Virus record (IMG/VR): IMGVR_UViG_3300036766_000194
Coordinates: 62,001-126,000 of that record
Direction: 5' to 3' (one strand)
DNA: 64,000 nucleotides
Part shown: positions 1 to 64,000 of the stretch, piece after piece
How positions within the stretch are numbered: position 1 is the first letter of the stretch
Layout of the letters: the number at the start of each line of letters is the position of its first letter
Notes under the pieces: model-generated
Databases searched by the model: none
The model's input: only the letters and a program-made list of their open reading frames with translations
What the model was told of the DNA's origin: nothing
Position numbers and translations under genes: made by a program

Positions 1-912
1 CGTAAGGAGGTAGGTGTAAATCCTCAAAACTGGTATAATTTTAAGAAAGAAAGGAAATTTGGACCAAGAATACCGCTTAGATATTTTCTAACCCATCGTC
101 GTAAATTACCAGCACCGCAAGGTTTATATTTTAGCCAAACTAGAGGCAAGGCTAGAGTGATTGGGAATCTGACTTTGCGGCTTAGTAATTGGGCCTATGT
201 TTTGGGATTCTTTTTAGGGGCTGGTTGGCTTAATAGGGATAGCCGAGGTGTTATTACGAGTGTCAGCTTTTCTGTGGATGCACCTCATTACAAAAAATTG
301 TGCACTGCCTTGGGAGCCATTAAAGAAACACCCCTGCGTATCCGAGAACGCTTCAGCACAGTTGCAATGGTTGAGATTGAGTGCGATAACAAATTCTTCG
401 CAGAAATTTTGGCTTACGTTTTCAAGGGGGCAAAGAAATGTTGGGAAAAAGAACTTCCTACAGAATGGACAACTACTTGGTCCAGGAAAGCTCGTGAACA
501 GCTATTGGAAGGACTTAGAGATTCAGACGGCGTAGCAGCTGGTTCTAATCCAACTACTAGTAGTGCCTATACAACCACTTCTCTGGCTTTAGCAAAATCA
601 ATTCTTCTCTTGCTGAGGAGTCTAGGTATATCGGGGAGTTACAGTGAACACTCTCCGAGTCTTGGGGGGTGGGTTAAGGAAAAGGACGGTTCATTACGTC
701 AGATACAAGGTAAAAGAATTTCCTACATAATTGGGTGGAGTGTTGGAACGGGTCATTGGGGTTCGGCTTTGCCCTATAAATCCCCCGAATTGTGGAATCA
801 AGCCCCAATACATAGGATTAAGGATGTCGTTCCGCCATCACATGTATACGATTTAGAAATGGAAGGTCATCCTTCTTTTTGCCTTGAAGGAATTGGTATG
901 CTAGGAAAAAAT
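1..912 (+). mobile_element. Intein with LAGLIDADG endonuclease (C-terminal part)
   Basis: LLEGLRDSDG LAGLIDADG-type motif; block F VYDLEM; ends GKN followed by +1 Ser of SATP. Confidence 0.8.
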
Positions 913-1917
913 TCCGCGACTCCAATTTACAACTATGGAGGAGAGATGTTTAACGTTCTAGATGTTCTCTATCCAGGTTGCCTAGGAACTTGGGATGAAT
1001 TTAGCCGCGAGTGGGTTGCTTATGCTTTTGGGGATAAACCCAAGATAAAGGATCCTAAAGCGTTTGGTGTTTATACTCGTGAAGCTGGACTCATGCTACG
1101 TCGGACCCGTATAGAGGTACGCCGCGAATTGCCTGAGGTTACGGTCGTCCCACACAGCATTGATTGTGACACGGCCATCCTTGACAAGATGAAGGGCAAG
1201 GCTATTGAGCTTGCCAAACTGATCCTTGCGCAGAAGCAAGATTTTCGTGGGCAAAAGATGCAAGCTGCTGGAGAATTTGATTTGCGTATGCGTCAAGCTA
1301 CAGGTATTGCCAAGGCTCCCTATGTTTGCGAATTTGTAAAATTCTTGATACAAGAGAGTAACGAACCTATTGTATTGTTCGGATGGCACAGGGAAGTTTA
1401 CGAGATCTATCTAGAAAAATTGAAAGAGTTTAATCCTGTGATGTATACAGGGAGTGAGACAGCTGTACAAAAGGAAGAGTCTAAGCAGAAATTTATCAAA
1501 GGTCAGAGTAAGGTTATGATAATCAGCCTCCGCTCTGGGGCGGGGCTGGATGGTTTACAGGATATTTGTCACATCGCGGTATTCGGAGAGTTAGACTGGT
1601 CAAATTCTGTTCATACTCAGTGTGTGGGTCGTATTCATAGAGATGGTCAGGATGAACCTGTCATCGCCTATTATTTGCTGAGTACTGATGGCTGTGATCC
1701 TATTATGTGCGATGTCTTAGGGATCAAACGGCAGCAATCTGAAGGCATATTAAATCCGTTAGGTGAGTTCGTAGGAGAAAACATAATACGGGAGCAGTAT
1801 ATAAGGGACCTAGCCGCCGATTTTTTGACGAAACAGGGAGTTGACGTTGAGAAGATTGAAAAACCCAAAGAAATCTCTGAAACACAAGTTTCCTCAGATA
1901 GCCCAGGAATGGCATGA
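1..1917 (+). CDS. SNF2-family helicase, 5'-truncated by the window edge, with an intein
   Basis: Frame open from nt 1. After the intein come SATP (motif III), IVLFGWH, SLRSGAGLDGLQ and QCVGRIHRDGQ (helicase C-terminal motifs). Confidence 0.9.
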   Translation, partial: RKEVGVNPQNWYNFKKERKFGPRIPLRYFLTHRRKLPAPQGLYFSQTRGKARVIGNLTLRLSNWAYVLGFFLGAGWLNRDSRGVITSVSFSVDAPHYKKLCTALGAIKETPLRIRERFSTVAMVEIECDNKFFAEILAYVFKGAKKCWEKELPTEWTTTWSRKAREQLLEGLRDSDGVAAGSNPTTSSAYTTTSLALAKSILLLLRSLGISGSYSEHSPSLGGWVKEKDGSLRQIQGKRISYIIGWSVGTGHWGSALPYKSPELWNQAPIHRIKDVVPPSHVYDLEMEGHPSFCLEGIGMLGKNSATPIYNYGGEMFNVLDVLYPGCLGTWDEFSREWVAYAFGDKPKIKDPKAFGVYTREAGLMLRRTRIEVRRELPEVTVVPHSIDCDTAILDKMKGKAIELAKLILAQKQDFRGQKMQAAGEFDLRMRQATGIAKAPYVCEFVKFLIQESNEPIVLFGWHREVYEIYLEKLKEFNPVMYTGSETAVQKEESKQKFIKGQSKVMIISLRSGAGLDGLQDICHIAVFGELDWSNSVHTQCVGRIHRDGQDEPVIAYYLLSTDGCDPIMCDVLGIKRQQSEGILNPLGEFVGENIIREQYIRDLAADFLTKQGVDVEKIEKPKEISETQVSSDSPGMA

Positions 1918-3148
1918 TGAGAAGAACACTCCAATTACGCCCGAAACTATTTTTGCAAGTTCTAATTTTCGAGCTTGGTGGATCTGCGGGCGCGGTCACG
2001 AGTGGCATGTTTCTGTAAACAATAGAACTTCTTTGAATACAGGGTGCCCTCTGTGCTGTAATAGAAAGGCCGATAACACTAATAGTTTGGCAACGTTGGC
2101 TTCGCATCTTTTGAAAGAGTGGGATTATGAGAAAAACGGCAATTCGATACGACCAGAGGCAATAAACGCTAGAAGCAGTAAGAATGTTTGGTGGATTTGT
2201 CCTCGAGGTCATTCTTGGCAAACCTCTCCTAGGGAACGTTACGTCAGAGGTTCCAACTGCGGACGATGTTCTTATCAGACTTCTTTGCCGGAAATACGCC
2301 TGTTTTCTGAAATCCATCATCACTTTCCCGAGGCTTTGTGGAGAACTAAGGTGTCGGGAGAGGAGTGCGATATTTTTATTCCTTCAAAATCATTGGCGAT
2401 AGAGTATGATGGAAGATTTTGGCATAAAAATTCACTGCTCAGAGACCTAGAAAAGCAGCGCGTTTTGAAAATGGCGGGGGTTGACTTATTACGTGTGAGG
2501 GAAAAACCTCTACCACTCCTCGCCGCTCGTGATATTTCGGTAGGAAAAGACGAAAGTCCAGAGATATTATGCGGAATTGTCCTGAGGGTACTAGGTAAGA
2601 TCAGTGATAACTACCAGTTAGTCAACAATCAAGAGTTTTTGACTTTGCGTTCTGGGTTACGGTTTCGGAGCAGGACGCACCCCTCTCTTTCAGAATACCC
2701 GGAATTATCAGCAGAGTGGTCCAAGCGGAATGAACCTTTGGATCCCAATAGCTTTTCAACAGGGTGCAGCCAGCAAGTTTGGTGGCACTGCAAAAAGTGT
2801 GGGTTTGAATGGCAGGCCCGTATTTGTAATAGGGTGGAGGGTTCTAACTGCCCGAAATGCCGAATTGGAAGTAATGCCTTAATGGTTAAATTCCCAAAAT
2901 TGGCCGTTTTGTGGGACCATGAAAATAACGTTGCGCTAACACTTGAAATGATGACTGCTTTTAGCAATAAAAAGGTTTGGTGGGTGTGTTCTAAGGGGCA
3001 CCGCTGGTTGTCTCAGGTGGGTAATATGGCACGTTATGGGTCCGATCCTCGTTGCAGATTTTGTGACCCGTTTCGGAGCAGAATAGACTCACCATTAAGC
3101 CGGAAAGCAAAAACCGCAGTATTGAATGATGGAGGAGTAACAACATGA
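1841..3148 (+). CDS. Zinc-ribbon repeat (DUF4379-like) protein with central PD-(D/E)XK/Vsr-like nuclease; probable free-standing homing endonuclease
   Basis: Four SL..xP....EW...WWxC..GHxW...CxxC units flanking ECDIFIP..LAIEYDGRFWH; TTG start overlaps the helicase 3' end. Confidence 0.8.
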   Translation: MTLRRLKNPKKSLKHKFPQIAQEWHDEKNTPITPETIFASSNFRAWWICGRGHEWHVSVNNRTSLNTGCPLCCNRKADNTNSLATLASHLLKEWDYEKNGNSIRPEAINARSSKNVWWICPRGHSWQTSPRERYVRGSNCGRCSYQTSLPEIRLFSEIHHHFPEALWRTKVSGEECDIFIPSKSLAIEYDGRFWHKNSLLRDLEKQRVLKMAGVDLLRVREKPLPLLAARDISVGKDESPEILCGIVLRVLGKISDNYQLVNNQEFLTLRSGLRFRSRTHPSLSEYPELSAEWSKRNEPLDPNSFSTGCSQQVWWHCKKCGFEWQARICNRVEGSNCPKCRIGSNALMVKFPKLAVLWDHENNVALTLEMMTAFSNKKVWWVCSKGHRWLSQVGNMARYGSDPRCRFCDPFRSRIDSPLSRKAKTAVLNDGGVTT

Positions 3149-3405
3149 GCACTTTTACAAACATCCCAGTAGGGGGTTTTTTCACGATTAGTGGTGAGAG
3201 ATTTAAGAAGACAGGACCGATGACTTACATGTCTCTTGAAAATCCCATCCTCGGTGAGTACACCATTCAACCAATTACTGAAAAGAATATTAAGTATACT
3301 GCTCCGGTGGTTCCCGCTCCCACCCCGGTTGTGACTACGAAAGCAAAGAAAACTAAGAAGCCCACTAAGCGAGTGGCCGTAAAGTCTGGTCGTCGCGGTA
3401 AGTAA
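3145..3405 (+). CDS. Hypothetical protein with basic tail
   Basis: ATGA overlap with the upstream stop, GGAGGAG RBS. Confidence 0.7.
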   Translation: MSTFTNIPVGGFFTISGERFKKTGPMTYMSLENPILGEYTIQPITEKNIKYTAPVVPAPTPVVTTKAKKTKKPTKRVAVKSGRRGK

Positions 3406-3406
3406 A

Positions 3407-3613
3407 ATGAAGGGCACATTAGTACAGATTGAAAAGTATGGGCGCATGGTTTGGGCAAATGAGCAAATGGAACAGGTGCGTAAAGAGGAATGTCTTTGTC
3501 TTAATTGTAAAAGATTAACTGACTGTGAAATAGCTTCAGAAGGATACGTGCTCTGTAAACTGACAGACATTACGTTTATGGTTACACGCTGTCCTAAATT
3601 CATTAAGGACTAA
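3407..3613 (+). CDS. Small Cys-rich hypothetical protein
   Basis: Tightly packed in operon; CLCLNC..C motif. Confidence 0.65.
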   Translation: MKGTLVQIEKYGRMVWANEQMEQVRKEECLCLNCKRLTDCEIASEGYVLCKLTDITFMVTRCPKFIKD

Positions 3614-3614
3614 C

Positions 3615-4052
3615 ATGGGCAAGGGATTCCTAAAAGAACGCAACAAAGTAAGGTCTGATCAGTTCAATGCTATGGTGAGAGAAGCTAATCGCCTTGAAGC
3701 AGAAAACCGTGAACTCAAGACGAACCCCGATGGGGTTGTAGGGAAATTCCTAAACAAGCTCAATACCCTAGCAATGCAAAATAATAAGTTGAGCGCCTTG
3801 TCTGCTTCTCTTATTAAAACAGCCGGAGGATCGGTAAAGGTTCCCCGTTCTTTGATTGAAGGTTTTGGGGGTCATAGAGTTGTCATAAAAGTGGAAGGTA
3901 ACGCTGAAAAGGAAGAAGACACTACAGAGTATCTTTTCACATATGAAGCTGAAAAAGTTGAAGCATCAGAAACTCCTGTAGTTGTAACTGATTCTACACC
4001 GATTGACGCTCCCTTAACGGTGACTTCTCTGGATGGACAGGAGGAAGACTAA
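3615..4052 (+). CDS. Hypothetical protein (coiled-coil N-terminus)
   Basis: Operon packing, 145-aa ORF. Confidence 0.7.
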   Translation: MGKGFLKERNKVRSDQFNAMVREANRLEAENRELKTNPDGVVGKFLNKLNTLAMQNNKLSALSASLIKTAGGSVKVPRSLIEGFGGHRVVIKVEGNAEKEEDTTEYLFTYEAEKVEASETPVVVTDSTPIDAPLTVTSLDGQEED

Positions 4053-4456
4053 TGGCTTTCGAGATAACTAAAACGACGGTTCATAGACTGATTGTCTCGG
4101 TTAGTTGTGGTTGTAAGATAGGGCGCGAATTTGAAGATAAACAATATCTTAAACCTTTAAATGATTTAAATTTTACAGGATGCGAAAAACATACAAAAGA
4201 AGAAAGTCTTTCTACCATTGAGTTCATCTTAACAGAATATCTTGAGACTGAAGTCAAAAGGTACCAGATCATTCCTGAAAATAGAGGAACTACGTCAGTG
4301 GACTCCCATGGTAATGTAGTGAATATTATTTCCACAAATAAAGCTCATCCCCGTACTAAATTAAGCAACGCGGCTTTGCTTCCTCGTGCTCCCAGCGCTG
4401 TAGATACAGAAGAATCTATGGATGACTTATTTTCTGATTCTGATGTTGAACCCTAG
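4052..4456 (+). CDS. Hypothetical protein
   Basis: TAATG stop/start overlap, 134-aa ORF. Confidence 0.7.
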   Translation: MAFEITKTTVHRLIVSVSCGCKIGREFEDKQYLKPLNDLNFTGCEKHTKEESLSTIEFILTEYLETEVKRYQIIPENRGTTSVDSHGNVVNIISTNKAHPRTKLSNAALLPRAPSAVDTEESMDDLFSDSDVEP

Positions 4457-4522
4457 AACTTCGCTAATAAAAATTTCCTACCTTAGAAGTTCCTTTAGTG
4501 AATCTACATTAAGGGACCATAG

Positions 4523-5602
4523 ATGAAAAATTGCCAAGTGCGAATTCTCTTTATCTTAAAATACAGAGAAGTTTTGGATGAGCAAACAGGTATTGAAGTT
4601 TCTATAAAAGGGTTATCTTCTGGACTAGCAAATTCAGCCAGATTTGTACACACTATGCTCTTGGAAGAGCACATAACTTCGGAGATTGTTCAAGTTATAG
4701 ATAACAATGATATTGATAGAGAAGTATCCCGATACAAACCAACTCATGTAGTGATAGAAGCCTTTTGGGTTGTTCCTGAAAAGTTCACCATATTACAGAA
4801 ACTTCATCCCAATGTAACTTGGATTGTTCGTTCTCATAGCGAAGTTCCTTTCTTAGCACAGGAAGGAGTTGCTATAGATTGGATACTAAACTGTGTTCGA
4901 CACGATAGAGTTTGCGTAGCTTCTAACAGTAAAAATAGCGTTCAAGATTTGCGTACTATTGTAGCAGCTGCGAATCCTCATTGGTCTAGAGAAAAGGTGG
5001 AAGAAAAGGTTCCTTATCTTCCTAATTTTTATCCCCATAAGTTAAGAAAGAATCGTAAAAAGGAAACTGAAATTCTAGACGTTGCTTGTTTTGGAGCGAT
5101 CAGACCTTTGAAGAATCAACTCATTCAAGCAGTTGCTGCCATAGAGTATTCGGAAATGATAGGTAAAAAGTTACGTTTTCACATAAATTTAGGAAGAACT
5201 GAATTGGGAGGGGAGAATTGTCTTAAAAACCTAAGAGCACTATTTTCTCACACTCCTAACGCTGAATTGATAGAAGAACCCTGGATGAATCATGAGGAAT
5301 TTTTAACTCTTTTGGGTAAGATGGATATTGGAATGCAGGTAACTTTCACTGAGACCTTCAATATTGTGAGTGCTGACATGGTGGTGTGTAGTTTACCTAT
5401 GGTTGTATCAGAAGAAGTGGAGTGGGCGCACCGTTGGTGTAAAGCAAGTTGTACTGATACTGGGGATATTGTAGAGAAACTTATAAAAATTACTGACTGG
5501 CGCTTTCGCAATGTAGTTAGTTTTTTAAATATAAAGGGGTTAAGAAGTTTTTCAGAAGAATCCCGTCGTCTTTGGAAAGAATATTTTTGTCAACAGTATT
5601 AA
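4523..5602 (+). CDS. GT-B fold glycosyltransferase (GT4-like)
   Basis: C-terminal CFGAIRPLKN ... DIG..V.F.ETF..V..D.....LP.V nucleotide-sugar-binding pattern. Confidence 0.7.
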   Translation: MKNCQVRILFILKYREVLDEQTGIEVSIKGLSSGLANSARFVHTMLLEEHITSEIVQVIDNNDIDREVSRYKPTHVVIEAFWVVPEKFTILQKLHPNVTWIVRSHSEVPFLAQEGVAIDWILNCVRHDRVCVASNSKNSVQDLRTIVAAANPHWSREKVEEKVPYLPNFYPHKLRKNRKKETEILDVACFGAIRPLKNQLIQAVAAIEYSEMIGKKLRFHINLGRTELGGENCLKNLRALFSHTPNAELIEEPWMNHEEFLTLLGKMDIGMQVTFTETFNIVSADMVVCSLPMVVSEEVEWAHRWCKASCTDTGDIVEKLIKITDWRFRNVVSFLNIKGLRSFSEESRRLWKEYFCQQY

Positions 5603-5608
5603 ATTCTT

Positions 5609-6226
5609 ATGATGATCGCATACTCATTAAAAAGTTTCTTTCGGCACCTGTATTATAGTATTCGCACTAATGAAGAGTGGTTTGAAGTTAAGTATAATGG
5701 TTGGCAAGTCTATCATGAATCCACCCAGCCGATCCGCGCCGTTTATTATGTCTTCTGGCGCATTTGGAAGTACCGTAGTATTCTTTGGAATGATTTTGAC
5801 TGGGATCATAATTTTCTTCTAGCTATTCTTGAATTAAAATTCACTAACATGATGAAGTACCACAGAGATCATGGAATTACCGATAGCAGCCCAGAATTAG
5901 TTCACGAACTCAGTGAATGTGCAGAAATCTGTCACCGTTTGCGTGAAAATGATTACGGTAAGGATCTTGATGAACTCCATGAAGAAAAGTGGGGGAAGAC
6001 ATATTCTTGGTTTGAACCAGCGGAAGAATACGGAGTTGACAAACTAGGTAAGCCGAAGATGTTTGCCTGGCACGCAGAACGTCCAAATGCCTTGACCGAT
6101 GAGGACAAAGAACAAGAAAGACAAGAACACCGTAATATTTGGGAAATAGAAGAACAAAGAAAGAAAGCTGATCTTGAACGCCTAGCAGAACTTATAAGAA
6201 CTCGAACCGAGTATTGGTGGGATTAG
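5609..6226 (+). CDS. Conserved-looking phage hypothetical protein
   Basis: 205-aa ORF, DxDWD..FLL.IL..K pattern, ends YWWD. Confidence 0.75.
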   Translation: MMIAYSLKSFFRHLYYSIRTNEEWFEVKYNGWQVYHESTQPIRAVYYVFWRIWKYRSILWNDFDWDHNFLLAILELKFTNMMKYHRDHGITDSSPELVHELSECAEICHRLRENDYGKDLDELHEEKWGKTYSWFEPAEEYGVDKLGKPKMFAWHAERPNALTDEDKEQERQEHRNIWEIEEQRKKADLERLAELIRTRTEYWWD

Positions 6227-6234
6227 CTAGTTCT

Positions 6235-7872
6235 TCAGGCCCGCCATTTTCCTGCGTAAACAGTAACAATAGTTCTTTTCCCATTAGGATATGAGATTAT
6301 GTGAGAATGAGTCCAACTACTCGGACCATGATTGTAACCCATACGGAGATTGGTAGAAGTACCTGCTACATATAACCCCCCGGTTATTGTAGCACTATGG
6401 GTGTGAGCGGTGTTGGCTTTGCATCCCATCTTAGAAAGATTACTAGGTGTTCCTCTTGCTCCATCGGGACCCAAGTGTCCGTGCATACCGCATTCTACTT
6501 TCTTGTTACATATAGTGAAACTATCATCTCCCAACAAGAACTTTACTCCCTTAGTAGCATTGAAACGTTCCATAGCCCACCGGGTTAGATTGAAATTTTC
6601 ATTACGCCCTTCCAGTTGCTTATACACTTCGAATTGAGCCTCTAAGAATAGTAGAGCATTGCGGGGATCCGTGCGATAGTCGTGCTCACGCAACCAACGC
6701 ATAAACCAGTTATCGTGGTTTGAATCCACCACGACCGTTTCAACACCTGTACGACAATATTCTTTTAAACATTCTGCGGTATCTTTAAGCTCCTGGGTGA
6801 CTGCATCATACCCACGTAAGTAGGCTTTAAATTTCTCGTGAGGATTTTTTGCGTTGTGATGATTTACCGAAACTCCTTCAAGGAGGTCATGAATAAACTG
6901 ATAGCTAGGACGGAGACTATCCAGCATCCCTCCTTCACCAATAGACAGATTCTTTACAGTTGGATCTACAATGGTGGCGTGGATATCTCCCCAGGTGATC
7001 GCTTCAACACGGTTACCTGTGGTTACTTGTTCGTTTTCTACTACAACATCTAGATCTTGAATACGTCCGGTATTTTCGTCTGCTTCTAATTGACGTACCC
7101 ACCAATGACCGTTACTATCTACTTCTACTAGGACTCCTCCATAAGAATGACGATGCTCAGCTTTTAATCCTGCCTTCTTTTGTATGTAGTTACGCTTGGT
7201 GACGGTGCCTGTCGTGTACATTAGCTTTGTACCCCGACCTTGCATAGTAGCAACAGAGTCCATTTCCATCTTAGCATGGGGGAAGATACAAGACTTAGCT
7301 CCCGAATAAGTCGCCATACCCGAAAGAGGATTATTCTCCGTAGGGATAATGTTCATTTCTCCACACCAAACAAGTCCTTCTCCTAATTCTTTCCTACCAT
7401 CGTAAATGTATTTTTCAATAGCATCGTCATACCAGGCTTCTTTTTGTTTAACTTCTTCCGTTCCACGCTTCACAGCTAGAGGACCGTAAGCATTTTTATT
7501 ATAAGAGTAGGTTCCCACCAAAATTTCTGCTTCATAGTATCCAGCAAGAGCTAGAAGATTGTTTAAAACAGCATCGTGAACGAATGTGTTGTTTTGAGCG
7601 GAGGTAAGAATGTATCTTTTAACCGTGCCTAGAGCAGGTAACTTTAATGATTTGTGTACGATACCCCGGATAGTTCCGCCAGCAACTTTACGTGTGATCT
7701 TTCCTACGTGCTTTTTGATATTCCGATATACCGTGGAACGAGACATTCCTAGTTTACGGGCAACTTCGGCAGCGTTCCCGCCCAGTTTGTTATACAATTC
7801 TACTATTTGTTCTCTTTTGGCAAGGACTTCAGGTGGGACGGTAGGTTTCTGGTGCTTTTTGGCTTTACTCAA
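6235..7872 (-). CDS. HTH-fused calcineurin-like metallophosphoesterase
   Basis: N-terminal NAAEVARKLGMSRSTVYR HTH; WGDIH, HD, SNHD, MHGH and AHTH metal-binding motifs. Confidence 0.7.
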   Translation of the reverse strand: MSKAKKHQKPTVPPEVLAKREQIVELYNKLGGNAAEVARKLGMSRSTVYRNIKKHVGKITRKVAGGTIRGIVHKSLKLPALGTVKRYILTSAQNNTFVHDAVLNNLLALAGYYEAEILVGTYSYNKNAYGPLAVKRGTEEVKQKEAWYDDAIEKYIYDGRKELGEGLVWCGEMNIIPTENNPLSGMATYSGAKSCIFPHAKMEMDSVATMQGRGTKLMYTTGTVTKRNYIQKKAGLKAEHRHSYGGVLVEVDSNGHWWVRQLEADENTGRIQDLDVVVENEQVTTGNRVEAITWGDIHATIVDPTVKNLSIGEGGMLDSLRPSYQFIHDLLEGVSVNHHNAKNPHEKFKAYLRGYDAVTQELKDTAECLKEYCRTGVETVVVDSNHDNWFMRWLREHDYRTDPRNALLFLEAQFEVYKQLEGRNENFNLTRWAMERFNATKGVKFLLGDDSFTICNKKVECGMHGHLGPDGARGTPSNLSKMGCKANTAHTHSATITGGLYVAGTSTNLRMGYNHGPSSWTHSHIISYPNGKRTIVTVYAGKWRA

Positions 7873-7975
7873 ATGCGCATCCTCCTACTTCACTTTGGGT
7901 CCGGAAATTAGTTATTCTTCACTATTATCCGGCTTTATTCTTATTACTATCTGATCCACTTTAGAGACCTTTCAT

Positions 7976-9100
7976 ATGCCAGAAGAGAACAAGACTCGTA
8001 AGCGCATAAACTTTCAAGGAATTCCTATTGCCATAGAGTGGGAAAAGGGTTCCGAACGCAAGGGGGTAAACCCTGATGGTTCTGAATGGTCTAATCCTAT
8101 GTATGCGGATTACGGGTATATTATACCTTCTAAGAACTCTGTTCCTGTCATAGAAGAATTCTTCAAACACTATGAACGTGAAGTGGACTACTACAAAGAA
8201 GCTGCCGACATTGCTAGAGAAAAATTAGAAAATGCTTTACAGGCCGAAGGCATCCGAGCACAAGTAACCTGCCGGGCTAAGTCTCCTAAGCGTTTGCGTA
8301 AAAAATTATATCGTCGCTATCCAGAGAAACACTATAAGACGTTTCGTGACATATATAAGGACATAGTGGACTTAGCGGGAGTTCGCGTCGCTCTATATCT
8401 TCCCGCTGACCGTGATGTTGTAGGACATATTATAGGAACACTATTTGAAGAAACTCGCCCCGTTAAGCATTTCCCTACAGATAAAGGAACAGAAGATAGT
8501 GTGGGGTATATTGCTAATCATTATCTGGTGAGATTATCACCCGATACACTAAAGGGATCTGATCGTCGTTATGCCGAGACTAAAATAGAGATACAAGTGG
8601 CTTCTGTCCTCATGCACGCTTATGCTGAAATCTCACACGACCTCGTTTATAAGCCCGAAAAAGGAGAATTGTCTACTGAAGAAAAACTACTTCTTGAACA
8701 ATTGAATCAAATTGTTTTGGCTGGAGAAGTAGCTCTTACACGATTACAGAGTAAGATTGAAGGTAGGACCGATAAGGATCTCCGTTTTGAACTAGTTGGA
8801 AGTTGTATAAAGAAAGCATCTGGGGTTTTAGCGGCTAACGGTTGGTCCAAAGACGGAGAGAACATGGATGTTTACGTGGGAGATAATTATGAATCTCCTT
8901 ATGTCTATGCCATTGAACAGTTGAGAGATGGGCAATTTGATGAATACAAGTTTCTTTTGGGATTTGATTCTCTGGAGCAAGCTCGTGAAATCTACTTGAA
9001 ACACTTTCCGACTCAACCTAATTGGTGGGAAGAAAATGTAGAGGGGATTTATGAAGTTCCCCTGGAAGAGTTCCGTACTGCCGTGGATAATCATGCCTAA
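7976..9100 (+). CDS. Polyvalent-protein-type inorganic pyrophosphatase (InPase) domain split by an inserted RelA/SpoT synthetase domain
   Basis: InPase N-half IAIEWEKGSERKG..DG.EW...M.ADYGYI; synthetase motifs RAKS..RL.KKL, DLAGVR, GY.A.HY, EIQV, HAYAEISHDLVYK; InPase C-half KDGENMDVYVG...EQ...FDEYKFLLGF.S...A...YL.HF. Confidence 0.85.
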   Translation: MPEENKTRKRINFQGIPIAIEWEKGSERKGVNPDGSEWSNPMYADYGYIIPSKNSVPVIEEFFKHYEREVDYYKEAADIAREKLENALQAEGIRAQVTCRAKSPKRLRKKLYRRYPEKHYKTFRDIYKDIVDLAGVRVALYLPADRDVVGHIIGTLFEETRPVKHFPTDKGTEDSVGYIANHYLVRLSPDTLKGSDRRYAETKIEIQVASVLMHAYAEISHDLVYKPEKGELSTEEKLLLEQLNQIVLAGEVALTRLQSKIEGRTDKDLRFELVGSCIKKASGVLAANGWSKDGENMDVYVGDNYESPYVYAIEQLRDGQFDEYKFLLGFDSLEQAREIYLKHFPTQPNWWEENVEGIYEVPLEEFRTAVDNHA

Positions 9101-12100
9101 TAAATGGAATCATGCTTCTACTCAGATTAACTTACCTCCTGATGTAGCTGAACAGGTACTTACTGCTGGGAAAAATGTTCCTGAAGAAATACTATCTCTC
9201 AATGGACGGGATGATAATCCTCATATAAGTTTAAAATACGGGGTGGAGGAGAATGAAGAACTTCTTCGTGAAGCTGTTAAGGGTATTTTTCCTTTCACAG
9301 TTACACTGGGAAAGACTAAGACTTTCTTAGCTCGTGATCCTTACGCTGGAACTCCCCTAGTTGTAGAAGCAGCTGCTCCTGAACTTGCTAAACTTAACAA
9401 GTTGATTGATAAAGCAATAGGGAATAAGCCTGAAGATTTTTCCTTTGAACCTCATGTCACTCTTGCCTATATAGAAGAGAAACATTCTGCGGAATATGTA
9501 GGAAAAGATTGGCTAGCCGGGGTTACGTTTACGGTAGATTCTATTGTTCTTTCTAAGATGAACGGAGAACAAGTTAGCATTCCTTTAGAGACAAAACCGG
9601 AAGAAGAATTCCGTCGCCACGTACCTACTCACTTCAGTTCTCGTTTACTTACAGCTAAACTGCCTGATGTGGATATGAAGCGTTTCAAACGGATTATTGA
9701 ACCTCTCAGACCGCGTTTAATAGGAAAAGATGATGATGAAATTGCCGAAATCCTTAATGAAACACATGAAGATACCGGAGTGTCATACCATCTAAGTACC
9801 CAAGAATCTGGTCACAGCGAATGGGCGCAGAATTATCTTAGCGGCGCGTTTTACGTTGTGGGTCAAGGTGATATTGTTGTCATGTTAGAATATGGTATAG
9901 GAAATTTATTCGAGAATATCACTGAAGAAAAGTGGGGTTATTTTGTAAGTGTGTTGTCTTCTTTAGTTGTGCACGAAGTCACTCATGACTCTCAATTCGC
10001 AGCTATTTTTCACAAATACAAGGGACAGTCCGAACCTATGGAACGCGCTCTTAAAACTATGGAAAGCGGACCCGAACAAGGTAGGGCTGTTTACTTTTCT
10101 AATCTTCATGAGCTAGCTGCCTTTGCCCGCCAAGCAGTAGAAGAATTACGCGAGACACACTACACGGATGAGGATATTTCCAACTTATTGAGGGACTCTA
10201 AGGTCCAGAAAGACGCTATAGGTGATTCTCATGTATTCTACCTTTATTGGGATTTTTTTGGACCAGGAGATCCCATCTATAAGAAGTTCCTTTATCAGAT
10301 GGCAAAGGTCATAGGAACCACCCATGTAGCTTCGGATGAAAGCGCATATCAAGCTGCTGCGGATAAGTTCCATATTGATTATAAAGGAGTTGCCAAAGAT
10401 TATACGACTCCTAGCAATGCTCTAATTATGTACAACGATCCGGTGAGCGGGACTTCCATTGGGGTGTTCGTAGCAGAATTCAGTGAAGATAAAGTTAAAG
10501 AGCATTTGAACGCTGCTCGTCAACGATTTAATTTACCCAAAGTTTCTGGTGATACTATCTCCACTTCACAATTGGAATGTGGTTGGTGTAAAAAGGTTAT
10601 CCGCGAAGGTACCCAACCAGCCAGTCATACTATTTGTCCCGAGTGTCATAAGAAATATTTCCCAGAGACTCTAAAGAAGACTTCCACAAAAATGTATAGT
10701 GGAGGTCGCCCTGGTAGCGGACCGGGTAAAATTGTGACATATTTTACACCAAATAAACAGATGGCTGAGAGCTATGTTTCTCTGTATAATGATCGTTTTG
10801 GTGGAGGTGGAGAATTGAGGGAGGCGGATGTCAATCTTATTAAACCTGCCCCCTATGAAGTTATTGAAGCTGAAGCTAAGAAATTGGGAATTGATAACAC
10901 CCATTACACACCCGCTAGCATTTTTGATAGGAATCTCCACGGCGAGAAAATGGTAGGTACATTAGTAAAGAATCTAAAGGATCAGGGATATGATGGTACT
11001 ATTCTTGATGACATTGGTTATGGCGTAGAGATTCAGGATAAAGCCTTCATTAAGTTTTCCTATAACAAACTCTCTCCTAACCAACCGGGGAAGAAATACG
11101 TTGAAGAAACAAACGGATGGGCGGATCAGAATGAACAGTCTCGTGAAGGCGATGAGGCTTACCCAGAACTTGAAACCTTAGCTCCAGAATTATTTAAGGA
11201 ATCTGCCGTTACATCTCCTCTCAACGCTGTTCAGAATTCTGTAAATAAATTTATGACAGAATTCTGGCCTGATCTTCCTAAGCCTAAAATCAAGATTATA
11301 AATCACACGGTCCCTGTAAGTTTAGGAAATTGTCTTTGGACTTCTAAAGATCCTGATACTTCGATTATAGAGATAGAAAAAGCTGTATGTGGTCACCAAG
11401 AAACACTGGATCGTATTGTAGCTCATGAACTTTGTCATCACGCAGAATACATAAATGAAATCCGTAAGATTCCTACTGACCAAATCAAGATTATGAATCG
11501 GTTACACGGCGATCATGGAAAATGGTGGAAAGCGGAAGCCGACAAAGTAAACAACATATATGGACAGAGCTATGTTACGGTGAAGTCTGACCAAAGTATG
11601 GTTCAGGAACAAGACAAAGAATTTTATGTTCTCCTTAAATCTAGTCCTTATGGGATTATTTGGTGCTATGCCGTTCGTCCTTCTTTAAAGCAAAAATTAT
11701 ACATAAATCATCAGATTCCTCAGGGAGCTAAACTCGTTAAAACTAAAGACATAAGTCTTGCTAGAAATCCTGGTGGAACTATTGGTAGCGGGTGGAGAAG
11801 ACCGGGTACTAAGGAAATGGCAGAAAAACTTTCTACTCTTTGGAATGAAGTTCCCTCTGTAAAGGTATATTCCTTACATAATCCTCTATTTAAGAACGCC
11901 GCAACTGACGTCATTGGACAAGTTTACCTATTACACTTCAATGAACCTTTCAAGCATGCTAGACACTATCTAGGGTGGGCACTGGACGCGGATAGAAGGA
12001 TAGAGCAGCACCGTAACGGAGTCGGCTCACGACTCACCCAAGTCATAAAAGAGAATGAGATAGGCTTCGAGGTTGCTAGAATCTGGGATAATGCTACCCG

Positions 12101-15100
12101 AGGATTTGAGCGTAATCTGAAGAATCAGGGTGGACTTAATCGTCAATGTCCAGTTTGTAGGGCGTTAGGAATGGACTCCCGTAAAAAATGGAAGGAACGT
12201 CAAGAAGAGATTCAAGTTGCTCCTCCGTCAGGTACCTATGGTCCCGACTATGTTCAAACTAGTAAGACTGCTTGTCTTGCTATGACTAAGAGTGCAGGGG
12301 TTGAACCAAGAATTACAACGCAAAAGAGTAGTGTGGATAATGAAGGACATGTACACTACGAAATTAGCATGGTTGACGAGAACGGGGATGATCTTGGATT
12401 CTTAAAGGTCATCGCCAAACCCAAGGGATCTCCAGGAGGAGATTACGAAGAACCGCATTTGAAGATTCACGAGATTTTTGTAGAAGAACATTCTCGCCGT
12501 AGAGGATATGGCACATTGTTATATCAAGCAGCACGGAATCTGGCACGACAGCTTGGCCTGCCAAATGTTTATTCAGACACTACTATCTCAGATGAAGCTC
12601 GTTTGGTTTGGGAAAATAAACTACCCGCAAAACGTTTTAAAGATAATAGAGGAACACCTATTCGTTACCGTATGAAGGCTTCCTCAAATGAATTCTACCA
12701 CGTCACTCGATATGAAAATGCGGCTAATATCTTGGAGCATAATTATTTCCGAACAACAACGGGACAAAATGTAAGAGGATTGTCTACGACAAAAGATCCT
12801 AACTACTGGTGGGGTAGTAAAGAAGTTCGTTTTGTTTTAGACAAACAAAAGCTGTCTGAAAAATACGAATTAAAAAGTGAAAACGAGACCATCTATACCG
12901 AAGGATCTCTTCTTAATGAAAACGAAGTTGTGGTGTTATTTGATTCTGCTATCTTGAATGCTAGAGATTACATCCTTAGAGTGGACTACTTTGAAGCTCC
13001 AGGGGAGCCAGAGTATGAAGACTTTATTTCACAATTGAAAGATGTAAAGTCTAGAAAAATTGGAAATGCTAAATTTGCTGCTTTGTCTACAGCCGAAAAG
13101 AAAATGGTTGATGATCAGAAACTATCTCAGGAATTCACCAAAAAGATTATTGAAATATTAGAAAACCTTCTTAAGAATTACAAATACACCTATCCTGAGG
13201 ATTGGGATAGACTAATTGTCAAAGAACTCAGGAAGAAATTGAATATTTCGGAACAAATTGCTTGGGATTTGGATGATATATTGACTGTTGCTTCATATCT
13301 GGATATATATTCTTACTTTACTGATAAGGGATTACAACTGGCTGGAATTGATCCCAAACTCGTAAAGAAACCAAAACGAGAAATTGAAGAAAGCAGCATG
13401 GGTGATCTTGAAGAGGAAGATAAGAAACTTTTAAAGATGACTTTTCATTCAGAACTTCTTCCCGTGAAGTATTTGTTGCACGGAACGTCTGACAAATTCA
13501 TAGCTGACATTAGAAAAAACGGATTACATGGTAAGAAAATTTATCTCACCACGACGTCAGAAATTGCTACCTCCGAAGCTGAGTATACTGTTGAGGGAGA
13601 TCCTTTTTCAGAAGGAAAGAATTGGGGTCAAATTTCTGGAGGAAAACCCATAGTAATTGTGATTGACCCTAAGAAGATTAAGTTGTCTCTTCGTCCTGAT
13701 CCTGAATATCTTGCTTCCATGAAGGAAGAGGGAGAGATTCCTTATGCTTTCTATACTCGACAGACTGTTCCTCCTTCTGCCATAATTAAGATTGTTTCTC
13801 TTGAGAATGCTGAAAAATATGGAGTGGACAAGAAACCTCCCACCTTAGAGATGATGAAGACCGCCGCTATAGGCTTAGAACAACTCAAACACGATTTTGA
13901 TAAGCGTCCTGCTCAGTTAGTGACAAAACAGGAAGTTTTAGATACGACATTTATCTTACCCGATGGAACTTCCCTAGGATTCTACGATCATCCAGAACGT
14001 GACCAAATCGTAGACGAGAAGAATATACAATTTAAAGATTTTTGTATCCGCACAGGGACTATCTGGTCTAAACGCAGGGAAGACATCTTTCATATATATA
14101 AGCGTCCTAATGATGCTCAGATGGATAGATTACATAAGATGTTTCAACTCAATGGAAGTCAACTGGGTTGGATTATTAACCGGGGTCCTGCTGCTCAAGA
14201 GATAAAGAAAGTTAAAAAGGGAGTTTGGAATAAATTTCTCCGTGAATTGGATATAGTGTATCAGACTGAGGACCGTAAGAAGAAATCATCTAGTAGTAAT
14301 GATTTTAGTGATTTAGTTGATCTTCATACTCAAATTCATAAACACCCGGCTAGAAGTGAGGACCATACTCCTAGTCATGCCCAATGGAGTAATTATGTTA
14401 AACAGTTAGAAAATTTCTATACTAGATTGAAATTGACAGGGGATGAATACTGTGACTGTAAAGAATTTCCTACAATGGGAATGTTTCGAAAAACTCATCC
14501 TCTGGTTACGGTTAAAAGTAATTTAGATAGATTAACCGATGAAGTAGACCACACCTATTCTGAAACAGCCCTTATGGGAATGCATTCATTTCTAACTCAT
14601 TTACAAGATAAACATAAAGACCGTGAGAAGACCAGCGCGTCCTCTTCATTTGATTCTTGGTTCATAGGTTCCAAAGTTGTAGACGCTCAAGGCAAACCCA
14701 TCATTTGTTATCACGGAACAAGCCAACCCTTTTCTCGAATAAACATGGGCAAAGGTTCGCAAGGAGTTTTCTGGGTCACATCAGATCGTTCCAAGATTGA
14801 GCGCGGCGGGGCTGGAGCCAGTTCCAACAAGCACATTCTAGGAATGTATGTCAACATCAAGAAGCCCGCTGGGTGGGATGAATACGAACGTCTTTCTTTA
14901 GGAGAACTGAAGCGTGACTATGATGGGGTTATTCTCCCCGAGGGAGATCATTTTGATGCCATTGTTTTTAAGCCTAACCAAGTCCGGATGGTAAAATCCG
15001 CTGCTACAGATCCTGATGCTTGGAATGAGGAACCTGAGTCTCTTCCTAAGGGAAAAGTAACAGGAGACATGATTAGAAAAGGTGCTTGGTTTCTACTGCC

Positions 15101-15773
15101 TGACGGTACCTGGTTTGGTGTCAGGGCAAGTGAGGCAGAGCACTCCTGGATAGAACACTTAGTCCCGGAAGGTTCCATACGTGTACCAAATGAAATGGTT
15201 TATGATATTTCTAGAAAACCCACAGAAGACCAGAAGCAGGAGATAGCAAGATTAGTGAATCAATCCTCTAGTTTAGTTATGTATTGGGACATTTATAAAG
15301 ATGGAGGGGAATATTCTGGTCAGGGTTCCTTAGGAGATTTTCTACGTTTCTTGAGTAAGATTTATGGTAAAACAGCCTCCTCATCCGAATTAAAACAGAA
15401 TCTTATGCGGTGGCGGGGTAATATCGCGGCCCGTGCTCAAAAAGTCTATGATGAATGGACCCAAAATGAAGAAGGAATAGATACCGAATATGGTGGTGGC
15501 GGACCCTGTGATGCTATAGCAGAACAGATACAAGATTTACTAGAAAGTCTAGGGGTCAACACGATGAGCGGGGGGCAAGAAGGTGACGATCATGCCTGGA
15601 TTATCGCCTATAATTACAAAACTGGTGAAGCCTGTGGAGTGGACATTCCTCATAGTGTATACGAAACTGGAGGGGGCTACTCCTGGAAGAAGATTCCTAA
15701 CGTAGTTTTCACCCCGAATGATGTAGAGATATGGCCCGTAGACATTAAGGACATAGAATATGAAGATCAGTAA
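9093..15773 (+). CDS. Giant polyvalent protein (~2226 aa): 2H phosphoesterase, zincin peptidases, GIY-YIG, GNAT and several ADP-ribosyltransferase-like domains
   Basis: HISL/HVTL (2H); HEVTH and HELCH (zincin/SprT); VYLLHF..PFKHARHYLG (GIY-YIG); RRRGYGTLLY (GNAT); FYHVT..STT, LLHGT..IYLT and CYHGT..FWVT (ART-like). ATG at 9093 overlaps the upstream stop. Confidence 0.85.
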   Translation: MPNKWNHASTQINLPPDVAEQVLTAGKNVPEEILSLNGRDDNPHISLKYGVEENEELLREAVKGIFPFTVTLGKTKTFLARDPYAGTPLVVEAAAPELAKLNKLIDKAIGNKPEDFSFEPHVTLAYIEEKHSAEYVGKDWLAGVTFTVDSIVLSKMNGEQVSIPLETKPEEEFRRHVPTHFSSRLLTAKLPDVDMKRFKRIIEPLRPRLIGKDDDEIAEILNETHEDTGVSYHLSTQESGHSEWAQNYLSGAFYVVGQGDIVVMLEYGIGNLFENITEEKWGYFVSVLSSLVVHEVTHDSQFAAIFHKYKGQSEPMERALKTMESGPEQGRAVYFSNLHELAAFARQAVEELRETHYTDEDISNLLRDSKVQKDAIGDSHVFYLYWDFFGPGDPIYKKFLYQMAKVIGTTHVASDESAYQAAADKFHIDYKGVAKDYTTPSNALIMYNDPVSGTSIGVFVAEFSEDKVKEHLNAARQRFNLPKVSGDTISTSQLECGWCKKVIREGTQPASHTICPECHKKYFPETLKKTSTKMYSGGRPGSGPGKIVTYFTPNKQMAESYVSLYNDRFGGGGELREADVNLIKPAPYEVIEAEAKKLGIDNTHYTPASIFDRNLHGEKMVGTLVKNLKDQGYDGTILDDIGYGVEIQDKAFIKFSYNKLSPNQPGKKYVEETNGWADQNEQSREGDEAYPELETLAPELFKESAVTSPLNAVQNSVNKFMTEFWPDLPKPKIKIINHTVPVSLGNCLWTSKDPDTSIIEIEKAVCGHQETLDRIVAHELCHHAEYINEIRKIPTDQIKIMNRLHGDHGKWWKAEADKVNNIYGQSYVTVKSDQSMVQEQDKEFYVLLKSSPYGIIWCYAVRPSLKQKLYINHQIPQGAKLVKTKDISLARNPGGTIGSGWRRPGTKEMAEKLSTLWNEVPSVKVYSLHNPLFKNAATDVIGQVYLLHFNEPFKHARHYLGWALDADRRIEQHRNGVGSRLTQVIKENEIGFEVARIWDNATRGFERNLKNQGGLNRQCPVCRALGMDSRKKWKERQEEIQVAPPSGTYGPDYVQTSKTACLAMTKSAGVEPRITTQKSSVDNEGHVHYEISMVDENGDDLGFLKVIAKPKGSPGGDYEEPHLKIHEIFVEEHSRRRGYGTLLYQAARNLARQLGLPNVYSDTTISDEARLVWENKLPAKRFKDNRGTPIRYRMKASSNEFYHVTRYENAANILEHNYFRTTTGQNVRGLSTTKDPNYWWGSKEVRFVLDKQKLSEKYELKSENETIYTEGSLLNENEVVVLFDSAILNARDYILRVDYFEAPGEPEYEDFISQLKDVKSRKIGNAKFAALSTAEKKMVDDQKLSQEFTKKIIEILENLLKNYKYTYPEDWDRLIVKELRKKLNISEQIAWDLDDILTVASYLDIYSYFTDKGLQLAGIDPKLVKKPKREIEESSMGDLEEEDKKLLKMTFHSELLPVKYLLHGTSDKFIADIRKNGLHGKKIYLTTTSEIATSEAEYTVEGDPFSEGKNWGQISGGKPIVIVIDPKKIKLSLRPDPEYLASMKEEGEIPYAFYTRQTVPPSAIIKIVSLENAEKYGVDKKPPTLEMMKTAAIGLEQLKHDFDKRPAQLVTKQEVLDTTFILPDGTSLGFYDHPERDQIVDEKNIQFKDFCIRTGTIWSKRREDIFHIYKRPNDAQMDRLHKMFQLNGSQLGWIINRGPAAQEIKKVKKGVWNKFLRELDIVYQTEDRKKKSSSSNDFSDLVDLHTQIHKHPARSEDHTPSHAQWSNYVKQLENFYTRLKLTGDEYCDCKEFPTMGMFRKTHPLVTVKSNLDRLTDEVDHTYSETALMGMHSFLTHLQDKHKDREKTSASSSFDSWFIGSKVVDAQGKPIICYHGTSQPFSRINMGKGSQGVFWVTSDRSKIERGGAGASSNKHILGMYVNIKKPAGWDEYERLSLGELKRDYDGVILPEGDHFDAIVFKPNQVRMVKSAATDPDAWNEEPESLPKGKVTGDMIRKGAWFLLPDGTWFGVRASEAEHSWIEHLVPEGSIRVPNEMVYDISRKPTEDQKQEIARLVNQSSSLVMYWDIYKDGGEYSGQGSLGDFLRFLSKIYGKTASSSELKQNLMRWRGNIAARAQKVYDEWTQNEEGIDTEYGGGGPCDAIAEQIQDLLESLGVNTMSGGQEGDDHAWIIAYNYKTGEACGVDIPHSVYETGGGYSWKKIPNVVFTPNDVEIWPVDIKDIEYEDQ

Positions 15774-15785
15774 TGAGGGTGTTTT

Positions 15786-16124
15786 ATGCTAAATAGATTC
15801 AGAGATTATTTGTATGGAGCGTTTAGTGACCACGGAGAGCCGTCTTGTAGTCGGTTCCTGATGGGTTTGTTTTCTGTGTTTACGGTTGGAATTTTGTGGA
15901 GAATCTTCAGCCACTTGCTAAAGATAAGCAACGATGGTAATGTCGCTGTGCTTAGCACTTGGTTAGGAAATCTTCCCTTTATCATTGCTGCGTTGTGCGC
16001 TCTTATCGCTCTACCTTATACAGTAAATCAGGGAACAGGTGCTATATCTAGCCTGGCAGGTATGGTGAGTGCGTATAAGGGAAATAAAAAATCTGATGCT
16101 GTAAGTCCTGACCCTAAAGTTTAA
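15786..16124 (+). CDS. Small two-TM membrane protein, holin-like
   Basis: Two hydrophobic helices and a charged C-terminus; GAGGG RBS. Confidence 0.5.
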   Translation: MLNRFRDYLYGAFSDHGEPSCSRFLMGLFSVFTVGILWRIFSHLLKISNDGNVAVLSTWLGNLPFIIAALCALIALPYTVNQGTGAISSLAGMVSAYKGNKKSDAVSPDPKV

Positions 16125-16470
16125 CAAAATAGATGTGGGCGGGAGTCCTTTCTACCCGCAAGCCTTGGCAATTGCCGCGTTATTCGGTCACTGCCCAACC
16201 AGGTCATGAACTCTGGCTGTTTAATGGCAGAGGAGATTGGTTACTCCCAACGGGATACAGCCGTAAGAATGATAGTTTTTACGATTTGTCCCGATCTTAC
16301 GAAGCTCAAGATTTGGCCTATCCTGGCTTGTTTAACCTTACACGGCGGATCGCTGTACCACAATCGGACAGTGCTTTTCAGCACCTCCAACTCTGCTATA
16401 TCTCCCGGCAGGAGATTATTCAGCCACCGCATCCATGTATATAATACTGGGAATTTGTGAAAATAACTGT

Positions 16471-17160
16471 TTACATTAAGCAGACGGGCATACCCCCACC
16501 AAATTTTACACCACCACTACTCTTGAAGGACACCGCAGCGCATGCCCAGAAGTCTGTCGTATTACCAAATGCTGTGGAGATGCTGCCCGAGGCTTTATTC
16601 AGGATGTATTGGGCGACGCCGATTACAGCAGGGTCTACTACCCCAAGTGTATACCCCGAACCAGCTGTACCTGTGTTGTTCTCCGTTGTCATCGCAACGA
16701 ATATTAAGTCCGTAGCAGTGGTGCTGAGATTGGCGGTAGTGGGGGTTGTGAGGGTGGCGGTATTGTGGTTCTGTATGGCGGTCACATCAACAGCACTAGT
16801 GGTAGCGACGCCAGAGAACTCATAGAGAGTGAAATCTACATCCGTGAAGGTAGACCCACCAGTAGCCCCCACGGTTGTGGTGGTTGACATAGCTGAGGCA
16901 TTTGCTATGTAGAATATTGTGGTTCTACCGAATGAAGTCCCAGTTGTGTCCGACCACGGTTCTGTTGTGGCAGAAGTCCAAGTAAATCCGCTGGTAACGG
17001 GAGTGGAGATTGAAACGGTGGAGTCACCGTCCGCGCAGGCAACCAATATAAGAAGGCTGCCCGCCGTCGTTGCGGAAGTATATCCCGCAGCAGTTGAGGT
17101 AGCCGATGATGCCCCGCTACCACTCCCACCAGCTTTAGATTGTACGAGTGCGATTGACAT
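16471..17160 (-). CDS. Thr/Ser/Gly-rich putative virion surface protein
   Basis: Low-complexity beta-rich composition; coupled to the upstream gene. Confidence 0.65.
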   Translation of the reverse strand: MSIALVQSKAGGSGSGASSATSTAAGYTSATTAGSLLILVACADGDSTVSISTPVTSGFTWTSATTEPWSDTTGTSFGRTTIFYIANASAMSTTTTVGATGGSTFTDVDFTLYEFSGVATTSAVDVTAIQNHNTATLTTPTTANLSTTATDLIFVAMTTENNTGTAGSGYTLGVVDPAVIGVAQYILNKASGSISTAFGNTTDFWACAAVSFKSSGGVKFGGGMPVCLM

Positions 17161-19214
17161 TAGCTATTATCCTCGGTCCATTCAAAGCTGACGGTTGCGG
17201 TCTGCGTAGCCACAACGGCACCAAGATTCACGCATAGCTGTTGAGCAGTTCCGCGCAAAACAACAGCGGAAGCTCCGCCACGCTCTCCAAATGTCCAGAA
17301 CCATGTATTCGCACCCGCTACTGTCGCTGATTCGTCAAAGAACTGGACTCCACGAATCGTTCCCACGGCTGCGCCCAGAGTCGGCGCGGCTGTGTAGGAG
17401 AGCGGAACAGAGGAAGCAGCGGAAAAACCAGAGTCATAGGGGACTGCTGTCATGGAAGCAGAGGTTCCGGCTGAGTCCGCTGCGGAACGCTTGATTAGCT
17501 GGACGGATTCCAAAGCCGCCGTACCTGTAGTGGAAAGCGATACCTCGACACGAGTTACCCGAACAGTCGTAGAGGCGTTACCAGGTAGGAGAGCAATGTC
17601 GCCCGCAACAGGAGTGAATGATGCGAAGCATGAGTAAGTTTTCTTGCGACCTTCAATGTTGACGTTTACGCCGCCCGTCGTATCGCACTGAACAGCCACA
17701 GCCTGTCCAGCGGTAAGGGCGGGAATAGTGGTCTGATAGACGGAAGAAATTGCCAACGCATTCGTAGGAGCGGTTGCTGCTCCTATGGTGGAGTCAAGAG
17801 TTGCCCCGGCGTTGCCAATGACTCTCGCTGTTCCAATAACCTTAGTGGTTTCAGCAGCCAGAGTAGCAGCAGCTTGAACAGCAAATGTCCCACCGTTACT
17901 TACGACCCAAGGAGAAGTTCCTTGATTGACTGTTCCAATAACCTTTGTGGTTTCAGCAGCCAGAGTAGCAGCTGTTACAGATCCAGCGTCAGTGACGCAA
18001 TGTAAATTGGTTCCTGTACCTTGAACGACTGTTGCGTTCAAACTAGCTGCCGTCGCCTGAGTTACAGCGATAGTCTGTGAAGCCGCTATTGTTGCCGTTA
18101 CGGGGAACGTAGATGCAGCATTACTGCGAACATATACATCGCCATCAGCTGCGGTTACGGCGGCTACTAGAGAACCAGAAGGATTGACTTTTACATCGAC
18201 GTACCCTCCCCCTCCCCCTGTTGTAACACCTGTGATAACACTATGAGTACAGAGTAGGTTATCGTCTCCGTTCAATCCTGTGTCCAAATCTTTTACAGTA
18301 GCTTGAACGACAGAAGGAATTAACAGCGTCTGTAGTCTAAAACTTGTCTGATTTGTCCCCCCATTGACGTAAACTACTCGCGCATACCGGGCATGAATAC
18401 CTGTGGCCAAACTAGCGGAAGAAGCAGCCGCTGCTGCTCCCGTAATTATGTGATCCCAGTTAGAGTTATCCGTAGAGAATTGAATCTGGAGTGTTCCCGC
18501 TACGTTAGAAAGAGATTGAACTTGTATACTTATATAGCCCAGCGTAACCAAGTCCATAGTTGTTCCGGTGAAGGTAGCACTAGCTAGCAAGGTAGCAGTT
18601 GTGCTATTCCCCGCGCTTACGACAGCAAAATTACCTGTGACTCCGTCTGAGACTAATATAGGACTAGAATTCTGAATATGAACGTTGAGTCCAGTTGTAG
18701 CAGGGGAGCCTTCTGTGGTGGAACTGAGTAGATTTCCCGTCCCATCAGAAGTTCTTACAACACCAATAACCTTAGTGGTTTCTGCGGTGAGAGTGGCTTG
18801 AACAGCGAATGTTCCTGAATTTGATACGACCCAAGGAGAAGTAGATTGGGTGACTCCTACCGTTCCAGTAATTGTGGTGGAAGTAAGCGTAACAGGTATA
18901 GCAGAAGCATTTTGAATATGAACATTTAATCCAGTTGTAACTGGGCTACCTTCATTGGTAGAAGACACAGCATTACCACTACCATCCTGGGTACGGACAA
19001 CCCACACTCCTGACTCAGTAACCGCCACTGTTCCTGTAACAACAGTTGTAGATCCCGAATCCGCAATGATATGACCGATTACGTTAATTCCAGAAGGGAT
19101 GGAAGCAATTTTAAGATTACCGTTGACGTCTAATTGGACCGCACTCATCTGACCATTTGTCAGCGTCGGCGGAGTGGTATTGTAGACGCCGTTGTTAAAG
19201 GGATTATAGCTCAT
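17160..19214 (-). CDS. Putative tail-fibre/virion decoration protein with internal repeats
   Basis: Repeats ATL(A/T)AETTKVIG x3, TSPWVVSN.GTFAVQA x2 and EGSP.TTGLNVHIQN x2. Confidence 0.7.
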   Translation of the reverse strand: MSYNPFNNGVYNTTPPTLTNGQMSAVQLDVNGNLKIASIPSGINVIGHIIADSGSTTVVTGTVAVTESGVWVVRTQDGSGNAVSSTNEGSPVTTGLNVHIQNASAIPVTLTSTTITGTVGVTQSTSPWVVSNSGTFAVQATLTAETTKVIGVVRTSDGTGNLLSSTTEGSPATTGLNVHIQNSSPILVSDGVTGNFAVVSAGNSTTATLLASATFTGTTMDLVTLGYISIQVQSLSNVAGTLQIQFSTDNSNWDHIITGAAAAASSASLATGIHARYARVVYVNGGTNQTSFRLQTLLIPSVVQATVKDLDTGLNGDDNLLCTHSVITGVTTGGGGGYVDVKVNPSGSLVAAVTAADGDVYVRSNAASTFPVTATIAASQTIAVTQATAASLNATVVQGTGTNLHCVTDAGSVTAATLAAETTKVIGTVNQGTSPWVVSNGGTFAVQAAATLAAETTKVIGTARVIGNAGATLDSTIGAATAPTNALAISSVYQTTIPALTAGQAVAVQCDTTGGVNVNIEGRKKTYSCFASFTPVAGDIALLPGNASTTVRVTRVEVSLSTTGTAALESVQLIKRSAADSAGTSASMTAVPYDSGFSAASSVPLSYTAAPTLGAAVGTIRGVQFFDESATVAGANTWFWTFGERGGASAVVLRGTAQQLCVNLGAVVATQTATVSFEWTEDNS

Positions 19215-19220
19215 GTTGTC

Positions 19221-19823
19221 CTATACAATGAAGTAATTAGTTCCATTCCATTCTAGGTCAAGTGACTGATATTGTAGGGATAGCTGAACACTTGCTTGTC
19301 CGTCAATTGTCCCTGTAACTCCAGCGATTGTTACTACACCAGTGTTGATATTTTTAATCCTGAATGTTTGACCCAGATAAGATGTATCAGGAACAGTAAG
19401 AGCTACTGCTGTGGTAGAGTTTACAAAGATAAGAAAATCTGTAACCAGGACAGTGTAGTTAGAAGTAACCGTAGTAACGGATATCGCCCCAGTACCACTG
19501 GGTATAACGGAAGGATCCAATAGTCCAGAGGAACTTAAAGTTACAATTTTTCCTGCGTCACTAGAACCCGTACTGACAGAAATGACATCGGAAGGAATTT
19601 CTTGAACAGGACCAATAGGTTTTCTTTGGATTTGTATTGTTTGATACCCCACCAGTTTCCAAGTTATGGAATTATCTGGAGTGGTTGTTCCTAGCGTAGT
19701 TGCCCAAGTGGGAGAAGTGAGTCCAGAGGCTCCCGCTACAATGACCTGTTGTAGGTTGCCATTGTTATCTACGACGCGGGTGTTTAAGGTGTAGACTGTA
19801 CTGGATTGCCAGAATGATGGCAT
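19221..19823 (-). CDS. Putative virion protein with N-terminal carbohydrate-binding-like motif
   Basis: WQ..T.Y......V.....G.SG...P.W....G.T..D..ITW pattern typical of phage structural proteins. Confidence 0.6.
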   Translation of the reverse strand: MPSFWQSSTVYTLNTRVVDNNGNLQQVIVAGASGLTSPTWATTLGTTTPDNSITWKLVGYQTIQIQRKPIGPVQEIPSDVISVSTGSSDAGKIVTLSSSGLLDPSVIPSGTGAISVTTVTSNYTVLVTDFLIFVNSTTAVALTVPDTSYLGQTFRIKNINTGVVTIAGVTGTIDGQASVQLSLQYQSLDLEWNGTNYFIV

Positions 19824-19854
19824 TGCTCTTCCCTCAAAAAGGAAGAGGAAGTTA

Positions 19855-20133
19855 TTATTCTGTCTCTCGGTGATTAGGATAATTGGGATAGCGATTCTTC
19901 AGGGCCCAAACGTACATCCAGCCAGCAACACATCCAATAGACAGATGAGCTAGACCCATTTTCAAATAGTGTTGGAGTTCTTCTGTCTCCATAGGACCTT
20001 CATTAGTCATGATGAAGAGTAAATTTAAGAATCCAGACAGCAGGCAGAATACAGACAAACTTAGAGTAATAAATCGTTGGATTTGAAAATTGAGAACGTC
20101 AACAACGGATTTGAACCTCTTCCATCTACTCAT
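19855..20133 (-). CDS. Small membrane protein
   Basis: Two hydrophobic segments; overlaps the upstream stop. Confidence 0.55.
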   Translation of the reverse strand: MSRWKRFKSVVDVLNFQIQRFITLSLSVFCLLSGFLNLLFIMTNEGPMETEELQHYLKMGLAHLSIGCVAGWMYVWALKNRYPNYPNHRETE

Positions 20134-21151
20134 CCCAATGATTCCATTCTATGCGACTACGCATCCAATGTCCGTGCGTTTGTACGTGATCTTTTCGAAC
20201 ATACTTGCCCACTCGGGTAGAAAATTCTTTTAAGTGAAATGACCCCGCAGGCCGCACAACGTAACCTTCCCACTTGTCAGAATTGAGGGAATATTGTTCT
20301 AGTATTTCGGGTGAAAAGTCTTCCCATTTCTTTCCATACCATCTTACCGGAACGGTTTGTAGACCGAGGAGTCCCGCATAATCTACTGTATCTTTCCAAG
20401 GGAGACAAGTCAAACCGTCCCAAATACTGAATACAAGAAAGAACGAAGGCAAATTCGAATAATATATGCTATGTTTGGCGGTAAGATTTTCACCACAAAT
20501 ACGCCAATTATTAGGAATGTCATGAGCAATACTAGCATGTAATGCTTTGACACGATCTCTTGATGAGTGCGCTTCATAATCCAGAGACCGAGCATGCATA
20601 TAGTCCCTGTACATGGTGGTATTTTCACCGTCCATTTTTTCGGTGACAACTACTTCGGTACCATTCCAGGTGTCTAAGATTTCTTCAGACAATTCTCGGT
20701 CGTCTTCCTTCATTCCGGGGGACCAAGGAAAATGCCAAGTACGAGGATATTTTACACGATTAAGAAACAAATGTCGTACAGGTTCAAGAACTTTCTGCAC
20801 AGATTCATCGTCATAAAGTTCTCCCTTCAAGCGTAAGCCATTTGTTAAGACAGGGTTGCCCCACTTGTCATAGGGCTGGTCCGGATAAAGATGTGGGGGT
20901 AGAATGGTGTTTTTAATTCCAGCTACGGCGCGAATTTCATCGGTTGCTAAGTCTGTTGCTTCAGCTGCTAGATGACATTTGCCACAGAGAGTTGCTCCGT
21001 TTTCAGAGTAATATCCCCCATCAGGGAATAGTCTACGTTCCATAATATGATGAGCATCTTGCCCCGGCTGGCCGCAAACCACACATTTGTGATTATCCCT
21101 CGCGAAGACTCCTTCGCGGAACTGATCACGTGTTAGGAGGCCTAATCCCAT
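20126..21151 (-). CDS. HNH nuclease-RNA ligase fusion
   Basis: RD.HKCVVC...AHHI....NGATLC..CH (HNH); KYPRT.H.PWSPG, TEKMDGEN (motif I), GEN and EGYVVR (ligase). Confidence 0.85.
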   Translation of the reverse strand: MGLGLLTRDQFREGVFARDNHKCVVCGQPGQDAHHIMERRLFPDGGYYSENGATLCGKCHLAAEATDLATDEIRAVAGIKNTILPPHLYPDQPYDKWGNPVLTNGLRLKGELYDDESVQKVLEPVRHLFLNRVKYPRTWHFPWSPGMKEDDRELSEEILDTWNGTEVVVTEKMDGENTTMYRDYMHARSLDYEAHSSRDRVKALHASIAHDIPNNWRICGENLTAKHSIYYSNLPSFFLVFSIWDGLTCLPWKDTVDYAGLLGLQTVPVRWYGKKWEDFSPEILEQYSLNSDKWEGYVVRPAGSFHLKEFSTRVGKYVRKDHVQTHGHWMRSRIEWNHWDE

Positions 21152-21378
21152 ACCTTTACATACTCTGCTATCTTGTCGTCTTTGTGCGGGTCGTCCTGGT
21201 CAATAAACATCTGGCAACTACACAAGTTAAAATCAAATTCGCACTCTTGAAAAACTGTAGAACTTTCTAGGTATTTTCTTGTTTCTTCGGGCCAAACCAG
21301 ACTGGCATGATGATTCCAATTTGTGTGACCACAAACACAAACCTTACTGTACACCTGCTTCGTTTCCAAAGTTTTCAT
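21142..21378 (-). CDS. Cys/His-rich hypothetical protein
   Basis: CVCGH..WNH..C..C.C pattern. Confidence 0.6.
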   Translation of the reverse strand: MKTLETKQVYSKVCVCGHTNWNHHASLVWPEETRKYLESSTVFQECEFDFNLCSCQMFIDQDDPHKDDKIAEYVKVWD

Positions 21379-21495
21379 GAGTTATATACCCGTCAGGCCA
21401 CACAATAGAAAGAGGAATTTTCATCTTCCGTGTGTAGCGAATTGTCGTCCATGTACCGCTGCGTAACTCTTCACTAATACCTGCCGGGGCAGAGA

Positions 21496-21861
21496 TCATA
21501 CGTGTTGCTGAATTGACAATATCTTTATCTCTTTTGTGGTAGAGAGAATGGTAAATTTTTGGGGAACGAGTTTGTTAATAAAGTCAACATATTCTAAGGG
21601 AGCCTCAGCATTCAGATAAGGACGAGGCTTACAGAAGAAACGATTACGAGTATTTGTAGGCGGGTGTACCACTGTGTTAAAACCCAACATCCACGCGGTC
21701 TCATTTATTTGAGCAGCACCTACACAATCTCCATGATGGAATTCTCCTCTATCAAAAGCGTTAAAAGAAGACTCCAATATGTCTTGTAATAGTCTACGCA
21801 CGGAGATTTTTGTTCTGGGGTCATTCCTATCAACTCTTAATTTTAAGGAATAATTTCTCAT
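21496..21861 (-). pseudogene. Decayed DprA/Smf-like Rossmann-fold phage gene (EFHHGDCVGA family)
   Basis: Recognisable HHGDCVGA..HPP..PYL, but the expected GMTPEQ lies in another frame (5-T run at 21807-21811) and expected downstream segments are missing. Confidence 0.5.
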
Positions 21862-22661
21862 TTCATATCTCTGTTAATAACGAGTTGGTCCGCTGTGCAC
21901 GAAGTAGCCTTTTTATCGTCACGTTTTCGCAACATAACAGGTTGGACAATGTGAAGATTTTTAGTTGAATAAAGGTATTGTACTTCCACAACATCACCCG
22001 GACGCACTCTTGTTCTTCCAATAAGACTTACACCACTCACCCGGTGTAACCTATCCCTATTGAATACTCCAATTTCAACACTGTTTTTCCCTTCCGCAGA
22101 AGGTCCAATAACTACAAAGTCGGCAGACTTCCAAAATTTCCACTTATAGTGCTGTCCCGCCCGTCCTTCCTTGTATACAGCATACTTATTCTTGAAGACG
22201 ACTCCCTCGGCATTTTCCGCATGTAGCTTTTTAATGAGGGCAAGTTTTTCCTTATAGGTCCATGCAGTCTTGAGAACATTGACCATAGGATGAAAATTAC
22301 CGAATTCCTCATGAAGACGTTCTTCGCGGTAGCGGTATTCTTCCGGTGCCAGAGCTTCATTGTTAAGGATAAGGGCGTCAAACCCGCTGTAAAAGGGGGA
22401 AAGTACGGTTCCTTCCAATTCACCATCAATGACAAAACGAGGGAGAGGATGATTCAAAAGAACAGAGACTAATTTACGAGGAAGATCTCTTTTTTCGCCT
22501 TCACGGTTGAAACAGAATACAGAACTTTTTTCGCGAACGATTACACGCCGCTTTCCATTACGTTTTTCCTGCGCTCCAAAACTACCATTACCCAACAATT
22601 TAGTGGCGACTTCATTCAGAGTCACCGCCGTTAAAAGTTCCGCTTTGAATTGAAAGTCCAT
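21858..22661 (-). CDS. Compact ATP-dependent DNA ligase
   Basis: QEKRNGKR (motif I), IDGEL, FDAL, EGVVFK and KWKF, followed by an OB-fold. Start placed at MDFQ; an in-frame GTG at 22751 is also possible. Confidence 0.8.
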   Translation of the reverse strand: MDFQFKAELLTAVTLNEVATKLLGNGSFGAQEKRNGKRRVIVREKSSVFCFNREGEKRDLPRKLVSVLLNHPLPRFVIDGELEGTVLSPFYSGFDALILNNEALAPEEYRYREERLHEEFGNFHPMVNVLKTAWTYKEKLALIKKLHAENAEGVVFKNKYAVYKEGRAGQHYKWKFWKSADFVVIGPSAEGKNSVEIGVFNRDRLHRVSGVSLIGRTRVRPGDVVEVQYLYSTKNLHIVQPVMLRKRDDKKATSCTADQLVINRDMK

Positions 22662-22832
22662 AAAAAGTGTTAGAGATTCGGGCCACAACGGGGCAGCTTC
22701 AATCTCTATGAATATTCTACTTGATAGGACCAGAAAAAGGTTAGCGATCACGTTTGACGATAAAGCCTAATAGGAATGCCCAGATTACGACGATGCCAGT
22801 TCCTATTTTCGCCACATGTTACATGGCGGGAA

Positions 22833-23099
22833 TTAAATTCTTGATAAGATTATATCTAGTAATTTTTCTTCATTCCATCGGATAAGAACAGCCGTGTCAC
22901 TGAAGTCGGGAATGAAGTCCTGTTGAACAACTCCGTCACCCAAGGAAGTGAATTTGTCATAGAGAGTGAGATGACGTTTGACCATGATGCGTCTGATAAG
23001 TTCCCTACGACGCTCCAGATTGCTAGGAGACAGAAGAAACTTGTATTCTCGTACCTTGTCACCGTCAACAAGTCGGCGGTAGTAAACAGGAACTTTCAT
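22833..23099 (-). CDS. Hypothetical protein
   Basis: GGAGGAGG RBS before ATG at 23099. Confidence 0.65.
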   Translation of the reverse strand: MKVPVYYRRLVDGDKVREYKFLLSPSNLERRRELIRRIMVKRHLTLYDKFTSLGDGVVQQDFIPDFSDTAVLIRWNEEKLLDIILSRI

Positions 23100-23125
23100 T
23101 GTGCTTCCTCCTCCACAAGTAGTGA

Positions 23126-24007
23126 TTATAGAAAGATTAAATTGCCTTCCCGATGAGTAACAATACCGTCGGACAGCATACTCTTCCATCCTTCAGCACT
23201 GGCTGTTGCGTTGCCAAAAGTGGTAGCATTGGTTGCCGCCCATTCGCATAGGGCATCCAAAGTACGAAATACCGGGCTAATAGGAGATCCTTTAGTGGTT
23301 TGCCAAAGTTGGAACCCCCTCCCCCGAGGAGGTTCCGTTGGCTGCCAGGAATTCGCCTTACGTTTGTAATAGGTAGACTTCCAAATTTGTCCGCTTCCCT
23401 TACAGCTGGGACAACTTAGATTCTTTACGCCTTCCCTTTTGGCTCGTGCTTTTACACAAGTCCATTGATTGACACTGTCATGCCCGAAACCTGTTAGGCT
23501 CCAGTCATTTACTTCTTGAGGAGTAGGAATATAACCGTTGTCAAAGGGCAACCAAGAATTTCCTCCTTCGGCTCTCTTCTTACGGATGATCTCTTTGTGT
23601 TCTTCGGTAAGGGGAATACGAGTGAATTCCCAAAGACGATCTGCTTTAAGCAAAGCATCCACGTCTTCCTTGCTTAGATGATGACACCAACTAGAATTAA
23701 ATAGAGTAGCAAGACGCTGAGATTCTTCGTCAATCGTAATCCAAGTTGATTCAAGCCAATTGTTAGTTGCCAGATTACGAATAATCTTGTGATTACTAGA
23801 AAAAGGGCTACTCCCTGTGGAAGAAAGATCAAAAGGAGCACTTCCGTACCATTGATCATTGAGAACTTTGATTTCAGGATTACATCCCAATCCATCACAA
23901 GCATCACACTGCTTCATATAGGTGAGATAAGGGTTTACATACCCTTTCCAGGTTTCCTTTAGAGGAGTATTGAATTTCAACGGCACTCGTTTCAATTCGC
24001 GTCCCAT
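23126..24007 (-). CDS. Phage hypothetical protein with CxxC motifs
   Basis: MGRELKRVP...CDACDG...CPSCKGSG...FQLWQTT..GSPISPVF. Confidence 0.75.
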   Translation of the reverse strand: MGRELKRVPLKFNTPLKETWKGYVNPYLTYMKQCDACDGLGCNPEIKVLNDQWYGSAPFDLSSTGSSPFSSNHKIIRNLATNNWLESTWITIDEESQRLATLFNSSWCHHLSKEDVDALLKADRLWEFTRIPLTEEHKEIIRKKRAEGGNSWLPFDNGYIPTPQEVNDWSLTGFGHDSVNQWTCVKARAKREGVKNLSCPSCKGSGQIWKSTYYKRKANSWQPTEPPRGRGFQLWQTTKGSPISPVFRTLDALCEWAATNATTFGNATASAEGWKSMLSDGIVTHREGNLIFL

Positions 24008-24010
24008 AAC

Positions 24011-24457
24011 TTATCCTTTCAGCAAGGGAAGATAGTCGGTGATCCCGACCACGTCTTCCGGGAGTACAGGATGGGTGGCAATAGCGGTGATAACTCTTCC
24101 CGGTCCGTATTCCGGGTTGTCATCCATGAAGTATTCAACCTTGATGTCCGCTTCCTGTAAAAGATCGTACACATGGGCAAGTTCCAGACTGTCACGGCAC
24201 TGAAGAACAATCGTGGTGATAGGTTCCCAGGCTTGTTCCAGATTTTTCTTGTTCTTGGAAAAAGTCATATCCAGCGCCATATTGACGCGGACCTTGCTAA
24301 CCACGTGAGCAACTTGGGCAACCTGGCGTCCCAGGGGCTGAACAGTAGTCTTACTTTCCGGAGTAAGACGAATGAATCCTTCTTCAGTAACCTTAACAGG
24401 ATTCTGAACGGTGCTCGCCACAACAACGTAGATGCGATGTTTGTCGTATTTATTCAT
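24011..24457 (-). CDS. Peptidyl-tRNA hydrolase, PTH2 family
   Basis: GRQVAQVAH, TIVL and (F)MDD.PE....T..A pattern. Confidence 0.7.
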   Translation of the reverse strand: MNKYDKHRIYVVVASTVQNPVKVTEEGFIRLTPESKTTVQPLGRQVAQVAHVVSKVRVNMALDMTFSKNKKNLEQAWEPITTIVLQCRDSLELAHVYDLLQEADIKVEYFMDDNPEYGPGRVITAIATHPVLPEDVVGITDYLPLLKG

Positions 24458-24761
24458 AGAAAATTACCTCCGAGGAAATCTTTACTGCCATGATCTGAGT
24501 CTGTTTGTAGTGTTCTTTTGTAATCTTTAAAATCTCTTCAAGTTGTTCGCGAGTACAGGAAACACGAACGGGGATCATTTGTTCTTCATACAACTGCCAC
24601 CCGTCTTCCTTGTTAACCCACTGACCTTTAGCGACAGTATGAATGGTCAGTCCTCCAGTGATAGCACGAATCTTAGCATCCCAAATACGATGATAGTCTT
24701 TACTGAAAGGTTCATCATGTTCGCTTGCTGGAATTAAGATTTCCCACAGTTCTTGTGTCAT
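24450..24761 (-). CDS. Phage hypothetical protein
   Basis: AGGAG RBS; LWEILIP...WD.KIR.ITGGLTI....KGQW...E.MIPVR. Confidence 0.7.
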   Translation of the reverse strand: MTQELWEILIPASEHDEPFSKDYHRIWDAKIRAITGGLTIHTVAKGQWVNKEDGWQLYEEQMIPVRVSCTREQLEEILKITKEHYKQTQIMAVKISSEVIFYE

Positions 24762-24870
24762 ACTACTCCTGGTCCGAGTTTCAAATTCCAAAAGTTTAAT
24801 CGTCGCTCCAGCTTCGTAACGAGAAACGATTCATGATTTGATACTTCATTTTTCCTCCCTACATCTGCCT

Positions 24871-24910
24871 ATAAAAGAGGGAGGGGTCAAGGACTGAGCC
24901 TTGACCCCCT
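24871..24910 (-). terminator. Rho-independent terminator downstream of ku
   Basis: Stem GGGGTCAAGG-loop-CCTTGACCCC followed by CTTTTAT on the minus strand. Confidence 0.7.
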
Positions 24911-24959
24911 GGTGGCGCTGGTAGGGGTCTTGGAGGAACGCTACGCGCCACCAAACTTG

Positions 24960-25815
24960 TTATGCCGCCTTACGCTTGGCCCTGGCGACGGAGTTCATAA
25001 GAGCCACCATCACATCGGTGGTATCTTCCACGGTGGTTTCAGTACTGGGCATTCTCGTTGAACTCTTCGGTCATCGCTTCGATTAACTGTTCGGCAAGTT
25101 CCGCTTCCTGTACATTCGCAGCAGGAAGATCGTTAGTCTTGTCGAAGGCACGAACTTCGTACCCAAAAAGCAAGTCACTGGCGACGATGGTGGTGGTGTT
25201 GAAGGGGCGCAAAATCAGCCACTGTTCACGACCGCGAGTACTACGCTTTGCCAGCGCCACGGTACTGGTTCCCAACATTCCCTCCAGAAGAAGAGCGTAG
25301 CCGCGCTGAGAGTCAGCCTTGGACTTTTTGTTCTCTCCCTCCGTGCCCAGGAACTCGGTCTTGCCAAAGTAGATGGGGTCAATCTCGTTAGACTTAACGA
25401 AGCGAACGATTTCCAAAATCTTGTCGTTGGCAGGCTCACACGCTTCCAGTTCTTCCCTGGACTGTTCGTCCTTTTCAACGTTCGTATCGCAATGCTCACA
25501 CCATTGGTTACTAAAACGAACTTGTCTCCTTCGTACTGAAAACCCCATCGCACCCTGCTTCAAACGAGTGCCGCAAGAAGTGTGAACGGTATTGAACTCC
25601 ACCTTGCCTTCCTTGATGGCGGTGTAGGTACCGACCGGGAAGGTCAGACCACCGAATTCCAGAGTACCCTTCCAGCCAACGCGAACGGCGAAGGTCTTCT
25701 CAGCAGGAGAGAAGGCTTCCACAACAACCTGGGGCTTGGTGTTCAGTGCGGCGGACAACGTGACAATCTTATCTTCTTTACTAACTTCAACTTTCACGGT
25801 TTTGGTTTTTGCCAT
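24960..25815 (-). pseudogene. ku: Ku (NHEJ) protein gene with an internal block swap and a frameshifted C-terminus
   Basis: WKGTLEFGGLTFPV.TY, EIDPIYF, and GY.LL...M....VA.......R. The GFQYEGDKFVLVT segment is displaced and out of frame; the Ku-like tail DVMVALMNSV..KRKAA is in another frame after a TGA at 25039. Confidence 0.85.
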
Positions 25816-25844
25816 GGCAACGTTCCTCCACAAGTATTCTACTG
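25813..25844 (-). promoter_or_regulatory. Promoter-RBS cassette CAGTAGAATA-N3-GTGGAGGAACGTTGC before ku
   Basis: Shared with the cassette in front of rIIA. Confidence 0.65.
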
Positions 25845-25861
25845 GCTGTTTTTCAAAAAAG

Positions 25862-26113
25862 TTAATCGATATCGAATTCGATTACTTCCCAGTCTCCGTA
25901 CACCAACATGGTGCCTTTCATTGTGGGATAATCAAAAGCGCAGAGGTTAAAAGGCTCTTTTACTCCCCTCTGCATATTTTTACAACCCATGATGCCTGGC
26001 TGTTGCAAAGCATAAGCAATGGCAGCATGTTTATGGGTAGTGATGCCAACGATTTTCATAGGGCCGCGTCCCTCGGTCATATCTGCGTTTGCCCTAATCA
26101 TATAGATTAGCAT
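25862..26113 (-). CDS. Hypothetical protein
   Basis: IR.N.DMTEGRGPM motif, 83 aa. Confidence 0.65.
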   Translation of the reverse strand: MLIYMIRANADMTEGRGPMKIVGITTHKHAAIAYALQQPGIMGCKNMQRGVKEPFNLCAFDYPTMKGTMLVYGDWEVIEFDID

Positions 26114-26231
26114 GCTATCATTGCCAACTAAACCACTTCACCCAATGAATTCTATCACGAATACACCGAACCATGTTTTCAAATCATACCATCTCCAAAA
26201 GAAAAGGCCCAGTATTATCTGGGCCTATGTT

Positions 26232-27383
26232 TTACTCTTCAGACTCACGATTACGCCGAACCTTGATAAGTTCAATGGCTTCGATGTAGCGGTCTACGGT
26301 GGTCTGGCGCAGGCTGTTGGAACGTTCGGCTGCCCATACTGCCTTGTAACTCAGATCCAGTTCCTCAGAGATTTCTTTGAGGCTGATGCCTGCCTGTTCG
26401 CGAATCACGCGGAGCGTGTTCTGGAACAGTTTAGACTGTTCAGCCGGGGAAAGCGGATGAGGGAGACGATTCCAAAACTTGGCAAGTTGCCCATAGTTCC
26501 ATTTGCGGATGCTCTTGTCACGCCACTTACCACGATAGATGGCACGCTTCACGGTCTTGTGGTTAAGGATGTTTTCCAGGAGCGTCTTGCGCTCCTTGGC
26601 AACCGGAACCACACTGACCAGCATGGACGGATGATCCAGACTTCCGTCAAAACCATTACGGTTGTCTGAGATTTCCTTGACTACTTCGTAACGCCAAGTG
26701 CGACCCTTAGCAAAGTTGTAGTCCGGAGGAATGCTCACGACGTCCTTGGGGTTAATCTTAACCTGCATCAACCGCCCCCCGCTACCATACGTGCTGCTCA
26801 GGTAGCTCACTGAACAAAAATGGAACCCCCGCGAACAGGTTTCTTGACGATTAGAGTCAACATCCGAACGTTTCATTACCAGGACTTGACCGGGGCTGTT
26901 GTCGAACTTGCTCGTGTGGCAATCGGTGTAATCCTGATTGACCATCTTATAGGCCATAAAACAGCCATCATCCGTGATAGGAAGATCGTTCTTGCTTAGG
27001 AAGTCAAAGAGTTCACTGATAGCCTGGTCACTCGGGTTGCTGTAGAGGTTATCCATGAACTTGAGCATATAGTCCATTGGATAATTTTCCTTGAGCATAT
27101 AGGTGATGCGGCGGGTCAAACTGCTGTCAACCTCGCGGCTCTTGTAATAGACTCCCCCGCGATTGACGGTAACAGCGCCGTGACTCTTGTTAGAGACCAC
27201 TGCCGCTATGGTGACCAAATGGGGAACCTTACTCCAACGCTTGGCAATCAGGGCCGAACGCAGTTCTTCAAACGTGGGATGGGTCTCGTTCAAACTGAAC
27301 GGGCGACCGTCCACCACCAAGCTGATATAGGTATCGTTCACCGTGAAGGGATAGGGTGCTTTCTTTGTTTTGGTTGCGCTCAT
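26232..27383 (-). CDS. rIIB: rIIB-like protein with C-terminal XRE-type HTH
   Basis: ELFDFL....LPITDDG.F.AYK, DN.PGQ...M.R..VD....TCS.GFH; C-terminal LR.IRE.AGISLKEISEEL.LS...V..AE. Confidence 0.85.
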   Translation of the reverse strand: MSATKTKKAPYPFTVNDTYISLVVDGRPFSLNETHPTFEELRSALIAKRWSKVPHLVTIAAVVSNKSHGAVTVNRGGVYYKSREVDSSLTRRITYMLKENYPMDYMLKFMDNLYSNPSDQAISELFDFLSKNDLPITDDGCFMAYKMVNQDYTDCHTSKFDNSPGQVLVMKRSDVDSNRQETCSRGFHFCSVSYLSSTYGSGGRLMQVKINPKDVVSIPPDYNFAKGRTWRYEVVKEISDNRNGFDGSLDHPSMLVSVVPVAKERKTLLENILNHKTVKRAIYRGKWRDKSIRKWNYGQLAKFWNRLPHPLSPAEQSKLFQNTLRVIREQAGISLKEISEELDLSYKAVWAAERSNSLRQTTVDRYIEAIELIKVRRNRESEE

Positions 27384-29674
27384 GACTGGACCGTCTCCTC
27401 TACGGTCGTAATTCTGATGTTGCTGTTGTTCTCATGTTCATCCATGTTTTTTACATATTCCAGTAGCTTCTCACTCATTCTACTGTTGTGACTATAATAA
27501 GAGTTAAAACTTAGGGTAAGAATAGGGTAATGAGTGTTAACCATCTCATTCCACAAGGCAGAAAAATCTATAGCGTGTTCCACTTTGAATTTTCCTGCCT
27601 GTTTTGCTACGCTCACAACTTCCCACAAATACTCCCCCTCATCACTCCCGTCCTGTTTATTCCACAGAGTTACAAACTGGAACATAGGACTGTTCAAATC
27701 CAGAGTATTTTTCTTGTTAGCATAATCCAAGAAATCTTCAAAATCGTTGTTGAACAGCTTGACCCTGTGGCTGAGTTTCATCTGTTTTTCCGCCGTCATG
27801 ACAATGGGGATCCTCTTCAAAATCTGAGGGATAAGTTCCGTCCACTGACCGTCGCCCATCTTCGGCAACTTTGTACCCTTCTTAATACCGTAAACCGGAG
27901 TATGTTGGGTAAGACCGAAAGCCTTGCTACCCCGGACGACTGAAATGTAGTCCACGAAAGCAGACCCGTTATAAAAAGGAATTTCAGCCACCGGGCAAAG
28001 AGTAGTGAAGTTCTCCACCCACACAAAGTACTTCTCTCCGGAGGGAAGTTCGCTAGAGAAGATTTTCTTCCAAGTCCTGCTCCAGCCTTTACCATATTGA
28101 GAGCGACCGTTGCCGCTCATGACTAAAAGTCCCCGGCGCGGTCCAGTAGCTTGGCCCGGCATACGTTCGTCAAGTTCGGGGTACTTTGCCTTGAGTTCAG
28201 ACATCTTGATGATCGGAACGCCACACATCTTGAGGTAGATGGCTTCAAATTCCTTCATCATATCTTCATGAGAAGAGTTTTTGTCATAGCGGCTGAACAA
28301 GTATACTTTCTTGAACCGATTCACACCACCGTCATCACCCTGGATGAACTGATGAAGATATTTCTCTCCACCAAACTTGATGTCATTGACAACGAAGGCA
28401 ACAGTGGGTTGTACGCTAAACTCTATGTCGTACTTCGTCAAAATGCTCGTGTTCTGGAGGGCCTCCACCTCAATACGCTCACGAACGTCGGGAGCACGCT
28501 TGGTGAAAAGGTTATGCTTCGTGGCCCACTTGGTTCCGCCGCTCTTGGAGAAAACGGAAAGCATCGTGTGGTGATAGTCCAACTCGTTTATGAAGGGAAG
28601 GTCTTTTTCTAAAGTAAAGTTGGAGTACTTCTTGTAGATTTTGCCCTCGTTAATAGCTGACTGAACCACCCCCTGTGTGGATCCGTCCGCCAGCATACTG
28701 AAAATCAAGAGTCGTGCTTCCCACTCCGTTTTGCAGTTTTCAATACGTTCCACGATTTCTTCCATCATCCGGGAGTAAATAGTGGTGAGTTCGGTAAGGA
28801 TAGCATCAATAGTAGTCTCGTCGTTACTGAGCATTTCACGCGATGCGGCAACGGACAATGAACCGATAGGAAAGAAAATGTCCAGAGGTTTTTCACTCAG
28901 TTTACGTTGTTCAGAGGACAGACGGCTGATGTCAAGGTTACCGACAGAGTATTGAACCACACCCATAATAGCGCGGATGCCGCTCGTATGGTGGGTGGGA
29001 GCCAGAGCACGCATACCCCAGCGGTCGGTCTTGATGGAGTAGTTTTGCTGCCGAACTTCAAATCCTTTAACATTAATGTTGGGAAGCGGGTTGAAGAACT
29101 CCAAAGCCACCCGAGCCATGTTCTCAAATTCCCAGCAATCCTGTGACTTGACTGGGAACTGAACTTCGAGACCGTTAACTTCATCGGTCTTATGGCTAGA
29201 CAAACGCTTGACGGAAGGTGTACCGTCGTTCTCAATGTAGGCGGAATAGATGTACTTCTTCCCGTTCCAAAAGGTGGTAACGGTAAAACCATCGGTGTAG
29301 CAAAACGGGGACTTAGACCCCAGACCCATTGCGCCAATCATGGTGTTGTCGTTGTTCTTTGTTGAGGAAAAATAGGTACAATACAAAGTTTCAATCTCTT
29401 CCGGAGCCAGACCAATACCATAGTCTCGGATAGCGAACCAGGGTTCAAAACTCGTGGGCAGGTGAAGGTCGAACGGAACCTCAGCCTTGCCCGCCGCGAT
29501 ATGGGCGTCATAGGCATTACAAGAGAGTTCCCGAACGATAGCGAGAGGTTTGTTGTTATACAGCTTGGAAGACAAAACAGCGAACGCCGCTCCAGAGGCT
29601 TGAATCTGGAACTTTTTAGGGGCGGAATTCGTTCCGCCCGAAATCATGGGTGAGCCTTTGCGAGCGATTTTCAT
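27380..29674 (-). CDS. rIIA: rIIA-like protein (GHKL/HATPase N-terminus)
   Basis: LY.NKPLAIVREL.CNA.DAH, IRDYGIGL, STK, GLGSKSPF.Y and S.SRE.LS; adjacent to rIIB. Confidence 0.88.
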   Translation of the reverse strand: MKIARKGSPMISGGTNSAPKKFQIQASGAAFAVLSSKLYNNKPLAIVRELSCNAYDAHIAAGKAEVPFDLHLPTSFEPWFAIRDYGIGLAPEEIETLYCTYFSSTKNNDNTMIGAMGLGSKSPFCYTDGFTVTTFWNGKKYIYSAYIENDGTPSVKRLSSHKTDEVNGLEVQFPVKSQDCWEFENMARVALEFFNPLPNINVKGFEVRQQNYSIKTDRWGMRALAPTHHTSGIRAIMGVVQYSVGNLDISRLSSEQRKLSEKPLDIFFPIGSLSVAASREMLSNDETTIDAILTELTTIYSRMMEEIVERIENCKTEWEARLLIFSMLADGSTQGVVQSAINEGKIYKKYSNFTLEKDLPFINELDYHHTMLSVFSKSGGTKWATKHNLFTKRAPDVRERIEVEALQNTSILTKYDIEFSVQPTVAFVVNDIKFGGEKYLHQFIQGDDGGVNRFKKVYLFSRYDKNSSHEDMMKEFEAIYLKMCGVPIIKMSELKAKYPELDERMPGQATGPRRGLLVMSGNGRSQYGKGWSRTWKKIFSSELPSGEKYFVWVENFTTLCPVAEIPFYNGSAFVDYISVVRGSKAFGLTQHTPVYGIKKGTKLPKMGDGQWTELIPQILKRIPIVMTAEKQMKLSHRVKLFNNDFEDFLDYANKKNTLDLNSPMFQFVTLWNKQDGSDEGEYLWEVVSVAKQAGKFKVEHAIDFSALWNEMVNTHYPILTLSFNSYYSHNSRMSEKLLEYVKNMDEHENNSNIRITTVEETVQS

Positions 29675-29706
29675 GAGTGCAACGTTCCTCCACTCTTATT
29701 CTACTG
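29672..29706 (-). promoter_or_regulatory. Promoter-RBS cassette before rIIA
   Basis: CAGTAGAATAAGAGTGGAGGAACGTTGCACTCATG. Confidence 0.65.
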
Positions 29707-29723
29707 TAGAGGATGGAAAAAGG

Positions 29724-30044
29724 TTAGTTGTTCTCTGTATCTATATAAACGGTCCAACGGATTTCTCCGTTAATGCTAGGAGCGATGTGAAAGCGTGCAT
29801 CACGGTCCGGACTATGCTTCGCCAAACGACGAAGTTGTCCAATAGCGTGCCCGCGATAACGATGGCTGGATAGACAAACAGAATTCCAGCAGTCAACGGT
29901 TTCGGGAAGCGTCCAATAAGTGCTGTGAAGAGTAACTTTCCAGCTGCCTAAAGAATGCTTAATCTCAATATGTTCGACAGGACTGGAGGAGGAATTGAAA
30001 CCTTCTTTGGCTGCTTCGGCAGGATACTTTTCTCCCATCGTCAT
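29724..30044 (-). CDS. Hypothetical protein
   Basis: Start reassigned to the ATG following the GGAGG cassette. Confidence 0.6.
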   Translation of the reverse strand: MTMGEKYPAEAAKEGFNSSSSPVEHIEIKHSLGSWKVTLHSTYWTLPETVDCWNSVCLSSHRYRGHAIGQLRRLAKHSPDRDARFHIAPSINGEIRWTVYIDTENN

Positions 30045-30069
30045 AACGTTCCTCCAGTTATATTCTACT
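30042..30069 (-). promoter_or_regulatory. Promoter-RBS cassette AGTAGAATATAACTGGAGGAACG
   Basis: 23-nt identity with 37358-37380 on the plus strand. Confidence 0.7.
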
Positions 30070-30162
30070 TTAGATCTCCGGGACGAGGTAGCAGTTTTCA
30101 TTGTAGTATAGAACTTCTAGTATCATACTACAGAAACCTCTTTAAGAAGGAGAGGTATATTT

Positions 30163-30426
30163 ATGGGTATATTTGACAAAATAAACAATGCATTTAATCC
30201 TAGAGGAGTAAGTCGTTCTGGAACTAATATTCGTCTATCCCCTTATCGTAGAGCCTGGCACACCTATTGGACCGAAAATGGGGGAGAAGGCTGGCTCGTA
30301 TTAGGTTCCAAGTCCCGTCGTCGTACTGTGGATGTTGAAGTGCCCTATCTATTCCCCACCCGTGCTATCGCTAGATCGGTAGCAAAATACATGACGCGAA
30401 CTTCTATGGTTCGTCCTCCTCATTGA
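30163..30426 (+). CDS. Basic hypothetical protein
   Basis: AAGGAGAGG RBS; divergent from the rII block. Confidence 0.65.
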   Translation: MGIFDKINNAFNPRGVSRSGTNIRLSPYRRAWHTYWTENGGEGWLVLGSKSRRRTVDVEVPYLFPTRAIARSVAKYMTRTSMVRPPH

Positions 30427-30467
30427 ATTGAAGATTTTGAAGATTAACCTAAAATAAAAACACCCCG

Positions 30468-30482
30468 TAGAATAGGTACATG
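30468..30482 (+). promoter_or_regulatory. Leaderless promoter TAGAAT-N6-ATG
   Basis: TAGAAT AGGTAC ATG. Confidence 0.6.
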
Positions 30483-30731
30483 AATGACCGTGATCGTGTA
30501 CCTAAGATTGAGGACGTAGCAGTGCTAACCCCACTTTGTGAGCGGGGATTAGTGGCTTGTGTTCGTTTACGAGATGCTATTTCCTCTGAACAAGTCACCC
30601 GCCTAGCTGCTGACGCCGCCCGATATGAACTGTGGGACGCGCAACGGGAGTCAGAAACCGCAGGTCGTTTAATCCTTGAAGCGGGCTATCACGATGTTGG
30701 TCACCTTCGTACCCAACTTGGAAAATCATGA
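30480..30731 (+). CDS. Hypothetical protein
   Basis: Leaderless start, ATGA-coupled to the next gene. Confidence 0.6.
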   Translation: MNDRDRVPKIEDVAVLTPLCERGLVACVRLRDAISSEQVTRLAADAARYELWDAQRESETAGRLILEAGYHDVGHLRTQLGKS

Positions 30732-31003
30732 GAGACGTATTCAGTCCCAATATTAATCTAGAAGGCTCTTCCACCACAAGAGTTCGTCCTGCTACTCGGA
30801 GGATTATATCCGAACCTTGTACTGTTGTCATTATTCGTGGTGGTGAGAAACATCCATGTGGATTGGCTTCCCATTACGTCGTGGGTAGTAACAAATTTTG
30901 TTTGGAACATCGGGAAGTGGCATTTGCTGCGGCGAAGCGTTCTACACGAAATCGTGGAGAATTGAGTGAGAGGGAACTTGCCTTGATGGCGATTTGTAAG
31001 TAA
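30728..31003 (+). CDS. Hypothetical zinc-finger-like protein
   Basis: C...HPCG......FCLEH. Confidence 0.6.
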   Translation: MRDVFSPNINLEGSSTTRVRPATRRIISEPCTVVIIRGGEKHPCGLASHYVVGSNKFCLEHREVAFAAAKRSTRNRGELSERELALMAICK

Positions 31004-31051
31004 TAGTCTTTCTTGGAAAAAGCAAGTAGACTAGTGTGAGGAGAAAAATCT

Positions 31052-31291
31052 GTGAAAACTCCATTGCCTGTACAAGTAGGAACAACTCTGGACAGGGATG
31101 CTGACGTTTATTATGTCTGGCGTCGCAACGACGGATATGTTGCTGCTTCTGTTGGTCGTATGCCGACTCGTTGGGTCGGTGATGACGGTTCCGTCACTAC
31201 TTTCGAGGAACTTGGTCAGTATACTGATTGGAATTTGGCGTACCGACGAATTCTTGATGAAAATGCTGCGAGGCCTTATCAAGCATACTGA
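31052..31291 (+). CDS. Hypothetical protein
   Basis: GAGGAG RBS with GTG start; 3' end lies inside a duplication. Confidence 0.55.
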   Translation: MKTPLPVQVGTTLDRDADVYYVWRRNDGYVAASVGRMPTRWVGDDGSVTTFEELGQYTDWNLAYRRILDENAARPYQAY

Positions 31292-31325
31292 TTGGAATTT
31301 GGCGTACCGACGAATTCTTGATGAA
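31221..31325 (+). repeat. 41-nt exact direct repeat (31221-31261 and 31285-31325)
   Basis: ATACTGATTGGAATTTGGCGTACCGACGAATTCTTGATGAA twice, 64-nt period. Confidence 0.9.
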
Positions 31326-31569
31326 CGTGCTGCGTGCTGCGACTGACTCCGGTCATCAAACCTGCTACTGTCCCGATTGCGGTCATCAGTGGTCACAACA
31401 TGAAATCAATGAAAACTGTGTAAAAACCGAAGAGGGTGTTCGTTGCGGTTGACCTTAATATCTTCCCTGTATCTTTGTCATTCTTGCTTTTGTTGTCTTA
31501 TTATCGTGACCCTAGTTTTTAGAGTTCAGATGATTCGTAAATCTATTGAAGATAGGAAAGAAAAGATCT

Positions 31570-32076
31570 ATGAACGTAAAAGTTCTTGACATTGTAAAGT
31601 GGTATAATCCCATCCTTACAATCCCCGCCGAAGCGGTGAGGGATTTCAATGGTGATCTTGCTTCTCTGGCTGAAAATATGATCGCCACTATGAATGCCTA
31701 TAACGGGTTGGGACTGGCCGGACCTCAGGCAGCAGCTTCCCTCAGAATCTTTGTTATGAAAAACAAAAAGGAATCCCTTGTGGCTTGCAACCCTCGTATA
31801 CTCATCCATGGTCCGGAAACTGTTATGGATGAAGGTTGTTTGAGTCTTCCTGGGGTATATAATCAAGTGAGTCGAGGCACCAAGGTTGATATGAAGTATA
31901 CTGATGTCTTGGGTAACGAAAGAGACATCTATTTGGAAGGACTTGAAGCTAGAATTATTCAACATGAAGTTGATCACCTGAATGGCATTCTTTTTGTTGA
32001 TCGCATGTCACGGCAAATGCGCTCCTCCACCCTTCGAGAGTATACTAAGAAATTTCCGCATGCCTCCCAAAAATAA
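31570..32076 (+). CDS. def: Peptide deformylase
   Basis: GLGLAGPQ, EGCLS and QHEVDHLNG motifs. Confidence 0.95.
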   Translation: MNVKVLDIVKWYNPILTIPAEAVRDFNGDLASLAENMIATMNAYNGLGLAGPQAAASLRIFVMKNKKESLVACNPRILIHGPETVMDEGCLSLPGVYNQVSRGTKVDMKYTDVLGNERDIYLEGLEARIIQHEVDHLNGILFVDRMSRQMRSSTLREYTKKFPHASQK

Positions 32077-32476
32077 CGAATATCCTGAACCTATTCCCTG
32101 TAATCATGCCTCGGAAAAGAAAACCCGAGGACTCTGCGAGAACTGCTATCAACGATGGCTCTATTCTGTAAGCGAAAATTTCGTAAGAATCAGAAAATTA
32201 TTCGGAATCGTAACTGGGAAGAAAACGAAGAACGATACAAGGAAACACAACAACGCTACCGCGACAATCTATCACCGTTCTATTTGTAAAAGACCTAATC
32301 AAAGGGATGCGTGTTTTCACATAGACCACGATCACATAACTGGTGTGGTTCGCGGTCTCCTCTGTTTTAATTGTAATGCGGCATTAGGATTGTTTTCTGA
32401 TAACCCCGAATGGCTAAGAATAGCCGCTCTTTATCTAGAAGCCTTCAAAGTAGCTCTTTCTTTCCCACCACAGTAG
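32060..32476 (+). pseudogene. Endonuclease VII-like homing endonuclease, internally damaged
   Basis: HIDHDH.TG.VRGLLC..CN..LG.F.DN intact. The natural-looking middle segment (RKNQKIIRNRNWEENEERYKETQQRY) is in a shifted frame and the YGIT...Q.G.C segment is absent. Confidence 0.65.
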
Positions 32477-32488
32477 AATACTGATATG
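32474..32488 (+). promoter_or_regulatory. Leaderless promoter TAGAAT-N6-ATG
   Basis: TAGAAT ACTGAT ATG. Confidence 0.6.
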
Positions 32489-33334
32489 AAAACTCTCACC
32501 CTCATGATTGGCGAAAGCGGTTCTGGAAAATCTACCATTGCCAAGACCATGCTTGATCGTTATACTCTTCGCGTCAATCGGGATAGTATTCGCAAGATGC
32601 TCTTTGAGACTTGGAACGCCCGGTACGAAAAGATTGTTGAAAAGCTCGAATTTGAGGCGGCAGGGCAGGCGTTAGACGCTGGATTCAATGTCATTGTGGA
32701 TGACCTGAATATCAATTCCAGGACTCGTCAACAGTGGGAAGAGTTTGCCAAGAAAAAGGGAGCAGAGTTCTGTAAATATGAAGTGAATGTCTCCCTTGAC
32801 GAGTGCGTTCGTCGTGATAGCCACCGTGAGGGTAGGGACCGTGTGGGTCGGTCTGTAATCACCAAGCAATTCATCCGTAACGAACGTCCTGAAGTGTTTA
32901 AAAACACCCCTACAGTTTTGGTGGATGTTGACGGTACTCTGGCAGATTGTGAAGGCGTGCGTTCCCCCTATGACGAGTCCCGCGTGGGCGAGGACAAGGT
33001 CCATTGGAACATCGCGAGGATGGTTTGCGAGGAGTCTCGTGAGAATCAAATTATCATCGTTTCTGGCCGTCACGAAGACTGTGGTCCGGACACTGAGGAC
33101 TGGTTGCTCCATAAGGCCAGAGTTCCTTTCCAGGGATTGCTCATGCGTAACCGGGGCGACTTCCTCTCCAGCGACGTCATCGTTAAGGAAAAACTCCTCG
33201 CCATGATATTGAAGTATGTGGACAAGGCGAACATCCGGTTGGTCATTGATGACAGACCCCGCGTAATTCGATTTTGGAGAAGTGTTGGTTTGACCGTTTT
33301 TGCGGCTAGGGGTGAGGATCTTGAAGATTTTTAA
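32486..33334 (+). CDS. pseT: Polynucleotide 5'-kinase/3'-phosphatase (T4 PseT-like)
   Basis: GESGSGKST, VNRDSIR, DVDGTLA (HAD), VSGR and IDDRP. Confidence 0.92.
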   Translation: MKTLTLMIGESGSGKSTIAKTMLDRYTLRVNRDSIRKMLFETWNARYEKIVEKLEFEAAGQALDAGFNVIVDDLNINSRTRQQWEEFAKKKGAEFCKYEVNVSLDECVRRDSHREGRDRVGRSVITKQFIRNERPEVFKNTPTVLVDVDGTLADCEGVRSPYDESRVGEDKVHWNIARMVCEESRENQIIIVSGRHEDCGPDTEDWLLHKARVPFQGLLMRNRGDFLSSDVIVKEKLLAMILKYVDKANIRLVIDDRPRVIRFWRSVGLTVFAARGEDLEDF

Positions 33335-33338
33335 TCAC

Positions 33339-35660
33339 GTGGTCAATGATTTCACAACGACTTATTTGCGCGACATTCTCGATATTGAAAAGCTCGAAGA
33401 ACACGTTACCAATGGTGTCATTCGTTGCCAGGATCACCCGCTCTACCCCCGTCTGACGATATTGAACTACACTGAGAAAGCTCAGTTTGATCGTATTTGG
33501 GACAGCGTAACATCTGTCTGCCGGGGCTTGATTGTTGAGACTTCCCTACAGGTTGGCCCAGTACCGAGTAATCCGTTTGACGGAGCACGGGTCATCGCCC
33601 GTGCCTTCAACAAATTCCACAACCTGAACACAGAATATGTTCCAGAGACGATGGAAGAAAATCTTATCGGTATTCCGGAAGTAACCGATAAGCTGGATGG
33701 GTGTTTTCTAGGAAATACACTTCTCAATCTGTGGGATGGCGGAACAATCACAATTCGTGAGGTAGTTAAAAATCGTCTAAAAGTCAAACTCGTGGGTGCG
33801 GATGTTGCAGGAAGACTTGTCCCCACAGAAATTGTGGACTGGTTTGACAATGGAATTAAGGACCAGTGGCTTCTTTTGACAGTGGATTGTTTACCTTCTT
33901 TGAAATCAGGCTGTAGGACGGGAAACCATATTCCTGTAACACCCAATCACAGAATTCTTTTGAATGGAAGGTACCAACCCGCAGCTTACGCAAAAGTTGG
34001 AGATCTAGTTTCAACTCAGGAACTCCGACCTGATAACGCTGTGTTGGAACTTATAAGGGCAGGCCTCCTGGGAGATGGGTCGTTGTCTAAAAACGGAACA
34101 CATTCTTACTCTTATGGGGAAAATCATAAACAAGAGCACCTAGAGTATGTAAAGGAAATCCGTCTCTGGTTGGGTGAATGTGCCATTCAGGGAAAATCCA
34201 AGGTCTCTGGGCATGGCACCATAATGGAGCAAGCCAACTCTAAAGCCTACACATGGTTAGAAAGGATACGACAACTTTGGTACCCGAATGGAACAAAAGT
34301 TGTTCCTAAGGATTTATCTTGGATGAATAATTTTTGTGTGGCAAAGTGGTACATGGACGACGGTTCTCTTCAACACGATGAAAGACAGAAAGATCGTGCT
34401 CATTTTGCTACCAATGGTTTCAAAAAGAAGGACTGTGAAAGACTAGGTGTCAAGTTGCGTGAATTATATGGTGTAGACTACAGGTTGTCAGAAGATAATC
34501 GTGGAGGTTCAACCTGGTCAGTTAGACTTAACGCCGGAAAGAATGGGGAAATTGACAAGTTTTGGAAAGCAATTGCCGCTCATATAGTACCCTGTTTGCG
34601 ATACAAACTTCCTAAAGAATACAGAAATGTAAAGTATTCAGGTCATACTCCAGGTAAAGAAATACGAGAAAAGAGAGATGTTAAAATTCTTAGGATCTCC
34701 AAACTGACAGGAGACCAGAAAACTGCCACTCACAGCTATTTCCGTTCTGGTTGTAAGGGATTTGACATTAAAACCACTACAGGCAATTATATGGTAAGGG
34801 GTGTATTGGTTCATAATTCTCTAGGTATTGTCTTTCCCTATGACAACCAATGGCACGTAGCTACACGGGGGTCTTTTGACTCTGACCAGGCGCGATGGGC
34901 AACGGCATTCTTGCGCGAGCATTTGAATGTGACGGAACTCCTTCACCCGGATGAGCCGTTTCCGAAGGGCTATACCCCGGTCTGCGAAATTATCTACGCG
35001 GCCAACCGCATTGTCGTTTCCTACGACTTTGAAGGACTCGTGCTGCTTGCCTTTGTTGGTCCTAACGACGCTTATGAGATGCCTCGCGCTATGGCGGAAC
35101 GCGCTGCCGTGTTGGTCGGACTGCCGATCGTAAAGAAATTCAAGAAGACTTTATCCGAATGTGTCAAGGAAAACATTCCCAACACAGAAGGATATGTTCT
35201 TACCTATCCGAATGGGGTGAAAGTAAAGGTGAAGTTTGAGGAGTACGTTCGCCTTCACCGTATACTCACCGGGTTGTCTCCCATTGCTGTCTGGGAGATG
35301 ATGAAGAATAGTCAGGATTCTGAAATTGACCGTCTGCTTGAAGACCCCAAGATTCCCGAAGGATTTAAGACTTGGCTGAAGAAGTGGGACGCTAAGTTGT
35401 CGGAAGATTTCAGTAAGATTGAGGATACTACCTACAAGCTACACACTCTTGTGAAGGAAGCAGGCCTCATTCGGGAGAAATATTCCCGTGAAGAACGTAA
35501 AGCATTAGCCGAATTCATCATTAGGACAGTAGAAGATATAACATACCAGAAGGGGCTTCAGTTTGCTCTCGCCGACGGTAAGTCTATCATCCAGGAAATC
35601 TGGGAGTACATTCGTCCTAACGGTAAGGCTATTGACACTTTCAAAAAGGAAGGCGAATGA
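33339..35660 (+). CDS. rnlA: RNA ligase 1 (T4 Rnl1-like) with an intein
   Basis: LNYT..AQ, CRGLI, RAFNKFHN, KLDG|SLGI, ATRGSF.SDQA, EGYV and VKVKFEEY. Confidence 0.9.
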   Translation: MVNDFTTTYLRDILDIEKLEEHVTNGVIRCQDHPLYPRLTILNYTEKAQFDRIWDSVTSVCRGLIVETSLQVGPVPSNPFDGARVIARAFNKFHNLNTEYVPETMEENLIGIPEVTDKLDGCFLGNTLLNLWDGGTITIREVVKNRLKVKLVGADVAGRLVPTEIVDWFDNGIKDQWLLLTVDCLPSLKSGCRTGNHIPVTPNHRILLNGRYQPAAYAKVGDLVSTQELRPDNAVLELIRAGLLGDGSLSKNGTHSYSYGENHKQEHLEYVKEIRLWLGECAIQGKSKVSGHGTIMEQANSKAYTWLERIRQLWYPNGTKVVPKDLSWMNNFCVAKWYMDDGSLQHDERQKDRAHFATNGFKKKDCERLGVKLRELYGVDYRLSEDNRGGSTWSVRLNAGKNGEIDKFWKAIAAHIVPCLRYKLPKEYRNVKYSGHTPGKEIREKRDVKILRISKLTGDQKTATHSYFRSGCKGFDIKTTTGNYMVRGVLVHNSLGIVFPYDNQWHVATRGSFDSDQARWATAFLREHLNVTELLHPDEPFPKGYTPVCEIIYAANRIVVSYDFEGLVLLAFVGPNDAYEMPRAMAERAAVLVGLPIVKKFKKTLSECVKENIPNTEGYVLTYPNGVKVKVKFEEYVRLHRILTGLSPIAVWEMMKNSQDSEIDRLLEDPKIPEGFKTWLKKWDAKLSEDFSKIEDTTYKLHTLVKEAGLIREKYSREERKALAEFIIRTVEDITYQKGLQFALADGKSIIQEIWEYIRPNGKAIDTFKKEGE
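33702..34817 (+). mobile_element. Class 1 intein (372 aa) with LAGLIDADG endonuclease, inserted in ligase motif I
   Basis: KLDG|CFLGNT ... GLLGDGSL ... WYMDDGS ... VLVHN|S. Confidence 0.92.
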
Positions 35661-35735
35661 TGACGGTAGAAGTGATTGAATCAAATAATATTTGCCCAAA
35701 ATGGCAGAAAGTGAGCAGTAAATAAAACATAATCC

Positions 35736-36257
35736 ATGGAACCCATTTATCTTTTTCACGACCAGGGAGAAGGTCCCGATACACTAGAGAGATTTGAGGA
35801 CCTTCTCAAAAATGCTCTCCCTGAGACAAAGTACATTCGGCCTTATTTACCCCATATTCATCCGGGAGTATCTGCTGAAGATTCTTTTGCTAGAATTTCC
35901 TCTAAGTTCAACTTCCCTGAAAAATCCGTAATTATTGGGGTGGGATTAGGCGGCCTAATTGCTGCCAAATATCAAGAGAATAGACCTGATATGAGAGTTA
36001 TTGCTCTTGCTTCTCCCACTAATGCTCATGGTTTGTCTCTAAAAATTAAGATGGACAACCGTATGGCAATCTATTCATCTAGAGATGAGAAGATCAAGCC
36101 CTACACAAATTGGCCGGAATTCTCCCACCAAGCCTACGAGTATACTCCTTTACTTTTTCACGACGTGGAAAGTAGTCGTTATATGCTCTCCTATTTGATC
36201 AAGATGTATCTTGTAGGAGGGGATGTAGAAAAGGAAATAAATGGGACTCATTCTTGA
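35736..36257 (+). CDS. Alpha/beta-hydrolase (YqiA-like) fold protein lacking the nucleophile Ser
   Basis: IIGVGLGGLIAA where GxSxGG is expected; IYS.RDE and FHD downstream. Confidence 0.55.
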   Translation: MEPIYLFHDQGEGPDTLERFEDLLKNALPETKYIRPYLPHIHPGVSAEDSFARISSKFNFPEKSVIIGVGLGGLIAAKYQENRPDMRVIALASPTNAHGLSLKIKMDNRMAIYSSRDEKIKPYTNWPEFSHQAYEYTPLLFHDVESSRYMLSYLIKMYLVGGDVEKEINGTHS

Positions 36258-36456
36258 TACGGACAGCGAAATTCTAGGAATTGAAATTCGTAGGGAGTCT
36301 GTAAGTCTAGTGGATTTAAAACGAAGCGGTACCGGAGTTCAAACTTCTGATCATATTTTCGTTTATGGCGACGGCGCAATTGAAGTTTCTAAAGAGTGGC
36401 TCAAGGAATTGTTGGGATTTTTTGCCAAGCCAGAAAATGCTCAGTATTTAAAGTAA
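36241..36456 (+). CDS. Hypothetical protein
   Basis: AAGGA RBS, overlaps the upstream gene. Confidence 0.55.
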   Translation: MGLILDTDSEILGIEIRRESVSLVDLKRSGTGVQTSDHIFVYGDGAIEVSKEWLKELLGFFAKPENAQYLK

Positions 36457-36609
36457 CATATGCCTATACCCCGCATCAATACAAAAATCTCAGATTATAG
36501 ACGACGACGGGAAATCTACGAAGCAGAAGAAAGTCTACTAATAGATTTTCCCGATGTTCCATTTGATTTTCAGGTGTCCGGACGAAAATTGAGTTCATGA
36601 GAGGGTTCC

Positions 36610-36849
36610 GTGCCAGGGATTAATGACGATTCTCTTGAAATCCAGGAAATTCATTGTCACAACTGTAATAGATATGTTCAATTTCCTATTGACTTATCCT
36701 TGAATGGTCGTCATGTTCTCAACTGTCCTAACTGTGGGCACGAATATTGTCGCATTGTCAATAGAGGGGTGATATCCGAAGAACGTTGGGACACTCGCGA
36801 CAATGCACTTCCACGTACTAAATATAGGACGCGGTGGGACCTTTTATAG
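36610..36849 (+). CDS. Zinc-ribbon protein
   Basis: HCHNC ... CPNCGHE.CR. Confidence 0.6.
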   Translation: MPGINDDSLEIQEIHCHNCNRYVQFPIDLSLNGRHVLNCPNCGHEYCRIVNRGVISEERWDTRDNALPRTKYRTRWDLL

Positions 36850-36929
36850 TTTTGCTCCCTTTATGATAAAACGAAGCCGAACTATGTCAGTTTTATTGAC
36901 GCGTCCTAGCTTTTTCTATACTTATAAAG

Positions 36930-36944
36930 TAGAATATACCCATG
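36930..36944 (+). promoter_or_regulatory. Leaderless promoter TAGAAT-N6-ATG
   Basis: TAGAAT ATACCC ATG. Confidence 0.55.
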
Positions 36945-37079
36945 GGACACCATCATATTAATGGGAATGTAATGACCGGGATTTATCTTATTCTTTATGG
37001 TGTTGCGGCTATTCTCATTTCGTATTTTGCTGTATGGGTGACCTCCGCAAAGAACGGCAGAAAAAACGGCAGAAAATAG
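36942..37079 (+). CDS. 45-aa single-TM peptide (below the ORF-track cut-off)
   Basis: MGHHHINGNVMTGIYLILYGVAAILISYFAVWVTSAKNGRKNGRK; leaderless promoter at the start. Confidence 0.5.
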   Translation: MGHHHINGNVMTGIYLILYGVAAILISYFAVWVTSAKNGRKNGRK

Positions 37080-37356
37080 TGACTTTCACTCCAAACAAAT
37101 TCACACTCGTCGCCGCGCTGAGAAATTGTTAATAGAATAAAGGATAGTTTGAAACCTTCTCCAACGGTTCAGTGTTCAGTTAACGCAACGTTTTTGAACA
37201 CACAGTAATAGAGTTTCTGAGTGGGAAGTTCCTCATGAAGGTCACGATTTACGAGTTTTATACGACAGCACTGATTACGTGTTTACCTCCACTTGACAAA
37301 AAAGAAGATACTCAGGAAAAATAGAACGAAAAGTATTAGCCTATTACAGTAGTTCC

Positions 37357-37385
37357 CAGTAGAATATAACTGGAGGAACGCCATG
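37357..37385 (+). promoter_or_regulatory. Promoter-RBS cassette
   Basis: CAGTAGAATATAACTGGAGGAACGCCATG; 23 nt identical to the cassette at 30047-30069. Confidence 0.7.
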
Positions 37386-37613
37386 AAAATCGGAGATTAT
37401 CGGACGCGGAAATGTTCGCCAGGGAAGCCGAGGCGAAGACGAATTATCGTCTCAAAATTCGAGCGAGGGTGGGAGGGTTGGGTTACGCTAGGAACTATGG
37501 TGGGAACCCGAGTGGAAAATCTCACCATGTCCTTGGATTGTGCGGAATTGACGACCGATAAGATTAGAAAATTTATCAAGGAAGTTCAGAAGGCTCATCG
37601 TCCGAGGAAATAA
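37383..37613 (+). CDS. Basic hypothetical protein
   Basis: Directly follows the cassette. Confidence 0.65.
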   Translation: MKIGDYRTRKCSPGKPRRRRIIVSKFERGWEGWVTLGTMVGTRVENLTMSLDCAELTTDKIRKFIKEVQKAHRPRK

Positions 37614-37722
37614 CATGGACCAACAACTCCAAGATGATAAGAAAATAGGTCGCATGGTTGGTCCTATTGCGATTGTGGAAAGAGCGATGGATGAAATCTA
37701 CCTTGACAGGAGAGGCTATTAA

Positions 37723-37980
37723 ATGCCCCAGGGAACCGTAGAACTAAATTGTAAGATTTGTGGAGCCAAGGTTAAAATTCCTTGGGGAAAGCCTCTTTCT
37801 CCTTTGGCTACGCAGTGTTCTTTCGGGTGCTACGAAATTTACCCTGGTATTCTTTCTTGGGATGCCAAAAAGAAAAAATTGAAGATCCTTCGCTCCGCTG
37901 CTGTTAAACTTCTTCAGAGATACAAGACTTATGATAATCTCATCCGAGAATGTCAGGCGATAGAAAAAGTAAATTCTTAG
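37723..37980 (+). CDS. Hypothetical protein with CxxC
   Basis: GGAGAGG RBS; CKIC...C..GC. Confidence 0.6.
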   Translation: MPQGTVELNCKICGAKVKIPWGKPLSPLATQCSFGCYEIYPGILSWDAKKKKLKILRSAAVKLLQRYKTYDNLIRECQAIEKVNS

Positions 37981-38003
37981 TATCTATTAAAGAGGGTGGT
38001 AGC

Positions 38004-38249
38004 ATGGAAACTAAGAATCAACTCATGTTGCGTGTAAATGGTATTGTTATCAATGAAGTAAAACTTCGTCGTAAAGTCATTGATGGCCATTTGTCCGAGA
38101 AATACGAAGTAGAAGTGAATGATCCAATTCTTGGAAAACTCTCTTTAACGAATGATTTTTTGATAGAGGTCAAGGGTGGGGTCAGTCCCAAAGTTTGGCA
38201 CACTATAATTTTGGACAATCTTGTAACACTACTTTTCGACAATAAATAG
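38004..38249 (+). CDS. Hypothetical protein
   Basis: GAGGG RBS before ATG at 38004. Confidence 0.55.
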   Translation: METKNQLMLRVNGIVINEVKLRRKVIDGHLSEKYEVEVNDPILGKLSLTNDFLIEVKGGVSPKVWHTIILDNLVTLLFDNK

Positions 38250-38282
38250 ATATTTTAACATTCATTTTAGGAGTGAATAATC

Positions 38283-38438
38283 ATGGCCTATAGGTATGAC
38301 GAAGACGAGCCGCTTTCCCCTGATGAGGAAGAAATTGTTGAGGATGAAGAAGTCGTCGTTGTTCCTGAAGAGGAAGATGACGACCCCGACCCCGTATATG
38401 AAGATTACGGGGATTCTTACGACGAAGATGACGAATAA
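38283..38438 (+). CDS. 51-aa hyper-acidic protein (below the ORF-track cut-off)
   Basis: AGGAG RBS; MAYRYDEDEPLSPDEEEIVEDEEVVVVPEEEDDDPDPVYEDYGDSYDEDDE (27 D/E, 1 R). Confidence 0.7.
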   Translation: MAYRYDEDEPLSPDEEEIVEDEEVVVVPEEEDDDPDPVYEDYGDSYDEDDE

Positions 38439-38453
38439 ATAGTATTAAATAGT

Positions 38454-41400
38454 GTGACCGACACACTACCTACTTGTCCCCTTATAACCTCCTACACTAG
38501 AGAGTTCGGACTCCCGGACGCTACTCTAGAGAAACTGTATGCGGTTCGTCAGTGGGATGTAGAACAACTCCTTCCTTTTAAATGGCCCGCTCAACTAAAG
38601 ACCCATACTCCTGAGGGGCCGTTACACTTACGAGAATATCAAAAGCAAGCCGCTCATCATTTGATAAGGATGCCTAGATTCATATTGGGAGATGCTGTAG
38701 GATTAGGAAAAGCACAACCTCTCACCGCTAAAATTCTTACTCCTACGGGATGGACTACCATGGGAGAAATTAAAGTGGGTGACGCCGTAGTCGATCCCGA
38801 CGGCGGAATCGGTTATGTAGAGGGGGTGTATCCTCAAGGAGAGAAGGAAATCTTTAGATTAAGAACCAATGACAGTTGTCAAACAGAGTGTTGTGAGGAA
38901 CATCTTTGGACTGTTCAAACAGTTGATGATAGAATAAAAGGAAAATTTCGTACTCTGACCACGAAACAGCTTTTAGAAAAAGGTCTGTTTGAAATTAACG
39001 GTCCGGAAGGTTGGCACCGTAATAGATTCTTTTTACCCTCAATAAAACCTAGCTCCTTTCAAGCAAGAAGTTCTCTTTCTATTAAATCCTACACGATGGG
39101 TGCTCTTTTAGGTGACGGTACTTTTCGACATCATATGGCTTTTTCGGTTGCTGAAAGAGAAATACTAGAACGTGTTGAGAAAGAACTTCCTTCAACATTG
39201 AATTTGAAGCATGTAGGAGATCACGATTACAATATCATCACCCCTACTAGAAAAAACAACGCATATATTAATGCTATGAGGAAATTGGGTTTGTTTGGAC
39301 ACTTTTCTTATGAGAAATTTATCCCAGAGTGCTACTTGAAATCTTCGATTTCTAACAGAATAGAACTTCTTAGAGGAATAATGGATACCGATGGTGAATG
39401 TGGGAAAAGCTATGGGGCTTATTTTTCTTCTACCTCATTTCACCTTGCTAACGATGTAGCAGATTTGGTCCGTTCCCTTGGAGGAATAGCTAAAATTAAG
39501 TATGGAGGGAAAGGAAAGTACAAAAAGAAAGATGGCACAATTAAAATCTGTCGAGGTAGTTGGAATGTCAGCATCAAGACGTCGTTTGTTCCTTTTCACT
39601 TAACTAGGAAGGTACAAATTTGGAAACCTCCGATATTTGCTAGGGCAATTCTAGATATTTCTTCTGTGGGTGTCAAGTCTGCTCAGTGTATTCGTGTTTC
39701 AACCAAACGAAACCTATACATTACAGATGATTATATACCCACGCATAATACTCTAGACTGTATCGCTGCTGCCGCATATCTTAAAGGACGTTTTCCTAAC
39801 ATCAAAATCATTGTATTAGCAACAAAGTCCACTACGTTGCAGTGGGCTAGTGAGTTTGAACGTTTCTCTACATTACGACCTTATGTTATGCAGGACACAT
39901 TTGGTAAAAAGTCTTCTTACCCCGCACGATTTGATCAGCTTCATACATTCTTCCACTCAAAAAAGATAGATGTAATGATTTGTAAATACTCTTCTATGAT
40001 TGGTAAGAGGAAGAAAATAGAAGGTCGATTTGATTCTGAAGGTAATCCAGTAAAACAGGGTCGAGAACGTATTGCTAGTGAAGTGAGAGAATTCTGTAAG
40101 ATCATTAAACCTTACAAAGAAAACGTCATTCTTATACTTGACGAGTGTCAGAAGTTCAAAGCTCAACCGTTGACTTCAAAAGTGCTAACTCCTGAAGGTT
40201 GGAAATTTATGGGAGAACTACAATTAGGAGATAAGGTAGTCGATCCTGATGGTGGATGGGGTAAAGTCAGTGAACTTCACCCAATACACGAAGCCGAAGT
40301 TTTTCAGTTGACCACCGATGACGGATGTAAAGCACAAGCTGCAGATAAACACCTTTGGTTGGTGACAGACGAGAATAACAGACAGAGGAATACAGATCGT
40401 ATCCTCACCACTCAAAACTTAATCACTGAGATAGTTCGTCGTAAGATTTTAAAAAGACCTCTATCTATCCCGGTAACAAAACCTGTAAACTTTACACCTA
40501 AGCGAAAAAGACTCCCCATTTCTCCCTATGTTTTGGGTGTTCTATTGGGAGATGGAAGCATTGCCTACGATGGTGTGGGCTTTACGAATGAAGATTTAGA
40601 GATAGTGGAACATTGTAAGACCCTTCTTCCAGCCTCTTTGAAGATTATTCAAGATAACTATGATCTCATTTTTTGGCGGGTAGTTCAGAAAAAAGTACAT
40701 TTTGGAAAAACATTAGTGCGTTGGGCAGGAAGAAAAGATGGGAGTAAAAAACCTTCCTGGAGAACTCACGAATACGCTTATTGGTTGCGCCGTTTTGGGT
40801 TAAGAGGTAAAAGAGCGCATGAAAAGTACATCCCTCTAGATTATTTGCGAGCAAGTATCCCCCAACGCATCGAATTATTGCGAGGATTACTTGATACAGA
40901 CGGGAGTATTTCTGACACGGGACAGATTATTCTCAACACCACATCTAAGGCTCTAGCTGAAAATACACTAGAATTAGTGCGCTCACTTGGTGGGGTGGCA
41001 AGAATCCACGGACCTTACGAGGGAAGTTACACTAAAAATGAAAGAAAAATAACAACTCGAAATTTCTGGAGAATAAGTCTCTTCACTCCTATAAACCCGT
41101 TCCGTTTATCTAGAAAAGCAGAAAAATGGGAGAAGCAGAGAAAGTTAAAACGTAGCAGTCAAATGTCAGCTCGAGCTAAGAGAATAGTAACCATCGATAC
41201 CTTGGGAAGAAATTTAGTACGGTGCATCACTGTGACCACAAAACGAGGATTGTATATTACAGATGACTATCTAGTTACACACAACAGTGTCGGGGGGAGT
41301 CATCGTTATCTAGTACAGGCATTACAAAAACAATGTGGATGGGTCTGGGCATTAACCGCTACGGTGATCAAGAATGATCTTAGCGAATTTTATAGTATTG

Positions 41401-42563
41401 CCTCCGCCATAGGCATTCGTCCTTTCGGTTACATGAGAGATTTTGAGGAAGAATTCTGTATATTTTATGACCAGTACATTGGTGGTGGTAGAAGCATCAA
41501 AACTCTAAAAGGATACCAGAACGTTGCCAAGTTTAAGGCGGGTATAAGACCCTTCTTTTATGGAAGGTCTCAGGCTCAAGTTAAAGAACCCTTACCTAAA
41601 CTCACCACCATTTACCACCGAGTGGACTTAAATGACGAACAAGCTAAATTACTTCTAACAGATATTCCCCAAGGAAAGTTTGTCCTTCCTCCCACGTTTG
41701 TTGAACATAATGGGGAGATGTATCTGCGTGAACGAGACGTCAACAATAATATGACGATGTTGTCCGTATATCAACTTGTTGCTAATCATCCGGGTCTATT
41801 AGACAGATCAAACATAAAAGATTTTTACAGTAAAAAGCTGTCTCCCAAAGAAGAGTGTCTGTTAGATATGTTAGATGGAGACTACCGGGGAGAGAAGATT
41901 ATTGTCTATACAAAGTATCGTTCTTGGATTGATCGTCTAGAAAAGATCACCAAGGATGGACATTTCACCGACCGTAAATTCCTACGCATAACCGGGAATG
42001 AAAATGAACAGGAACGGCACGAAGCTAAACTTAAATTTCAAGATCCTAATTCCGGGTACGATCTAATTGTTATCAATGCCGCAGGTATGGAAGGAATTAA
42101 TCTACAACAAGCCGCCCATATGATTTTATTGGATGCTCCGTGGTCTTGGGGAGACCTTATACAGTTGGTAGGAAGAATGATCCGCATGGCTTCTCCTCAC
42201 TCGGCTTGTACTCTTCACGTTCTTACCGCAAAGGGTACTATTGACGAGTACACCATTGAAACTCTAAAGGGTAAGAAAGGTGTTTTTGAATCAATCCTAG
42301 GAGAGTCTCATTCTGCGGGTATCTTAGATGATGGATTGGGGTATGACATAGCTAGCGGTATGGAAGCGGTGGGGACCGAAGAAGAATTCAAATCCATGTT
42401 AACGGCGCATATAAAATCGGTAGGCATGTCGGATTTCCTAGAAGGAGAACTTCTTATTCAGGCGCGGGAAGACGACCAATACAAGATGGTATTTGAAAAG
42501 GGTGGACGAAAGAGAAAGGAGAAAGTCAGTGACAAAGATCTTCTCGACAGATGGGGCATATAG
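38454..42563 (+). CDS. SNF2-family helicase with two inteins
   Basis: LREYQ, GDAVGLGK|T (Walker A), ILDECQKFK|S, LTAT.IKN.L.EFY, NAAGMEGINLQ and QLVGR..R. Confidence 0.92.
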   Translation: MTDTLPTCPLITSYTREFGLPDATLEKLYAVRQWDVEQLLPFKWPAQLKTHTPEGPLHLREYQKQAAHHLIRMPRFILGDAVGLGKAQPLTAKILTPTGWTTMGEIKVGDAVVDPDGGIGYVEGVYPQGEKEIFRLRTNDSCQTECCEEHLWTVQTVDDRIKGKFRTLTTKQLLEKGLFEINGPEGWHRNRFFLPSIKPSSFQARSSLSIKSYTMGALLGDGTFRHHMAFSVAEREILERVEKELPSTLNLKHVGDHDYNIITPTRKNNAYINAMRKLGLFGHFSYEKFIPECYLKSSISNRIELLRGIMDTDGECGKSYGAYFSSTSFHLANDVADLVRSLGGIAKIKYGGKGKYKKKDGTIKICRGSWNVSIKTSFVPFHLTRKVQIWKPPIFARAILDISSVGVKSAQCIRVSTKRNLYITDDYIPTHNTLDCIAAAAYLKGRFPNIKIIVLATKSTTLQWASEFERFSTLRPYVMQDTFGKKSSYPARFDQLHTFFHSKKIDVMICKYSSMIGKRKKIEGRFDSEGNPVKQGRERIASEVREFCKIIKPYKENVILILDECQKFKAQPLTSKVLTPEGWKFMGELQLGDKVVDPDGGWGKVSELHPIHEAEVFQLTTDDGCKAQAADKHLWLVTDENNRQRNTDRILTTQNLITEIVRRKILKRPLSIPVTKPVNFTPKRKRLPISPYVLGVLLGDGSIAYDGVGFTNEDLEIVEHCKTLLPASLKIIQDNYDLIFWRVVQKKVHFGKTLVRWAGRKDGSKKPSWRTHEYAYWLRRFGLRGKRAHEKYIPLDYLRASIPQRIELLRGLLDTDGSISDTGQIILNTTSKALAENTLELVRSLGGVARIHGPYEGSYTKNERKITTRNFWRISLFTPINPFRLSRKAEKWEKQRKLKRSSQMSARAKRIVTIDTLGRNLVRCITVTTKRGLYITDDYLVTHNSVGGSHRYLVQALQKQCGWVWALTATVIKNDLSEFYSIASAIGIRPFGYMRDFEEEFCIFYDQYIGGGRSIKTLKGYQNVAKFKAGIRPFFYGRSQAQVKEPLPKLTTIYHRVDLNDEQAKLLLTDIPQGKFVLPPTFVEHNGEMYLRERDVNNNMTMLSVYQLVANHPGLLDRSNIKDFYSKKLSPKEECLLDMLDGDYRGEKIIVYTKYRSWIDRLEKITKDGHFTDRKFLRITGNENEQERHEAKLKFQDPNSGYDLIVINAAGMEGINLQQAAHMILLDAPWSWGDLIQLVGRMIRMASPHSACTLHVLTAKGTIDEYTIETLKGKKGVFESILGESHSAGILDDGLGYDIASGMEAVGTEEEFKSMLTAHIKSVGMSDFLEGELLIQAREDDQYKMVFEKGGRKRKEKVSDKDLLDRWGI
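38712..39749 (+). mobile_element. Ala1 class 3 intein (346 aa) in Walker A, with LAGLIDADG endonuclease
   Basis: GK|AQPLTAK ... EEHLW ... LLRGIMDTDG ... AQCIRV ... YITDDYIPTHN|T. Confidence 0.9.
40161..41285 (+). mobile_element. Ala1 class 3 intein (375 aa) just after Walker B, with LAGLIDADG endonuclease
   Basis: FK|AQPLTSK ... DKHLW ... LLRGLLDTDG ... VRCITV ... YITDDYLVTHN|S. Confidence 0.9.
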
Positions 42564-42940
42564 GAACGGTCACAAAACATCTCGTTACCGGGCAGTCAGA
42601 GGCCATTCACCTGAATGTCGAGAATGTCGTCGGATTAGAAATGAGAGATCTTGGTTGAGAACCTATGGTGCCCGTGAGCGTGCCAAATTGGACGGTCTCA
42701 TTTGTACACTGGACGGCCCTGTATTTGGTGATGAGTTCGTGGTCAACAAGAAAAAAGTTCGTGGACATGCAGGACCTAATGCTCTGTCCCCAACACTGGA
42801 CCGGATTTGCCCGGAATTGGGATATACCCGGAAACGTAGTAATAATTTCACATAGAGCGAATGCTATTAAGCAACGCGAGATCGATCCTAAAATGATTCG
42901 TCGTGTTGCAGATTGGCTCGAAGGAGTACTTAATGGCTGA
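42550..42940 (+). pseudogene. Frameshifted HNH-like endonuclease remnant
   Basis: PVFG...NALSPTLDRI.PELGY in one frame continues as PGNVVIISHRANAIK in another (shift near 42827). Confidence 0.65.
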
Positions 42941-43265
42941 CTTTTTACAAGACTCTAAGGGTGCGCCCTTATTTCTTCGTGATCCTTATTGGAACACTTT
43001 GGCTGGGAGGACCTGACGGGTATGACAGATGGTGCTGTAAATGCCTTAAAGGTTGCTTACCTCTTCAATGCTAGAAATGAGGAATTGTTAGAAAATTCTG
43101 ATATCGTTCTAAGAAAATGCTATATGCTATGAAACTATGTTGGATAGGATATCATCGCTGGGTTCTTAATGGGACTAAATCAGACCGTTTCATGTACGTC
43201 TGTGAATACTGCGGTAAGCATAAAGAGGTCTTCACTTTTGCGGAAGTACCAGATCGTTGGCTAAA

Positions 43266-43595
43266 ATGAGTAAGCTGCCGTTACTAATCAATGCTGTTAC
43301 GATCTCCGTCTCCTTTTCTGATAAGGAATACGGAAAAGGACAAGAATTTTTCCAGAATATCAGTGCCAAGATTCCCGCAGATTATACAGGGATCCCCTTA
43401 GAACGACTTGATGATGTTTGTGATCATTCTCTTGACATGTTTTTTGCGGCTTGGAAATCTATACTTACAGATCGTTTCATAGCAGGAAACATAAAGGGTG
43501 AAGAATACAAAACTATCCTAGCAGCTGCAACAGCTAGAATTGAAAAGGTGAGAGGTTATCTAAGAAAACATGAATCCGACCAGTCACATTCTTAA
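43266..43595 (+). CDS. Hypothetical protein
   Basis: ATG overlapping the stop of a small upstream ORF. Confidence 0.65.
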   Translation: MSKLPLLINAVTISVSFSDKEYGKGQEFFQNISAKIPADYTGIPLERLDDVCDHSLDMFFAAWKSILTDRFIAGNIKGEEYKTILAAATARIEKVRGYLRKHESDQSHS

Positions 43596-45171
43596 CGAAC
43601 TACAAGCAGAAACCTTACTAGAGGGAAGTCATGTTCTGTCTCAAATTGAAATTCTGAGTAAAGGTCTTAAATACAAGACGAGTAATCATGAAGTCGGTTT
43701 TGAAGATTTCTTTGGAATTATCCAACAAGAGATTTCTTCTCTTCCCCGCTTAGAGTTAGAATCATCTATTACTCCCGGAACAGAATCCCAATATCAGGTT
43801 CAACTTGTCACTGCTTTAGAAAAGATTTTTGATGCTTCAGATTTGGTACTCAACCGTCTTTTATTTTTCCAGTCTAAACTCCGCGCTGCTCTTCAACAGG
43901 CAAACGTACTTGAGGTTACTTTCATTGCCTGGTATTCTATCGCCGTAGCAGAGGCTTTGGAAAATTATAAGACTATCAAATTGACATCCACCGTTATCAA
44001 GGCTCTTGCTCAGGCTGAGTTTGGTCGCCTTATGAATGGCGTCAACATAGATCTGGAAACTCTGATGGAAGCTACCAAGATTTTATCAAAACAGATTCAA
44101 TCCCATAAGAGTGTTGCTCAAGAAAAATATAACTTGGGTAAAGATCAAGTCAATGCTTCTTGGACTAGTCAGAATCTTCCCGCTGAAGGACTAGCTGATA
44201 GTGATGGAGCCTTAGAACTGATAAGAGTTGAATCTGAAGAGGAAGACAATACGTCTATTCCAGTTTATGCCCCTCGTCTTGGACCTGGTAAAGAAAGAAT
44301 AGCAGAGATAACAAAAGAAACTGAAAAACTTGTAGAATCTATTACGGAAGAACTTACCGTAAGGGATCTGCATCAGATTGAAGAAAAGCAACTTGCTGAG
44401 GGACGCCCGGTGTTTCCTACTTCGGATGAACATCCTCCTAAGAACTGTCCTCCCTGTATTAATCCAAAGATTTGTCGAGATCTAGATCGTTGTATGCTTG
44501 AGCCTGTTCCGGTAAATCAAACGGAAGTTATAAGTGAGAAAGATCCAGGAAATGAGATCCTAGTGTCTGACGACAAAGTCCTAGCATCTTTTGGTGAGGG
44601 GATGACACTAGAAAATTTTGTCATCACAGCTACTAACGCTGAGGGAAAAGACATCTCGGTTGTTAAATTTGTACAGCCGGGAGCGGGAGTTATTGTAACT
44701 CGTACTAAGGATGGGTACCCGGATAAAATAAAATGTAATGTTTGCCATCATCGTATTCGTATAGGACAAGAGATGTATGGTAACGGTTCAGGATGGGCAC
44801 ATGCTGTTGGAACTGATTGTTTAAACAAAGGTAAAGAAGAACAGTCTGAGAAAGAAGAAATAGCTAACATCTTAGGAGTTCCAGTGGAACAGATCCACAC
44901 TCTTTCTGTAACTCCCGAACAAGTCGTGGAAGTACAGAAGGACCAGGAAATCAAAGGAACTTTTATAAAACAGGGAGACCCCGCGCCTGTTATTTCTATG
45001 GGAGAAGTTAGTGAAGCCACAGTTGTAAGTCATGTTTCAGACCAGTTTGAACCTATTTCTGAAGAACCATCTACTGCCATTACTTTGGCTCTAATGATGG
45101 AACAAAATTCTGCTATGATTAAGCCTCCGCGTCGGAAGTTAGAAATACTATCGGAAGATGAGAATATCTAA
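43570..45171 (+). CDS. Hypothetical protein, helical N-terminus and acidic C-terminus with Cys clusters
   Basis: 533-aa ORF; CPPC..C..C and C.VC.H...H...DC. Confidence 0.75.
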   Translation: MNPTSHILNELQAETLLEGSHVLSQIEILSKGLKYKTSNHEVGFEDFFGIIQQEISSLPRLELESSITPGTESQYQVQLVTALEKIFDASDLVLNRLLFFQSKLRAALQQANVLEVTFIAWYSIAVAEALENYKTIKLTSTVIKALAQAEFGRLMNGVNIDLETLMEATKILSKQIQSHKSVAQEKYNLGKDQVNASWTSQNLPAEGLADSDGALELIRVESEEEDNTSIPVYAPRLGPGKERIAEITKETEKLVESITEELTVRDLHQIEEKQLAEGRPVFPTSDEHPPKNCPPCINPKICRDLDRCMLEPVPVNQTEVISEKDPGNEILVSDDKVLASFGEGMTLENFVITATNAEGKDISVVKFVQPGAGVIVTRTKDGYPDKIKCNVCHHRIRIGQEMYGNGSGWAHAVGTDCLNKGKEEQSEKEEIANILGVPVEQIHTLSVTPEQVVEVQKDQEIKGTFIKQGDPAPVISMGEVSEATVVSHVSDQFEPISEEPSTAITLALMMEQNSAMIKPPRRKLEILSEDENI

Positions 45172-45716
45172 TGAATAACTATCCGAGTTACAAGGGATTG
45201 CGACCTCTTATGGAAGACATACCAGAACCTGTTCGTTCTAAGTTGTGGAATATCTACTTAGAAAATCATGAAAGATTCACAGGAACTCAAGGTTCTTCCC
45301 ATAACCATCAGACGTGGAAAGGTGGATATTATGACCATGTTCGTGAAGTCATGAATATCGCGGAAGTACTCTATGGGACGTTGTCTTCCCTTAGAAAATT
45401 ACCGTTCAAACTTACCGACGCTCTCATTGTTCTATTTCTACATGATATAGAAAAACCTTGGAAGGAAGAGTACAAATTAAAAAAGGAAGAACGTGAAACT
45501 TTCCGTAGAGCAATAATTTCTAAGTATGAAATTCCTCTTACAGAAGAGCAGAGTGATGCTCTTCGCTATGTAGAAGGAGAGAATTCAGACTATTCCTCAG
45601 AAAAGCGTAATATGAATGAGTTGGCAGCATTTTGTCACATGTGTGATATAGCCAGTGCTCGTATATGGCATGATCGCCCCAGAGTTTCTGAAACTTGGGG
45701 CTGGAGAATATTGTGA
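45171..45716 (+). CDS. HD-domain phosphohydrolase
   Basis: GS.HNHQ.W.GGYYDHV, FLHDIEK and CD.AS. Confidence 0.75.
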   Translation: MNNYPSYKGLRPLMEDIPEPVRSKLWNIYLENHERFTGTQGSSHNHQTWKGGYYDHVREVMNIAEVLYGTLSSLRKLPFKLTDALIVLFLHDIEKPWKEEYKLKKEERETFRRAIISKYEIPLTEEQSDALRYVEGENSDYSSEKRNMNELAAFCHMCDIASARIWHDRPRVSETWGWRIL

Positions 45717-46156
45717 ATCATTATTTGAAGTATGTTTTAAATTTAGGACAACTACAAAGGTGGTACGCTTCTCATGGGACTTCTGGAGCGCAGATACACT
45801 TAGAAGTCATACCCTGGTGGTGTTCTGTGCTTCAATTTGTAGCTGACAGGGGATGTTGGCCTCTCCACTTTATTGAATTTCCCGACTGGCCCGAGTGGCA
45901 CGATGAAGATTTTGGAGCCACTACTCCTAAACAATGTTATGGAGATTTGGGATGTCTGTGGGATTGGTACGTTATTCAGTGGGTCTATCAACTCACTTGG
46001 AAGTTTACAAAGGATTTTTGGATTCCCTTAACAGCTGAACAACAGGAGAAGTTTACCCACCACGATACAAAGATCTGGTGGATGCAAAATCAACGGAGTC
46101 TAGAATGGAACTTGAAAGAAGAAAGAGCCAAAGATGAATGTGGAGATAAAACTTAG
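45695..46156 (+). CDS. Trp-rich hypothetical protein
   Basis: 153-aa ORF in operon. Confidence 0.55.
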   Translation: MGLENIVNHYLKYVLNLGQLQRWYASHGTSGAQIHLEVIPWWCSVLQFVADRGCWPLHFIEFPDWPEWHDEDFGATTPKQCYGDLGCLWDWYVIQWVYQLTWKFTKDFWIPLTAEQQEKFTHHDTKIWWMQNQRSLEWNLKEERAKDECGDKT

Positions 46157-46610
46157 CCCTAGTTTTCAAGGTCCCACCCTCTTAGAGTTAGAACCTGTAA
46201 TTGACGAAACCTCTGGTAAGATTGAAGTTCGTTGGGAGAATAGTAAACCGGAAGTATCTCTCTTATATAAGAACTCTCACCGTTCTTATATTTTATATGT
46301 CAAAGATATCTCTACTTTGGAACGTTCTGTTTCTATGTTGGGGGTGTCTTTTATAATAGATTCTACATTGTTAGAATCTGCTCGTCTTTCTTTGACAAGT
46401 CGCCGTGCTGCTCATAACTGGGATAACATAGCCGGGCAATATGGGACAAACGTAAGTAGAAGCATTCTGACACGTCTTCTAGCAGACAGCCTCCGTAAGG
46501 GTAAAGATCCTAAAAGAACTGCCCTAGTGACAAGAGAAGTTCTTCTAGAGGGTGTCTCTCCTGTAGACGCGGGTATACTGTTAAGAATTCGAGAAATTAG
46601 GGGCCACTGA
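46134..46610 (+). CDS. Hypothetical protein
   Basis: 158-aa ORF in operon. Confidence 0.6.
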   Translation: MNVEIKLSPSFQGPTLLELEPVIDETSGKIEVRWENSKPEVSLLYKNSHRSYILYVKDISTLERSVSMLGVSFIIDSTLLESARLSLTSRRAAHNWDNIAGQYGTNVSRSILTRLLADSLRKGKDPKRTALVTREVLLEGVSPVDAGILLRIREIRGH

Positions 46611-46867
46611 TGAGAGATTACGAGATAGGGATGGTTTCTGTTAAATTAGCAGATACAAAGCTATTCGTTCGTATGACTACCGAGGGAAATCCTCAATTAG
46701 TCCGAATTGAGCCTCTATACAACGATAATGGAGTTCTTATTCCTATATCAGTAATGATGTATATAGATGAAGAACCTGGAGTTCTCATGGATAGGGTAGT
46801 GGCAGAAATGATGGCCGATGCTTATACTCCTTTGGAGATTTCTAGGTGGAAGGATGAATGCAATTGA
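46610..46867 (+). CDS. Hypothetical protein
   Basis: TGATG coupling. Confidence 0.6.
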   Translation: MRDYEIGMVSVKLADTKLFVRMTTEGNPQLVRIEPLYNDNGVLIPISVMMYIDEEPGVLMDRVVAEMMADAYTPLEISRWKDECN

Positions 46868-47188
46868 AAGAGATAATGTCAAGGAGTGTTCTAAAACGTA
46901 TAGCAGCCCAAAAGGGAGAATCATTTCCTAACTTTTCTAATGAGTTAACGGGTAGAATAACCCCAGAGTCTGAAGCTATAAAGAACGTTGAATTAATCTC
47001 AATGGACCCTGAGACGGCTGATAAAATTGAGGGTCAACATGAATAGGGAACAACTGAATAGATTCCGTAAGTCTTTAAAAAGAGTGAGGGCGAAACATGG
47101 TAATACTAGTCTACAAGCCCGAAAATTTCTTCAAGAAGCGGGTATTCATACGCCTTCTGGAAAATTGACAGCCAAGTATCGGTGACTA

Positions 47189-47392
47189 ATGTTCTGTCAA
47201 TGCTCACATAATAAAGAGCGACATAATGATCAAGGTCAATGTTGTGCTAATGTAAAGGTTGTCCATGAAGGAAAGGAATTTATTAAACGCTGTGGTTGTA
47301 CAAAATATCGTGAGGACAAGCCGAGAACTTTAAGGGATATAACACCGGAAGAACTTTTAACTCTTCCTATAACCACTCCGTATTTCATGTGA
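47189..47392 (+). CDS. Cys/His-rich hypothetical protein
   Basis: C.CSH...RH....C...C.C. Confidence 0.6.
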   Translation: MFCQCSHNKERHNDQGQCCANVKVVHEGKEFIKRCGCTKYREDKPRTLRDITPEELLTLPITTPYFM

Positions 47393-47396
47393 CTTT

Positions 47397-47870
47397 ATGA
47401 CTATTTGGACTCCATCCTCGTTCGGGTACCCCTTGACGCAAATTCTTCGTAATCTTTGGCTAGGCAATTGCGGCGATGCGGCGAAGCTGTCTGTTGAAAA
47501 TCCTCTGGGCATAGTTCAAGTCATAAATGTGTGTGAAGAAAAGTATGAAACTCGTGAAGGGGTGAATTACTCTAACTATGCTTTAAAGGATGGGTATGAA
47601 ATCCCCCTAGAAGTATTCTGGACTATAGTAAATCAGGGTGTAAAGTGCTATCAATCAGATGAAAACACGTTGGTTCATTGCTCAGCAGGAATGAGCCGTT
47701 CCCCTGCTATTGTTGCGTCTATTTTTCATGTGGCGAAAACTATGGATTTTGATGCTGCTCTCGTATTTATTAAAAGACGGCGTCCCATTATCAAACCTCA
47801 TCACATTATTCTGCGTAGTATTCGAAAGCATCTGAAATTGTTCCCTTATTCGGAGGAGTGGGCAAAATGA
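47397..47870 (+). CDS. Dual-specificity protein phosphatase
   Basis: NLWLGN and VHCSAGMSRS (HCxxGxxRS). Confidence 0.9.
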   Translation: MTIWTPSSFGYPLTQILRNLWLGNCGDAAKLSVENPLGIVQVINVCEEKYETREGVNYSNYALKDGYEIPLEVFWTIVNQGVKCYQSDENTLVHCSAGMSRSPAIVASIFHVAKTMDFDAALVFIKRRRPIIKPHHIILRSIRKHLKLFPYSEEWAK

Positions 47871-47987
47871 GTGAACTTCCTCAAGAGCATCATGTAATGA
47901 TCAAAGGGGTCCAGTCAAGGGGTGCTTGTGGTGTACTCCTGAGGGTAGGCCCGGACTCTGGGAAAAATATCCTTACGAAACCCTGAA

Positions 47988-48206
47988 ATGTCCGAGTTCC
48001 AAGAATGTAATGGGAGTTGCCCGGACCTTTTCTACCGCAAAGGTAACGTGGAGATTTATTGTAAGCGGTACGGTATCCCTCTCTATGAAGATATGGATAG
48101 CATGCTTGAGGATTTTAAGACTTTGCTCACTGCTGAGCTAAAAGGTTCCCAATTTGGGAAAGGAGAAGTAAATGAAAAAGCAACAAAACAAAAAGAAGAA
48201 GGATAG
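47988..48206 (+). CDS. Hypothetical protein
   Basis: C.G.CP...YC..Y. Confidence 0.5.
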   Translation: MSEFQECNGSCPDLFYRKGNVEIYCKRYGIPLYEDMDSMLEDFKTLLTAELKGSQFGKGEVNEKATKQKEEG

Positions 48207-48419
48207 CAGGTAAGAAATCATAGATCGTTTAAAGGATCAGTTGAAGAAAAAGAAAGCTGTTCCTAAGATTCCTAATACCCCACAGAAACCCTGGGTAGAA
48301 CCTTTCCATCTGTTCAATAGTCCTCCCTGTAGGTGTCCTCATTGTCCTTGCCCTAGTTGTTGTCCAGGGGGCAAAGATATTTGGCACCCAAATGTACTTT
48401 GGTGCGGTATTAAAGCACT

Positions 48420-48884
48420 ATGATCGGCATCAAAAGATACGTCGTCGGGTTCATGTTCGATTATACCCTCAATAAAGTTGTGCTCATACGCAAAGATCGT
48501 CCTGAGTGGCAAAAAGGTAAACTTAATGGTGTAGGAGGAAAGGTAGAAGAAAATGAATCCCCCTATGATGCTATGCCTAGAGAATTTAGGGAAGAAACTG
48601 GGATCGAAACCTCTGGATGGAAACTTTTCTCTATTCTCTGTTTTGGTGATATTGGCATTCCTGGTTCTCTTAGTGAAGTCTACTGTTACTGGATACTTGG
48701 AGATGTGAGTAAACCCAGATCCGTAACAAGTGAACAAATTGTGGTCATAAACGTAGAATCTTTAACTTCTCGTGAGGATGCTATCCCCAATATTCGTTGG
48801 CTTGTTCAGATGGCTCGTAGTATGAGCCTAGGAGAGACCGCTACCTATTTTGATATCTATGAGCGTAAAGTATGGCAAAACTAG
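48420..48884 (+). CDS. Nudix hydrolase
   Basis: GGKVEENESPYDAMPREFREETG Nudix box. Confidence 0.9.
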   Translation: MIGIKRYVVGFMFDYTLNKVVLIRKDRPEWQKGKLNGVGGKVEENESPYDAMPREFREETGIETSGWKLFSILCFGDIGIPGSLSEVYCYWILGDVSKPRSVTSEQIVVINVESLTSREDAIPNIRWLVQMARSMSLGETATYFDIYERKVWQN

Positions 48885-49001
48885 AAGATAAAAAGAACCT
48901 GACACTTGTAACTGGTGTGACGAAAAGAAATTAACTCTGTTTTATAATGACAACGGTAGAATAATTGGAGCGTGTAAGAAACACGAAGAATTAAACAGGA
49001 G

Positions 49002-49382
49002 ATGTGGGATTGGCATCAGATAGGAGAGAACGACATGGTATACGTCCACGAGTTAGTCCCGTCTCCCGGAAGCTCTAAAGAAAAACAAGCCAAAAAAGTA
49101 TTCCGAGCGGGGAAGAAATTCTCCCATATGATAGCAGACACAGAAGAAGAACTAGTTGCTTTTGCTACTAAGATGGGTATGAAAGAAATATGGATTCAAG
49201 ATGCTGGAACCTACCGTTCTCATTTTGACATTACAGAGTCCCGTTTTAAGAAAATCGTAAAACAATCGGGAGTCAAATTAGTGAAGATTCGTGAATTTGG
49301 GGTAATACTTAAAGAGCGTCAAAATGCCCAACGAAAAAGCGATCTTCCAAGACATATACACCCGCCTCAAAACCCAGGGTAG
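49002..49382 (+). CDS. DUF4031-like protein
   Basis: SHMIADT.EEL..FA..MG...W.Q......HFDI. Confidence 0.65.
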   Translation: MWDWHQIGENDMVYVHELVPSPGSSKEKQAKKVFRAGKKFSHMIADTEEELVAFATKMGMKEIWIQDAGTYRSHFDITESRFKKIVKQSGVKLVKIREFGVILKERQNAQRKSDLPRHIHPPQNPG

Positions 49383-50148
49383 ATTCTGTTCTCCCCGAGG
49401 ATTAAAGATTATTGAATGTGAGAATTTTTCGTACGAACTCCCTCCTAGAGTCTGTATCTCTAACTTTGCTGACCGTAAATTATCCATCCCTTATCTAAAG
49501 ACAGAGTTCCTATGGTATTTGAAGGGAGATCTATATGATCTTTCTATTGCCAAGCATGCGGCTATTTGGCGTGGTATAGTTGTAGATGGCAAACTCAATT
49601 CTAACTACGGGCACTATATCTTCCGCAATGAACAGGGACTCGCCTGGGTGATTGATGAACTTCGCAGAGATAGAGATAGCCGCCGCGCTTACATTATGAT
49701 ATTGGGAAATCAACATCTTAATCCTAATGAGAAAGATGTACCCTGTACGATGTCGTTAGGTTTTCGCATTCGGGATAACAAGCTCAATATGAGCGTGAGA
49801 ATGCGTAGTCAAGATGCTATTTATGGTATGGGCAACGACGCCCCAGCTTTTTCTTTCATTCATCAAATGGTTTGGGCCTGTGTAAAATGGTACTATAAAG
49901 AGCTAGAAATGGGTAGTTACCACCATGTAGCAGACAGTTTTCATGTCTATGAACGTCACTTCGATATGCTAGAAAAGATCACAACTCCTGCTGCGGAGTT
50001 CAGCCTGATTGAAGTCCCTCCTATCGCAGATAACTATGAAGTGAATTATTTGCTTAGTATTTCCTCTGGAAAGCCAGTAGATTACATTCGTAACAAAGAC
50101 TATTTTGAGTTTACAAAATGGCTAACTTCAGACTTGCCGCAGGATTAA
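49324..50148 (+). CDS. Thymidylate-synthase-fold enzyme, dCMP hydroxymethylase type
   Basis: DSRRA, PCT (catalytic Cys), MRSQDAIYGMGND (Asp at the ThyA Asn177 position, as in T4 gp42 RSNDVVFGFRND) and SFHVYERHF. Confidence 0.8.
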   Translation: MPNEKAIFQDIYTRLKTQGRFCSPRGLKIIECENFSYELPPRVCISNFADRKLSIPYLKTEFLWYLKGDLYDLSIAKHAAIWRGIVVDGKLNSNYGHYIFRNEQGLAWVIDELRRDRDSRRAYIMILGNQHLNPNEKDVPCTMSLGFRIRDNKLNMSVRMRSQDAIYGMGNDAPAFSFIHQMVWACVKWYYKELEMGSYHHVADSFHVYERHFDMLEKITTPAAEFSLIEVPPIADNYEVNYLLSISSGKPVDYIRNKDYFEFTKWLTSDLPQD

Positions 50149-50510
50149 TCCTAATTTTGGCGCTGCCCGTGTATGCGGAAACCGTTAAGAAATCATCTTC
50201 TAAGAAGATTTCTGGGAAGAAAGAACCTGTGGGACAAAAATCTCCCACTATTCAACGTCAAGAAGAGATTCGTCAGGCACTTATTCTACACGGTTATGAA
50301 CCTGGTCCGAGTTGGGCTGATGTGAAAGAACTTTGTCGTCAAATAGCTGACGAACGTCATTGGCAGACGAGTCATATTCCAGACTCAAGAGTTCTAATTT
50401 TAATCGGTTTGGGAAGTAAAAATTCTAATCCCTGGATAGCGCATCAATACGGTGGGTTTTTAGACGAATTACAACGTCATGATGCGGAAAATAGGAAGCA
50501 TAAGGAATAA
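50118..50510 (+). CDS. Secreted protein with peptidoglycan-binding-like domain
   Basis: Signal peptide, Lys/Ser linker, then EIRQALI..GY...W......A....WQT...PDSRVLI.IGLG. Confidence 0.55.
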   Translation: MANFRLAAGLILILALPVYAETVKKSSSKKISGKKEPVGQKSPTIQRQEEIRQALILHGYEPGPSWADVKELCRQIADERHWQTSHIPDSRVLILIGLGSKNSNPWIAHQYGGFLDELQRHDAENRKHKE

Positions 50511-50512
50511 TT

Positions 50513-50683
50513 ATGAGCTATGAAGTTTTCATAAAACGTACCATTTATGTCGCCAAATGTGTAACTTGAGAAGAGTCTGACATTAAGACAGGAAATCCTC
50601 CAAGGGAAAGATTCTGCAACACTTGTCAAGTCTGGGTCCCCTATAAAGAAGAATCCTACATTGGTCCTGACTTAAAGAAATAA
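50513..50683 (+). pseudogene. Small zinc-ribbon ORF interrupted by an in-frame TGA at a CxxC position
   Basis: MSYEVFIKRTIYVAKCVT*EESDIKTGNPPRERFCNTCQVWVPY...; TGA at 50567-50569. Confidence 0.55.
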
Positions 50684-50703
50684 AGTTATTCTGACCTTCT
50701 TAT

Positions 50704-51264
50704 GTGGACATATATTTCATAATAGAAGCATCGCATTTATTTCGCGCCGGAGATAAGTTTAAGACACAATTTTTTGTCTTGGATGTGGTAAATTTCTTAC
50801 GGCGAATTTATTTCCCTGGGGAAGCAAAAACTATAGTTCTGCACGGTTCCACCAAGGAAGAACAAGCCAACCGCTATGCGCAAGCCTTGGAGCGTCATGG
50901 CGTTAAAGTAATAAAAATGAATCCTATCCCTTCTAAAAGTGGTAATTCTAAGGTGTTTTATAAGCCCACTTACTATATCCATAACCTGTTAGGTTCGGAG
51001 ATTCCCTTAGGATCCACCGTTGTGTTAATTGGATTTCACAACACTCGGTATCTTGGATTTTTAGAAAAATATCATAAACTCTTTCATATCCATATAGCCG
51101 CCTTTTCAACCCCTTCAAAACGTCAGGGTGTTATGAAGATCCCTGCTGGATTTACTCCGTTTGTAGGACAAGCAATAGATTTAGATCCTCACGCTCCTGC
51201 TATAAAAGAAGAGTTTCGTCGTTCACGCAGTAATAAAGGAAAGAGTGATCCGGTTAGCCCCTAA
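50704..51264 (+). CDS. NYN/PIN-like fold protein (divergent)
   Basis: Beta-alpha layout similar to NYN/LabA; acidic catalytic residues unclear. Confidence 0.35.
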   Translation: MDIYFIIEASHLFRAGDKFKTQFFVLDVVNFLRRIYFPGEAKTIVLHGSTKEEQANRYAQALERHGVKVIKMNPIPSKSGNSKVFYKPTYYIHNLLGSEIPLGSTVVLIGFHNTRYLGFLEKYHKLFHIHIAAFSTPSKRQGVMKIPAGFTPFVGQAIDLDPHAPAIKEEFRRSRSNKGKSDPVSP

Positions 51265-51368
51265 ATCTCCCAAGAGGCCTGTATATTGCCGCGTGCTGGG
51301 AGGGAATACTTGCAACAGTACGGAAGAGATACAAGGCTAACCGGGGAACTCCTAACTTAGGAGGCTGC

Positions 51369-51887
51369 GTGCTACAGATACATGTTATTTATGTCATTAT
51401 TGCTGCTATACTTATTATTGTATTCCGTGGGATGAGAAAAGAACATCTTAGGATCCGCAATATAGAAAAGAATGAAGATACCCGATTCAAACAAGCCTTA
51501 GACAAAGTTTCAGAACTGAAAGAAAACGATTTCCGTCGCTTACAGGACTGGGTTGGTGATTGGTCTGATCGCGTCTTAAAACCCAAAGGAGTGACTATCC
51601 AGGGCACGTACAAGCATCTTCAAAAGGAAATGGTTGAATTAGGTAAGGAACTAGATATCTGGCTTTCTCCAGCCTTTCAAGTTAAACCCGATATGAGCTA
51701 TTTAGAGGTTCGTGAAAAGATGGCTAAAGAAATAGCCGACATTGTCATTGTGTGTTGTCACCTTTCTCATCAATTAAATATTCCTCTTTCTTCCCATATC
51801 TTAGAAAAGATGGAAATAAATGAAAAACGCCAATGGGCAGAGGCTAATGCGGAGGGTGTGTCGCAGCATATTTCAGAAAATGTCTAA
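51369..51887 (+). CDS. MazG-like dNTP pyrophosphohydrolase with N-terminal TM helix
   Basis: KHLQKEMVEL...EIADIVI......EKMEIN.KRQW. Confidence 0.75.
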   Translation: MLQIHVIYVIIAAILIIVFRGMRKEHLRIRNIEKNEDTRFKQALDKVSELKENDFRRLQDWVGDWSDRVLKPKGVTIQGTYKHLQKEMVELGKELDIWLSPAFQVKPDMSYLEVREKMAKEIADIVIVCCHLSHQLNIPLSSHILEKMEINEKRQWAEANAEGVSQHISENV

Positions 51888-52116
51888 CTTGATTCAAATT
51901 CAAAACGCTGCTATTCGCAAGCGCCTGCTTAGAGCATATTGGGAAGAGGCTCAAAAGTACGGAAAATTTGTTTGCCCGGTTTGCGACAGCAAAATGACAA
52001 ATCCACCTAAAGACTACAACATCTGTTGTGAGTGTATGAATGAATTCGGATATGATGATGCGAATGTTAGTATTAAAGAATTAAGGAGAAGATACCGTGA
52101 GCACAAGCGCCTCTAA
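51880..52116 (+). CDS. Cys-rich zinc-ribbon (CPCC-like) protein
   Basis: CPVC......YNIC.EC..EFGYDD. Confidence 0.6.
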   Translation: MSNLIQIQNAAIRKRLLRAYWEEAQKYGKFVCPVCDSKMTNPPKDYNICCECMNEFGYDDANVSIKELRRRYREHKRL

Positions 52117-52324
52117 AAAAGCAAAATCCATACGCAAAGCTACTGCCCCTCAAGCGTCTATCTAATGGGGAGACTGTAAGTATCAATCTGGATAAAGACA
52201 ACTTAGTTCTGGAACTGACCTCGACACAGTTCGGGGCGAGTTAGACACCATGCTAAATAAAGTCACCACAGACGAAATCTTTTCTGAAGTCAATAAGACC
52301 TTCAAGAAAATCTTCGGGAAATAA
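52097..52324 (+). pseudogene. Small gene broken into three reading frames
   Basis: VSTSASKKAKSIRKAT / PLKRLSNGETVSINLDKDNLVL / DLDTVRGELDTMLNKV...KIFGK* are in successive different frames. Confidence 0.4.
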
Positions 52325-52352
52325 CTTTCCTTCCCAATAAGAGGGGGAACTT

Positions 52353-52970
52353 ATGCGTTTTGTCAGCGTCACAAAAGATCAGCTAGAGAAGCTCCGTGAG
52401 GGTCTAGAGATCATCAGTCATTTGAATGAAGTTGACGCGCCTGCGGTCACCTTATGTCTTTACGGCATAACCTCGGATCCAAAAGTTATTGATGCGGTTA
52501 AAGAAGCCTTAGCGGGGGAAGCTGATCTTGAAGAAACTGACATCAAAATTGTGGGAGAAGTAGCCGTTTCCATTCCTCTATCTTCTGACATAATCTATTA
52601 TCTAACAGGAAGTGGATTACAGTTAAAAGATGAAGAAGTTGCCTATCGTAAAGGTGGAGGGAATGGAGTAGATACTACTTCTTTAATGTGGGCGGGTTAT
52701 CGTCCTCGAGTTACTCTGGCCTCATTTTCTCAGTTAGCTCTTGCTAAGGATGATCTTTGGACTGACAAATTCTTACAACAGTATGGTGGTAAGACACCTG
52801 TCGCTCCTCAAACTCAAGGTCCTCAACATCCTCATAAAGAAATTACTCGCGAAGGTGTAGAAGAACACACCCCTAAAGAGACGGAATCCACCACAACACC
52901 TGAATTAAAACCCAAAGTTACTTCGTCCCTCCACGTTGATTCCCGTCTCGTGGAGGAATTCCTTGATTAA
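52353..52970 (+). CDS. Hypothetical protein
   Basis: GAGGGGG RBS, 205 aa. Confidence 0.7.
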   Translation: MRFVSVTKDQLEKLREGLEIISHLNEVDAPAVTLCLYGITSDPKVIDAVKEALAGEADLEETDIKIVGEVAVSIPLSSDIIYYLTGSGLQLKDEEVAYRKGGGNGVDTTSLMWAGYRPRVTLASFSQLALAKDDLWTDKFLQQYGGKTPVAPQTQGPQHPHKEITREGVEEHTPKETESTTTPELKPKVTSSLHVDSRLVEEFLD

Positions 52971-53319
52971 GATCGCCGTTCTAAAAGGTACCCCTATCCA
53001 CTGTCTGGAATGTATAGCATCTAAAGAAGGCTTTGTAAAGATAAAGTTATTCTATTTAACAGATGAACCCAAGCACATCCGTTCTTACGTTCTGCAACAC
53101 ACGTATGGTTTGAAGGGTCCCTATCTGGAAGATGTCAGCGTACTTATACCTCAGGAGAAAGTATTTCCAGAACTATCCTATTTCATTCCTGCTTTTACCA
53201 AGTTACAAATCTTTCACATCGTTTCCAGCGACTCTCAACTCACTGATTTTAAGATATTAGATGAAGATAATCTAACACTTTCTTATGTTCTAGACGCCCT
53301 TCCCCAAATATTACAGTAG
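52936..53319 (+). CDS. Hypothetical protein
   Basis: 127-aa ORF in operon. Confidence 0.6.
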   Translation: MIPVSWRNSLIKIAVLKGTPIHCLECIASKEGFVKIKLFYLTDEPKHIRSYVLQHTYGLKGPYLEDVSVLIPQEKVFPELSYFIPAFTKLQIFHIVSSDSQLTDFKILDEDNLTLSYVLDALPQILQ

Positions 53320-53331
53320 AATAGCTACATG
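53317..53331 (+). promoter_or_regulatory. Leaderless promoter TAGAAT-N6-ATG
   Basis: TAGAAT AGCTAC ATG; the TAG doubles as the upstream stop codon. Confidence 0.6.
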
Positions 53332-54567
53332 GAAAACCTAGTAGCCAACATGGTTGTGAGGGTTCTGTCCCTTAACGGGTACGAAGCCTACTTGGTGGGT
53401 GGGTGTGTTCGTGACAAGATAATGGGTCATAAACCCAAGGATTACGACGTTACCACCAATGCCACACCCGCTCAGGTTATGGAACTTTTCTCCGAAACGA
53501 TCCCCGTAGGAGCTAGTTTTGGTGTAGTTCGTGTTCGAATTGATGGCGTTGAGATTGAAGTTGCTACTTACCGTGCCGATGGTGACTACAGTGATGGTCG
53601 TCGTCCGGACACTGTAGAATTTTCCAAGACCGTTAATGAAGACGTTGTTCGTCGTGACTTCACCCTCAATGGTCTTCTGCAAGATTCCAAGGGAGATGTA
53701 ATTGACCTTGTCGGGGGTCTGCAAGACATTCATAACAAGTATATCAGTGCTATTGGAGATCCTATTAAGAGATTTGAAGAGGATTCTTTGCGTATGCTTC
53801 GCGCTATTAGATTTGCAGCGCGTTTCGATTTTAAAATTGAATTCAATACCTTAGCAGCCCTTATCTCTAAGGCATCTACTATCAAGCGTGTTAGCCAGGA
53901 ACGCATCACTAACGAACTTCTTCAAATGCTTAGTGGTCCTCGTCCCAGTATTGCGATAAAACTCCTGGAGGAAACCACCCTGTTGGCTGAAATCTTTCCC
54001 AAGTATCATTCAATGGATATCGTTTTGAATAAATTTAGGGGTACGCGAACGAAGAATCCTATGGTGGCTCTAGTTCTGTTCTTGAGTGAACTGTCAGAGA
54101 AGGAATTTGTCAACGTTCTTAACCAACTGAAATTGAGTAACGAACAGAAGCAGGTTGCTACTCTGGCCTACTCTTACAAACATAAGATGCGGGAATTTAT
54201 CACCGCTGACTTGGCTACCCTCAAGCGTTTCAAGCGTTTGGTGGGGGCTAAAGAAGCTATGACCGTCTTCATTATTGAGTCTTCTTATGGAGTTGACCAG
54301 TTTCCTCAGGCTGGAGAGATTATTTTCCGACTGGATAACTGTGAAACTTCCTATAAGCCGCTCATCACAGGGAACGACCTGATTGCTGCGGGTTACAAAC
54401 CTGGTCCGTTGTTCTCTACGGTATTAAATGTCGTAGAGACCGCGCAGCTTAATGAAGACATCACCACCCAAGAGCAGGCTCTGAGTCTAGCTAAGATGGC
54501 TATGAGTATGGGGTCTGAAAACGTGGAGGTGTTTGTTATGTCGCGCCCCGGCGGGCGCGTGGATTGA
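53329..54567 (+). CDS. cca: CCA-adding tRNA nucleotidyltransferase / poly(A) polymerase family
   Basis: YLVGGCVRD...KDYDVTT, EVATYR, DVVRRDFTLN, EDSLRMLRAIRF and VSQERI..E. Confidence 0.9.
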   Translation: MENLVANMVVRVLSLNGYEAYLVGGCVRDKIMGHKPKDYDVTTNATPAQVMELFSETIPVGASFGVVRVRIDGVEIEVATYRADGDYSDGRRPDTVEFSKTVNEDVVRRDFTLNGLLQDSKGDVIDLVGGLQDIHNKYISAIGDPIKRFEEDSLRMLRAIRFAARFDFKIEFNTLAALISKASTIKRVSQERITNELLQMLSGPRPSIAIKLLEETTLLAEIFPKYHSMDIVLNKFRGTRTKNPMVALVLFLSELSEKEFVNVLNQLKLSNEQKQVATLAYSYKHKMREFITADLATLKRFKRLVGAKEAMTVFIIESSYGVDQFPQAGEIIFRLDNCETSYKPLITGNDLIAAGYKPGPLFSTVLNVVETAQLNEDITTQEQALSLAKMAMSMGSENVEVFVMSRPGGRVD

Positions 54568-54570
54568 AAA
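54540..54570 (+). CRISPR. Solitary, slightly degenerate type I-C CRISPR repeat
   Basis: GTCGCGCCCCGGCGGGCGCGTGGATTGAAAA; CGCGCCC/GGGCGCG stem retained; contains the cca stop codon. Confidence 0.8.
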
Positions 54571-54793
54571 GAGTCACTCAGTGACCGCAGCAACACCACC
54601 GTGGTATGTGGAGCAGCAGGCAGTGGAAAGACAACATATGTCAACACACACAAGCAGCCAGATGATCTCGTGTGGGACGTCTAGCCCCTCGTGTGGGGTG
54701 TACACAGCCACACCACCCCGTGTGGGTGCCCGGCGCGTGTGGTTTTTTACCATATGTTCACTATTTGACTTTTCAACCGCTATTCCATAGTAG

Positions 54794-54825
54794 GTCGCGC
54801 CCCGTGCGGGCGCGTGGATTGAAAC
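54794..54825 (+). CRISPR. Solitary canonical 32-nt type I-C CRISPR repeat
   Basis: GTCGCGCCCCGTGCGGGCGCGTGGATTGAAAC, preceded by a TTGACT-containing leader-like segment; no third repeat and no cas genes in the window. Confidence 0.88.
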
Positions 54826-54964
54826 CCTACTGGATGCCTTCGAATAGCCAATAAGAAGGGACAGCTATAAGTTGCTCTAAAACCACATTTGTGGAACACT
54901 GTAACTGCACATCCAGTAAAACTTTCGTAAATAGATTATATGTACTTCTTTATGAGGGACGTCT

Positions 54965-56035
54965 ATGCCGCAAGATCAGAGAAGTACTTTCGATCAACTA
55001 TTATCTCTTTTGGAATTAGCCAATAAGAATGGTTTGTATGATGCCGCCGACTGGCTTCAACGAGAATTAGACTCTTGGTATAAAGACTGGAATAAGGTTC
55101 GTATACGCGCTTCTAAACGCGCCACCGATGAAGCAGCCCCTCCTCCTAACACAGTAGAACGTCATCAATTAATTGACTGGCTACAAAATGGGATTTCTGA
55201 CTATGTAGACTTTACTTTGGGTTCCCTTCCTGGTCATAGCCCAGCATTGGAACTTTGGGAAGCATGGGACGGAGGAGATAATTCATTTCATATCACCTTC
55301 CGTAGCGCAGAAGTCAAAAAGTCAGCGTCTTTTAACAAGACCAAAATCTTTGAATTTATTAATAATTTCTTAAAGAATAAGAGATTAGTAGACACAAAAG
55401 ATGTACTTCTTGATGAACTTATGAAGCAATTCGGTATGCCTCCTGAATTAGCTAGAGTGGCAGTGGAACAATTTTGGTCAAAGTTCTGGGAAAGTTTGGG
55501 TTTCCAACGTCGTCGTTCTGGAATGGAAGACAAAATAGCCGCAGTTAACGGACATTACATTTGGGAAGCTAACGGGGACGAAGCCATCATAGTATCTCCC
55601 GATCATCAAGTTAAACATCTATCATTTGAGGAGGCTCAGCCTTTCTGGGCTAAACTCTTTGAATTAGAAGAACAGATATCAGATACCGATCAGTTACAAC
55701 TTGCTATTGACGACTACTGCGCAACTTATTTTACCAATGAACCTTCTGTAGAACCTGTCGTAGGGTCATTTAAAGCCGCTCTTTTAAAGAGAGGGTCTGA
55801 CTTACATAATCGGGTAGAAAAAGCAAGTACAGAACTCGCTGAACTTTGGAAGAAGGTCACTCCTGCTCAAGCTAAAGGTTATGCTATTGAGCATCATCTT
55901 CATCTTGTTAAACAAAATCTCAAACAGGGATTAGAACTGATTCCTTCTCAGCCCGAAGTTGCTTCGGTTCATATAACAATGGCAGAAGAAGCCATCCGTA
56001 AAGCCTCCGAAGAAATATCTCATTTAAAACTGTAG
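54965..56035 (+). CDS. Modular hypothetical protein (small polyvalent-type)
   Basis: GAGGG RBS; ~55-85-aa modules separated by SKRAT, KKSAS, DKIAA and LKRGS. Confidence 0.75.
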   Translation: MPQDQRSTFDQLLSLLELANKNGLYDAADWLQRELDSWYKDWNKVRIRASKRATDEAAPPPNTVERHQLIDWLQNGISDYVDFTLGSLPGHSPALELWEAWDGGDNSFHITFRSAEVKKSASFNKTKIFEFINNFLKNKRLVDTKDVLLDELMKQFGMPPELARVAVEQFWSKFWESLGFQRRRSGMEDKIAAVNGHYIWEANGDEAIIVSPDHQVKHLSFEEAQPFWAKLFELEEQISDTDQLQLAIDDYCATYFTNEPSVEPVVGSFKAALLKRGSDLHNRVEKASTELAELWKKVTPAQAKGYAIEHHLHLVKQNLKQGLELIPSQPEVASVHITMAEEAIRKASEEISHLKL

Positions 56036-56071
56036 CTTTTTCTTAACATCCACAGTAATATTTATATGGAT

Positions 56072-56147
56072 GGTCCCTTAGCTCAATGGTTAGAGCGCCC
56101 GGCTCATAATCGGTAGGTTCTAGGTTCAAGTCCTAGAGGGACCACCA
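56072..56147 (+). tRNA. tRNA-Ile2(CAU) (Met cannot be fully excluded)
   Basis: 76-nt cloverleaf GGTCCCT/AGGGACC, anticodon CAT, encoded CCA; resembles bacterial lysidine-type Ile2. Confidence 0.88.
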
Positions 56148-56182
56148 AAAATAACTTAATAGCTATTTTGAAATGTATGTGG

Positions 56183-56197
56183 TAGAATACCTGTATG
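56183..56197 (+). promoter_or_regulatory. Leaderless promoter TAGAAT-N6-ATG
   Basis: TAGAAT ACCTGT ATG. Confidence 0.6.
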
Positions 56198-56701
56198 AAC
56201 AGATTGAAAGAAGCAATCATCATGGCTACCCTGGCCCACGGTGACACTCTGGATAAGAGTGGTGAACTATATATCCTCCATCCTCTCCGCGTTATGTTGG
56301 ATCCCTCCTTAACCACGGAAGACGAACGAATCACAGCGGTTCTACACGATGTTCTGGAAGACACTAACGTAACAAATGAAGATATTTTACAGAAATTTGG
56401 TCCCGAAGTATTGAGCTATGTTCAAGGTGTCAGTCGCGGGTACATCAGTATTCATACAGGACGGATGATATTCAAAGAGCCGATGTTCCATTTTGCAGCA
56501 GACTATGCCAAAGAAATTTACATGGACTTTATTGACCGAGCAGGGATGAATCCGGTTAGTCGCAGTGTCAAAATTGCTGACTTGAAGGATAACTGTCTCC
56601 CCATCCGCAGGGCAAAGCTAGGGCCAAAAATGGCTAGTATTGAATCTCGGTACAAAAAGGCTTTATTCCGTTTGGGAGTATTAATAGACTGGAATATTTA
56701 A
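56195..56701 (+). CDS. Standalone SpoT-type HD hydrolase (small alarmone hydrolase, Mesh1-like)
   Basis: AH....DKSG..YI.HP.RV, AVLHDVLEDT and VKIADL.DN. Confidence 0.85.
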   Translation: MNRLKEAIIMATLAHGDTLDKSGELYILHPLRVMLDPSLTTEDERITAVLHDVLEDTNVTNEDILQKFGPEVLSYVQGVSRGYISIHTGRMIFKEPMFHFAADYAKEIYMDFIDRAGMNPVSRSVKIADLKDNCLPIRRAKLGPKMASIESRYKKALFRLGVLIDWNI

Positions 56702-56743
56702 CCGTTTCTGGCCACTTTCATAACCTTTTTCGTAATAACATAG

Positions 56744-56758
56744 TAGAATATCTACATG
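56744..56758 (+). promoter_or_regulatory. Leaderless promoter TAGAAT-N6-ATG
   Basis: TAGAAT ATCTAC ATG. Confidence 0.6.
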
Positions 56759-58837
56759 AATAAGTTCCTTATGGACCTTAATAGTCGTGTAAAGGCTGCA
56801 CAAGAAGCCTATTACTCTGGCACTCCCGACATGCCCGATGCGGAGTACGATACTCTGGAAGCGCAACTCCGTGCCGCCTGGCCTCAAGCTCCCGCCCTTC
56901 AAGCTCCCGGAAACAATGGCTCTGGTCGTATCAAACATAACATTCCCATGCTCAGCATTGAGAATCTTTACTCTGAGGATGAGGTTGCTGCCTGGATTGC
57001 CAAGTTACCCGAAGGGACCATGGTTTCTTTGGAGCCGAAATTTGATGGTATGAGTGCGTCAATTAAGTATGTCAACGGAAATATTTTTCAGGCTCTTACT
57101 CGCGGAGATGGTGAAGCGGGCGAGGATATCACTGCTCAGGTCAAAGCAACAAAGATCCCCCAGAGTTTGTACAAACCGCTGAATATTGAAATTCGTGGTG
57201 AACTGGTGATGAAGAATTCCACGCTGGAACGTATCAATAAACAGCTTCTCAAGGAAGGAAAGAAAGTTTATACCAGCACTCGCAACCTGACCTCTGGAAC
57301 GATGAAGACTGCCGATTTAAAAATCGTTGCGGATCGTGAAATTCAATTTCGGCCCTGGGATGTGATTGGCAACGACGCAGACTTGAATCAATCCGCTTCG
57401 GCGCGATTGAGTAACATTGCTTTGTGGGATGGATTCGCCGAACCACTCATAACGATCTTCGACAAGAATAATCCCCGCGCTATCCTCGACGGTCTCAAGA
57501 AGAAACTGGAAGAGCGTGAAACCCTCCTCCGCGCCAAGCATTCTCTTGAGACCGATGGGGTTGTTATCAAGGTAGATTCTTATCCCCTTCGTAGGAAATT
57601 GGGGATTTCTTCCAAGTACACTAATTACCAAGTGTGCTTCAAACCCCAGTCTGCTTCTGCTACGACCATCTTAAAAGACGTTACTTGGCAAGTTGGTCGG
57701 CAGGGTAAGCTGACTCCTGTAGCGGAAGTGGAACTTGTAGTGCTGGCGGGAGCCAAAGTTCAACGTGCCGGGTTGAATAACATCACTTGGATTAAGCAGA
57801 TGGGTTTGATGAAGGGAGCAAAGATTGAAATTCTTCGCTCCGGTGATGTCATTCCTATCATCACTCGCGCTATTGATACGACCGGAGCCGAAGAAATTGT
57901 GGTTCCTAAGGAGTGCCCGGAGTGCGAAACTAAATTGACTGTTTGGACTGATCCTTCTTCCGAAATCACCACGCACTGGTGTATAAACGACCGCTGCCCC
58001 GGACGACTGCGTGACTACTTCACCTTCATCGCAGATCGTGAGTACCTGGAAATTGATGCCCTGGGACCAGAGATGGCGACTACCATCATCAGCGCTGGAT
58101 TGGCTTATAACATTGCCGACCTTTTTGAAGTGGGCAATGAATTCAACGAGATTCTGAAATCCGGAAGAGGCGAGAAGGCATTGGCCCGCCATGGCCTTTC
58201 TATTACCAACACCCGCAAGATGGTTGCCAGTATGGAAAAGGCTAAGGCCGCTGATTGGGATCGTTGGATTGCAGCTTTGGGGATTTCCATGATTGGTCGT
58301 AGTTTGGGAAAAGTAATTGCCAAAGTTCTCCAGCTGGGTGAGCATGATATGTTGAATCTCCCTCTGCTTTTCGTAGCATTTCCCGACAAAATTGAAGGTA
58401 TTGGAGAACGGAAGTTAACAGAACTTCGTAGCTGGGGAGCGTTGGAAAGTTCTCGGGAATTGTGTAAGAAACTCTACATGAATGGGATACGACCTATGGG
58501 AACTAAAGCTGTGGTCCAGGTAGGAGGATCGCCCTTGACTGGATTGACGTTCGTTATCACGGGAGAATTCTCCGAGAACCGCGATACTATTACCCAGAAG
58601 TTGGAAAGTCTGGGAGCCAAATCTCAGTCTGGAGTTTCTAAGAAGACCCAGTTGCTCATCGTGGGCGATGCCCCCGGTAAGTCCAAACTCACTAAGGCCC
58701 AGGAACTGGGAGTCAAGAAAGTCGGTATTGAATGGTTAGTGGAAACTTTCTCTAAGAACGGCGTACCCTTTGACGACGGCGACTTAAACGAAATAAATTG
58801 GTTTGTAGAGATTGTGGAAGAGTTGAGTACAGAGTAG
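56756..58837 (+). CDS. ligA: NAD-dependent DNA ligase
   Basis: D.EYD.L, PMLSI, EPKFDG, LTRGDGEAGEDIT, EIRGE, DGVVIK, VGRQGKLTP, C4 zinc finger, HhH and BRCT (FVITG...VSKKT). Confidence 0.96.
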   Translation: MNKFLMDLNSRVKAAQEAYYSGTPDMPDAEYDTLEAQLRAAWPQAPALQAPGNNGSGRIKHNIPMLSIENLYSEDEVAAWIAKLPEGTMVSLEPKFDGMSASIKYVNGNIFQALTRGDGEAGEDITAQVKATKIPQSLYKPLNIEIRGELVMKNSTLERINKQLLKEGKKVYTSTRNLTSGTMKTADLKIVADREIQFRPWDVIGNDADLNQSASARLSNIALWDGFAEPLITIFDKNNPRAILDGLKKKLEERETLLRAKHSLETDGVVIKVDSYPLRRKLGISSKYTNYQVCFKPQSASATTILKDVTWQVGRQGKLTPVAEVELVVLAGAKVQRAGLNNITWIKQMGLMKGAKIEILRSGDVIPIITRAIDTTGAEEIVVPKECPECETKLTVWTDPSSEITTHWCINDRCPGRLRDYFTFIADREYLEIDALGPEMATTIISAGLAYNIADLFEVGNEFNEILKSGRGEKALARHGLSITNTRKMVASMEKAKAADWDRWIAALGISMIGRSLGKVIAKVLQLGEHDMLNLPLLFVAFPDKIEGIGERKLTELRSWGALESSRELCKKLYMNGIRPMGTKAVVQVGGSPLTGLTFVITGEFSENRDTITQKLESLGAKSQSGVSKKTQLLIVGDAPGKSKLTKAQELGVKKVGIEWLVETFSKNGVPFDDGDLNEINWFVEIVEELSTE

Positions 58838-58847
58838 AAAGGATTAA

Positions 58848-59297
58848 ATGTTAACTCCTGACGAAAAGAAGTTGATTGATGAAATCTACCAGCAGGCGCA
58901 GGAACGTAGGAAGAGCCGCGTAGCCGGGACGCCCGAAGTGGGTATCTTCTGGATCTTAGGTAAGCGTATTCTAATAGACGGTACTCCCATCACCGAAGCC
59001 GAGGGATATGGAGATTTCAAAATCCACACTACCGATCATTATTCTCTCTGGGAAAAATATCAGCGGGTAGATGTTGTTCCCCCTGATTTAGAGTATGACG
59101 AAGTTCCTCGGGGTAGAGTGGTTTACGATACCAAGACCCGTCAGTATACTCTCTTGGCTGACCCCTGTATTTTGAAGAGCAAGCCGCTGGTGAATCAAAT
59201 TAAGGCAAAGATGAATTTGCCTGAAAATAGCACTAAAGTGGAAACCGATGAACACTATCGGTGTTCTAAATGTTTGAGGAAGGCAGCGTCAGACTGA
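58848..59297 (+). CDS. Phage hypothetical protein
   Basis: VGIFW...H...W...EY.EVPRGRVVY...D.HY.C..C. Confidence 0.75.
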   Translation: MLTPDEKKLIDEIYQQAQERRKSRVAGTPEVGIFWILGKRILIDGTPITEAEGYGDFKIHTTDHYSLWEKYQRVDVVPPDLEYDEVPRGRVVYDTKTRQYTLLADPCILKSKPLVNQIKAKMNLPENSTKVETDEHYRCSKCLRKAASD

Positions 59298-59451
59298 AGT
59301 CTATACTCTACATTTACATATTTGGCCCACCAGGGACATTATGGAGGGAGATCTTGACAGGGAGTATAATCTGGCCGGGAGCGCCCATGATGGAAGACTG
59401 TATTTGCATTAACGGTTTTGGAGTCCTGTTCGATTCACCGAAGGAGAAGCC

Positions 59452-59722
59452 ATGACATATGACGACTACGAAAAGAAACACGCACTCGATGACGACTACG
59501 AGGCGCAACGCGCACTGCTCGATGACGACTACAAGGCGCAACGCGCACTGCTCGATGACGACTACGAGGCGCAACGCGCACTGCTCGATGACGACTACAA
59601 GGCGCAACTCGCACTGCTCTATGCCGCAATGCGCACCGCTTTATGCCGACTACAAGGCGCAACTCGCACTCGATGACGACTACAAGGCGCAACGATCAGT
59701 AATCGAAAATCCGTTCAAATAA
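59452..59722 (+). pseudogene. 11-aa-repeat helical protein with a frameshift near 59628
   Basis: DDDY(E/K)AQRALL repeats continue in another frame as LYADYKAQLALDDDYKAQRSVIENPFK*. Confidence 0.6.
59488..59694 (+). repeat. 33-nt tandem repeat (4 near-perfect copies plus degenerate copies)
   Basis: GATGACGACTAC(G/A)AGGCGCAACGCGCACTGCTC at 59488, 59521, 59554 and 59587. Confidence 0.92.
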
Positions 59723-59751
59723 TAATTATGCGCTAACACTAAGGAGAAGCC

Positions 59752-60015
59752 ATGACATATGACGACTACGAAAAGAAACACGCACTGCTCTATGCCGATT
59801 ACACGGCGAAACTCGCACTTAATCACATTCAGATTATACAAAATTGGAGAATAACTTGTGAGGATTGTTCTTTTGGCACTAAAGCTGAAAGTGCTGGAAA
59901 GGCTGAGAACCTAGCCAAGGAACACATAGAGAATGAAAACGGCAAGGGAGCAGAACCTAACTTTTCCCATACCGTGGAAATCGCTCTTATTACTCTGGTG
60001 GGGAGAGAATTGTGA
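59752..60015 (+). CDS. Hypothetical protein sharing its N-terminus with the repeat gene
   Basis: MTYDDYEKKHAL start, then CEDC...H...H. Confidence 0.65.
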   Translation: MTYDDYEKKHALLYADYTAKLALNHIQIIQNWRITCEDCSFGTKAESAGKAENLAKEHIENENGKGAEPNFSHTVEIALITLVGREL

Positions 60016-60266
60016 GAAAACTCGTCGTAGACGGGCAAGTCTTTCGCTATATGGTGGGCTATTCAAACGTCCGAATCGTAGGACCTGGAGGATTTGTACT
60101 GACTCCGGCTTGTCATGAAATTAAGGGATGCTCTCCGGAGACATTTGAACAAGGTCAATGGAAGAAGACTTTGGATGGTCAGATTCTTCCTAGAGAAATT
60201 GCGGCTTGGATCAAGAAGCAAAGTGAGGGTCCTGCTGCGCTTAAATCTGTGAGGTCAAGGAGTTAA
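60012..60266 (+). CDS. Hypothetical protein
   Basis: GTGA coupling; RKLVVDG...RY.VG. Confidence 0.6.
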   Translation: MRKLVVDGQVFRYMVGYSNVRIVGPGGFVLTPACHEIKGCSPETFEQGQWKKTLDGQILPREIAAWIKKQSEGPAALKSVRSRS

Positions 60267-60398
60267 TATGAATGTGTTGATCTACGGGAACCGCGTGCCT
60301 TCAACTCTTGAAGAATCTAATGAGAAACTTGCCGAGGCGCAGCGGGCTGTTAATAGACTGACTGCTGAACTTCGTAGTTCAAAAGCCGGGGCTGCCTA

Positions 60399-61487
60399 AT
60401 GATAAACTTTCTTTTATTGATGCTCATTCCTTTCTTTATTTGCGTTGGGATTCTCGTTTTCTATAAACGGGAAGAGTCCTGGCGTGATGTGTTAGTCCAA
60501 CTAGGAATTGTAGCTGTCACAATGGTGGCAGGTTTGGCAATTGCTTATTATCAGGGAACCTCGGATACTGAAATTTGGAACGGTCAAGTTACTGATAAGC
60601 AAAGTTCTCAGGTATCTTGTAACCACTCTTATCAGTGTAACTGTGTTACGATCCCTAGCACGGATAGCAGGGGCCACACAACTGACACCACAATTTGCCA
60701 AACCTGTTATGAGCATTCCTACGATGTGAGTTGGTTTGTAGCGGCGTCTACTAAGGAAACTATCACCATTGACCGTGTTGATAGGCAGGGGTTGAACATG
60801 CCCCCGCGTTGGGGAAGTGTTTTTGTAGGAGAACCATTTTCGTCTGAGCACCACTTTGAAAACTATATCAAGGCGAACCCTGCTTCTGTTTTGTTAGGAC
60901 AGAAGGGAGACTTGAAGAAATTCGGTAGTTTGATTCCTCCTTACCCCAAGGTATTTGATTACTACCGCACCAACCACGTGATCAATATGGGAGTTCCCAA
61001 TCTAGACGTTAACACCTGGAATTGGTTAATTTCCGAAGCGAACAAAACTTTGGGTCCTACAAAGCAAGTCAATCTTATTTTGGTTTTCGTTAAGACTGAT
61101 GACCCAAATTATATGTATGCTTTTAAGGACGCCTGGTTGGGTGGTAAGAAAAACGACGCCATCATCCTTATTGGTTCTCAAGATGGACAGAAGATTGATT
61201 GGGCTGACGTTGTTAGCTGGTCTACAAACAAAGAATATACCATCTATGTTCGTGACCGTATTATGGAAGTAGGACAATTGAATCTTCGTGACGACATTGT
61301 TAAAGTGATTGCTGAGGAAACCCAGAATCGCTTTCAGCGTATGCACATGAAGGACATGAAATGGCTAGTGTACAGCTTTCAACCCAGCAGTAGAGCTATG
61401 CTGGTTTTGTTTATCCTAGGGGTCTTGACAAGTATTGGTACGGCAGTGGCGTCCATTAAAATTCACAAGGAAGAGGGGTATTACTAA
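60399..61487 (+). CDS. Phage membrane protein (three TM segments, Cys-rich extracellular domain)
   Basis: Two N-terminal and one C-terminal TM; DTEIWNGQV..K....C.HSY.C.C; W.GGKKND. Confidence 0.8.
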   Translation: MINFLLLMLIPFFICVGILVFYKREESWRDVLVQLGIVAVTMVAGLAIAYYQGTSDTEIWNGQVTDKQSSQVSCNHSYQCNCVTIPSTDSRGHTTDTTICQTCYEHSYDVSWFVAASTKETITIDRVDRQGLNMPPRWGSVFVGEPFSSEHHFENYIKANPASVLLGQKGDLKKFGSLIPPYPKVFDYYRTNHVINMGVPNLDVNTWNWLISEANKTLGPTKQVNLILVFVKTDDPNYMYAFKDAWLGGKKNDAIILIGSQDGQKIDWADVVSWSTNKEYTIYVRDRIMEVGQLNLRDDIVKVIAEETQNRFQRMHMKDMKWLVYSFQPSSRAMLVLFILGVLTSIGTAVASIKIHKEEGYY

Positions 61488-62104
61488 TGAAAACTGAACG
61501 TGGATTTGGTACAGTGGGTATCATTTCTGCACTCGTAGTGGCAGGACTATTCCTAGTGGTTTGCGGTTATATGCTGGGCTACGTTGGATTCCGCAACAAG
61601 GCTCAAGCATATGAGGTTGACATCCCGGCGCAATACACCGAGATGCAGAACGTCTATGATAATGGTTGGAAAAAGGTCGTAGAGGTTGCGCAGGTTCCTG
61701 CTATGCAGATGGAACAGACCAAGCAGCTGTATGGTGCGGTTATGGAAGGGCGGTACGGAGCGGGTGGAAGCAAGGCTTTCGTTCAGTTCATCAAGGAACA
61801 GAACCCCAATTTGTCTCCTGAGATTTACGTCAAAATTCAGAGGACTATTGAGGCTTTCCATGATAACTTCCAGGCTTCACAGACGAACCTGATTGCGCGT
61901 AAGCAGGAATATGGTAAGTTTGTAACTGCTACGACTGATAGTCTCTTCTACAATTGGATTGGTAACTACCCCCATATCAAGGTGGGTATTCCCCTTGGAA
62001 GTAAGGATGATTTCCAGATTGTTACTTCTGACAAAACCCAAACCGATTTCCAACAACATAAGGCAGATCCTTTAGACCTGAGCAAAGGAACTAAAAAGAA
62101 ATAA
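61487..62104 (+). CDS. Membrane-anchored LemA-like helical protein
   Basis: N-terminal TM, then a coiled region with FI.EQNP; TAATG-coupled to the upstream gene. Confidence 0.6.
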   Translation: MKTERGFGTVGIISALVVAGLFLVVCGYMLGYVGFRNKAQAYEVDIPAQYTEMQNVYDNGWKKVVEVAQVPAMQMEQTKQLYGAVMEGRYGAGGSKAFVQFIKEQNPNLSPEIYVKIQRTIEAFHDNFQASQTNLIARKQEYGKFVTATTDSLFYNWIGNYPHIKVGIPLGSKDDFQIVTSDKTQTDFQQHKADPLDLSKGTKKK

Positions 62105-62168
62105 AGAAAACTACCCGAAAATAGAATTACAGGGTAGAATAAAAGAGCAGGAAAGAAGGAGAACATAG

Positions 62169-62555
62169 ATGCCCGTATTAAAGTGCCCTGTATGTGAAAT
62201 AGAGATGGACACCTTCGTCTTGAACGAGAGGGGGCGGTGTTCGTCTTGTGGAGCCACTACCGAGGACTATGTTAAGTTCATACATCTTTTAAAGAGTAAC
62301 ATGAAGAAAGTTATTCCTAAAGAAGTGAACGTATTTGTAGATTTGGTGGCCGGGGAATTTGTTTCTTTGATAAAAGATAGGATTAATCCGATTCCTCGTG
62401 GAGATAGGCGCAAAGATGTTCGTAAAAAGGACCGCCGTAATCGTTCTAGAACTCCTGGGAAGTTCAAGGCTGCTGTAGATGCTGTCTACATAACCGATAG
62501 GAAATTAAAGGAGAAGAAAGATGGCAAAACAAATCAAACAAATCATAACAGTTGA
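62169..62555 (+). CDS. Zinc-ribbon hypothetical protein
   Basis: AAGGAG RBS; CPVC...CSSC. Confidence 0.65.
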   Translation: MPVLKCPVCEIEMDTFVLNERGRCSSCGATTEDYVKFIHLLKSNMKKVIPKEVNVFVDLVAGEFVSLIKDRINPIPRGDRRKDVRKKDRRNRSRTPGKFKAAVDAVYITDRKLKEKKDGKTNQTNHNS

Positions 62556-62693
62556 GTTGCTTTTGGACCCTGGACAAGAACCCTACTATTTCAACGAAGC
62601 CAAAGTGGGGGGCATCAACTATATTGCCCTAGAAGAATTCTTCAAAGGCGTGGGATTCGTGGTGTTATCTTACGGGAGCAAAATCGAAACGAA

Positions 62694-63374
62694 GTGAAGA
62701 CTCTTATTCATATTCTCGGACCTGGTGCATCAGGTAAGTCTACGCTATCCCGAGCTATTCTTCAATATGGAAATCCTGTTCCTTATGTAGCAGAAGCATC
62801 CGATGTTGTTCCTTGTACAAACAAAGGAGTGATTGGGACTGAGAAGATTTCCTACGTCTGGTCTAGTAATGGAATAGCACTTGCCGGGAATTCTAAGAGT
62901 GGTACGGACAGTATCAATGCCATTGATGCTCTTCCTAACGTCTTAGAACTTTGCTGGGCTAAAGTCCCCGCTGTTATTGTTGATCCAGTACGTTGCAGTA
63001 AGAAATTTGTAGATTGGATGAAAACCTATCCAGAGCCGCTTACCGCATTATTTGTGTACTTGGACCTTTCCCTGGAAGAAAATGTTCGTCGGTTGATAAA
63101 TCGTCGTTTTGAAAACAACATGAGGAGAAGTAAGGGACTCGCTATTCCTGAAACTTCTCTCCCTGAGAAAACCTATAGCAATATGTTGGCTTTTCGAGAA
63201 CGTGCTCAAGGAGTCTTCACACACGCCGGCAATACCTATAACCGCTTCCCTAAACTGTGTTTAGCACTCCCTGAGAGACTGTCTACAGGGGAAGGGGCTG
63301 CGGCGGTGCATAGTGCCCTAAAATATTTAGAAGGGCTTAAAGAGGCTAAGAATGACCTAATCGTGAACACATGA
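62694..63374 (+). CDS. P-loop nucleotide kinase-like protein
   Basis: ILGPGASGKST; RL..RR lid motif. Confidence 0.7.
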   Translation: MKTLIHILGPGASGKSTLSRAILQYGNPVPYVAEASDVVPCTNKGVIGTEKISYVWSSNGIALAGNSKSGTDSINAIDALPNVLELCWAKVPAVIVDPVRCSKKFVDWMKTYPEPLTALFVYLDLSLEENVRRLINRRFENNMRRSKGLAIPETSLPEKTYSNMLAFRERAQGVFTHAGNTYNRFPKLCLALPERLSTGEGAAAVHSALKYLEGLKEAKNDLIVNT

Positions 63375-63546
63375 GACGGTACGCACAACCAGAATCGCTA
63401 ATTAACCTTTTTCAGAAAACTACAGTATTATATTAACATGAGACACATACTCTTATCATCGTATCTATCATCCAGTAGTTTGCTTACTGGATCCGAGCCG
63501 ATGAGAGGGTCTGTGGAATAAAGACAGACACTTAGAAGTAGAATCG

Positions 63547-63584
63547 GCCTCGGACCAAAGTACACGGTCCGAGGCTTTTGTTTT
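63547..63584 (+). terminator. Rho-independent terminator
   Basis: Perfect 10-bp stem GCCTCGGACC/GGTCCGAGGC followed by TTTTGTTTT. Confidence 0.8.
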
Positions 63585-63597
63585 AGAAGTAAAGTTT

Positions 63598-63686
63598 GGA
63601 GCGGACGCCCTGTTGGAATGGGCACCTGTCTGTAAAACAGGAGTCCCCTGCGGATATTGTGGGTTCGAATCCCTCTCGCTCCACCA
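63598..63686 (+). tRNA. tRNA-Tyr(GUA)
   Basis: CCTGT-CTGTAAA-ACAGG anticodon arm, long variable arm, TTCGAAT, encoded CCA. Confidence 0.85.
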
Positions 63687-63698
63687 AGTTTTATCTTT

Positions 63699-63784
63699 GC
63701 GCGAGTGGTGGAATGGCAGACACGCTGTCCTCAGAAGGCAGTCCTCGAAAGAGGGTGGAGGTTCAAATCCTCTCTTGCGCACCA
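63699..63784 (+). tRNA. tRNA-Leu(CAG)
   Basis: CTGTC-CTCAGAA-GGCAG arm, long variable arm, encoded CCA. Confidence 0.9.
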
Positions 63785-63786
63785 AT

Positions 63787-63873
63787 GCCGAAGTGGCGGA
63801 ACTAGGCAGACGCGGCTGGCTCAAACCCAGTTGGTTAACAGCCATGGGGGTTCAAATCCCTCCTTCGGTACCA
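63787..63873 (+). tRNA. tRNA-Leu(CAA)
   Basis: GCTGG-CTCAAAC-CCAGT arm, long variable arm, encoded CCA. Confidence 0.88.
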
Positions 63874-63942
63874 AGTTTTTGGAGTTTACTGTGGTTTAGT
63901 TTAGAAAGGAGTAAACTAGGATAAACTCAGTAACTAGTTTGT

Positions 63943-64000
63943 GCGGGTATGGCGGAACTGGCAGACGCGTTGGACTTAAAATCCAATGGCCGCAAGGCCG
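63943..64000 (+). tRNA. tRNA-Leu(UAA), truncated by the window end
   Basis: GCGGGTATGGCGGAACTGGCAGACGCG; TTGGA-CTTAAAA-TCCAA arm. Confidence 0.85.

What the first reader, a model, noticed from the sequence alone, without database searches (positions are those of the whole stretch)
25457..25545. Ku gene has a precise 42-nt block swap that hides a conserved segment out of frame
Seen: the ORF reads RLKQGAM-GFSVRRRQVRFSNQ-WCEHCDTNVEKDEQSR-EELEA. Moving the 42 nt at 25504-25545 to the far side of the adjacent 47 nt (25457-25503) gives RLKQGAM-WCEHCDTNVEKDEQS-RGFQYEGDKFVLVTK-EELEA, the canonical Ku CxxC...KG(Y/F)xY..(Y/F)V.VT.EEL bridge. No base is lost. The native flanks of the moved block share CCA(G/A)GG microhomology. 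Inference: excision and nearby re-insertion by end joining, a programmed permutation switch, or a mis-assembly.
Basis: seen in the sequence. Interest (0 to 1): 0.7.

Follow-up and report, generated by a model that had tools for sequence, protein, structure and literature searches.

The report
Scrambled, truncated Ku gene in jumbo phage
The Ku DNA-end-binding gene of this 300-kb phage really has two neighbouring pieces of 42 and 47 bases in swapped order. It also has a frame-breaking deletion, so it is most likely a broken gene copy in this strain and neither an assembly error nor a programmed switch.

Summary
On the minus strand, Ku (25815..25039) carries the 42-nt block 25504-25545 upstream of the 47-nt block 25457-25503.

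- **Relative has the normal order.** A strain that is 99-99.9% identical in the flanks has the canonical order, with the 42-nt block (40/42 identical) downstream. There the block is flanked by a perfect CCAAGG direct repeat.
- **The swap is in the reads.** An independent k=31 assembly of the probable source run gives one 4.7-kb contig at depth 36.7, the same as its neighbours. It matches the window exactly across all junctions. That run shows no canonical-order contig; the canonical allele sits in a different sample.
Eighty nt near the 3' end are replaced by 6 nt. This shifts the frame and cuts off about 55 C-terminal residues, and the last 25 codons survive out of frame.
- **Ku is a hot spot.** It holds 5 structural differences in about 1 kb, against 12 in 44 kb elsewhere. 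Its point divergence is 5-8 times that of the flanks.

Best reading: a fixed, complex, inactivating mutation (replicative template switching, or duplication followed by deletion) in a gene this strain can do without. A programmed switch and a mis-assembly are not supported. Interest is low to moderate.

The parts
25039..25815 (-). Ku open reading frame as it now stands: 258 aa, ATG at 25815, stop codon at 25041-25039. Intact relatives have 297-313 aa.
   Evidence: ORF table. Pfam Ku 5e-23. Alignment with P0002-P0005.
25504..25545 (-). Block A, 42 nt. In its proper frame it encodes GFQYEGDKFVLVT, a conserved beta-hairpin. Here it lies 47 nt upstream of its canonical place and is read out of frame as GFSVRRRQVRFSNQ.
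   Evidence: The hairpin is strands 102-109 and 112-115 in the model of the intact relative.
25457..25503 (-). Block B, 47 nt, the CxxC segment (WCEHCDTNVEKDEQS plus 2 nt). It is still in frame but now follows block A. Its first three bases are TGG, where the relative has CGC.
25451..25457 (-). The emptied canonical site of block A. It reads CCAGGG here; the relative has CCAAGG, then 42 nt, then CCAAGG.
   Evidence: One search reports 'skips 42, both=3'.
25038..25043 (-). Second lesion: 6 filler bases (ACTGAA on the gene strand) replace 80 nt of the relative. The net loss of 74 nt shifts the frame, and a stop follows at once.
   Evidence: One search reports 'skips 80, letters between ACTGAA'.
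24960..25037 (-). Out-of-frame remnant of the Ku C-terminus, TTVEDTTDVMVALMNSVARAKRKAA plus its stop. It matches the relative's last 25 residues apart from one K to R change.
25007..25037 (.). A 31-nt exact direct repeat of G000:207572-207602, which lies inside an unrelated 384-aa ORF in another frame. One edge of the repeat coincides with the deletion junction.
   Evidence: The relative strain has 30/31 at the distant site.
25723..25728 (-). A 6-nt insertion (GTTGTT, adding two valines) relative to the close relative.
   Evidence: It is also seen at low depth in run X2.
25817..25818 (-). A 2-nt insertion (GC) just upstream of the ATG, relative to the close relative.

Best explanation
The window holds a real, population-fixed, damaged allele of a jumbo-phage Ku gene.

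The ancestor had the canonical gene, as the 99%-identical sister strain still does. In that gene a 42-nt segment encoding a conserved beta-hairpin (GFQYE..KFV.VT) was lost from its native site, where it was bracketed by CCAAGG direct repeats. A copy now sits 47 nt upstream, out of frame. A second event replaced 80 nt near the 3' end with 6 nt, which shifts the frame and removes about 55 C-terminal residues.

The junctions show 0-3 nt of microhomology and short filler (TGG, ACTGAA). This is the signature of illegitimate events, and it does not fit homologous or site-specific recombination. Candidate routes are template switching during replication or repair, a duplication followed by microhomology-mediated deletion, or end joining.

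The product lacks the hairpin and the C-terminal helices, so it is most likely non-functional, and Ku is dispensable for this strain.

Shown: the swap, the deletion, the canonical state in the relative, support from reads through an independent assembly, and the clustering of changes in Ku. Inferred: loss of function and the mutational route.
For: - Canonical order and full length in the closest relative and in all more distant Ku proteins, including solved B. subtilis and M. tuberculosis Ku.
- Block A is 40/42 identical to the relative's copy, and CCAAGG repeats flank it there.
- An independent k=31 contig of the probable source run matches the window with 0 differences at depth 36.7, equal to its neighbours. 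Laid on the canonical sequence, it shows the three jumps of the swap and the 80-nt skip with filler.
- The canonical allele is held by another sample, X3.
- The C-terminal remnant is present out of frame.
- Ku holds 5 structural differences in about 1 kb, against 12 in 44 kb of strain comparison elsewhere. My Poisson estimate for this is p about 1e-5.
- Ku has 7 point differences, all nonsynonymous, at 1.0% density against 0.12-0.2% in the flanks.
- AlphaFold: the intact relative scores pLDDT 82 with block A as a confident hairpin. The window protein drops to pLDDT 38-64 over residues 70-130 and loses those strands.
Against: - Only assembled contigs could be laid, not raw reads, so a minority of canonical-order genomes in the source sample cannot be excluded.
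- Loss of function is inferred from conservation and structure models, not measured. The ORF is still 258 aa and scores as Ku over its remaining parts.
- The 5-8-fold excess of point changes in Ku is more than relaxed selection alone predicts, because the flanks already show nonsynonymous:synonymous of about 1.6:1. Something else contributes: import of a more diverged allele, locally error-prone repair, or earlier positive selection.
- Only two alleles are known, so no intermediate documents the route.
Confidence: 0.8

Rival explanations
1. Assembly artefact: the true genome has the canonical order and the assembler shuffled the blocks.
For: The record is a metagenome assembly. A 31-nt repeat does break the k=31 graph at 25007-25037.
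Against: A second assembler with a different k reproduces every junction, with 0 differences over 25008-26200 and at full depth. No repeat of 31 nt or more lies inside or next to the swapped blocks. The run shows no canonical contig. Upstream alleles of the window type also occur in a second run, X2.
Confidence: 0.03
2. Programmed or reversible permutation switch: the phage toggles Ku between an ON (canonical) and an OFF (swapped) order.
For: The swap is base-exact and length-neutral. Both orders exist in nature in genomes that are 99% identical.
Against: The two orders were found in different samples and were not seen mixed. There are no recombination sites beyond a 6-nt repeat and no recombinase hit among the neighbours. 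The two states differ by extra substitutions at the junctions and inside the block. The swapped allele also has an irreversible frameshifting deletion, so switching back would not restore Ku. No known site-specific system transposes a 42-nt block by 47 nt in direct orientation (my knowledge).
Confidence: 0.02
3. Still-functional or neo-functional Ku variant: the shortened protein keeps or changes its activity, for example end binding without ligase recruitment, and the changes are adaptive.
For: The ORF stays open for 258 aa and matches Pfam Ku positions 2-188. All 7 point differences are nonsynonymous (one-sided p about 0.04 against the flanks, my arithmetic). The strain is abundant, at about 35x.
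Against: The lost hairpin carries the most conserved motif of the family, KGYE..YV, in the 46-sequence consensus. The model of the window protein is disordered over residues 70-130. The C-terminal helices, conserved from phage to Mycobacterium Ku, are out of frame. An open frame after an adjacent-block swap is automatic and is not evidence of selection.
Confidence: 0.1
4. Scars of repeated targeted breakage. Host nuclease or CRISPR cutting inside Ku would select escape mutants repaired by error-prone end joining or template switching. This would explain the clustering of rearrangements, fillers and point changes in one gene.
For: An 18-fold local excess of structural changes and a 5-8-fold excess of substitutions are confined to about 1 kb. 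Filler is present at two junctions. The 6-nt filler plus 3 flanking bases is the reverse complement of a 9-mer inside block A (p 0.03-0.09).
Against: No spacer or nuclease site was identified and the host is unknown. The 9-mer match is marginal. A mosaic import of an older, already decayed allele explains the same island of divergence, and another mosaic tract lies 8 kb away.
Confidence: 0.05

Closest known systems
Bacterial Ku of the two-component NHEJ system (B. subtilis YkoV, M. tuberculosis Ku; PDB 9vnq, 8v53, 9i91)
   Same: The intact relative's protein aligns over its whole core and C-terminal region (E 1e-23 to 1e-25). The order is the same: H..C...CxxC, then KGYEY..YV..T.EEL. The window protein still matches PF02735.
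   Different: The window allele has the hairpin block displaced and out of frame, and the C-terminus is frameshifted. This phage lineage has a ~45-aa N-terminal extension that bacterial Ku lacks. No LigD primase-polymerase is encoded in the phage.
Phage Ku-like end-binding proteins (Mu Gam; mycobacteriophage Corndog/Omega Ku)
   Same: [quoted passage not shown] Corndog and Omega Ku recruiting host LigD for genome circularisation is from my memory, not checked here. The gene here sits among end-healing and sealing genes: an ATP-dependent ligase-like ORF, an RNA ligase, PNKP in the relative, and PTH2.
   Different: This is a 300-kb phage with direct terminal repeats, not a cos or Mu-type genome. 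The role of Ku in it is unknown. In this strain the gene appears to be broken.
Complex indels and templated insertions from replicative template switching or microhomology-mediated repair; circular permutation by duplication plus deletion
   Same: Short-range relocation of a block in direct orientation. Junctions have 0-3 nt of microhomology and 3-6 nt of filler. A flanking 6-nt direct repeat lies at the emptied site. The filler may have been copied from nearby sequence.
   Different: No intermediate (a duplicated state) was found, so the route is inferred. The block lands out of frame, so the result is not a functional protein permutation.

Membership tests
Ku (PF02735, prokaryotic Ku/YkoV type) | Significant match to the Ku beta-barrel core profile | tested here: met
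   82.3 bits against a cut-off of 25, residues 54-240. 77 bits on the genome scan.
Ku (PF02735, prokaryotic Ku/YkoV type) | Collinear core: CxxC loop followed by the KG(Y/F)xY..(Y/F)V hairpin and the EEL helix in one frame | tested here: not met
   The hairpin-coding block lies upstream of the CxxC block and out of frame. The feature is met in the relative P0002.
Ku (PF02735, prokaryotic Ku/YkoV type) | C-terminal helical extension (conserved D(L/V)M.AL..S motif) after the core | tested here: not met
   The frame is lost at 25038-25043. The remnant at 24960-25037 is out of frame.
Ku (PF02735, prokaryotic Ku/YkoV type) | Homodimeric ring that binds DNA ends | not testable with these tools
   Only monomer models were made. 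This needs biochemistry.
Complete two-component NHEJ (Ku + LigD) | A LigD with a primase-polymerase domain encoded alongside Ku | tested here: not met
   PF21686 is absent from the 299,875-bp genome. Only a 297-aa ATP-dependent ligase-like ORF lies three genes away.
Programmed DNA rearrangement switch (invertase, shufflon or phase-variation type) | Both configurations co-exist in one population | tested here: not met
   Only the swapped form appears in run X1 and the canonical form is held by X3. Contigs cannot exclude a rare form.
Programmed DNA rearrangement switch (invertase, shufflon or phase-variation type) | Specific recombination sites at the block borders and a nearby recombinase | tested here: not met
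   Only 6-9-nt chance-level repeats were found. No recombinase domains in the neighbouring ORFs.
Pseudogene / decaying allele | An intact orthologue in a very close relative, plus at least one frame-disrupting lesion and accumulation of further changes | tested here: met
   P0002 is intact at 99% flank identity. The window has the swap plus a net 74-nt loss, 5 structural differences in 1 kb, and 7 of 7 nonsynonymous changes.

The most novel reading that the evidence does not exclude
The Ku lesions may be one visible product of an unusually active short-range and ectopic template-switching (copy-choice) process in this jumbo-phage lineage. The same genome carries several exact 23-31-nt copies at unrelated sites, including a 31-nt Ku fragment inside another gene whose edge coincides with the Ku deletion junction. 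It also carries a 256-nt ectopic patch that replaces 27 nt of the sister strain. If so, the locus would record a mutational signature of the phage's own replication or repair machinery, possibly linked to loss of its Ku.
Probability: 0.12. Interest if true: 0.55.

Novelty: new member of a known kind. Interest (0 to 1): 0.3.

Why it matters
This is mainly a matter of correct annotation. The gene should be flagged as a disrupted Ku, and the 258-aa product should not be used as a representative of phage Ku.

It also gives a clean natural example of an adjacent-block swap with base-level resolution, an intact sister allele and read support. That is useful as a test case for complex-indel callers and for thinking about how permuted genes arise.

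It shows as well that Ku is dispensable for at least one abundant strain of a 300-kb sediment phage.

If the template-switching reading were true, it would point to an error-prone repair mode in jumbo phages.

Tried and rejected
- **GenBank phage searches.** The Ku gene and a 12-kb stretch found nothing.
- **IMG/VR scans.** Scans for Ku relatives and for the block sequence found nothing beyond the withheld own record. The single metagenome scan found only the one sister contig. So only two alleles are known and there is no intermediate.
- **Ribosomal frameshifting as a rescue.** Rejected, because recoding cannot reorder segments.
- **Gene conversion from the distant 31-nt copy as the source of the deletion filler.** Rejected. 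That copy is flanked by TTCAG, not CTGAA, on the relevant side, and the copy predates the strain split.
- **Templating of the 6-nt filler from block A.** The 9-mer inverted match is only marginal, p 0.03-0.09.
- **Where the lost sequences went.** The 80 deleted bases and the relative's extra 18 bases have no copy elsewhere in the genome.
- **StyI-type (CCWWGG) cutting at the CCAAGG repeats.** Considered, but the insertion site has no such site.
- **A-specific (DGR-like) mutagenesis.** The seven substitutions show no such pattern.

Full report
**Setting**

The window is positions 62,001-126,000 of a 299,875-bp IMG/VR virus record with direct terminal repeats, that is, a jumbo phage. It has no near relative among GenBank phages. 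On the minus strand, an ORF from the ATG at 25815 to the stop at 25039 (258 aa) is a Ku protein (PF02735, 82 bits against a cut-off of 25).

Nearby ORFs on the same strand:
- a PTH2-like hydrolase (24011-24457);
- a 297-aa ATP-dependent ligase-like ORF (21858-22751);
- an HNH plus RNA-ligase ORF (20126-21151).

The sister strain also has PNKP, endonuclease VII and a T4 Rnl1-like gene upstream. The genome has no LigD primase-polymerase.

The gene strand reads ...GAM, then 42 nt (25545..25504) translated as GFSVRRRQVRFSNQ, then 47 nt (25503..25457) translated as WCEHCDTNVEKDEQS, then REELEA. In another frame the 42 nt read GFQYEGDKFVLVT.

The database holds one close relative, P0002 (313 aa), on three assemblies. 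It reads GAMRCEHCDTNVEKDEQSKGFQYEEDKFVFVTKEELEA in a single frame. This is the order found in all other Ku proteins, including the solved B. subtilis and M. tuberculosis structures.

In the DNA alignment the relative has the 42 nt (40/42 identical) after the 47-nt block, bracketed by two perfect CCAAGG copies. The window has CCAGGG at the emptied site and TGG instead of CGC at the start of the 47-nt block.

The swap is therefore real, exact to within 3 nt, and cannot be a chance resemblance.

**It is not an assembly artefact**

Four sediment-metagenome runs hold parts of the region. In X1, the probable source, Logan's k=31 assembly contains a 4,701-nt contig of depth 36.7. It equals window 25008-26200 with no differences or gaps, and neighbouring contigs have depth 33.5-34.5.

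Laid on the canonical sequence (L007), the same contig is reported as 'skips 47', 'goes back 86 with TGG between', 'skips 42' and 'skips 80 with ACTGAA between'. X1 shows no canonical-order contig.

Other runs:
- X2 holds window-type alleles just upstream at depth 2.3 but does not cover the swap.
- The canonical stretch is held in full by X3, a different sample.

Limit: contigs, not raw reads, were available, so a rare second form in X1 cannot be excluded.

**A second, more damaging lesion**

Near the 3' end, 80 nt of the relative are replaced by 6 nt (window 25038-25043). This net loss of 74 nt shifts the frame and gives a stop at 25039-25041. The last 25 codons of the relative's Ku survive, out of frame, at 25037..24963, with their stop codon at 24962..24960.

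The window protein therefore lacks about 55 C-terminal residues. These residues are conserved from the phage relatives to Mycobacterium Ku.

Further differences within the gene:
- a 2-nt insertion before the ATG;
- a 6-nt insertion, GTTGTT;
- an 18-nt stretch present only in the relative.

**Ku is a hot spot between the two strains**

Outside Ku, 16.7 kb of L002 and 27.6 kb of a second sister-strain contig (G001) are 99.1-99.9% identical to the genome. Together they hold 10 small indels and 2 larger replacements. The ~1 kb of Ku holds 5 structural differences. The expectation is about 0.27, so Poisson p is about 1e-5 by my arithmetic.

Point differences in Ku outside the swap number 7, and all are nonsynonymous. 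That is a density of 1.0%, against 0.12-0.2% in the flanks, where nonsynonymous:synonymous is 46:29.

The excess is larger than relaxed selection alone would give. Other possible contributors are import of a more diverged allele (a mosaic tract with 1.7% divergence lies 8 kb away), local error-prone repair, or earlier positive selection. I cannot separate these.

**Consequences for the protein (inferred)**

In an AlphaFold model of the intact relative (mean pLDDT 82), block A forms a confident beta-hairpin (strands 102-109 and 112-115) leading into helix 118-123. Its KGYE..YV motif belongs to the family consensus.

The model of the window protein (mean pLDDT 74) falls to 38-64 over residues 70-130. 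It loses those strands and lacks the two C-terminal helices. The 14 nonsense residues also widen the spacing within the H..C...CxxC cluster.

I conclude the product is most likely inactive. This was not measured.

**How it arose (inferred)**

- There are no recombination-site-like repeats; only 6-9-nt matches were found.
- No recombinase domain appears in the neighbours.
- The junctions have 0-3 nt of microhomology and 3-nt and 6-nt fillers.

This fits illegitimate events. Candidates are template switching during replication or repair, a duplication of the block followed by loss of the native copy through the CCAAGG repeats, or mis-joining of ends. No intermediate allele is known, so the route stays open.

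Two curiosities:
- The filler ACTGAA with 3 flanking bases is the reverse complement of a 9-mer inside block A. The match is only marginally significant, p 0.03-0.09.
- The deletion junction coincides exactly with one edge of a 31-nt exact repeat. Its other copy lies 120 kb away inside an unrelated 384-aa ORF. The sister strain has that copy too, at 30/31, so it is older than the deletion.

**Comparison with known systems**

By sequence the gene belongs to prokaryotic-type Ku. The lineage, with relatives at about 50% identity (P0003-P0005), has a ~45-aa N-terminal extension. Phage Ku-family proteins are known: Mu Gam (PMC1378119), and Corndog and Omega Ku from my memory.

The allele in this window fails two structural criteria of the family, a collinear core and an in-frame C-terminal extension. 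It is best filed as a disrupted member.

A programmed switch is rejected for four reasons:
- the two orders were found in separate samples;
- there is no recombination machinery;
- the two states differ by extra substitutions at the junctions and inside the block;
- the frameshift is irreversible.

**Verdict**

The finding is a neat, well-documented natural mutation in a dispensable phage gene, of low to moderate interest.

Noticed in passing
window 25007-25037 and G000:207572-207602 (outside the window): A 31-nt exact direct repeat with unrelated flanks. One copy is the Ku C-terminal coding sequence. The other lies inside a 384-aa ORF, read in a different frame. The sister strain has 30/31 at the distant site. 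One edge of the repeat coincides with the Ku deletion junction.
   Followed up: partly
window 31089-31344: About 256 nt replace 27 nt of the sister strain (L002:3688-3714). The segment is an inverted copy (246 nt exact) of G000:236261-236506 and holds an internal 41-nt tandem-like repeat. It is an ectopic patch or a small mobile segment.
   Followed up: partly
window 27114-29311: A 2,198-nt stretch is absent from the sister strain L002. It covers most of a 764-aa ORF with a weak HATPase_c match and the start of the neighbouring 383-aa HTH/DUF7666 ORF. A third assembly has an rIIB-like gene here instead, so the region upstream of Ku is a variable cassette site.
   Followed up: partly
G000:202269-202525 and 241088-241344 (outside the window): A 257-nt perfect inverted repeat. 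The sister-strain contig G001 joins the two flanks across it in the other orientation. This implies either a ~39-kb inversion between the strains or a repeat-induced assembly join.
   Followed up: no
G000: 187763/192085, 118784/284584 (the first is window 56784), 3011/5632, 43329/182009: Further isolated exact repeats of 23-29 nt whose flanks are at random-level identity. Far fewer than one such pair is expected by chance in 300 kb.
   Followed up: partly
window 14959-17900: A mosaic tract with about 1.7% divergence from the sister strain (51 substitutions in about 3 kb, plus 6- and 11-nt indels). The surrounding sequence differs by 0.1-0.2%.
   Followed up: no
window 25820-25850; G000:33175, 91679, 92047 and 99358: A recurring motif upstream of genes (GCAACGTTCCTCCAC...TTCTACT on the complement). 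It also precedes Ku and is probably a phage promoter or leader element.
   Followed up: no
G000:1-226, 1016-1241 and 299749-299875: The terminal repeat region holds an extra internal copy: 226 nt repeated 1 kb in, and 127 nt shared with the far end.
   Followed up: no

What the first reader, a model, noticed from the sequence alone, without database searches (positions are those of the whole stretch)
49324..50148. dCMP-hydroxymethylase-type enzyme implies a modified-cytosine genome
Seen: MRSQDAIYGMGND places Asp where ThyA has Asn177, the specificity switch of T4 gp42 (RSNDVVFGFRND); SFHVYERHF is also gp42-like. Known: T4 makes 5hmC and glucosylates it, blocking restriction and CRISPR. Inference: the GT-B gene (4523-5602), the MazG-like enzyme (51369-51887, possible dCTPase) and the P-loop kinase (62694-63374) may form a dispersed hmC/glycosyl-hmC pathway.
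Basis: partly seen in the sequence, partly recalled or inferred. Interest (0 to 1): 0.6.

Follow-up and report, generated by a model that had tools for sequence, protein, structure and literature searches.

The report
Cytosine-type hydroxymethylase in hypermodifying jumbo phage
The gene really encodes a thymidylate-synthase-family enzyme with the full signature of a dCMP hydroxymethylase, but in this 300-kb sediment phage it is partnered with the kinase, amino-acid transferase and PLP-enzyme toolkit known from thymidine hypermodification, not with a T4-like sugar pathway, so the DNA is probably hypermodified and which base is modified stays open.

Summary
Window 49324-50148 (+) encodes a 274-aa thymidylate-synthase-fold protein. 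It is the only TS-family gene in a complete 299,875-bp jumbo phage from sediment, which has no ThyX. It carries every residue that defines T4 dCMP hydroxymethylase, and all are invariant in 119 homologues. It lacks the marks of ThyA, dUMP hydroxymethylases, 5-hydroxy-dCMP synthases and CMP hydroxymethylases.

The proposed T4-like pathway does not.
- The GT-B protein has the fold, but its relatives mostly sit in phages without a TS homologue.
- The P-loop "kinase" belongs to a family encoded next to TET/JBP, AADT and PLP genes.
- The genome also encodes an amino-acid:DNA transferase and a PLP enzyme homologous to Salmonella phage ViI gp247 and gp226.
- In a related jumbo phage, PLP enzyme, AADT and kinase form one operon.

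All other AADT phages examined use an Asn-type dUMP hydroxymethylase or a TET enzyme, so a cytosine-type enzyme here is unusual.

All eight 6-bp palindromes without A/T are nearly absent (O/E 0.07). Thymidine-hypermodifying phages show this; cytosine-modified ones do not. I favour hm-dCMP, deamination, 5hmU and an amino-acid adduct. Cytosine hypermodification is the novel alternative.

The parts
49324..50148 (+). Pyrimidine hydroxymethylase of the dCMP type (TS fold; P0001, 274 aa). Key residues: Glu61, Trp82, Ser93-Asn94-Tyr95, Arg120-Arg121, Asp138, Cys141, Thr142, Ser162, Asp164, Asp172, His207, Tyr209.
   Evidence: Pfam PF00303. Best solved relatives by sequence are MilA at 2e-15 and T4 dCH at 4e-14. 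Signature alignment; invariance. AF2 model pLDDT 94.8; top Foldseek hits MilA and T4 dCH. Only TS-family gene in the genome, and no ThyX.
51432..51887 (+). MazG-like all-alpha NTP pyrophosphohydrolase (the ORF is open from GTG 51369). Candidate enzyme for editing the dNTP pool; specificity unknown.
   Evidence: PF12643 at 1.8e-6 and PF04447 at 1.2e-5. Best solved relative is MazZ 7ody at E 0.003, with DCTPP1 at 0.84. A 37%-identical homologue lies directly beside the TS homologue in viral record G024. PRA-PH or dUTPase_2 enzymes flank the TS gene in 17 + 6 other loci.
62694..63374 (+). P-loop kinase of a family encoded with TET/JBP, AADT and PLP genes. Inferred 5-hydroxymethyl-pyrimidine DNA kinase, analogous to 5-HMUDK.
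   Evidence: Only weak AAA_18 by Pfam. ESM Atlas look-alikes carry HMUDK_HMUD1 or Ploopntkinase3, score 0.96. Homologues of 40-59% identity lie immediately downstream of Tet_JBP genes, and one is followed by ADDT and PALP. A 43%-identical homologue lies in an ADDT/PALP cluster. In the related phage G026 it follows PLP and AADT in one overlapping operon.
48420..48884 (+). NUDIX hydrolase 440 bp upstream of the hydroxymethylase. Possible nucleotide-pool enzyme; role not shown.
   Evidence: PF00293 at 1.6e-9. The same gene order (NUDIX, DUF4031, TS) is seen in the 76%-identical relative L020.
49002..49382 (+). DUF4031 protein overlapping the start of the hydroxymethylase gene by 59 nt; function unknown.
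   Evidence: PF13223 at 1.4e-14. Adjacent to the TS homologue also in L020 and L093, but not generally.

Best explanation
P0001 is a folate-dependent deoxycytidylate 5-hydroxymethylase and the phage's only source of a 5-hydroxymethyl-pyrimidine. It is the first, pre-replicative step of a dispersed DNA-hypermodification pathway. The later steps are a base-directed DNA kinase (window 62694-63374), an amino-acid:DNA transferase (AADT, genome 294770-295945) and a PLP-dependent enzyme (genome 295926-296837). These are the enzyme kinds that turn 5-hydroxymethyl-dU in DNA into aminoethoxymethyl-type bases in Salmonella phage ViI. The route I think most likely: dCMP is hydroxymethylated by P0001; hm-dCMP is deaminated to hm-dUMP by the phage dCMP deaminase (genome 28969-29871); hm-dUMP is phosphorylated (candidate AAA_28 kinase, genome 293657-294271) and incorporated in place of thymidine; the hydroxymethyl group in DNA is then phosphorylated, displaced by an amino acid and decarboxylated. 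Shown here: the fold, the residue signature, the presence and homology of each gene, the operon in a relative, and the palindrome statistics. Inferred: every catalytic activity, the deamination step and the identity of the final base. My confidence in the enzyme type is about 0.8. That it feeds a kinase/AADT/PLP pathway rather than glucosylation: about 0.7. That the end product sits at thymine positions: about 0.5. The figure given below is for the whole chain.
For: Enzyme type. P0001 has Asp138 (T4 Asp145 / ThyA Leu143), Ser93-x-Tyr95, Asp164 (ThyA Asp169), Asp172 (ThyA Asn177), Thr142 (ThyA His147), Ser162 and Arg120. The rules come from PMC13326640, PMC6400193, PMC5175136 and PMC8670742. 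Sequence and structure searches rank MilA and T4 dCH first.

Sole source. One TS-family gene, no ThyX, no TET/JBP.

Later steps. ADDT PF18724 at E 1.4e-16, above the cut-off. The AADT is 60% identical and the PLP enzyme 45% identical to the ADDT and PALP genes of locus L206. They match ViI orf00247 (gp247, 2e-22) and orf00226 (gp226, 1e-49), whose roles were shown in PMC8989533. The PLP-AADT-kinase operon is seen in G026, which shares 130 of 337 genes.

Thymine rather than cytosine. Relatives of the AADT at 50% identity or more sit in phages that use TET (12 of 22) or Asn-type dUMP hydroxymethylases (5 of 22, all five Asn). Palindromes without A/T have O/E 0.07 here (8 of 8 below 0.25; Fisher p 3e-6 against the other palindromes) and 0.14 in G026. 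That matches ViI 0.18, SPO1 0.19, G050 0.00, G058 0.28 and G066 0.31. Phages with the same D-type enzyme but no AADT show 0.83-0.92, and 5mC phage Xp12 shows 0.96. A dCMP deaminase is present in both this genome and G026.
Against: No phage is known to reach hm-dUMP by deaminating hm-dCMP. All characterised thymidine hypermodifiers use an Asn-type dUMP hydroxymethylase or a TET enzyme directly. The Asp/Thr signature is invariant, so nothing in P0001 hints at use of uracil. If hm-dCMP is made, some hm-dCTP would be expected to enter the DNA as well. Palindrome avoidance is indirect: it can be inherited from an ancestor, depends on the hosts' restriction enzymes, and two AADT phages (phiW-14 0.75, G064 0.88) do not show it. 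The window kinase gives no Pfam hit to HMUDK_HMUD1 or Ploopntkinase3 even at E 10. The pathway genes are up to 180 kb apart in this genome. No DNA chemistry was measured.
Confidence: 0.4

Rival explanations
1. Cytosine hypermodification. hm-dCTP made through P0001 replaces dCTP, and the kinase, AADT and PLP enzyme act on 5hmC in DNA, giving an amino-acid-derived 5-substituted cytosine. That base class has not been described.
For: P0001 has the complete cytosine-type signature, and it is invariant. It is the only hydroxymethylase in both this genome and G026. This needs no extra step. A MazG-like enzyme that could act as dCTPase lies 1.3 kb away. MetaGPA links Asp177/non-His147 TS homologues to modified cytosine in environmental phages (PMC8670742).
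Against: Kinase and AADT relatives at 40-60% identity all sit in systems whose hydroxymethyl source is TET or an Asn-type dUMP hydroxymethylase. All eight palindromes made only of G and C are almost absent (O/E 0.07), which is hard to reconcile with protected cytosines. Three phages with the same enzyme family but no AADT show no such avoidance.
Confidence: 0.27
2. T4-like replacement of C by 5hmC, then glycosylation by the GT-B enzyme at 4523-5602 or by the glycan cluster, with the P-loop protein as hm-dCMP kinase and the MazG-like enzyme as dCTPase.
For: In other members of this enzyme family the gene lies beside a T4 beta-glucosyltransferase-like gene (L025), beside sugar-nucleotide genes (L024) or beside GT2-TPR genes (9 loci). 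The window protein 4523-5602 has a GT-B fold, TM 0.7-0.95 to glycosyltransferase clusters. A cluster of UDP-glucose dehydrogenase, epimerases, GT2, GT6 and GT11 lies at genome 46-58 kb.
Against: No sequence homologue of T4 alpha-gt, beta-gt, gp1 or gp56. GT-B relatives occur mostly in records without any TS homologue: 16 of 20, and 4 of the 6 that are at least 90% complete. The P-loop protein's kin travel with TET, AADT and PLP genes, not with nucleotide kinase contexts. Strong avoidance of C-containing palindromes.
Confidence: 0.1
3. P0001 works as a dUMP hydroxymethylase despite its Asp, or accepts both dUMP and dCMP, and supplies hm-dUMP directly to a standard thymidine-hypermodification pathway.
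For: It would explain the thymidine-type toolkit and the palindrome pattern without a deamination step.
Against: The residue at ThyA position 177 is the established switch: T4 D179N and ThyA N177D exchange specificity (cited in PMC13326640, PMC8670742, PMC6400193). All verified dUMP hydroxymethylases aligned here, and all five from AADT phages, have Asn177, Asn147 and a one-residue insertion, which P0001 lacks.
Confidence: 0.1
4. An ordinary thymidylate synthase that makes dTMP.
For: Automatic annotation calls homologues 'thymidylate synthase'. The genome has no other ThyA or ThyX.
Against: Asn177 is Asp, Leu143 is Asp, His147 is Thr and Trp83 is Ile. All NCBIfam ThyA equivalogs score far below their cut-offs, 33-50 bits against 108-405. 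The relative RsoM2USA carries a separate true Td as well as this enzyme (PMC8504454).
Confidence: 0.02

Closest known systems
Bacteriophage T4 gp42, deoxycytidylate 5-hydroxymethylase (PDB 1B5E, 6A9A)
   Same: TS fold and all catalytic and specificity residues: Glu60, Ser94-x-Tyr96, Arg123/124, Asp145, Cys148, Ser169, Asp171, Asp179, His216, Tyr218. In the quick tree T4 gp42 falls inside this family.
   Different: Only 24-25% identity, and about 30 extra C-terminal residues. Here there is no adjacent beta-glucosyltransferase and no gp1, gp56 or alpha-gt homologue. The genome context is kinase/AADT/PLP instead.
Thymidine hypermodification pathway of Salmonella phage ViI, Pseudomonas phage M6 and relatives (5-HMUDK, AADT/aGPT-Pplase, PLP decarboxylase; PMC5889632, PMC8989533)
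   Same: The AADT and PLP enzyme are homologues of ViI gp247 and gp226. A P-loop kinase lies in the same operon in relative G026. The same depletion of all-G/C palindromes is seen as in ViI.
   Different: Known systems start from an Asn-type dUMP hydroxymethylase or a TET/JBP T-dioxygenase. This phage and G026 have only an Asp-type (cytosine) hydroxymethylase. The genes are scattered over the genome here. The window kinase does not hit the HMUDK Pfam model.
Environmental TS homologues linked to modified cytosine (MetaGPA, PMC8670742), including the 5hmC carbamoyltransferase systems; Xanthomonas phage Xp15; Ralstonia jumbo phage RsoM2USA ORF10
   Same: Same sequence family: 51% identity to RsoM2USA ORF10 and 40% to Xp15. 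Asp177 and non-His147. Typical partners are dCMP deaminase (33 of 55 loci), PRA-PH/MazG-type pyrophosphatase and a P-loop kinase.
   Different: Here the partners are not adjacent, no carbamoyltransferase is present, and an AADT module is present that 36 of 37 other such records lack.
RB69 gp48 / DLP3 gp80 5-hydroxy-dCMP synthases (flavin- and O2-dependent TS homologues, PMC13326640)
   Same: TS fold, Asp at position 177, acidic residue at position 143.
   Different: Their diagnostic Asp169-to-Asn change is absent: P0001 keeps Asp164, as do all 119 homologues. Trp80 is kept here and lost in RB69 gp48.
MilA, CMP 5-hydroxymethylase of mildiomycin biosynthesis (PDB 5JNH)
   Same: Best sequence and structure match (E 2e-15; Foldseek TM 0.76). 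Cytosine-type Asp.
   Different: MilA's ribose-selecting Ala176 and Lys133 are Ser162 and Arg120 here, the deoxyribose-type pair.

Membership tests
dCMP hydroxymethylase (T4 gp42 type) | Thymidylate-synthase fold with catalytic Cys and Glu | tested here: met
   PF00303 at E 7e-17. AF2 pLDDT 94.8, Foldseek prob 1.0 to 1B49/6A9A. Cys141 and Glu61 align with Cys148 and Glu60.
dCMP hydroxymethylase (T4 gp42 type) | Asp at the position of ThyA Asn177 (T4 Asp179): cytosine recognition | tested here: met
   Asp172; invariant in 119 of 119 homologues.
dCMP hydroxymethylase (T4 gp42 type) | Asp/Glu three residues before the catalytic Cys (T4 Asp145), plus Ser-x-Tyr (Ser94/Tyr96), the proposed hydroxymethylation signature (PMC6400193) | tested here: met
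   Asp138 and Ser93-Asn94-Tyr95, all invariant.
dCMP hydroxymethylase (T4 gp42 type) | Deoxyribose-type Ser and Arg (T4 Ser169, Arg123) rather than MilA Ala176, Lys133 | tested here: met
   Ser162 and Arg120; rule from PMC5175136.
dCMP hydroxymethylase (T4 gp42 type) | Converts dCMP and methylene-THF to 5-hm-dCMP | not testable with these tools
   Needs an enzyme assay or in vivo expression with LC-MS.
Thymidylate synthase ThyA | Asn177, Leu143, His147, Trp83; score above the equivalog cut-off | tested here: not met
   These positions are Asp, Asp, Thr and Ile. NCBIfam ThyA models score 33-50 bits against cut-offs of 108-405.
5-hydroxy-dCMP synthase (RB69 gp48 type) | Asn at the position of ThyA Asp169 | tested here: not met
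   Asp164, invariant in the family. RB69 gp48 shows Asn in the same column.
dUMP hydroxymethylase (SPO1 gp29 / ViI type) | Asn177 with a one-residue insertion before it, and Asn at position 147 | tested here: not met
   P0001 has Asp, no insertion, and Thr. SPO1, ViI, phiW-14, Montesquieu and five AADT-phage enzymes all have the Asn pattern.
T4-type glucosyl-hmC system | alpha- or beta-glucosyltransferase, gp1 dNMP kinase and gp56 dCTPase homologues | tested here: not met
   phmmer of the T4 proteins against all ORFs of the genome gave no hit at E 1 or below. Remote analogues cannot be excluded.
Amino-acid:DNA transferase (AADT, aGPT-Pplase clade 2; PF18724) | Pfam match above cut-off and homology to a characterised member | tested here: met
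   58.1 bits against a cut-off of 26.2. E 2e-22 to ViI orf00247. 60% identity to the L206 ADDT. A plain hmmscan of the same ORF listed no family; I cannot explain that discrepancy.
5-hydroxymethyl-base DNA kinase (5-HMUDK) | P-loop kinase encoded with AADT and PLP genes | tested here: met
   Operon PALP-AADT-kinase in G026. Homologues lie next to Tet_JBP, ADDT and PALP.
5-hydroxymethyl-base DNA kinase (5-HMUDK) | Match to Pfam HMUDK_HMUD1 (PF18748) or sequence homology to a characterised 5-HMUDK | tested here: not met
   No such hit even at E 10. No phmmer hit in ViI or phiW-14. Only ESM-feature look-alikes at 0.96. I therefore file it as 'works like', not as a proven member.

The most novel reading that the evidence does not exclude
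This phage and its relative G026 make an amino-acid-derived hypermodified cytosine. 5hmC, installed through a dCMP hydroxymethylase, would be phosphorylated in DNA and substituted by an AADT. That would be the first use of the kinase/AADT chemistry on cytosine and a new class of DNA base.
Probability: 0.25. Interest if true: 0.85.

Novelty: new variant of a known kind. Interest (0 to 1): 0.62.

Why it matters
Phage base modifications decide which restriction, CRISPR and type IV defences work against a phage, and they supply enzymes for DNA chemistry. Two rules have held so far. Asp-type TS homologues lead to modified cytosines that are glycosylated or carbamoylated. The kinase/AADT/PLP route belongs to thymidine and starts from an Asn-type dUMP hydroxymethylase or a T-dioxygenase. 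This genome and one related jumbo phage break that pairing. Either the AADT chemistry also works on 5hmC, giving a new base, or hm-dUMP can be reached through hm-dCMP deamination, giving a new route. The second case would also caution against reading 'Asp177' as 'modified cytosine genome' in metagenomic surveys. Both readings can be tested with a handful of recombinant proteins. The palindrome profile, taken by the A/T content of the sites, may also serve as a cheap sequence-only hint of which base a phage protects.

Tried and rejected
1. T4 alpha-gt, beta-gt, gp1 and gp56, six RB69 neighbourhood genes (gp45-47, gp50, gp52, gp53) and the Xp15 carbamoyltransferase were searched against all genome ORFs with phmmer. 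Only the Xp15 deaminase query hit.
2. Z-genome reading of the MazG-like gene (its best solved relative is MazZ): no PurZ/adenylosuccinate synthetase in the genome, so rejected.
3. Protection by methylation: no C5 or N4/N6 methyltransferase.
4. GT-B linkage: its relatives are mostly in TS-less records, so rejected as a pathway partner on present evidence.
5. Co-occurrence tests for the window kinase, the AAA_28 kinase and the MazG-like protein across 19 jumbo-phage records gave one hit each. The proteins are too divergent for the test to say anything.
6. HMMs built from the TS-adjacent PRA-PH, dUTPase_2, kinase B, GT2-TPR, carbamoyltransferase and methyltransferase clusters found nothing in this genome.
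7. Single-sequence pattern scans of viral contigs failed for P0001, the kinase and the AADT. The alignment-based scans of P0001 and the AADT worked.
8. Phylogeny: only the quick tree finished. Deep branches are weak (support 21) and T4 gp42 sits on a very long branch, so I use the tree only as consistent, not as proof.
9. A DNA polymerase fused to UDG, a mark of some T-modified phages: the PolA here has no UDG domain, which is uninformative.
10. Sequencing runs: four sediment metagenomes hold the stretch, but only as contigs. No reads were laid, since contigs cannot show base modification.
11. The records behind L203, L204 and L206 could not be searched for TS genes.

The 1.84-billion-protein profile search and complex prediction were not used. 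Only table 11 was used.
Full report
WHAT IS THERE

The window is bases 62001-126000 of a 299,875-bp IMG/VR virus record with direct terminal repeats, rated 100% complete. The same stretch is held by sediment metagenomes of four studies, as contigs only.

ORF 49324-50148 (+) gives a 274-aa protein, P0001, that contains the quoted motifs. It matches Pfam Thymidylat_synt at E 7.4e-17. It scores far below the cut-offs of all NCBIfam ThyA equivalogs. It is the only TS-family gene in the genome, and there is no ThyX. The public gene call is truncated to 209 aa and would lack the catalytic Glu61. Homologues align from residue 3, and a purine-rich stretch precedes the ATG at 49324.

WHICH KIND OF TS-FAMILY ENZYME

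By sequence, the nearest solved proteins are MilA (CMP hydroxymethylase, 2e-15) and T4 dCMP hydroxymethylase (4e-14). E. coli ThyA scores near 3e-6. An AlphaFold model built on 50 homologues has pLDDT 94.8 and pTM 0.92. Foldseek ranks MilA and T4 dCH first.

I aligned P0001 with enzymes of verified product, taken from public records:
- T4 gp42 (5hm-dCMP)
- RB69 gp48 (5-hydroxy-dCMP)
- E. coli ThyA
- Xp12 (5-methyl-dCMP)
- SPO1 gp29, ViI and phiW-14 (5hm-dUMP)

The published rules and the residues found are as follows.

| Position (E. coli ThyA numbering) | Rule | Source | P0001 |
|---|---|---|---|
| 177 | Asn for uracil, Asp for cytosine | PMC13326640, PMC8670742 | Asp172 |
| 143 | Leu in methylases, Asp/Glu in hydroxymethylases | PMC13326640, PMC6400193 | Asp138 |
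| T4 Ser94-x-Tyr96 | part of the hydroxymethylation signature | PMC6400193 | Ser93-Asn94-Tyr95 |
| 169 | Asp to Asn marks flavin-dependent 5-hydroxy-dCMP synthases | PMC13326640 | Asp164 |
| 167 and 126 | Ser and Arg mark deoxyribose substrates; MilA has Ala and Lys | PMC5175136 | Ser162, Arg120 |
| 147 | His in ThyA; a non-His residue goes with modified cytosine | PMC8670742 | Thr142 |

P0001 also has Ile where ThyA has Trp83. This is the T4 pattern at every diagnostic position. All of these residues are invariant in 119 homologues of 48-76% identity.

A quick ML tree puts T4 gp42 inside this family. RB69 gp48, ThyA with Xp12, and the dUMP hydroxymethylases fall outside. The deep branch is weak and T4 sits on a long branch. 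I conclude that the enzyme is of the dCMP-hydroxymethylase type. The activity itself is inferred.

THE FAMILY AND ITS USUAL COMPANY

The closest cultured relative is ORF10 of Ralstonia jumbo phage RsoM2USA (51% identity). That phage also has a true Td. The family occurs in jumbo phages and in 40-60-kb phages.

I clustered the genes of 55 loci. The recurrent neighbours are:
- a dCMP deaminase in 33 loci, within 2.5 kb in 27
- a PRA-PH type all-alpha NTP pyrophosphatase in 17 loci, always adjacent, or a dUTPase_2 in 6
- P-loop AAA_28-like kinases in 20 and 10 loci
- variable decorators: carbamoyltransferase (9), GT2-TPR (9), methyltransferase (7), and in one locus each a T4 beta-glucosyltransferase-like gene and sugar-nucleotide genes

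This is the logic of the T4 pathway (pool editing, hydroxymethylation, deamination, phosphorylation). It agrees with the MetaGPA link to modified cytosine and with the 5hmC carbamoyltransferase (PMC8670742).

No homologue of T4 alpha-gt, beta-gt, gp1 or gp56 exists here.

The protein at 4523-5602 is a GT-B glycosyltransferase by ESM Atlas features and structure. Of 20 viral records that hold a relative of it, only 4 have any TS-family gene. Two records that are 90-95% complete have none. I see no link to the hydroxymethylase. The genome has many other glycosyltransferases, including a cluster of UDP-glucose dehydrogenase, two epimerases, C- and FkbM-methyltransferases, GT2, GT6 and GT11 at genome 46-58 kb.

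The MazG-like protein (51432-51887) is a plausible pool-editing enzyme. Its best solved relative is MazZ, but there is no PurZ. A homologue lies right beside the TS gene in record G024.

WHAT THE 'KINASE' LED TO

The P-loop protein at 62694-63374 has only weak generic Pfam hits. Its ESM Atlas look-alikes carry the 5-hmdU DNA kinase and P-loop nucleotide kinase 3 domains. The gene neighbourhoods of its homologues were more telling:
- Proteins 40-59% identical lie immediately downstream of TET/JBP dioxygenase genes on four independent contigs.
- One of these is followed by an ADDT gene and a PLP-enzyme gene.
- A 43%-identical one lies in a phage cluster with ADDT/aGPT-Pplase and a PLP enzyme.

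P-loop kinases, AADTs and PLP enzymes are the known thymidine-hypermodification machinery (PMC8989533, PMC13229309).

Searching the whole genome then gave an ADDT-family gene at 294770-295945 (58 bits, above the cut-off). Beside it are a PLP enzyme (295926-296837) and an AAA_28 kinase (293657-294271) that matches the kinases usually adjacent to this TS family.

The AADT is 60% identical and the PLP enzyme 45% identical to those of the L206 cluster. They are homologous to ViI orf00247 (gp247, 2e-22) and orf00226 (gp226, 1e-49). Those are the serine:DNA transferase and decarboxylase that make 5-aminoethoxymethyl-dU (PMC8989533).

In G026, a 265-kb relative sharing 130 of 337 genes, PLP enzyme, AADT and the window-type kinase form one overlapping operon at 182143-185166. 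So the window kinase belongs to this module. It was separated from it in this genome.

WHY THE COMBINATION IS ODD

I took 22 viral records holding an AADT at least 50% identical to this one.
- 12 have a TET/JBP gene, 5 have a TS homologue, and none has both.
- All seven records that are at least 90% complete have one or the other.
- All five TS homologues are Asn-type dUMP hydroxymethylases, as is that of Glutamicibacter phage Montesquieu.

Conversely, of 27 records holding the Asp-type enzyme that I searched, only G026 has the AADT. This genome and G026 have a single, Asp-type hydroxymethylase and no TET.

Two readings follow. Either the kinase/AADT chemistry acts on 5hmC, or hm-dCMP is turned into hm-dUMP. 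Both genomes encode a dCMP deaminase.

AN INDEPENDENT LOOK AT THE DNA

Phages whose bases are protected lose the need to avoid restriction sites. I computed observed/expected counts (maximal-order Markov) for 6-bp palindromes. Sixteen of 64 have O/E below 0.25, against 4 of 4032 non-palindromic hexamers.

Sorting the palindromes by content is more telling. The eight made only of G and C have a pooled O/E of 0.07, and all eight are below 0.25. Palindromes with 2, 4 and 6 A/T letters give 0.69, 0.82 and 0.91 (Fisher p 3e-6).

Pooled O/E of the all-G/C palindromes in each genome:

| Group | Genome | O/E |
|---|---|---|
| This lineage | own genome | 0.07 |
| This lineage | G026 | 0.14 |
| Thymidine-modifying or AADT phages | ViI | 0.18 |
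| Thymidine-modifying or AADT phages | SPO1 | 0.19 |
| Thymidine-modifying or AADT phages | G050 | 0.00 |
| Thymidine-modifying or AADT phages | G058 | 0.28 |
| Thymidine-modifying or AADT phages | G066 | 0.31 |
| Thymidine-modifying or AADT phages (exceptions) | phiW-14 | 0.75 |
| Thymidine-modifying or AADT phages (exceptions) | G064 | 0.88 |
| Asp-type enzyme, no AADT | RsoM2USA | 0.83 |
| Asp-type enzyme, no AADT | G022 | 0.89 |
| Asp-type enzyme, no AADT | G025 | 0.92 |
| 5mC phage | Xp12 | 0.96 |
| glc-hmC phage | T4 | 0.45 (no single word strongly avoided) |
| No TS homologue | G001, G002 | 0.33-0.34, with the 2-A/T class also low (0.51-0.54) |

Sites that contain no T are thus under the strongest selection here. 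That fits protection at thymine and does not fit protected cytosine. The evidence is indirect and could be historical.

VERDICT

The inference of a T4-like glucosyl-hmC genome is not supported.

The best reading is that P0001 starts a kinase/AADT/PLP hypermodification pathway. I lean towards a thymidine-position product reached by deaminating hm-dCMP (whole chain 0.4). Hypermodified cytosine is the main and more novel rival (0.25-0.27).

The enzyme itself is a new member of a known, widespread family. Its pairing with the AADT toolkit is a new variant that a few recombinant assays could settle.

Noticed in passing
window 49324-50148 (public call starts near 49519): The public gene call for the hydroxymethylase is truncated to 209 aa. 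It starts at residue 66 and so lacks the catalytic Glu61. Homologues support the 274-aa form, which overlaps the upstream DUF4031 gene by 59 nt.
   Followed up: yes
whole genome (G000), all 6-bp palindromes: All eight palindromes made only of G and C are nearly absent: 14 sites in all against about 200 expected. T-containing palindromes are much less depleted. The same profile appears in ViI, SPO1, G026, G050, G058 and G066. It does not appear in T4, Xp12, RsoM2USA, G022 or G025. It may be a sequence-only hint of which base a phage protects.
   Followed up: partly
G000 genome 46208-57401 (outside the window, - strand): A glycan-synthesis cluster: NAD-dependent epimerase/dehydratases (two), UDP-glucose dehydrogenase, sugar C-methyltransferase, FkbM methyltransferase, GT2, GT6 and GT11. 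The target (DNA, virion or host surface) is unknown.
   Followed up: partly
window 9051-15773 (+): A 2240-aa polyvalent protein with 2'-5' RNA ligase-like, SprT-like, GNAT and ART-PolyVal domains. Proteins of this kind are thought to be injected with phage DNA as counter-defence.
   Followed up: no
window 7976-9100 (+): A 374-aa protein combining a RelA/SpoT-type nucleotide pyrophosphokinase domain with an inorganic pyrophosphatase (InPase) domain. It may make or control an alarmone.
   Followed up: no
window 20126-21151 (-), 32486-35660 (+), 53329-54567 (+): An RNA-repair set: an HNH-RNA ligase, polynucleotide kinase-phosphatase, a T4 Rnl1-like RNA ligase interrupted by a LAGLIDADG endonuclease domain, and a CCA-adding enzyme. 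Such a set is commonly read as a countermeasure against tRNA-cleaving defences.
   Followed up: no
window 1-1917 and 38454-42563 (+): Two SNF2/helicase genes carry LAGLIDADG or intein-like insertions. A DUF4379 zinc-finger protein with an REase-like domain (1841-3148) lies next to the first. Mobile endonuclease elements are frequent in this genome.
   Followed up: no
G000 genome 28969-29871 (+): The dCMP deaminase ORF reads as a 300-aa fusion: an Endonuclease VII domain (residues 74-149) in front of the deaminase domain (157-267). The G026 counterpart is a plain frame of about 159 aa. This is either a homing-endonuclease fusion or a true two-domain protein.
   Followed up: partly
loci L233-L312 and their records G050-G071: Among phages with this AADT subfamily, a TS-family hydroxymethylase and a TET/JBP dioxygenase are mutually exclusive (5 against 12 of 22 records, never both). 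Every record at least 90% complete has exactly one of them.
   Followed up: yes
L208 (Mycobacterium phage Zemanar 1-2826): In cluster-B mycobacteriophages a 41%-identical AADT homologue (gp3) sits at the genome end, next to a ParB-like gene and a gene annotated as queuine tRNA-ribosyltransferase. This hints at an uncharacterised DNA modification module there.
   Followed up: no
L316 (record G057): One Asn-type dUMP hydroxymethylase carries an insertion of about 330 residues just before the specificity Asn. Its ends look intein-like.
   Followed up: no
L070:14770-15945 (-): The AADT ORF was found by the six-frame Pfam search (PF18724, 58 bits). A direct hmmscan of the same ORF returned no family. 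BLASTP to the L206 ADDT (3e-168) confirms the family. The discrepancy between the tools is unexplained.
   Followed up: partly

What the first reader, a model, noticed from the sequence alone, without database searches (positions are those of the whole stretch)
54540..54825. Two solitary type I-C CRISPR repeats with no cas genes: candidate RNA anti-CRISPRs (Racr) or mini-array
Seen: a canonical 32-nt I-C repeat at 54794 and a 31-nt variant at 54540, both keeping the 7-bp CGCGCCC/GGGCGCG stem. They are 223 nt apart (too long for a spacer), and neither is followed by another repeat after 33-37 nt. Repeat 2 has a TTGACT promoter/leader-like element directly upstream. Repeat 1 would be transcribed from the cca gene, whose stop codon lies inside it. 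Known: phage solitary repeat units can act as RNA anti-CRISPRs by titrating Cas5/Cas7, including for type I-C. Inference: the phage decoys or reprograms a host I-C Cascade, using two independently expressed repeat units.
Basis: partly seen in the sequence, partly recalled or inferred. Interest (0 to 1): 0.85.

Follow-up and report, generated by a model that had tools for sequence, protein, structure and literature searches.

The report
Phage CRISPR repeats bracketing captured phage DNA
A 300-kb phage with no cas genes of its own carries two genuine type I-C CRISPR repeats, and the 223 bases between them are a cut-down piece of a different, temperate phage, so the pair looks like one odd mini-array aimed at hijacking the host's CRISPR machinery, not two unrelated decoy repeats.

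Summary
R1 (54540-54570, 31 nt) and R2 (54794-54825, 32 nt) are the only I-C repeats in the window and in the whole 299,875-bp contig. The exact R2 sequence forms arrays beside a complete I-C cas operon in bacteria. No Cas protein was found in the window, and no I-C Cas7 was found anywhere on the contig.

The 223-nt interval is not anonymous. 54571-54678 is an in-frame internal fragment (83% amino-acid identity) of the HNH-ATPase packaging gene of a GC-rich temperate HK97-like phage family. 54722-54774 matches that family's conserved element just downstream of the gene. Homology starts at the first base after R1 and runs to within 4-20 nt of R2. The TTGACT "leader" lies in the captured block.

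The 35 nt after R2 partly match the adjacent gene, and the match ends at position 35, as for spacers of virus-borne mini-arrays.

Best reading (0.4): one cas-less, array-like unit whose RNA is cut by host Cas5c and loaded on host I-C Cascade, as guide and/or decoy. Rivals are pure Racr decoys and a young, functionless recombination scar. Host, expression and activity are untested. The kind is known; the over-long captured "spacer" is new.

The parts
53329..54567 (+). cca gene (tRNA nucleotidyltransferase, 412 aa). Its last 9 codons and its stop are supplied by R1.
   Evidence: Pfam PolyA_pol, PolyA_pol_RNAbd and tRNA_NucTran2_2. Relatives end their cca differently and have no repeat there.
54540..54570 (+). 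R1: I-C CRISPR repeat, 31 nt in this window (32 nt in variant L057). Stem-loop plus an 11-nt handle whose last base is A.
   Evidence: E 4e-8; fold; full-length variant in an independent metagenome.
54571..54684 (+). Captured fragment A. It holds codons about 133-168 (linker plus Walker A) of the HNH-AAA_33 packaging gene of a temperate HK97-like phage family. These are joined by an internal deletion to the last codon and the TAG stop.
   Evidence: tblastx matches 54571-54678 with 83% identity over 36 codons to L134 (E 5e-16), and this is the only match of that family in the whole window.
54685..54793 (+). Captured fragment B: the counterpart of the family's conserved element between the HNH-ATPase gene and terS. 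It has GC hairpins, an invariant CCCG-CGC core, a T-run and a CTATTT-A-TTTT box, and is probably a terminator and/or cos region.
   Evidence: A profile of 5 family intergenic regions gives its best hit in the whole window, on both strands, at 54722-54774 (E 0.0034, envelope 54702-54790). With 3 members the hit had E 0.042. Pairwise tests alone are weak.
54794..54825 (+). R2: canonical 32-nt I-C repeat.
   Evidence: (E 7e-11). It is identical in L138 and identical to array repeats beside an I-C operon.
54826..54860 (+). S2: a 35-nt spacer-like sequence. Its last 23 nt resemble a site in the adjacent gene. Its first 12 nt, which would be the seed, do not.
   Evidence: 54838-54860 matches the gene site (about 55009-55031) at 21 of 23 positions with one gap. 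Of 1000 dinucleotide shuffles, none reached that score (also family D9). The match ends exactly 35 nt after R2. No exact target was found in IMG/VR.
54826..54920 (+). Structured RNA tail after R2. A long-range stem joins 54829-36 to 54911-18 and encloses two hairpins.
   Evidence: The fold of 54794-54930 gives -42.8 kcal/mol and z = -2.9. None of 200 shuffles folded as well.
54965..56035 (+). Adjacent gene (356 aa, no known family). It carries the imperfect protospacer-like site at about 55009-55031.
   Evidence: No Pfam or PHROG match. Orthologues in related phages keep the LANK-G-LYDA motif at this site.

Best explanation
R1 and R2 are the two borders of one cas-less, array-like unit carried by a lytic jumbo phage.

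Anatomy (shown). The order is R1, then a 223-nt 'giant spacer', then R2, then a 35-nt spacer-like sequence, then a structured tail. The giant spacer is an internally deleted copy of a roughly 500-nt segment of a temperate, cos-type HK97-like phage, running from the middle of its HNH-ATPase packaging gene into the region upstream of terS. The 35-nt sequence is related to the phage's own adjacent gene but diverges in the seed. That is the pattern reported for virus-borne mini-array spacers that hit sibling viruses and spare self.

Origin (inferred). The foreign block entered between two repeat copies in one of two ways. Either the host adaptation machinery integrated an over-long fragment, duplicating the repeat, or recombination between earlier normal spacers and their protospacers in a co-infecting temperate phage extended the spacer.

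Mechanism (inferred). The unit is transcribed with the + strand cca operon. In a host with an I-C system, Cas5c would cut each repeat at the base of its stem, leaving 11-nt handles that start at 54560 and 54815. Cas7 and Cas8c would then assemble on the RNA. Two effects would follow. Host Cascade is loaded with phage-chosen guides against competitor phages. Cas5c and Cas7 are drawn away from host crRNAs; the 223-nt RNA between the two repeats could bind many Cas7 copies, which is the Racr-like decoy effect.
For: Repeats:
- They are genuine and are the only copies on the contig.
- The I-C assignment was tested on a bacterial locus.
- No Cas family was found among 40 window ORFs, and the contig is absent from the 51 IMG/VR contigs hit by an I-C Cas7 profile.

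Interval:
- It has 55-61% GC against about 42% in the flanks.
- 54571-54678 is 83% identical in amino acids but only about 70% in nucleotides to family members. It has no frameshift, and it is the only family match in the window. This fits a recent capture from an unsampled family member.
- Homology starts at the first base after R1.
- The family's intergenic profile puts its best window hit at 54722-54774, collinear and on the same strand.
- The family is temperate and HK97-like, with integrase, DnaB, capsid, TerL and portal.
- Distant cultured relatives carry the gene 130-220 nt from the end of cos-type genome records.

Setting and S2:
- Related jumbo phages have no repeat here and carry other small genes between cca and the 356-aa gene, so this is a variable slot.
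- S2 partly matches the adjacent gene, and the match ends at position 35.
- Phage mini-arrays are reported to target adjacent genes of close relatives, with the carrier's own locus mutated, and to lack leaders (PMC6858448).
- An I-C solitary repeat (RacrIC1) inhibits I-C interference experimentally (PMC10651486).
- The locus is identical in an independent metagenome apart from a one-base loop indel.
Against: - No repeat lies at 33-37 nt after either repeat. A 223-nt spacer is far outside anything known to give a working I-C Cascade.
- No terminal repeat follows S2.
- The trinucleotide before the junction-equivalent site in sampled family members is TTG, CTG, ATG or AAG, not the I-C PAM TTC.
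- No near-identical target was found for the insert or for S2.
- S2 lies inside a strong RNA structure, which would hinder guiding.
- Orthologues of the adjacent gene do not explain the first 12 nt of S2.
- The host is unknown, and none of about 1500 I-C spacers matches this phage or the temperate family.
- Expression, processing and any effect on interference are untested.
- The locus is young, so its conservation says nothing about selection.
Confidence: 0.4

Rival explanations
1. Pure RNA anti-CRISPR decoys (Racr). Each repeat acts only as a Cas5c/Cas7 sponge, and the DNA between and after them is irrelevant hitch-hiking sequence.
For: The repeats have perfect hairpins and handles and no cas genes accompany them. 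Both point along the direction of transcription. Many other IMG/VR viral contigs carry solitary I-C repeats. RacrIC1 has been validated, and Racrs work by competing for Cas proteins (PMC10651486).
Against: This does not explain why a foreign phage segment sits flush between the two repeats, nor why the S2 match to the adjacent gene ends at spacer length. R1 overlaps a coding region. No + strand promoter is called. No acr gene is recognised nearby. The SRU definition requires that no other repeat be associated.
Confidence: 0.25
2. A functionless, recent recombination scar. A piece of an array, or repeats plus temperate-phage DNA, landed in a hypervariable slot and is now decaying.
For: The slot between cca and the next gene varies among relatives. 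The insert already has an internal deletion, and R1 has a loop indel that is polymorphic between populations. Contigs of another metagenome stop at 54678, exactly at the deletion junction, and resume at 54758, which hints at heterogeneity. There is no PAM and no perfect target.
Against: Both repeats keep every stem pair and the handle, and R2 is identical to the consensus. The same architecture appears in an independent metagenome, and an ENA assembly shows the same gene spacing. Repeat-bearing RNA in an I-C host would meet Cas5c whether or not it is selected for.
Confidence: 0.27
3. A viral crRNA-like regulator (Cracr). Partial complementarity of the sequence after R1 or R2 directs host Cascade to repress its own cas promoter or a CRISPR-guarding toxin.
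For: Such viral RNAs exist, including I-C two-spacer arrays (bioRxiv 10.1101/2024.10.29.618823). The unit has two repeats, and S2 has no perfect target.
Against: No TTC-plus-seed match of 8-11 nt for S2, and none beyond 9 nt for the start of the insert, in 1.08 Mb of fetched loci that include 71 genome loci carrying this repeat; the few 8-9-nt matches were in viral contigs. No downstream pseudo-repeat is present. The sequence after R1 is plainly temperate-phage coding DNA.
Confidence: 0.04
4. An assembly artefact: a collapsed or chimeric host array stitched into a phage contig.
For: Repeats break short-read assemblies. Two Logan contigs end just after cca, and two JGI contigs break inside the interval.
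Against: Identical junctions (cca to R1 to insert, and insert to R2 to the next gene) occur in an independent metagenome, and an ENA assembly shows the same 398-nt gap. Both flanks are syntenic phage genes. The interval holds no array periodicity.
Confidence: 0.02

Closest known systems
Virus-borne mini-CRISPR arrays without cas genes (Medvedeva et al. [quoted passage not shown] 58, which I believe is Faure et al. 2019)
   Same: Host-type repeats sit in an intergenic slot of a virus with no cas genes. The sequence after a repeat derives from other viruses. One spacer-like segment resembles the adjacent gene, and the carrier's own copy is mismatched. There is no leader, as reported for phage mini-arrays.
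   Different: The inter-repeat distance is 223 nt (originally about 500 nt) against 33-37 nt for I-C. The insert is about 70% identical in nucleotides to sampled relatives, so it is not a spacer-grade match to any known target. There is no terminal repeat after S2. No target has been identified.
Racr RNA anti-CRISPRs / solitary repeat units, including RacrIC1 (Camara-Wilpert et al. 2023, PMC10651486)
   Same: A phage carries repeats identical to host-type I-C repeats, apart from cas genes. The expected result is competition for Cas5c and Cas7.
   Different: There are two repeats 254 nt apart that bracket captured phage DNA. R1 overlaps the end of a gene. No promoter was called and no acr neighbour was recognised. 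Expression and inhibition are untested.
Viral crRNA-like regulators (Cracr arrays; bioRxiv 10.1101/2024.10.29.618823)
   Same: A multi-repeat unit on a phage, with no cas genes and with spacers that have no perfect target.
   Different: No pseudo-repeat is paired at spacer distance. No seed match to cas promoter regions was found in the I-C loci examined.
CRISPR arrays on huge phages (Al-Shayeb et al. 2020, recalled from memory, not read here)
   Same: A jumbo phage from a metagenome carries CRISPR repeats, apparently directed at other phages and dependent on host Cas proteins.
   Different: There are only two repeats, no regular array, and an over-long insert.

Membership tests
Type I-C CRISPR repeat | A unit of about 32 nt with a 5' GTCGCGCC, a 6-7-bp GC stem with a 4-5-nt loop, and a 3' handle ending ATTGAAAC | tested here: met
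   R2 matches perfectly. R1 has a one-base-shorter loop and a final A. The L057 variant of R1 is full length.
Type I-C CRISPR repeat | The same repeat forms arrays beside a cas3-cas5c-cas8c-cas7-cas4-cas1-cas2 operon | tested here: met
   Exact R2 occurs in 71 genome stretches. L068 (Methylotuvimicrobium buryatense) has Cas3 C-terminus, Cas5d, Csd1, Cas7, Cas4, Cas1 and Cas2 directly upstream of the array.
Canonical CRISPR array | At least 3 repeats at a regular period of about 66 nt with unique spacers of 33-37 nt | tested here: not met
   There are two repeats 254 nt apart start to start, and no other repeat-like site in the window or on the contig.
Virus-borne mini-CRISPR array | Two or three repeats separated by spacers of canonical length | tested here: not met
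   The spacer is 223 nt. S2 has canonical length only by inference from where its match ends, and no repeat follows it.
Virus-borne mini-CRISPR array | Spacers derive from or target other viruses, often the adjacent gene of close relatives, with self spared | tested here: inconclusive
   The insert is homologous to a temperate phage family. S2 resembles the adjacent gene with seed divergence. No near-perfect target was found, and no TTC PAM is present in family members.
Virus-borne mini-CRISPR array | No cas genes on the virus | tested here: met
   No Cas family was found among 40 window ORFs. The contig is not among the 51 IMG/VR contigs hit by an I-C Cas7 profile. The other 236 kb were not read directly.
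Racr (RNA anti-CRISPR from a solitary repeat unit) | A repeat-like unit in an intergenic region, not associated with other full or partial repeats or with cas genes | tested here: inconclusive
   No cas genes were found. However, two repeats lie 254 nt apart and R1 overlaps the cca 3' end.
Racr (RNA anti-CRISPR from a solitary repeat unit) | A promoter within 250 bp upstream; expression as a small RNA | tested here: inconclusive
   The consensus scan finds no + strand promoter in 54300-55100. TTGACT at 54766 has a poor -10 element. Read-through from the + strand operon is likely. Expression cannot be tested here.
Racr (RNA anti-CRISPR from a solitary repeat unit) | Binds Cas proteins and inhibits interference of the matching subtype in the host | not testable with these tools
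   The host is unknown, because the exact repeat occurs in bacteria of many phyla. No spacer links to this phage were found.
Cracr / viral crRNA-like regulator | A pseudo-repeat, pseudo-spacer, pseudo-repeat unit with at least 9 PAM-proximal matches to a host cas promoter or toxin gene | tested here: not met
   No downstream pseudo-repeat is present. No TTC-plus-seed match for S2, and none beyond 9 nt for the start of the insert, in 1.08 Mb of fetched loci that include 71 genome loci carrying this repeat. The true host's locus is unknown.

The most novel reading that the evidence does not exclude
CRISPR repeats carried by phages can collect long stretches (hundreds of bases) of competitor-phage DNA. 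This would happen through host Cas1-Cas2 integrating over-long end fragments from near the cos site, or through spacer-protospacer recombination. The resulting giant crRNA-like transcript, with a handle at one end and a hairpin at the other, would act as a high-capacity Cas7 sink while still marking a rival phage. Repeat-flanked inserts in other viral contigs (L009, L028) hint that repeat pairs may serve more generally as cassette borders in phage genomes.
Probability: 0.12. Interest if true: 0.75.

Novelty: new variant of a known kind. Interest (0 to 1): 0.5.

Why it matters
Cas-less repeats on phages are currently sorted into decoys (Racr), regulators (Cracr) and mini-arrays. This locus sits between those classes. 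It has two perfect I-C repeats whose 'spacer' is a recognisable segment, hundreds of bases long, of another phage's packaging region.

If it is functional, it shows that a jumbo phage can both tax and redirect a host I-C system. It would also suggest a route, by long-fragment integration or by spacer-driven recombination, by which phage-borne repeats acquire content without the usual length ruler.

Even if it is inert, it is a dated, readable record of DNA exchange between a lytic jumbo phage, a temperate phage and a CRISPR array. The temperate family, once placed in a host as a prophage, could also reveal the jumbo phage's host.

Tried and rejected
Searches for relatives and targets:
- Near and distant DNA searches of GenBank phages found no relative of the locus. 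The only hits were 28-nt matches at 93% identity (E 0.1) of 54833-54860 to one family of E. coli siphophages, which I treated as chance.
- Host assignment by repeat identity failed, because the exact repeat occurs in bacteria of many phyla.
- Host assignment by spacers failed. About 1500 spacer candidates from the fetched arrays match neither the window nor the temperate family or related jumbo phages.
- An exact search for S2 in IMG/VR found only the contig itself.
- Orthologues of the adjacent gene do not carry a better S2 match.

Structures considered and dropped:
- A third, degenerate repeat inside the interval. The hairpin at 54714-54729 resembles the repeat stem but scores E 17. Homologous hairpins exist in the temperate family itself, so I rejected it.
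- A decayed regular array. It is ruled out by the contiguous 36-codon homology and the lack of a 66-nt period.
- A cca to P-loop read-through fusion. The frames agree only in this window, because of the one-base R1 deletion, and not in L057. I treated this as coincidence.
- Microhomology (GATTG) between the repeat end and the donor gene as the joint. The registers differ by 4 nt, so this is unsupported.
- A minus-strand 59-aa ORF (54753-54574) with a terminator-like hairpin. It has no homologues or support and lies across the captured gene fragment.
- A Cracr-type seed search, which was negative.

Weak statistics:
- Pairwise tests of the insert's 3' half against single family members gave p of 0.04-0.13. 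Only the family profile gave significance.
Full report
**Source and setting.** The window is bases 62001-126000 of IMGVR_UViG_3300036766_000194, a 299,875-bp viral contig. It encodes rIIA/rIIB, terminase large subunit, a T4-type RNA ligase, polynucleotide kinase, NAD ligase, a CCA-adding enzyme and several tRNAs. It has no close relative among GenBank phages. All genes from about 49.3 to 58.8 kb lie on the + strand.

**The observation.**
- R2 (54794-54825) is a perfect 32-nt I-C repeat.
- R1 (54540-54570) is the same unit with a one-base-shorter loop and a final A.
- A profile of 86 I-C repeat variants finds only these two sites in the window (E 7e-11 and 4e-8) and nothing repeat-like after either of them.
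- The pattern scan of IMG/VR finds only these two on the whole contig.
- Both fold into the 7-bp stem with a free 3' handle.
- The cca stop codon lies inside R1.
- The I-C label was tested. The exact R2 sequence occurs in 71 genome stretches, and in Methylotuvimicrobium buryatense the array directly follows cas3, cas5d, csd1, cas7, cas4, cas1 and cas2.
- The locus is not an assembly accident. Two contigs from another metagenome are identical to it, up to 54678 and from 54758 on. The only difference is that R1 there has the full 32-nt form. An ENA assembly shows the same 398-nt gap between cca and the next gene.
- In the full-length R1 variant, cca runs 18 nt further, so 'stop codon inside the repeat' is variant-specific.

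**No cas genes.** None of 40 window ORFs matches a Cas family. The only defence-library hits are generic helicase, homing-endonuclease and restriction-enzyme matches. A profile of 15 I-C Cas7 proteins finds 51 IMG/VR contigs, and this contig is not among them. The other 236 kb could not be read directly.

**What lies between the repeats.**
- The interval has 55-61% GC against about 42% around it.
- Read in frame, 54571-54684 gives 37 codons with a Walker A motif. A degenerate search for that motif led to a 10.7-kb viral contig, L053. A protein search then led to a family of about 50 HNH-AAA_33 fusion proteins, which match PHROG 4581 (annotated 'terminase small subunit') and HNH endonuclease PHROGs.
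- The window fragment corresponds to residues about 133-168 of these proteins, which is the linker between the HNH and ATPase domains plus the P-loop.
- tblastx of six family contigs against the whole window gives one site only. It is 54571-54678, with 83% identity over 36 codons to L134 (E 5e-16). Nucleotide identity there is about 70%. The divergence is therefore largely synonymous, so the copy is probably a recent acquisition from an unsampled member and not an old pseudogene.
- Homology begins at the first base after R1.
- After codon 168 the sequence jumps to one codon and a stop. About 85-90 codons are missing.
- The rest of the interval resembles the family's conserved region between this gene and terS (alignment A2). 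Pairwise statistics are weak. A profile of five family intergenic regions, searched over both strands of all 64 kb, puts its best hit at 54722-54774 (E 0.0034; envelope to 54790). This is collinear and on the same strand.
- R2 starts at 54794.
- The donor family is temperate and HK97-like, with integrase, DnaB, capsid, TerL and portal on L135. It carries no I-C repeats.
- In distant cultured relatives (Lactobacillus cos phages), the gene lies 130-220 nt from the end of the linear record. The captured segment therefore probably borders the cos end. This last step is inference.

**What lies after R2.**
- The next 35 nt (S2) end in a 23-nt stretch that matches the adjacent 356-aa gene at about 55009-55031, at 21 of 23 positions with one gap. 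None of 1000 shuffles reached that score.
- The match stops exactly 35 nt after R2, and the first 12 nt do not match.
- Medvedeva et al. report that spacers of virus-borne mini-arrays target regions close to the array in related viruses. The carrier's own locus is mutated, and phage mini-arrays lack leaders (PMC6858448).
- S2 fits that description, but no perfect target exists in IMG/VR or among the three known orthologues.
- R2 plus the following roughly 100 nt fold unusually well (z = -2.9).

**Evolutionary setting.** Related jumbo phages (cca 57% identical) have no repeat and carry three unrelated small genes between cca and the orthologue of the 356-aa gene. Another relative has an AAA gene there. 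The repeats therefore sit in a variable accessory slot.

**Interpretation.** The anatomy is R1, captured temperate-phage block, R2, 35-nt spacer-like sequence. This is best read as one array-like unit, not two unrelated solitary repeats.

How the long block got between two repeat copies is inferred. One route is integration of an over-long end fragment by host Cas1-Cas2 with repeat duplication. The other is recombination between earlier spacers and their protospacers in a co-infecting temperate phage.

How it works is also inferred. The unit would be transcribed with the cca operon, cut by host Cas5c, and loaded onto Cas7 and Cas8c. Two non-exclusive outcomes follow: guides against rival phages, and titration of Cas proteins as shown for RacrIC1 (PMC10651486). 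I give the combined array-like reading 0.4, pure decoy 0.25, inert scar 0.27, Cracr-type regulator 0.04 and assembly artefact 0.02.

The main arguments against a guide role are:
- the 223-nt length;
- the missing terminal repeat;
- the lack of a TTC PAM in sampled family members;
- the RNA structure over S2.

The main argument against a pure decoy is that it leaves the flush foreign insert and the spacer-length S2 match unexplained. The main argument for a scar is the deletion, together with the polymorphic R1 indel and the contig breaks at 54678 and 54758 in another metagenome.

**Comparison with known kinds.**
- The repeats pass both tested criteria for I-C repeats.
- The locus fails the defining spacing of a CRISPR array and of a mini-array.
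- It meets the 'no cas' criterion.
- It is inconclusive for the Racr definition, because there are two associated repeats, one is partly in a gene, and no promoter is called.
- It fails the Cracr tests that could be run.

It therefore works like, and is closest to, virus-borne cas-less repeat elements, but it is a new variant: an over-long, identifiable captured segment in place of a spacer.

**Limits.** The host is unknown, because the exact repeat is spread across bacteria of many phyla and no spacer links were found. Expression, processing and activity are untested. The exact donor and the S2 target are unsampled.

Noticed in passing
L009:358-989 and L005:6125-6156 (IMGVR_UViG_3300031673_000079); L028:1026-1636 (IMGVR_UViG_3300020195_000003): Other viral contigs also have I-C repeats bracketing inserts. 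In L009 two identical repeats flank a roughly 570-nt AT-rich ORF with its own RBS. The second repeat there and a third copy on the same contig share 22 nt of upstream flank. L028 has a mini-array made of a full repeat, a 34-nt spacer and a 21-nt truncated repeat. Two small ORFs and a further solitary repeat identical to R2 follow it.
   Followed up: partly
Loci L013, L015, L020, L024, L030, L049, L050 and others: Many solitary I-C repeats in IMG/VR contigs lie 10-35 nt upstream of an RBS and start codon on the same strand, so they sit in the 5' UTR of a gene. L017, L025 and L040 have a repeat, then 30 nt, then a GGGGCC-ACAT-GGCCCC hairpin. L026 has the same arrangement without the 30 nt.
   Followed up: no
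window 54678 / 54758 (L057 end, L138 start): In metagenome 3300032173 the phage's contigs stop exactly at the internal deletion junction of the captured gene fragment and resume 80 nt later. Two Logan contigs also end just after cca. This may reflect population heterogeneity in the insert, or an assembly problem at GC hairpins.
   Followed up: partly
window 36828-36905 (+): Rfam CyVA-1 RNA motif at 54 bits against a gathering score of 41. From memory, the motif is associated with cyanobacteria and their viruses. It is the only hint at host affiliation.
   Followed up: no
window 157-1917, 33300-35660, 38454-42563: LAGLIDADG homing-endonuclease domains lie inside a helicase, a T4-type RNA ligase and a SNF2 helicase ORF. 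These are probably inteins.
   Followed up: no
window 33300-35660, 53329-54567, 56072-56147, 63598-63873: A tRNA-repair and tRNA-supply set. It comprises RNA ligase, polynucleotide kinase (PHROG 505, ORF not pinned down), the CCA-adding enzyme, tRNA-Met, and a Tyr/Leu/Leu tRNA cluster. The repeat locus is embedded in this module.
   Followed up: no
L053:4470-4625(-), L134:4269-4445, L135:8840-8965, L136:2278-2445, L137:2030-2180: The temperate phage family has a conserved non-coding element between its HNH-ATPase gene and terS. It consists of GC hairpins, an invariant CCCG-CGC core, a T-run and a CTATTTCA-TTTT box. It may be the cos site or a terminator plus late promoter.
   Followed up: partly
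window 54574-54753 (-): A 59-aa Cys-rich minus-strand ORF is followed by a terminator-like hairpin at 54586-54572. It runs antisense to the captured gene fragment and is probably spurious.
   Followed up: no
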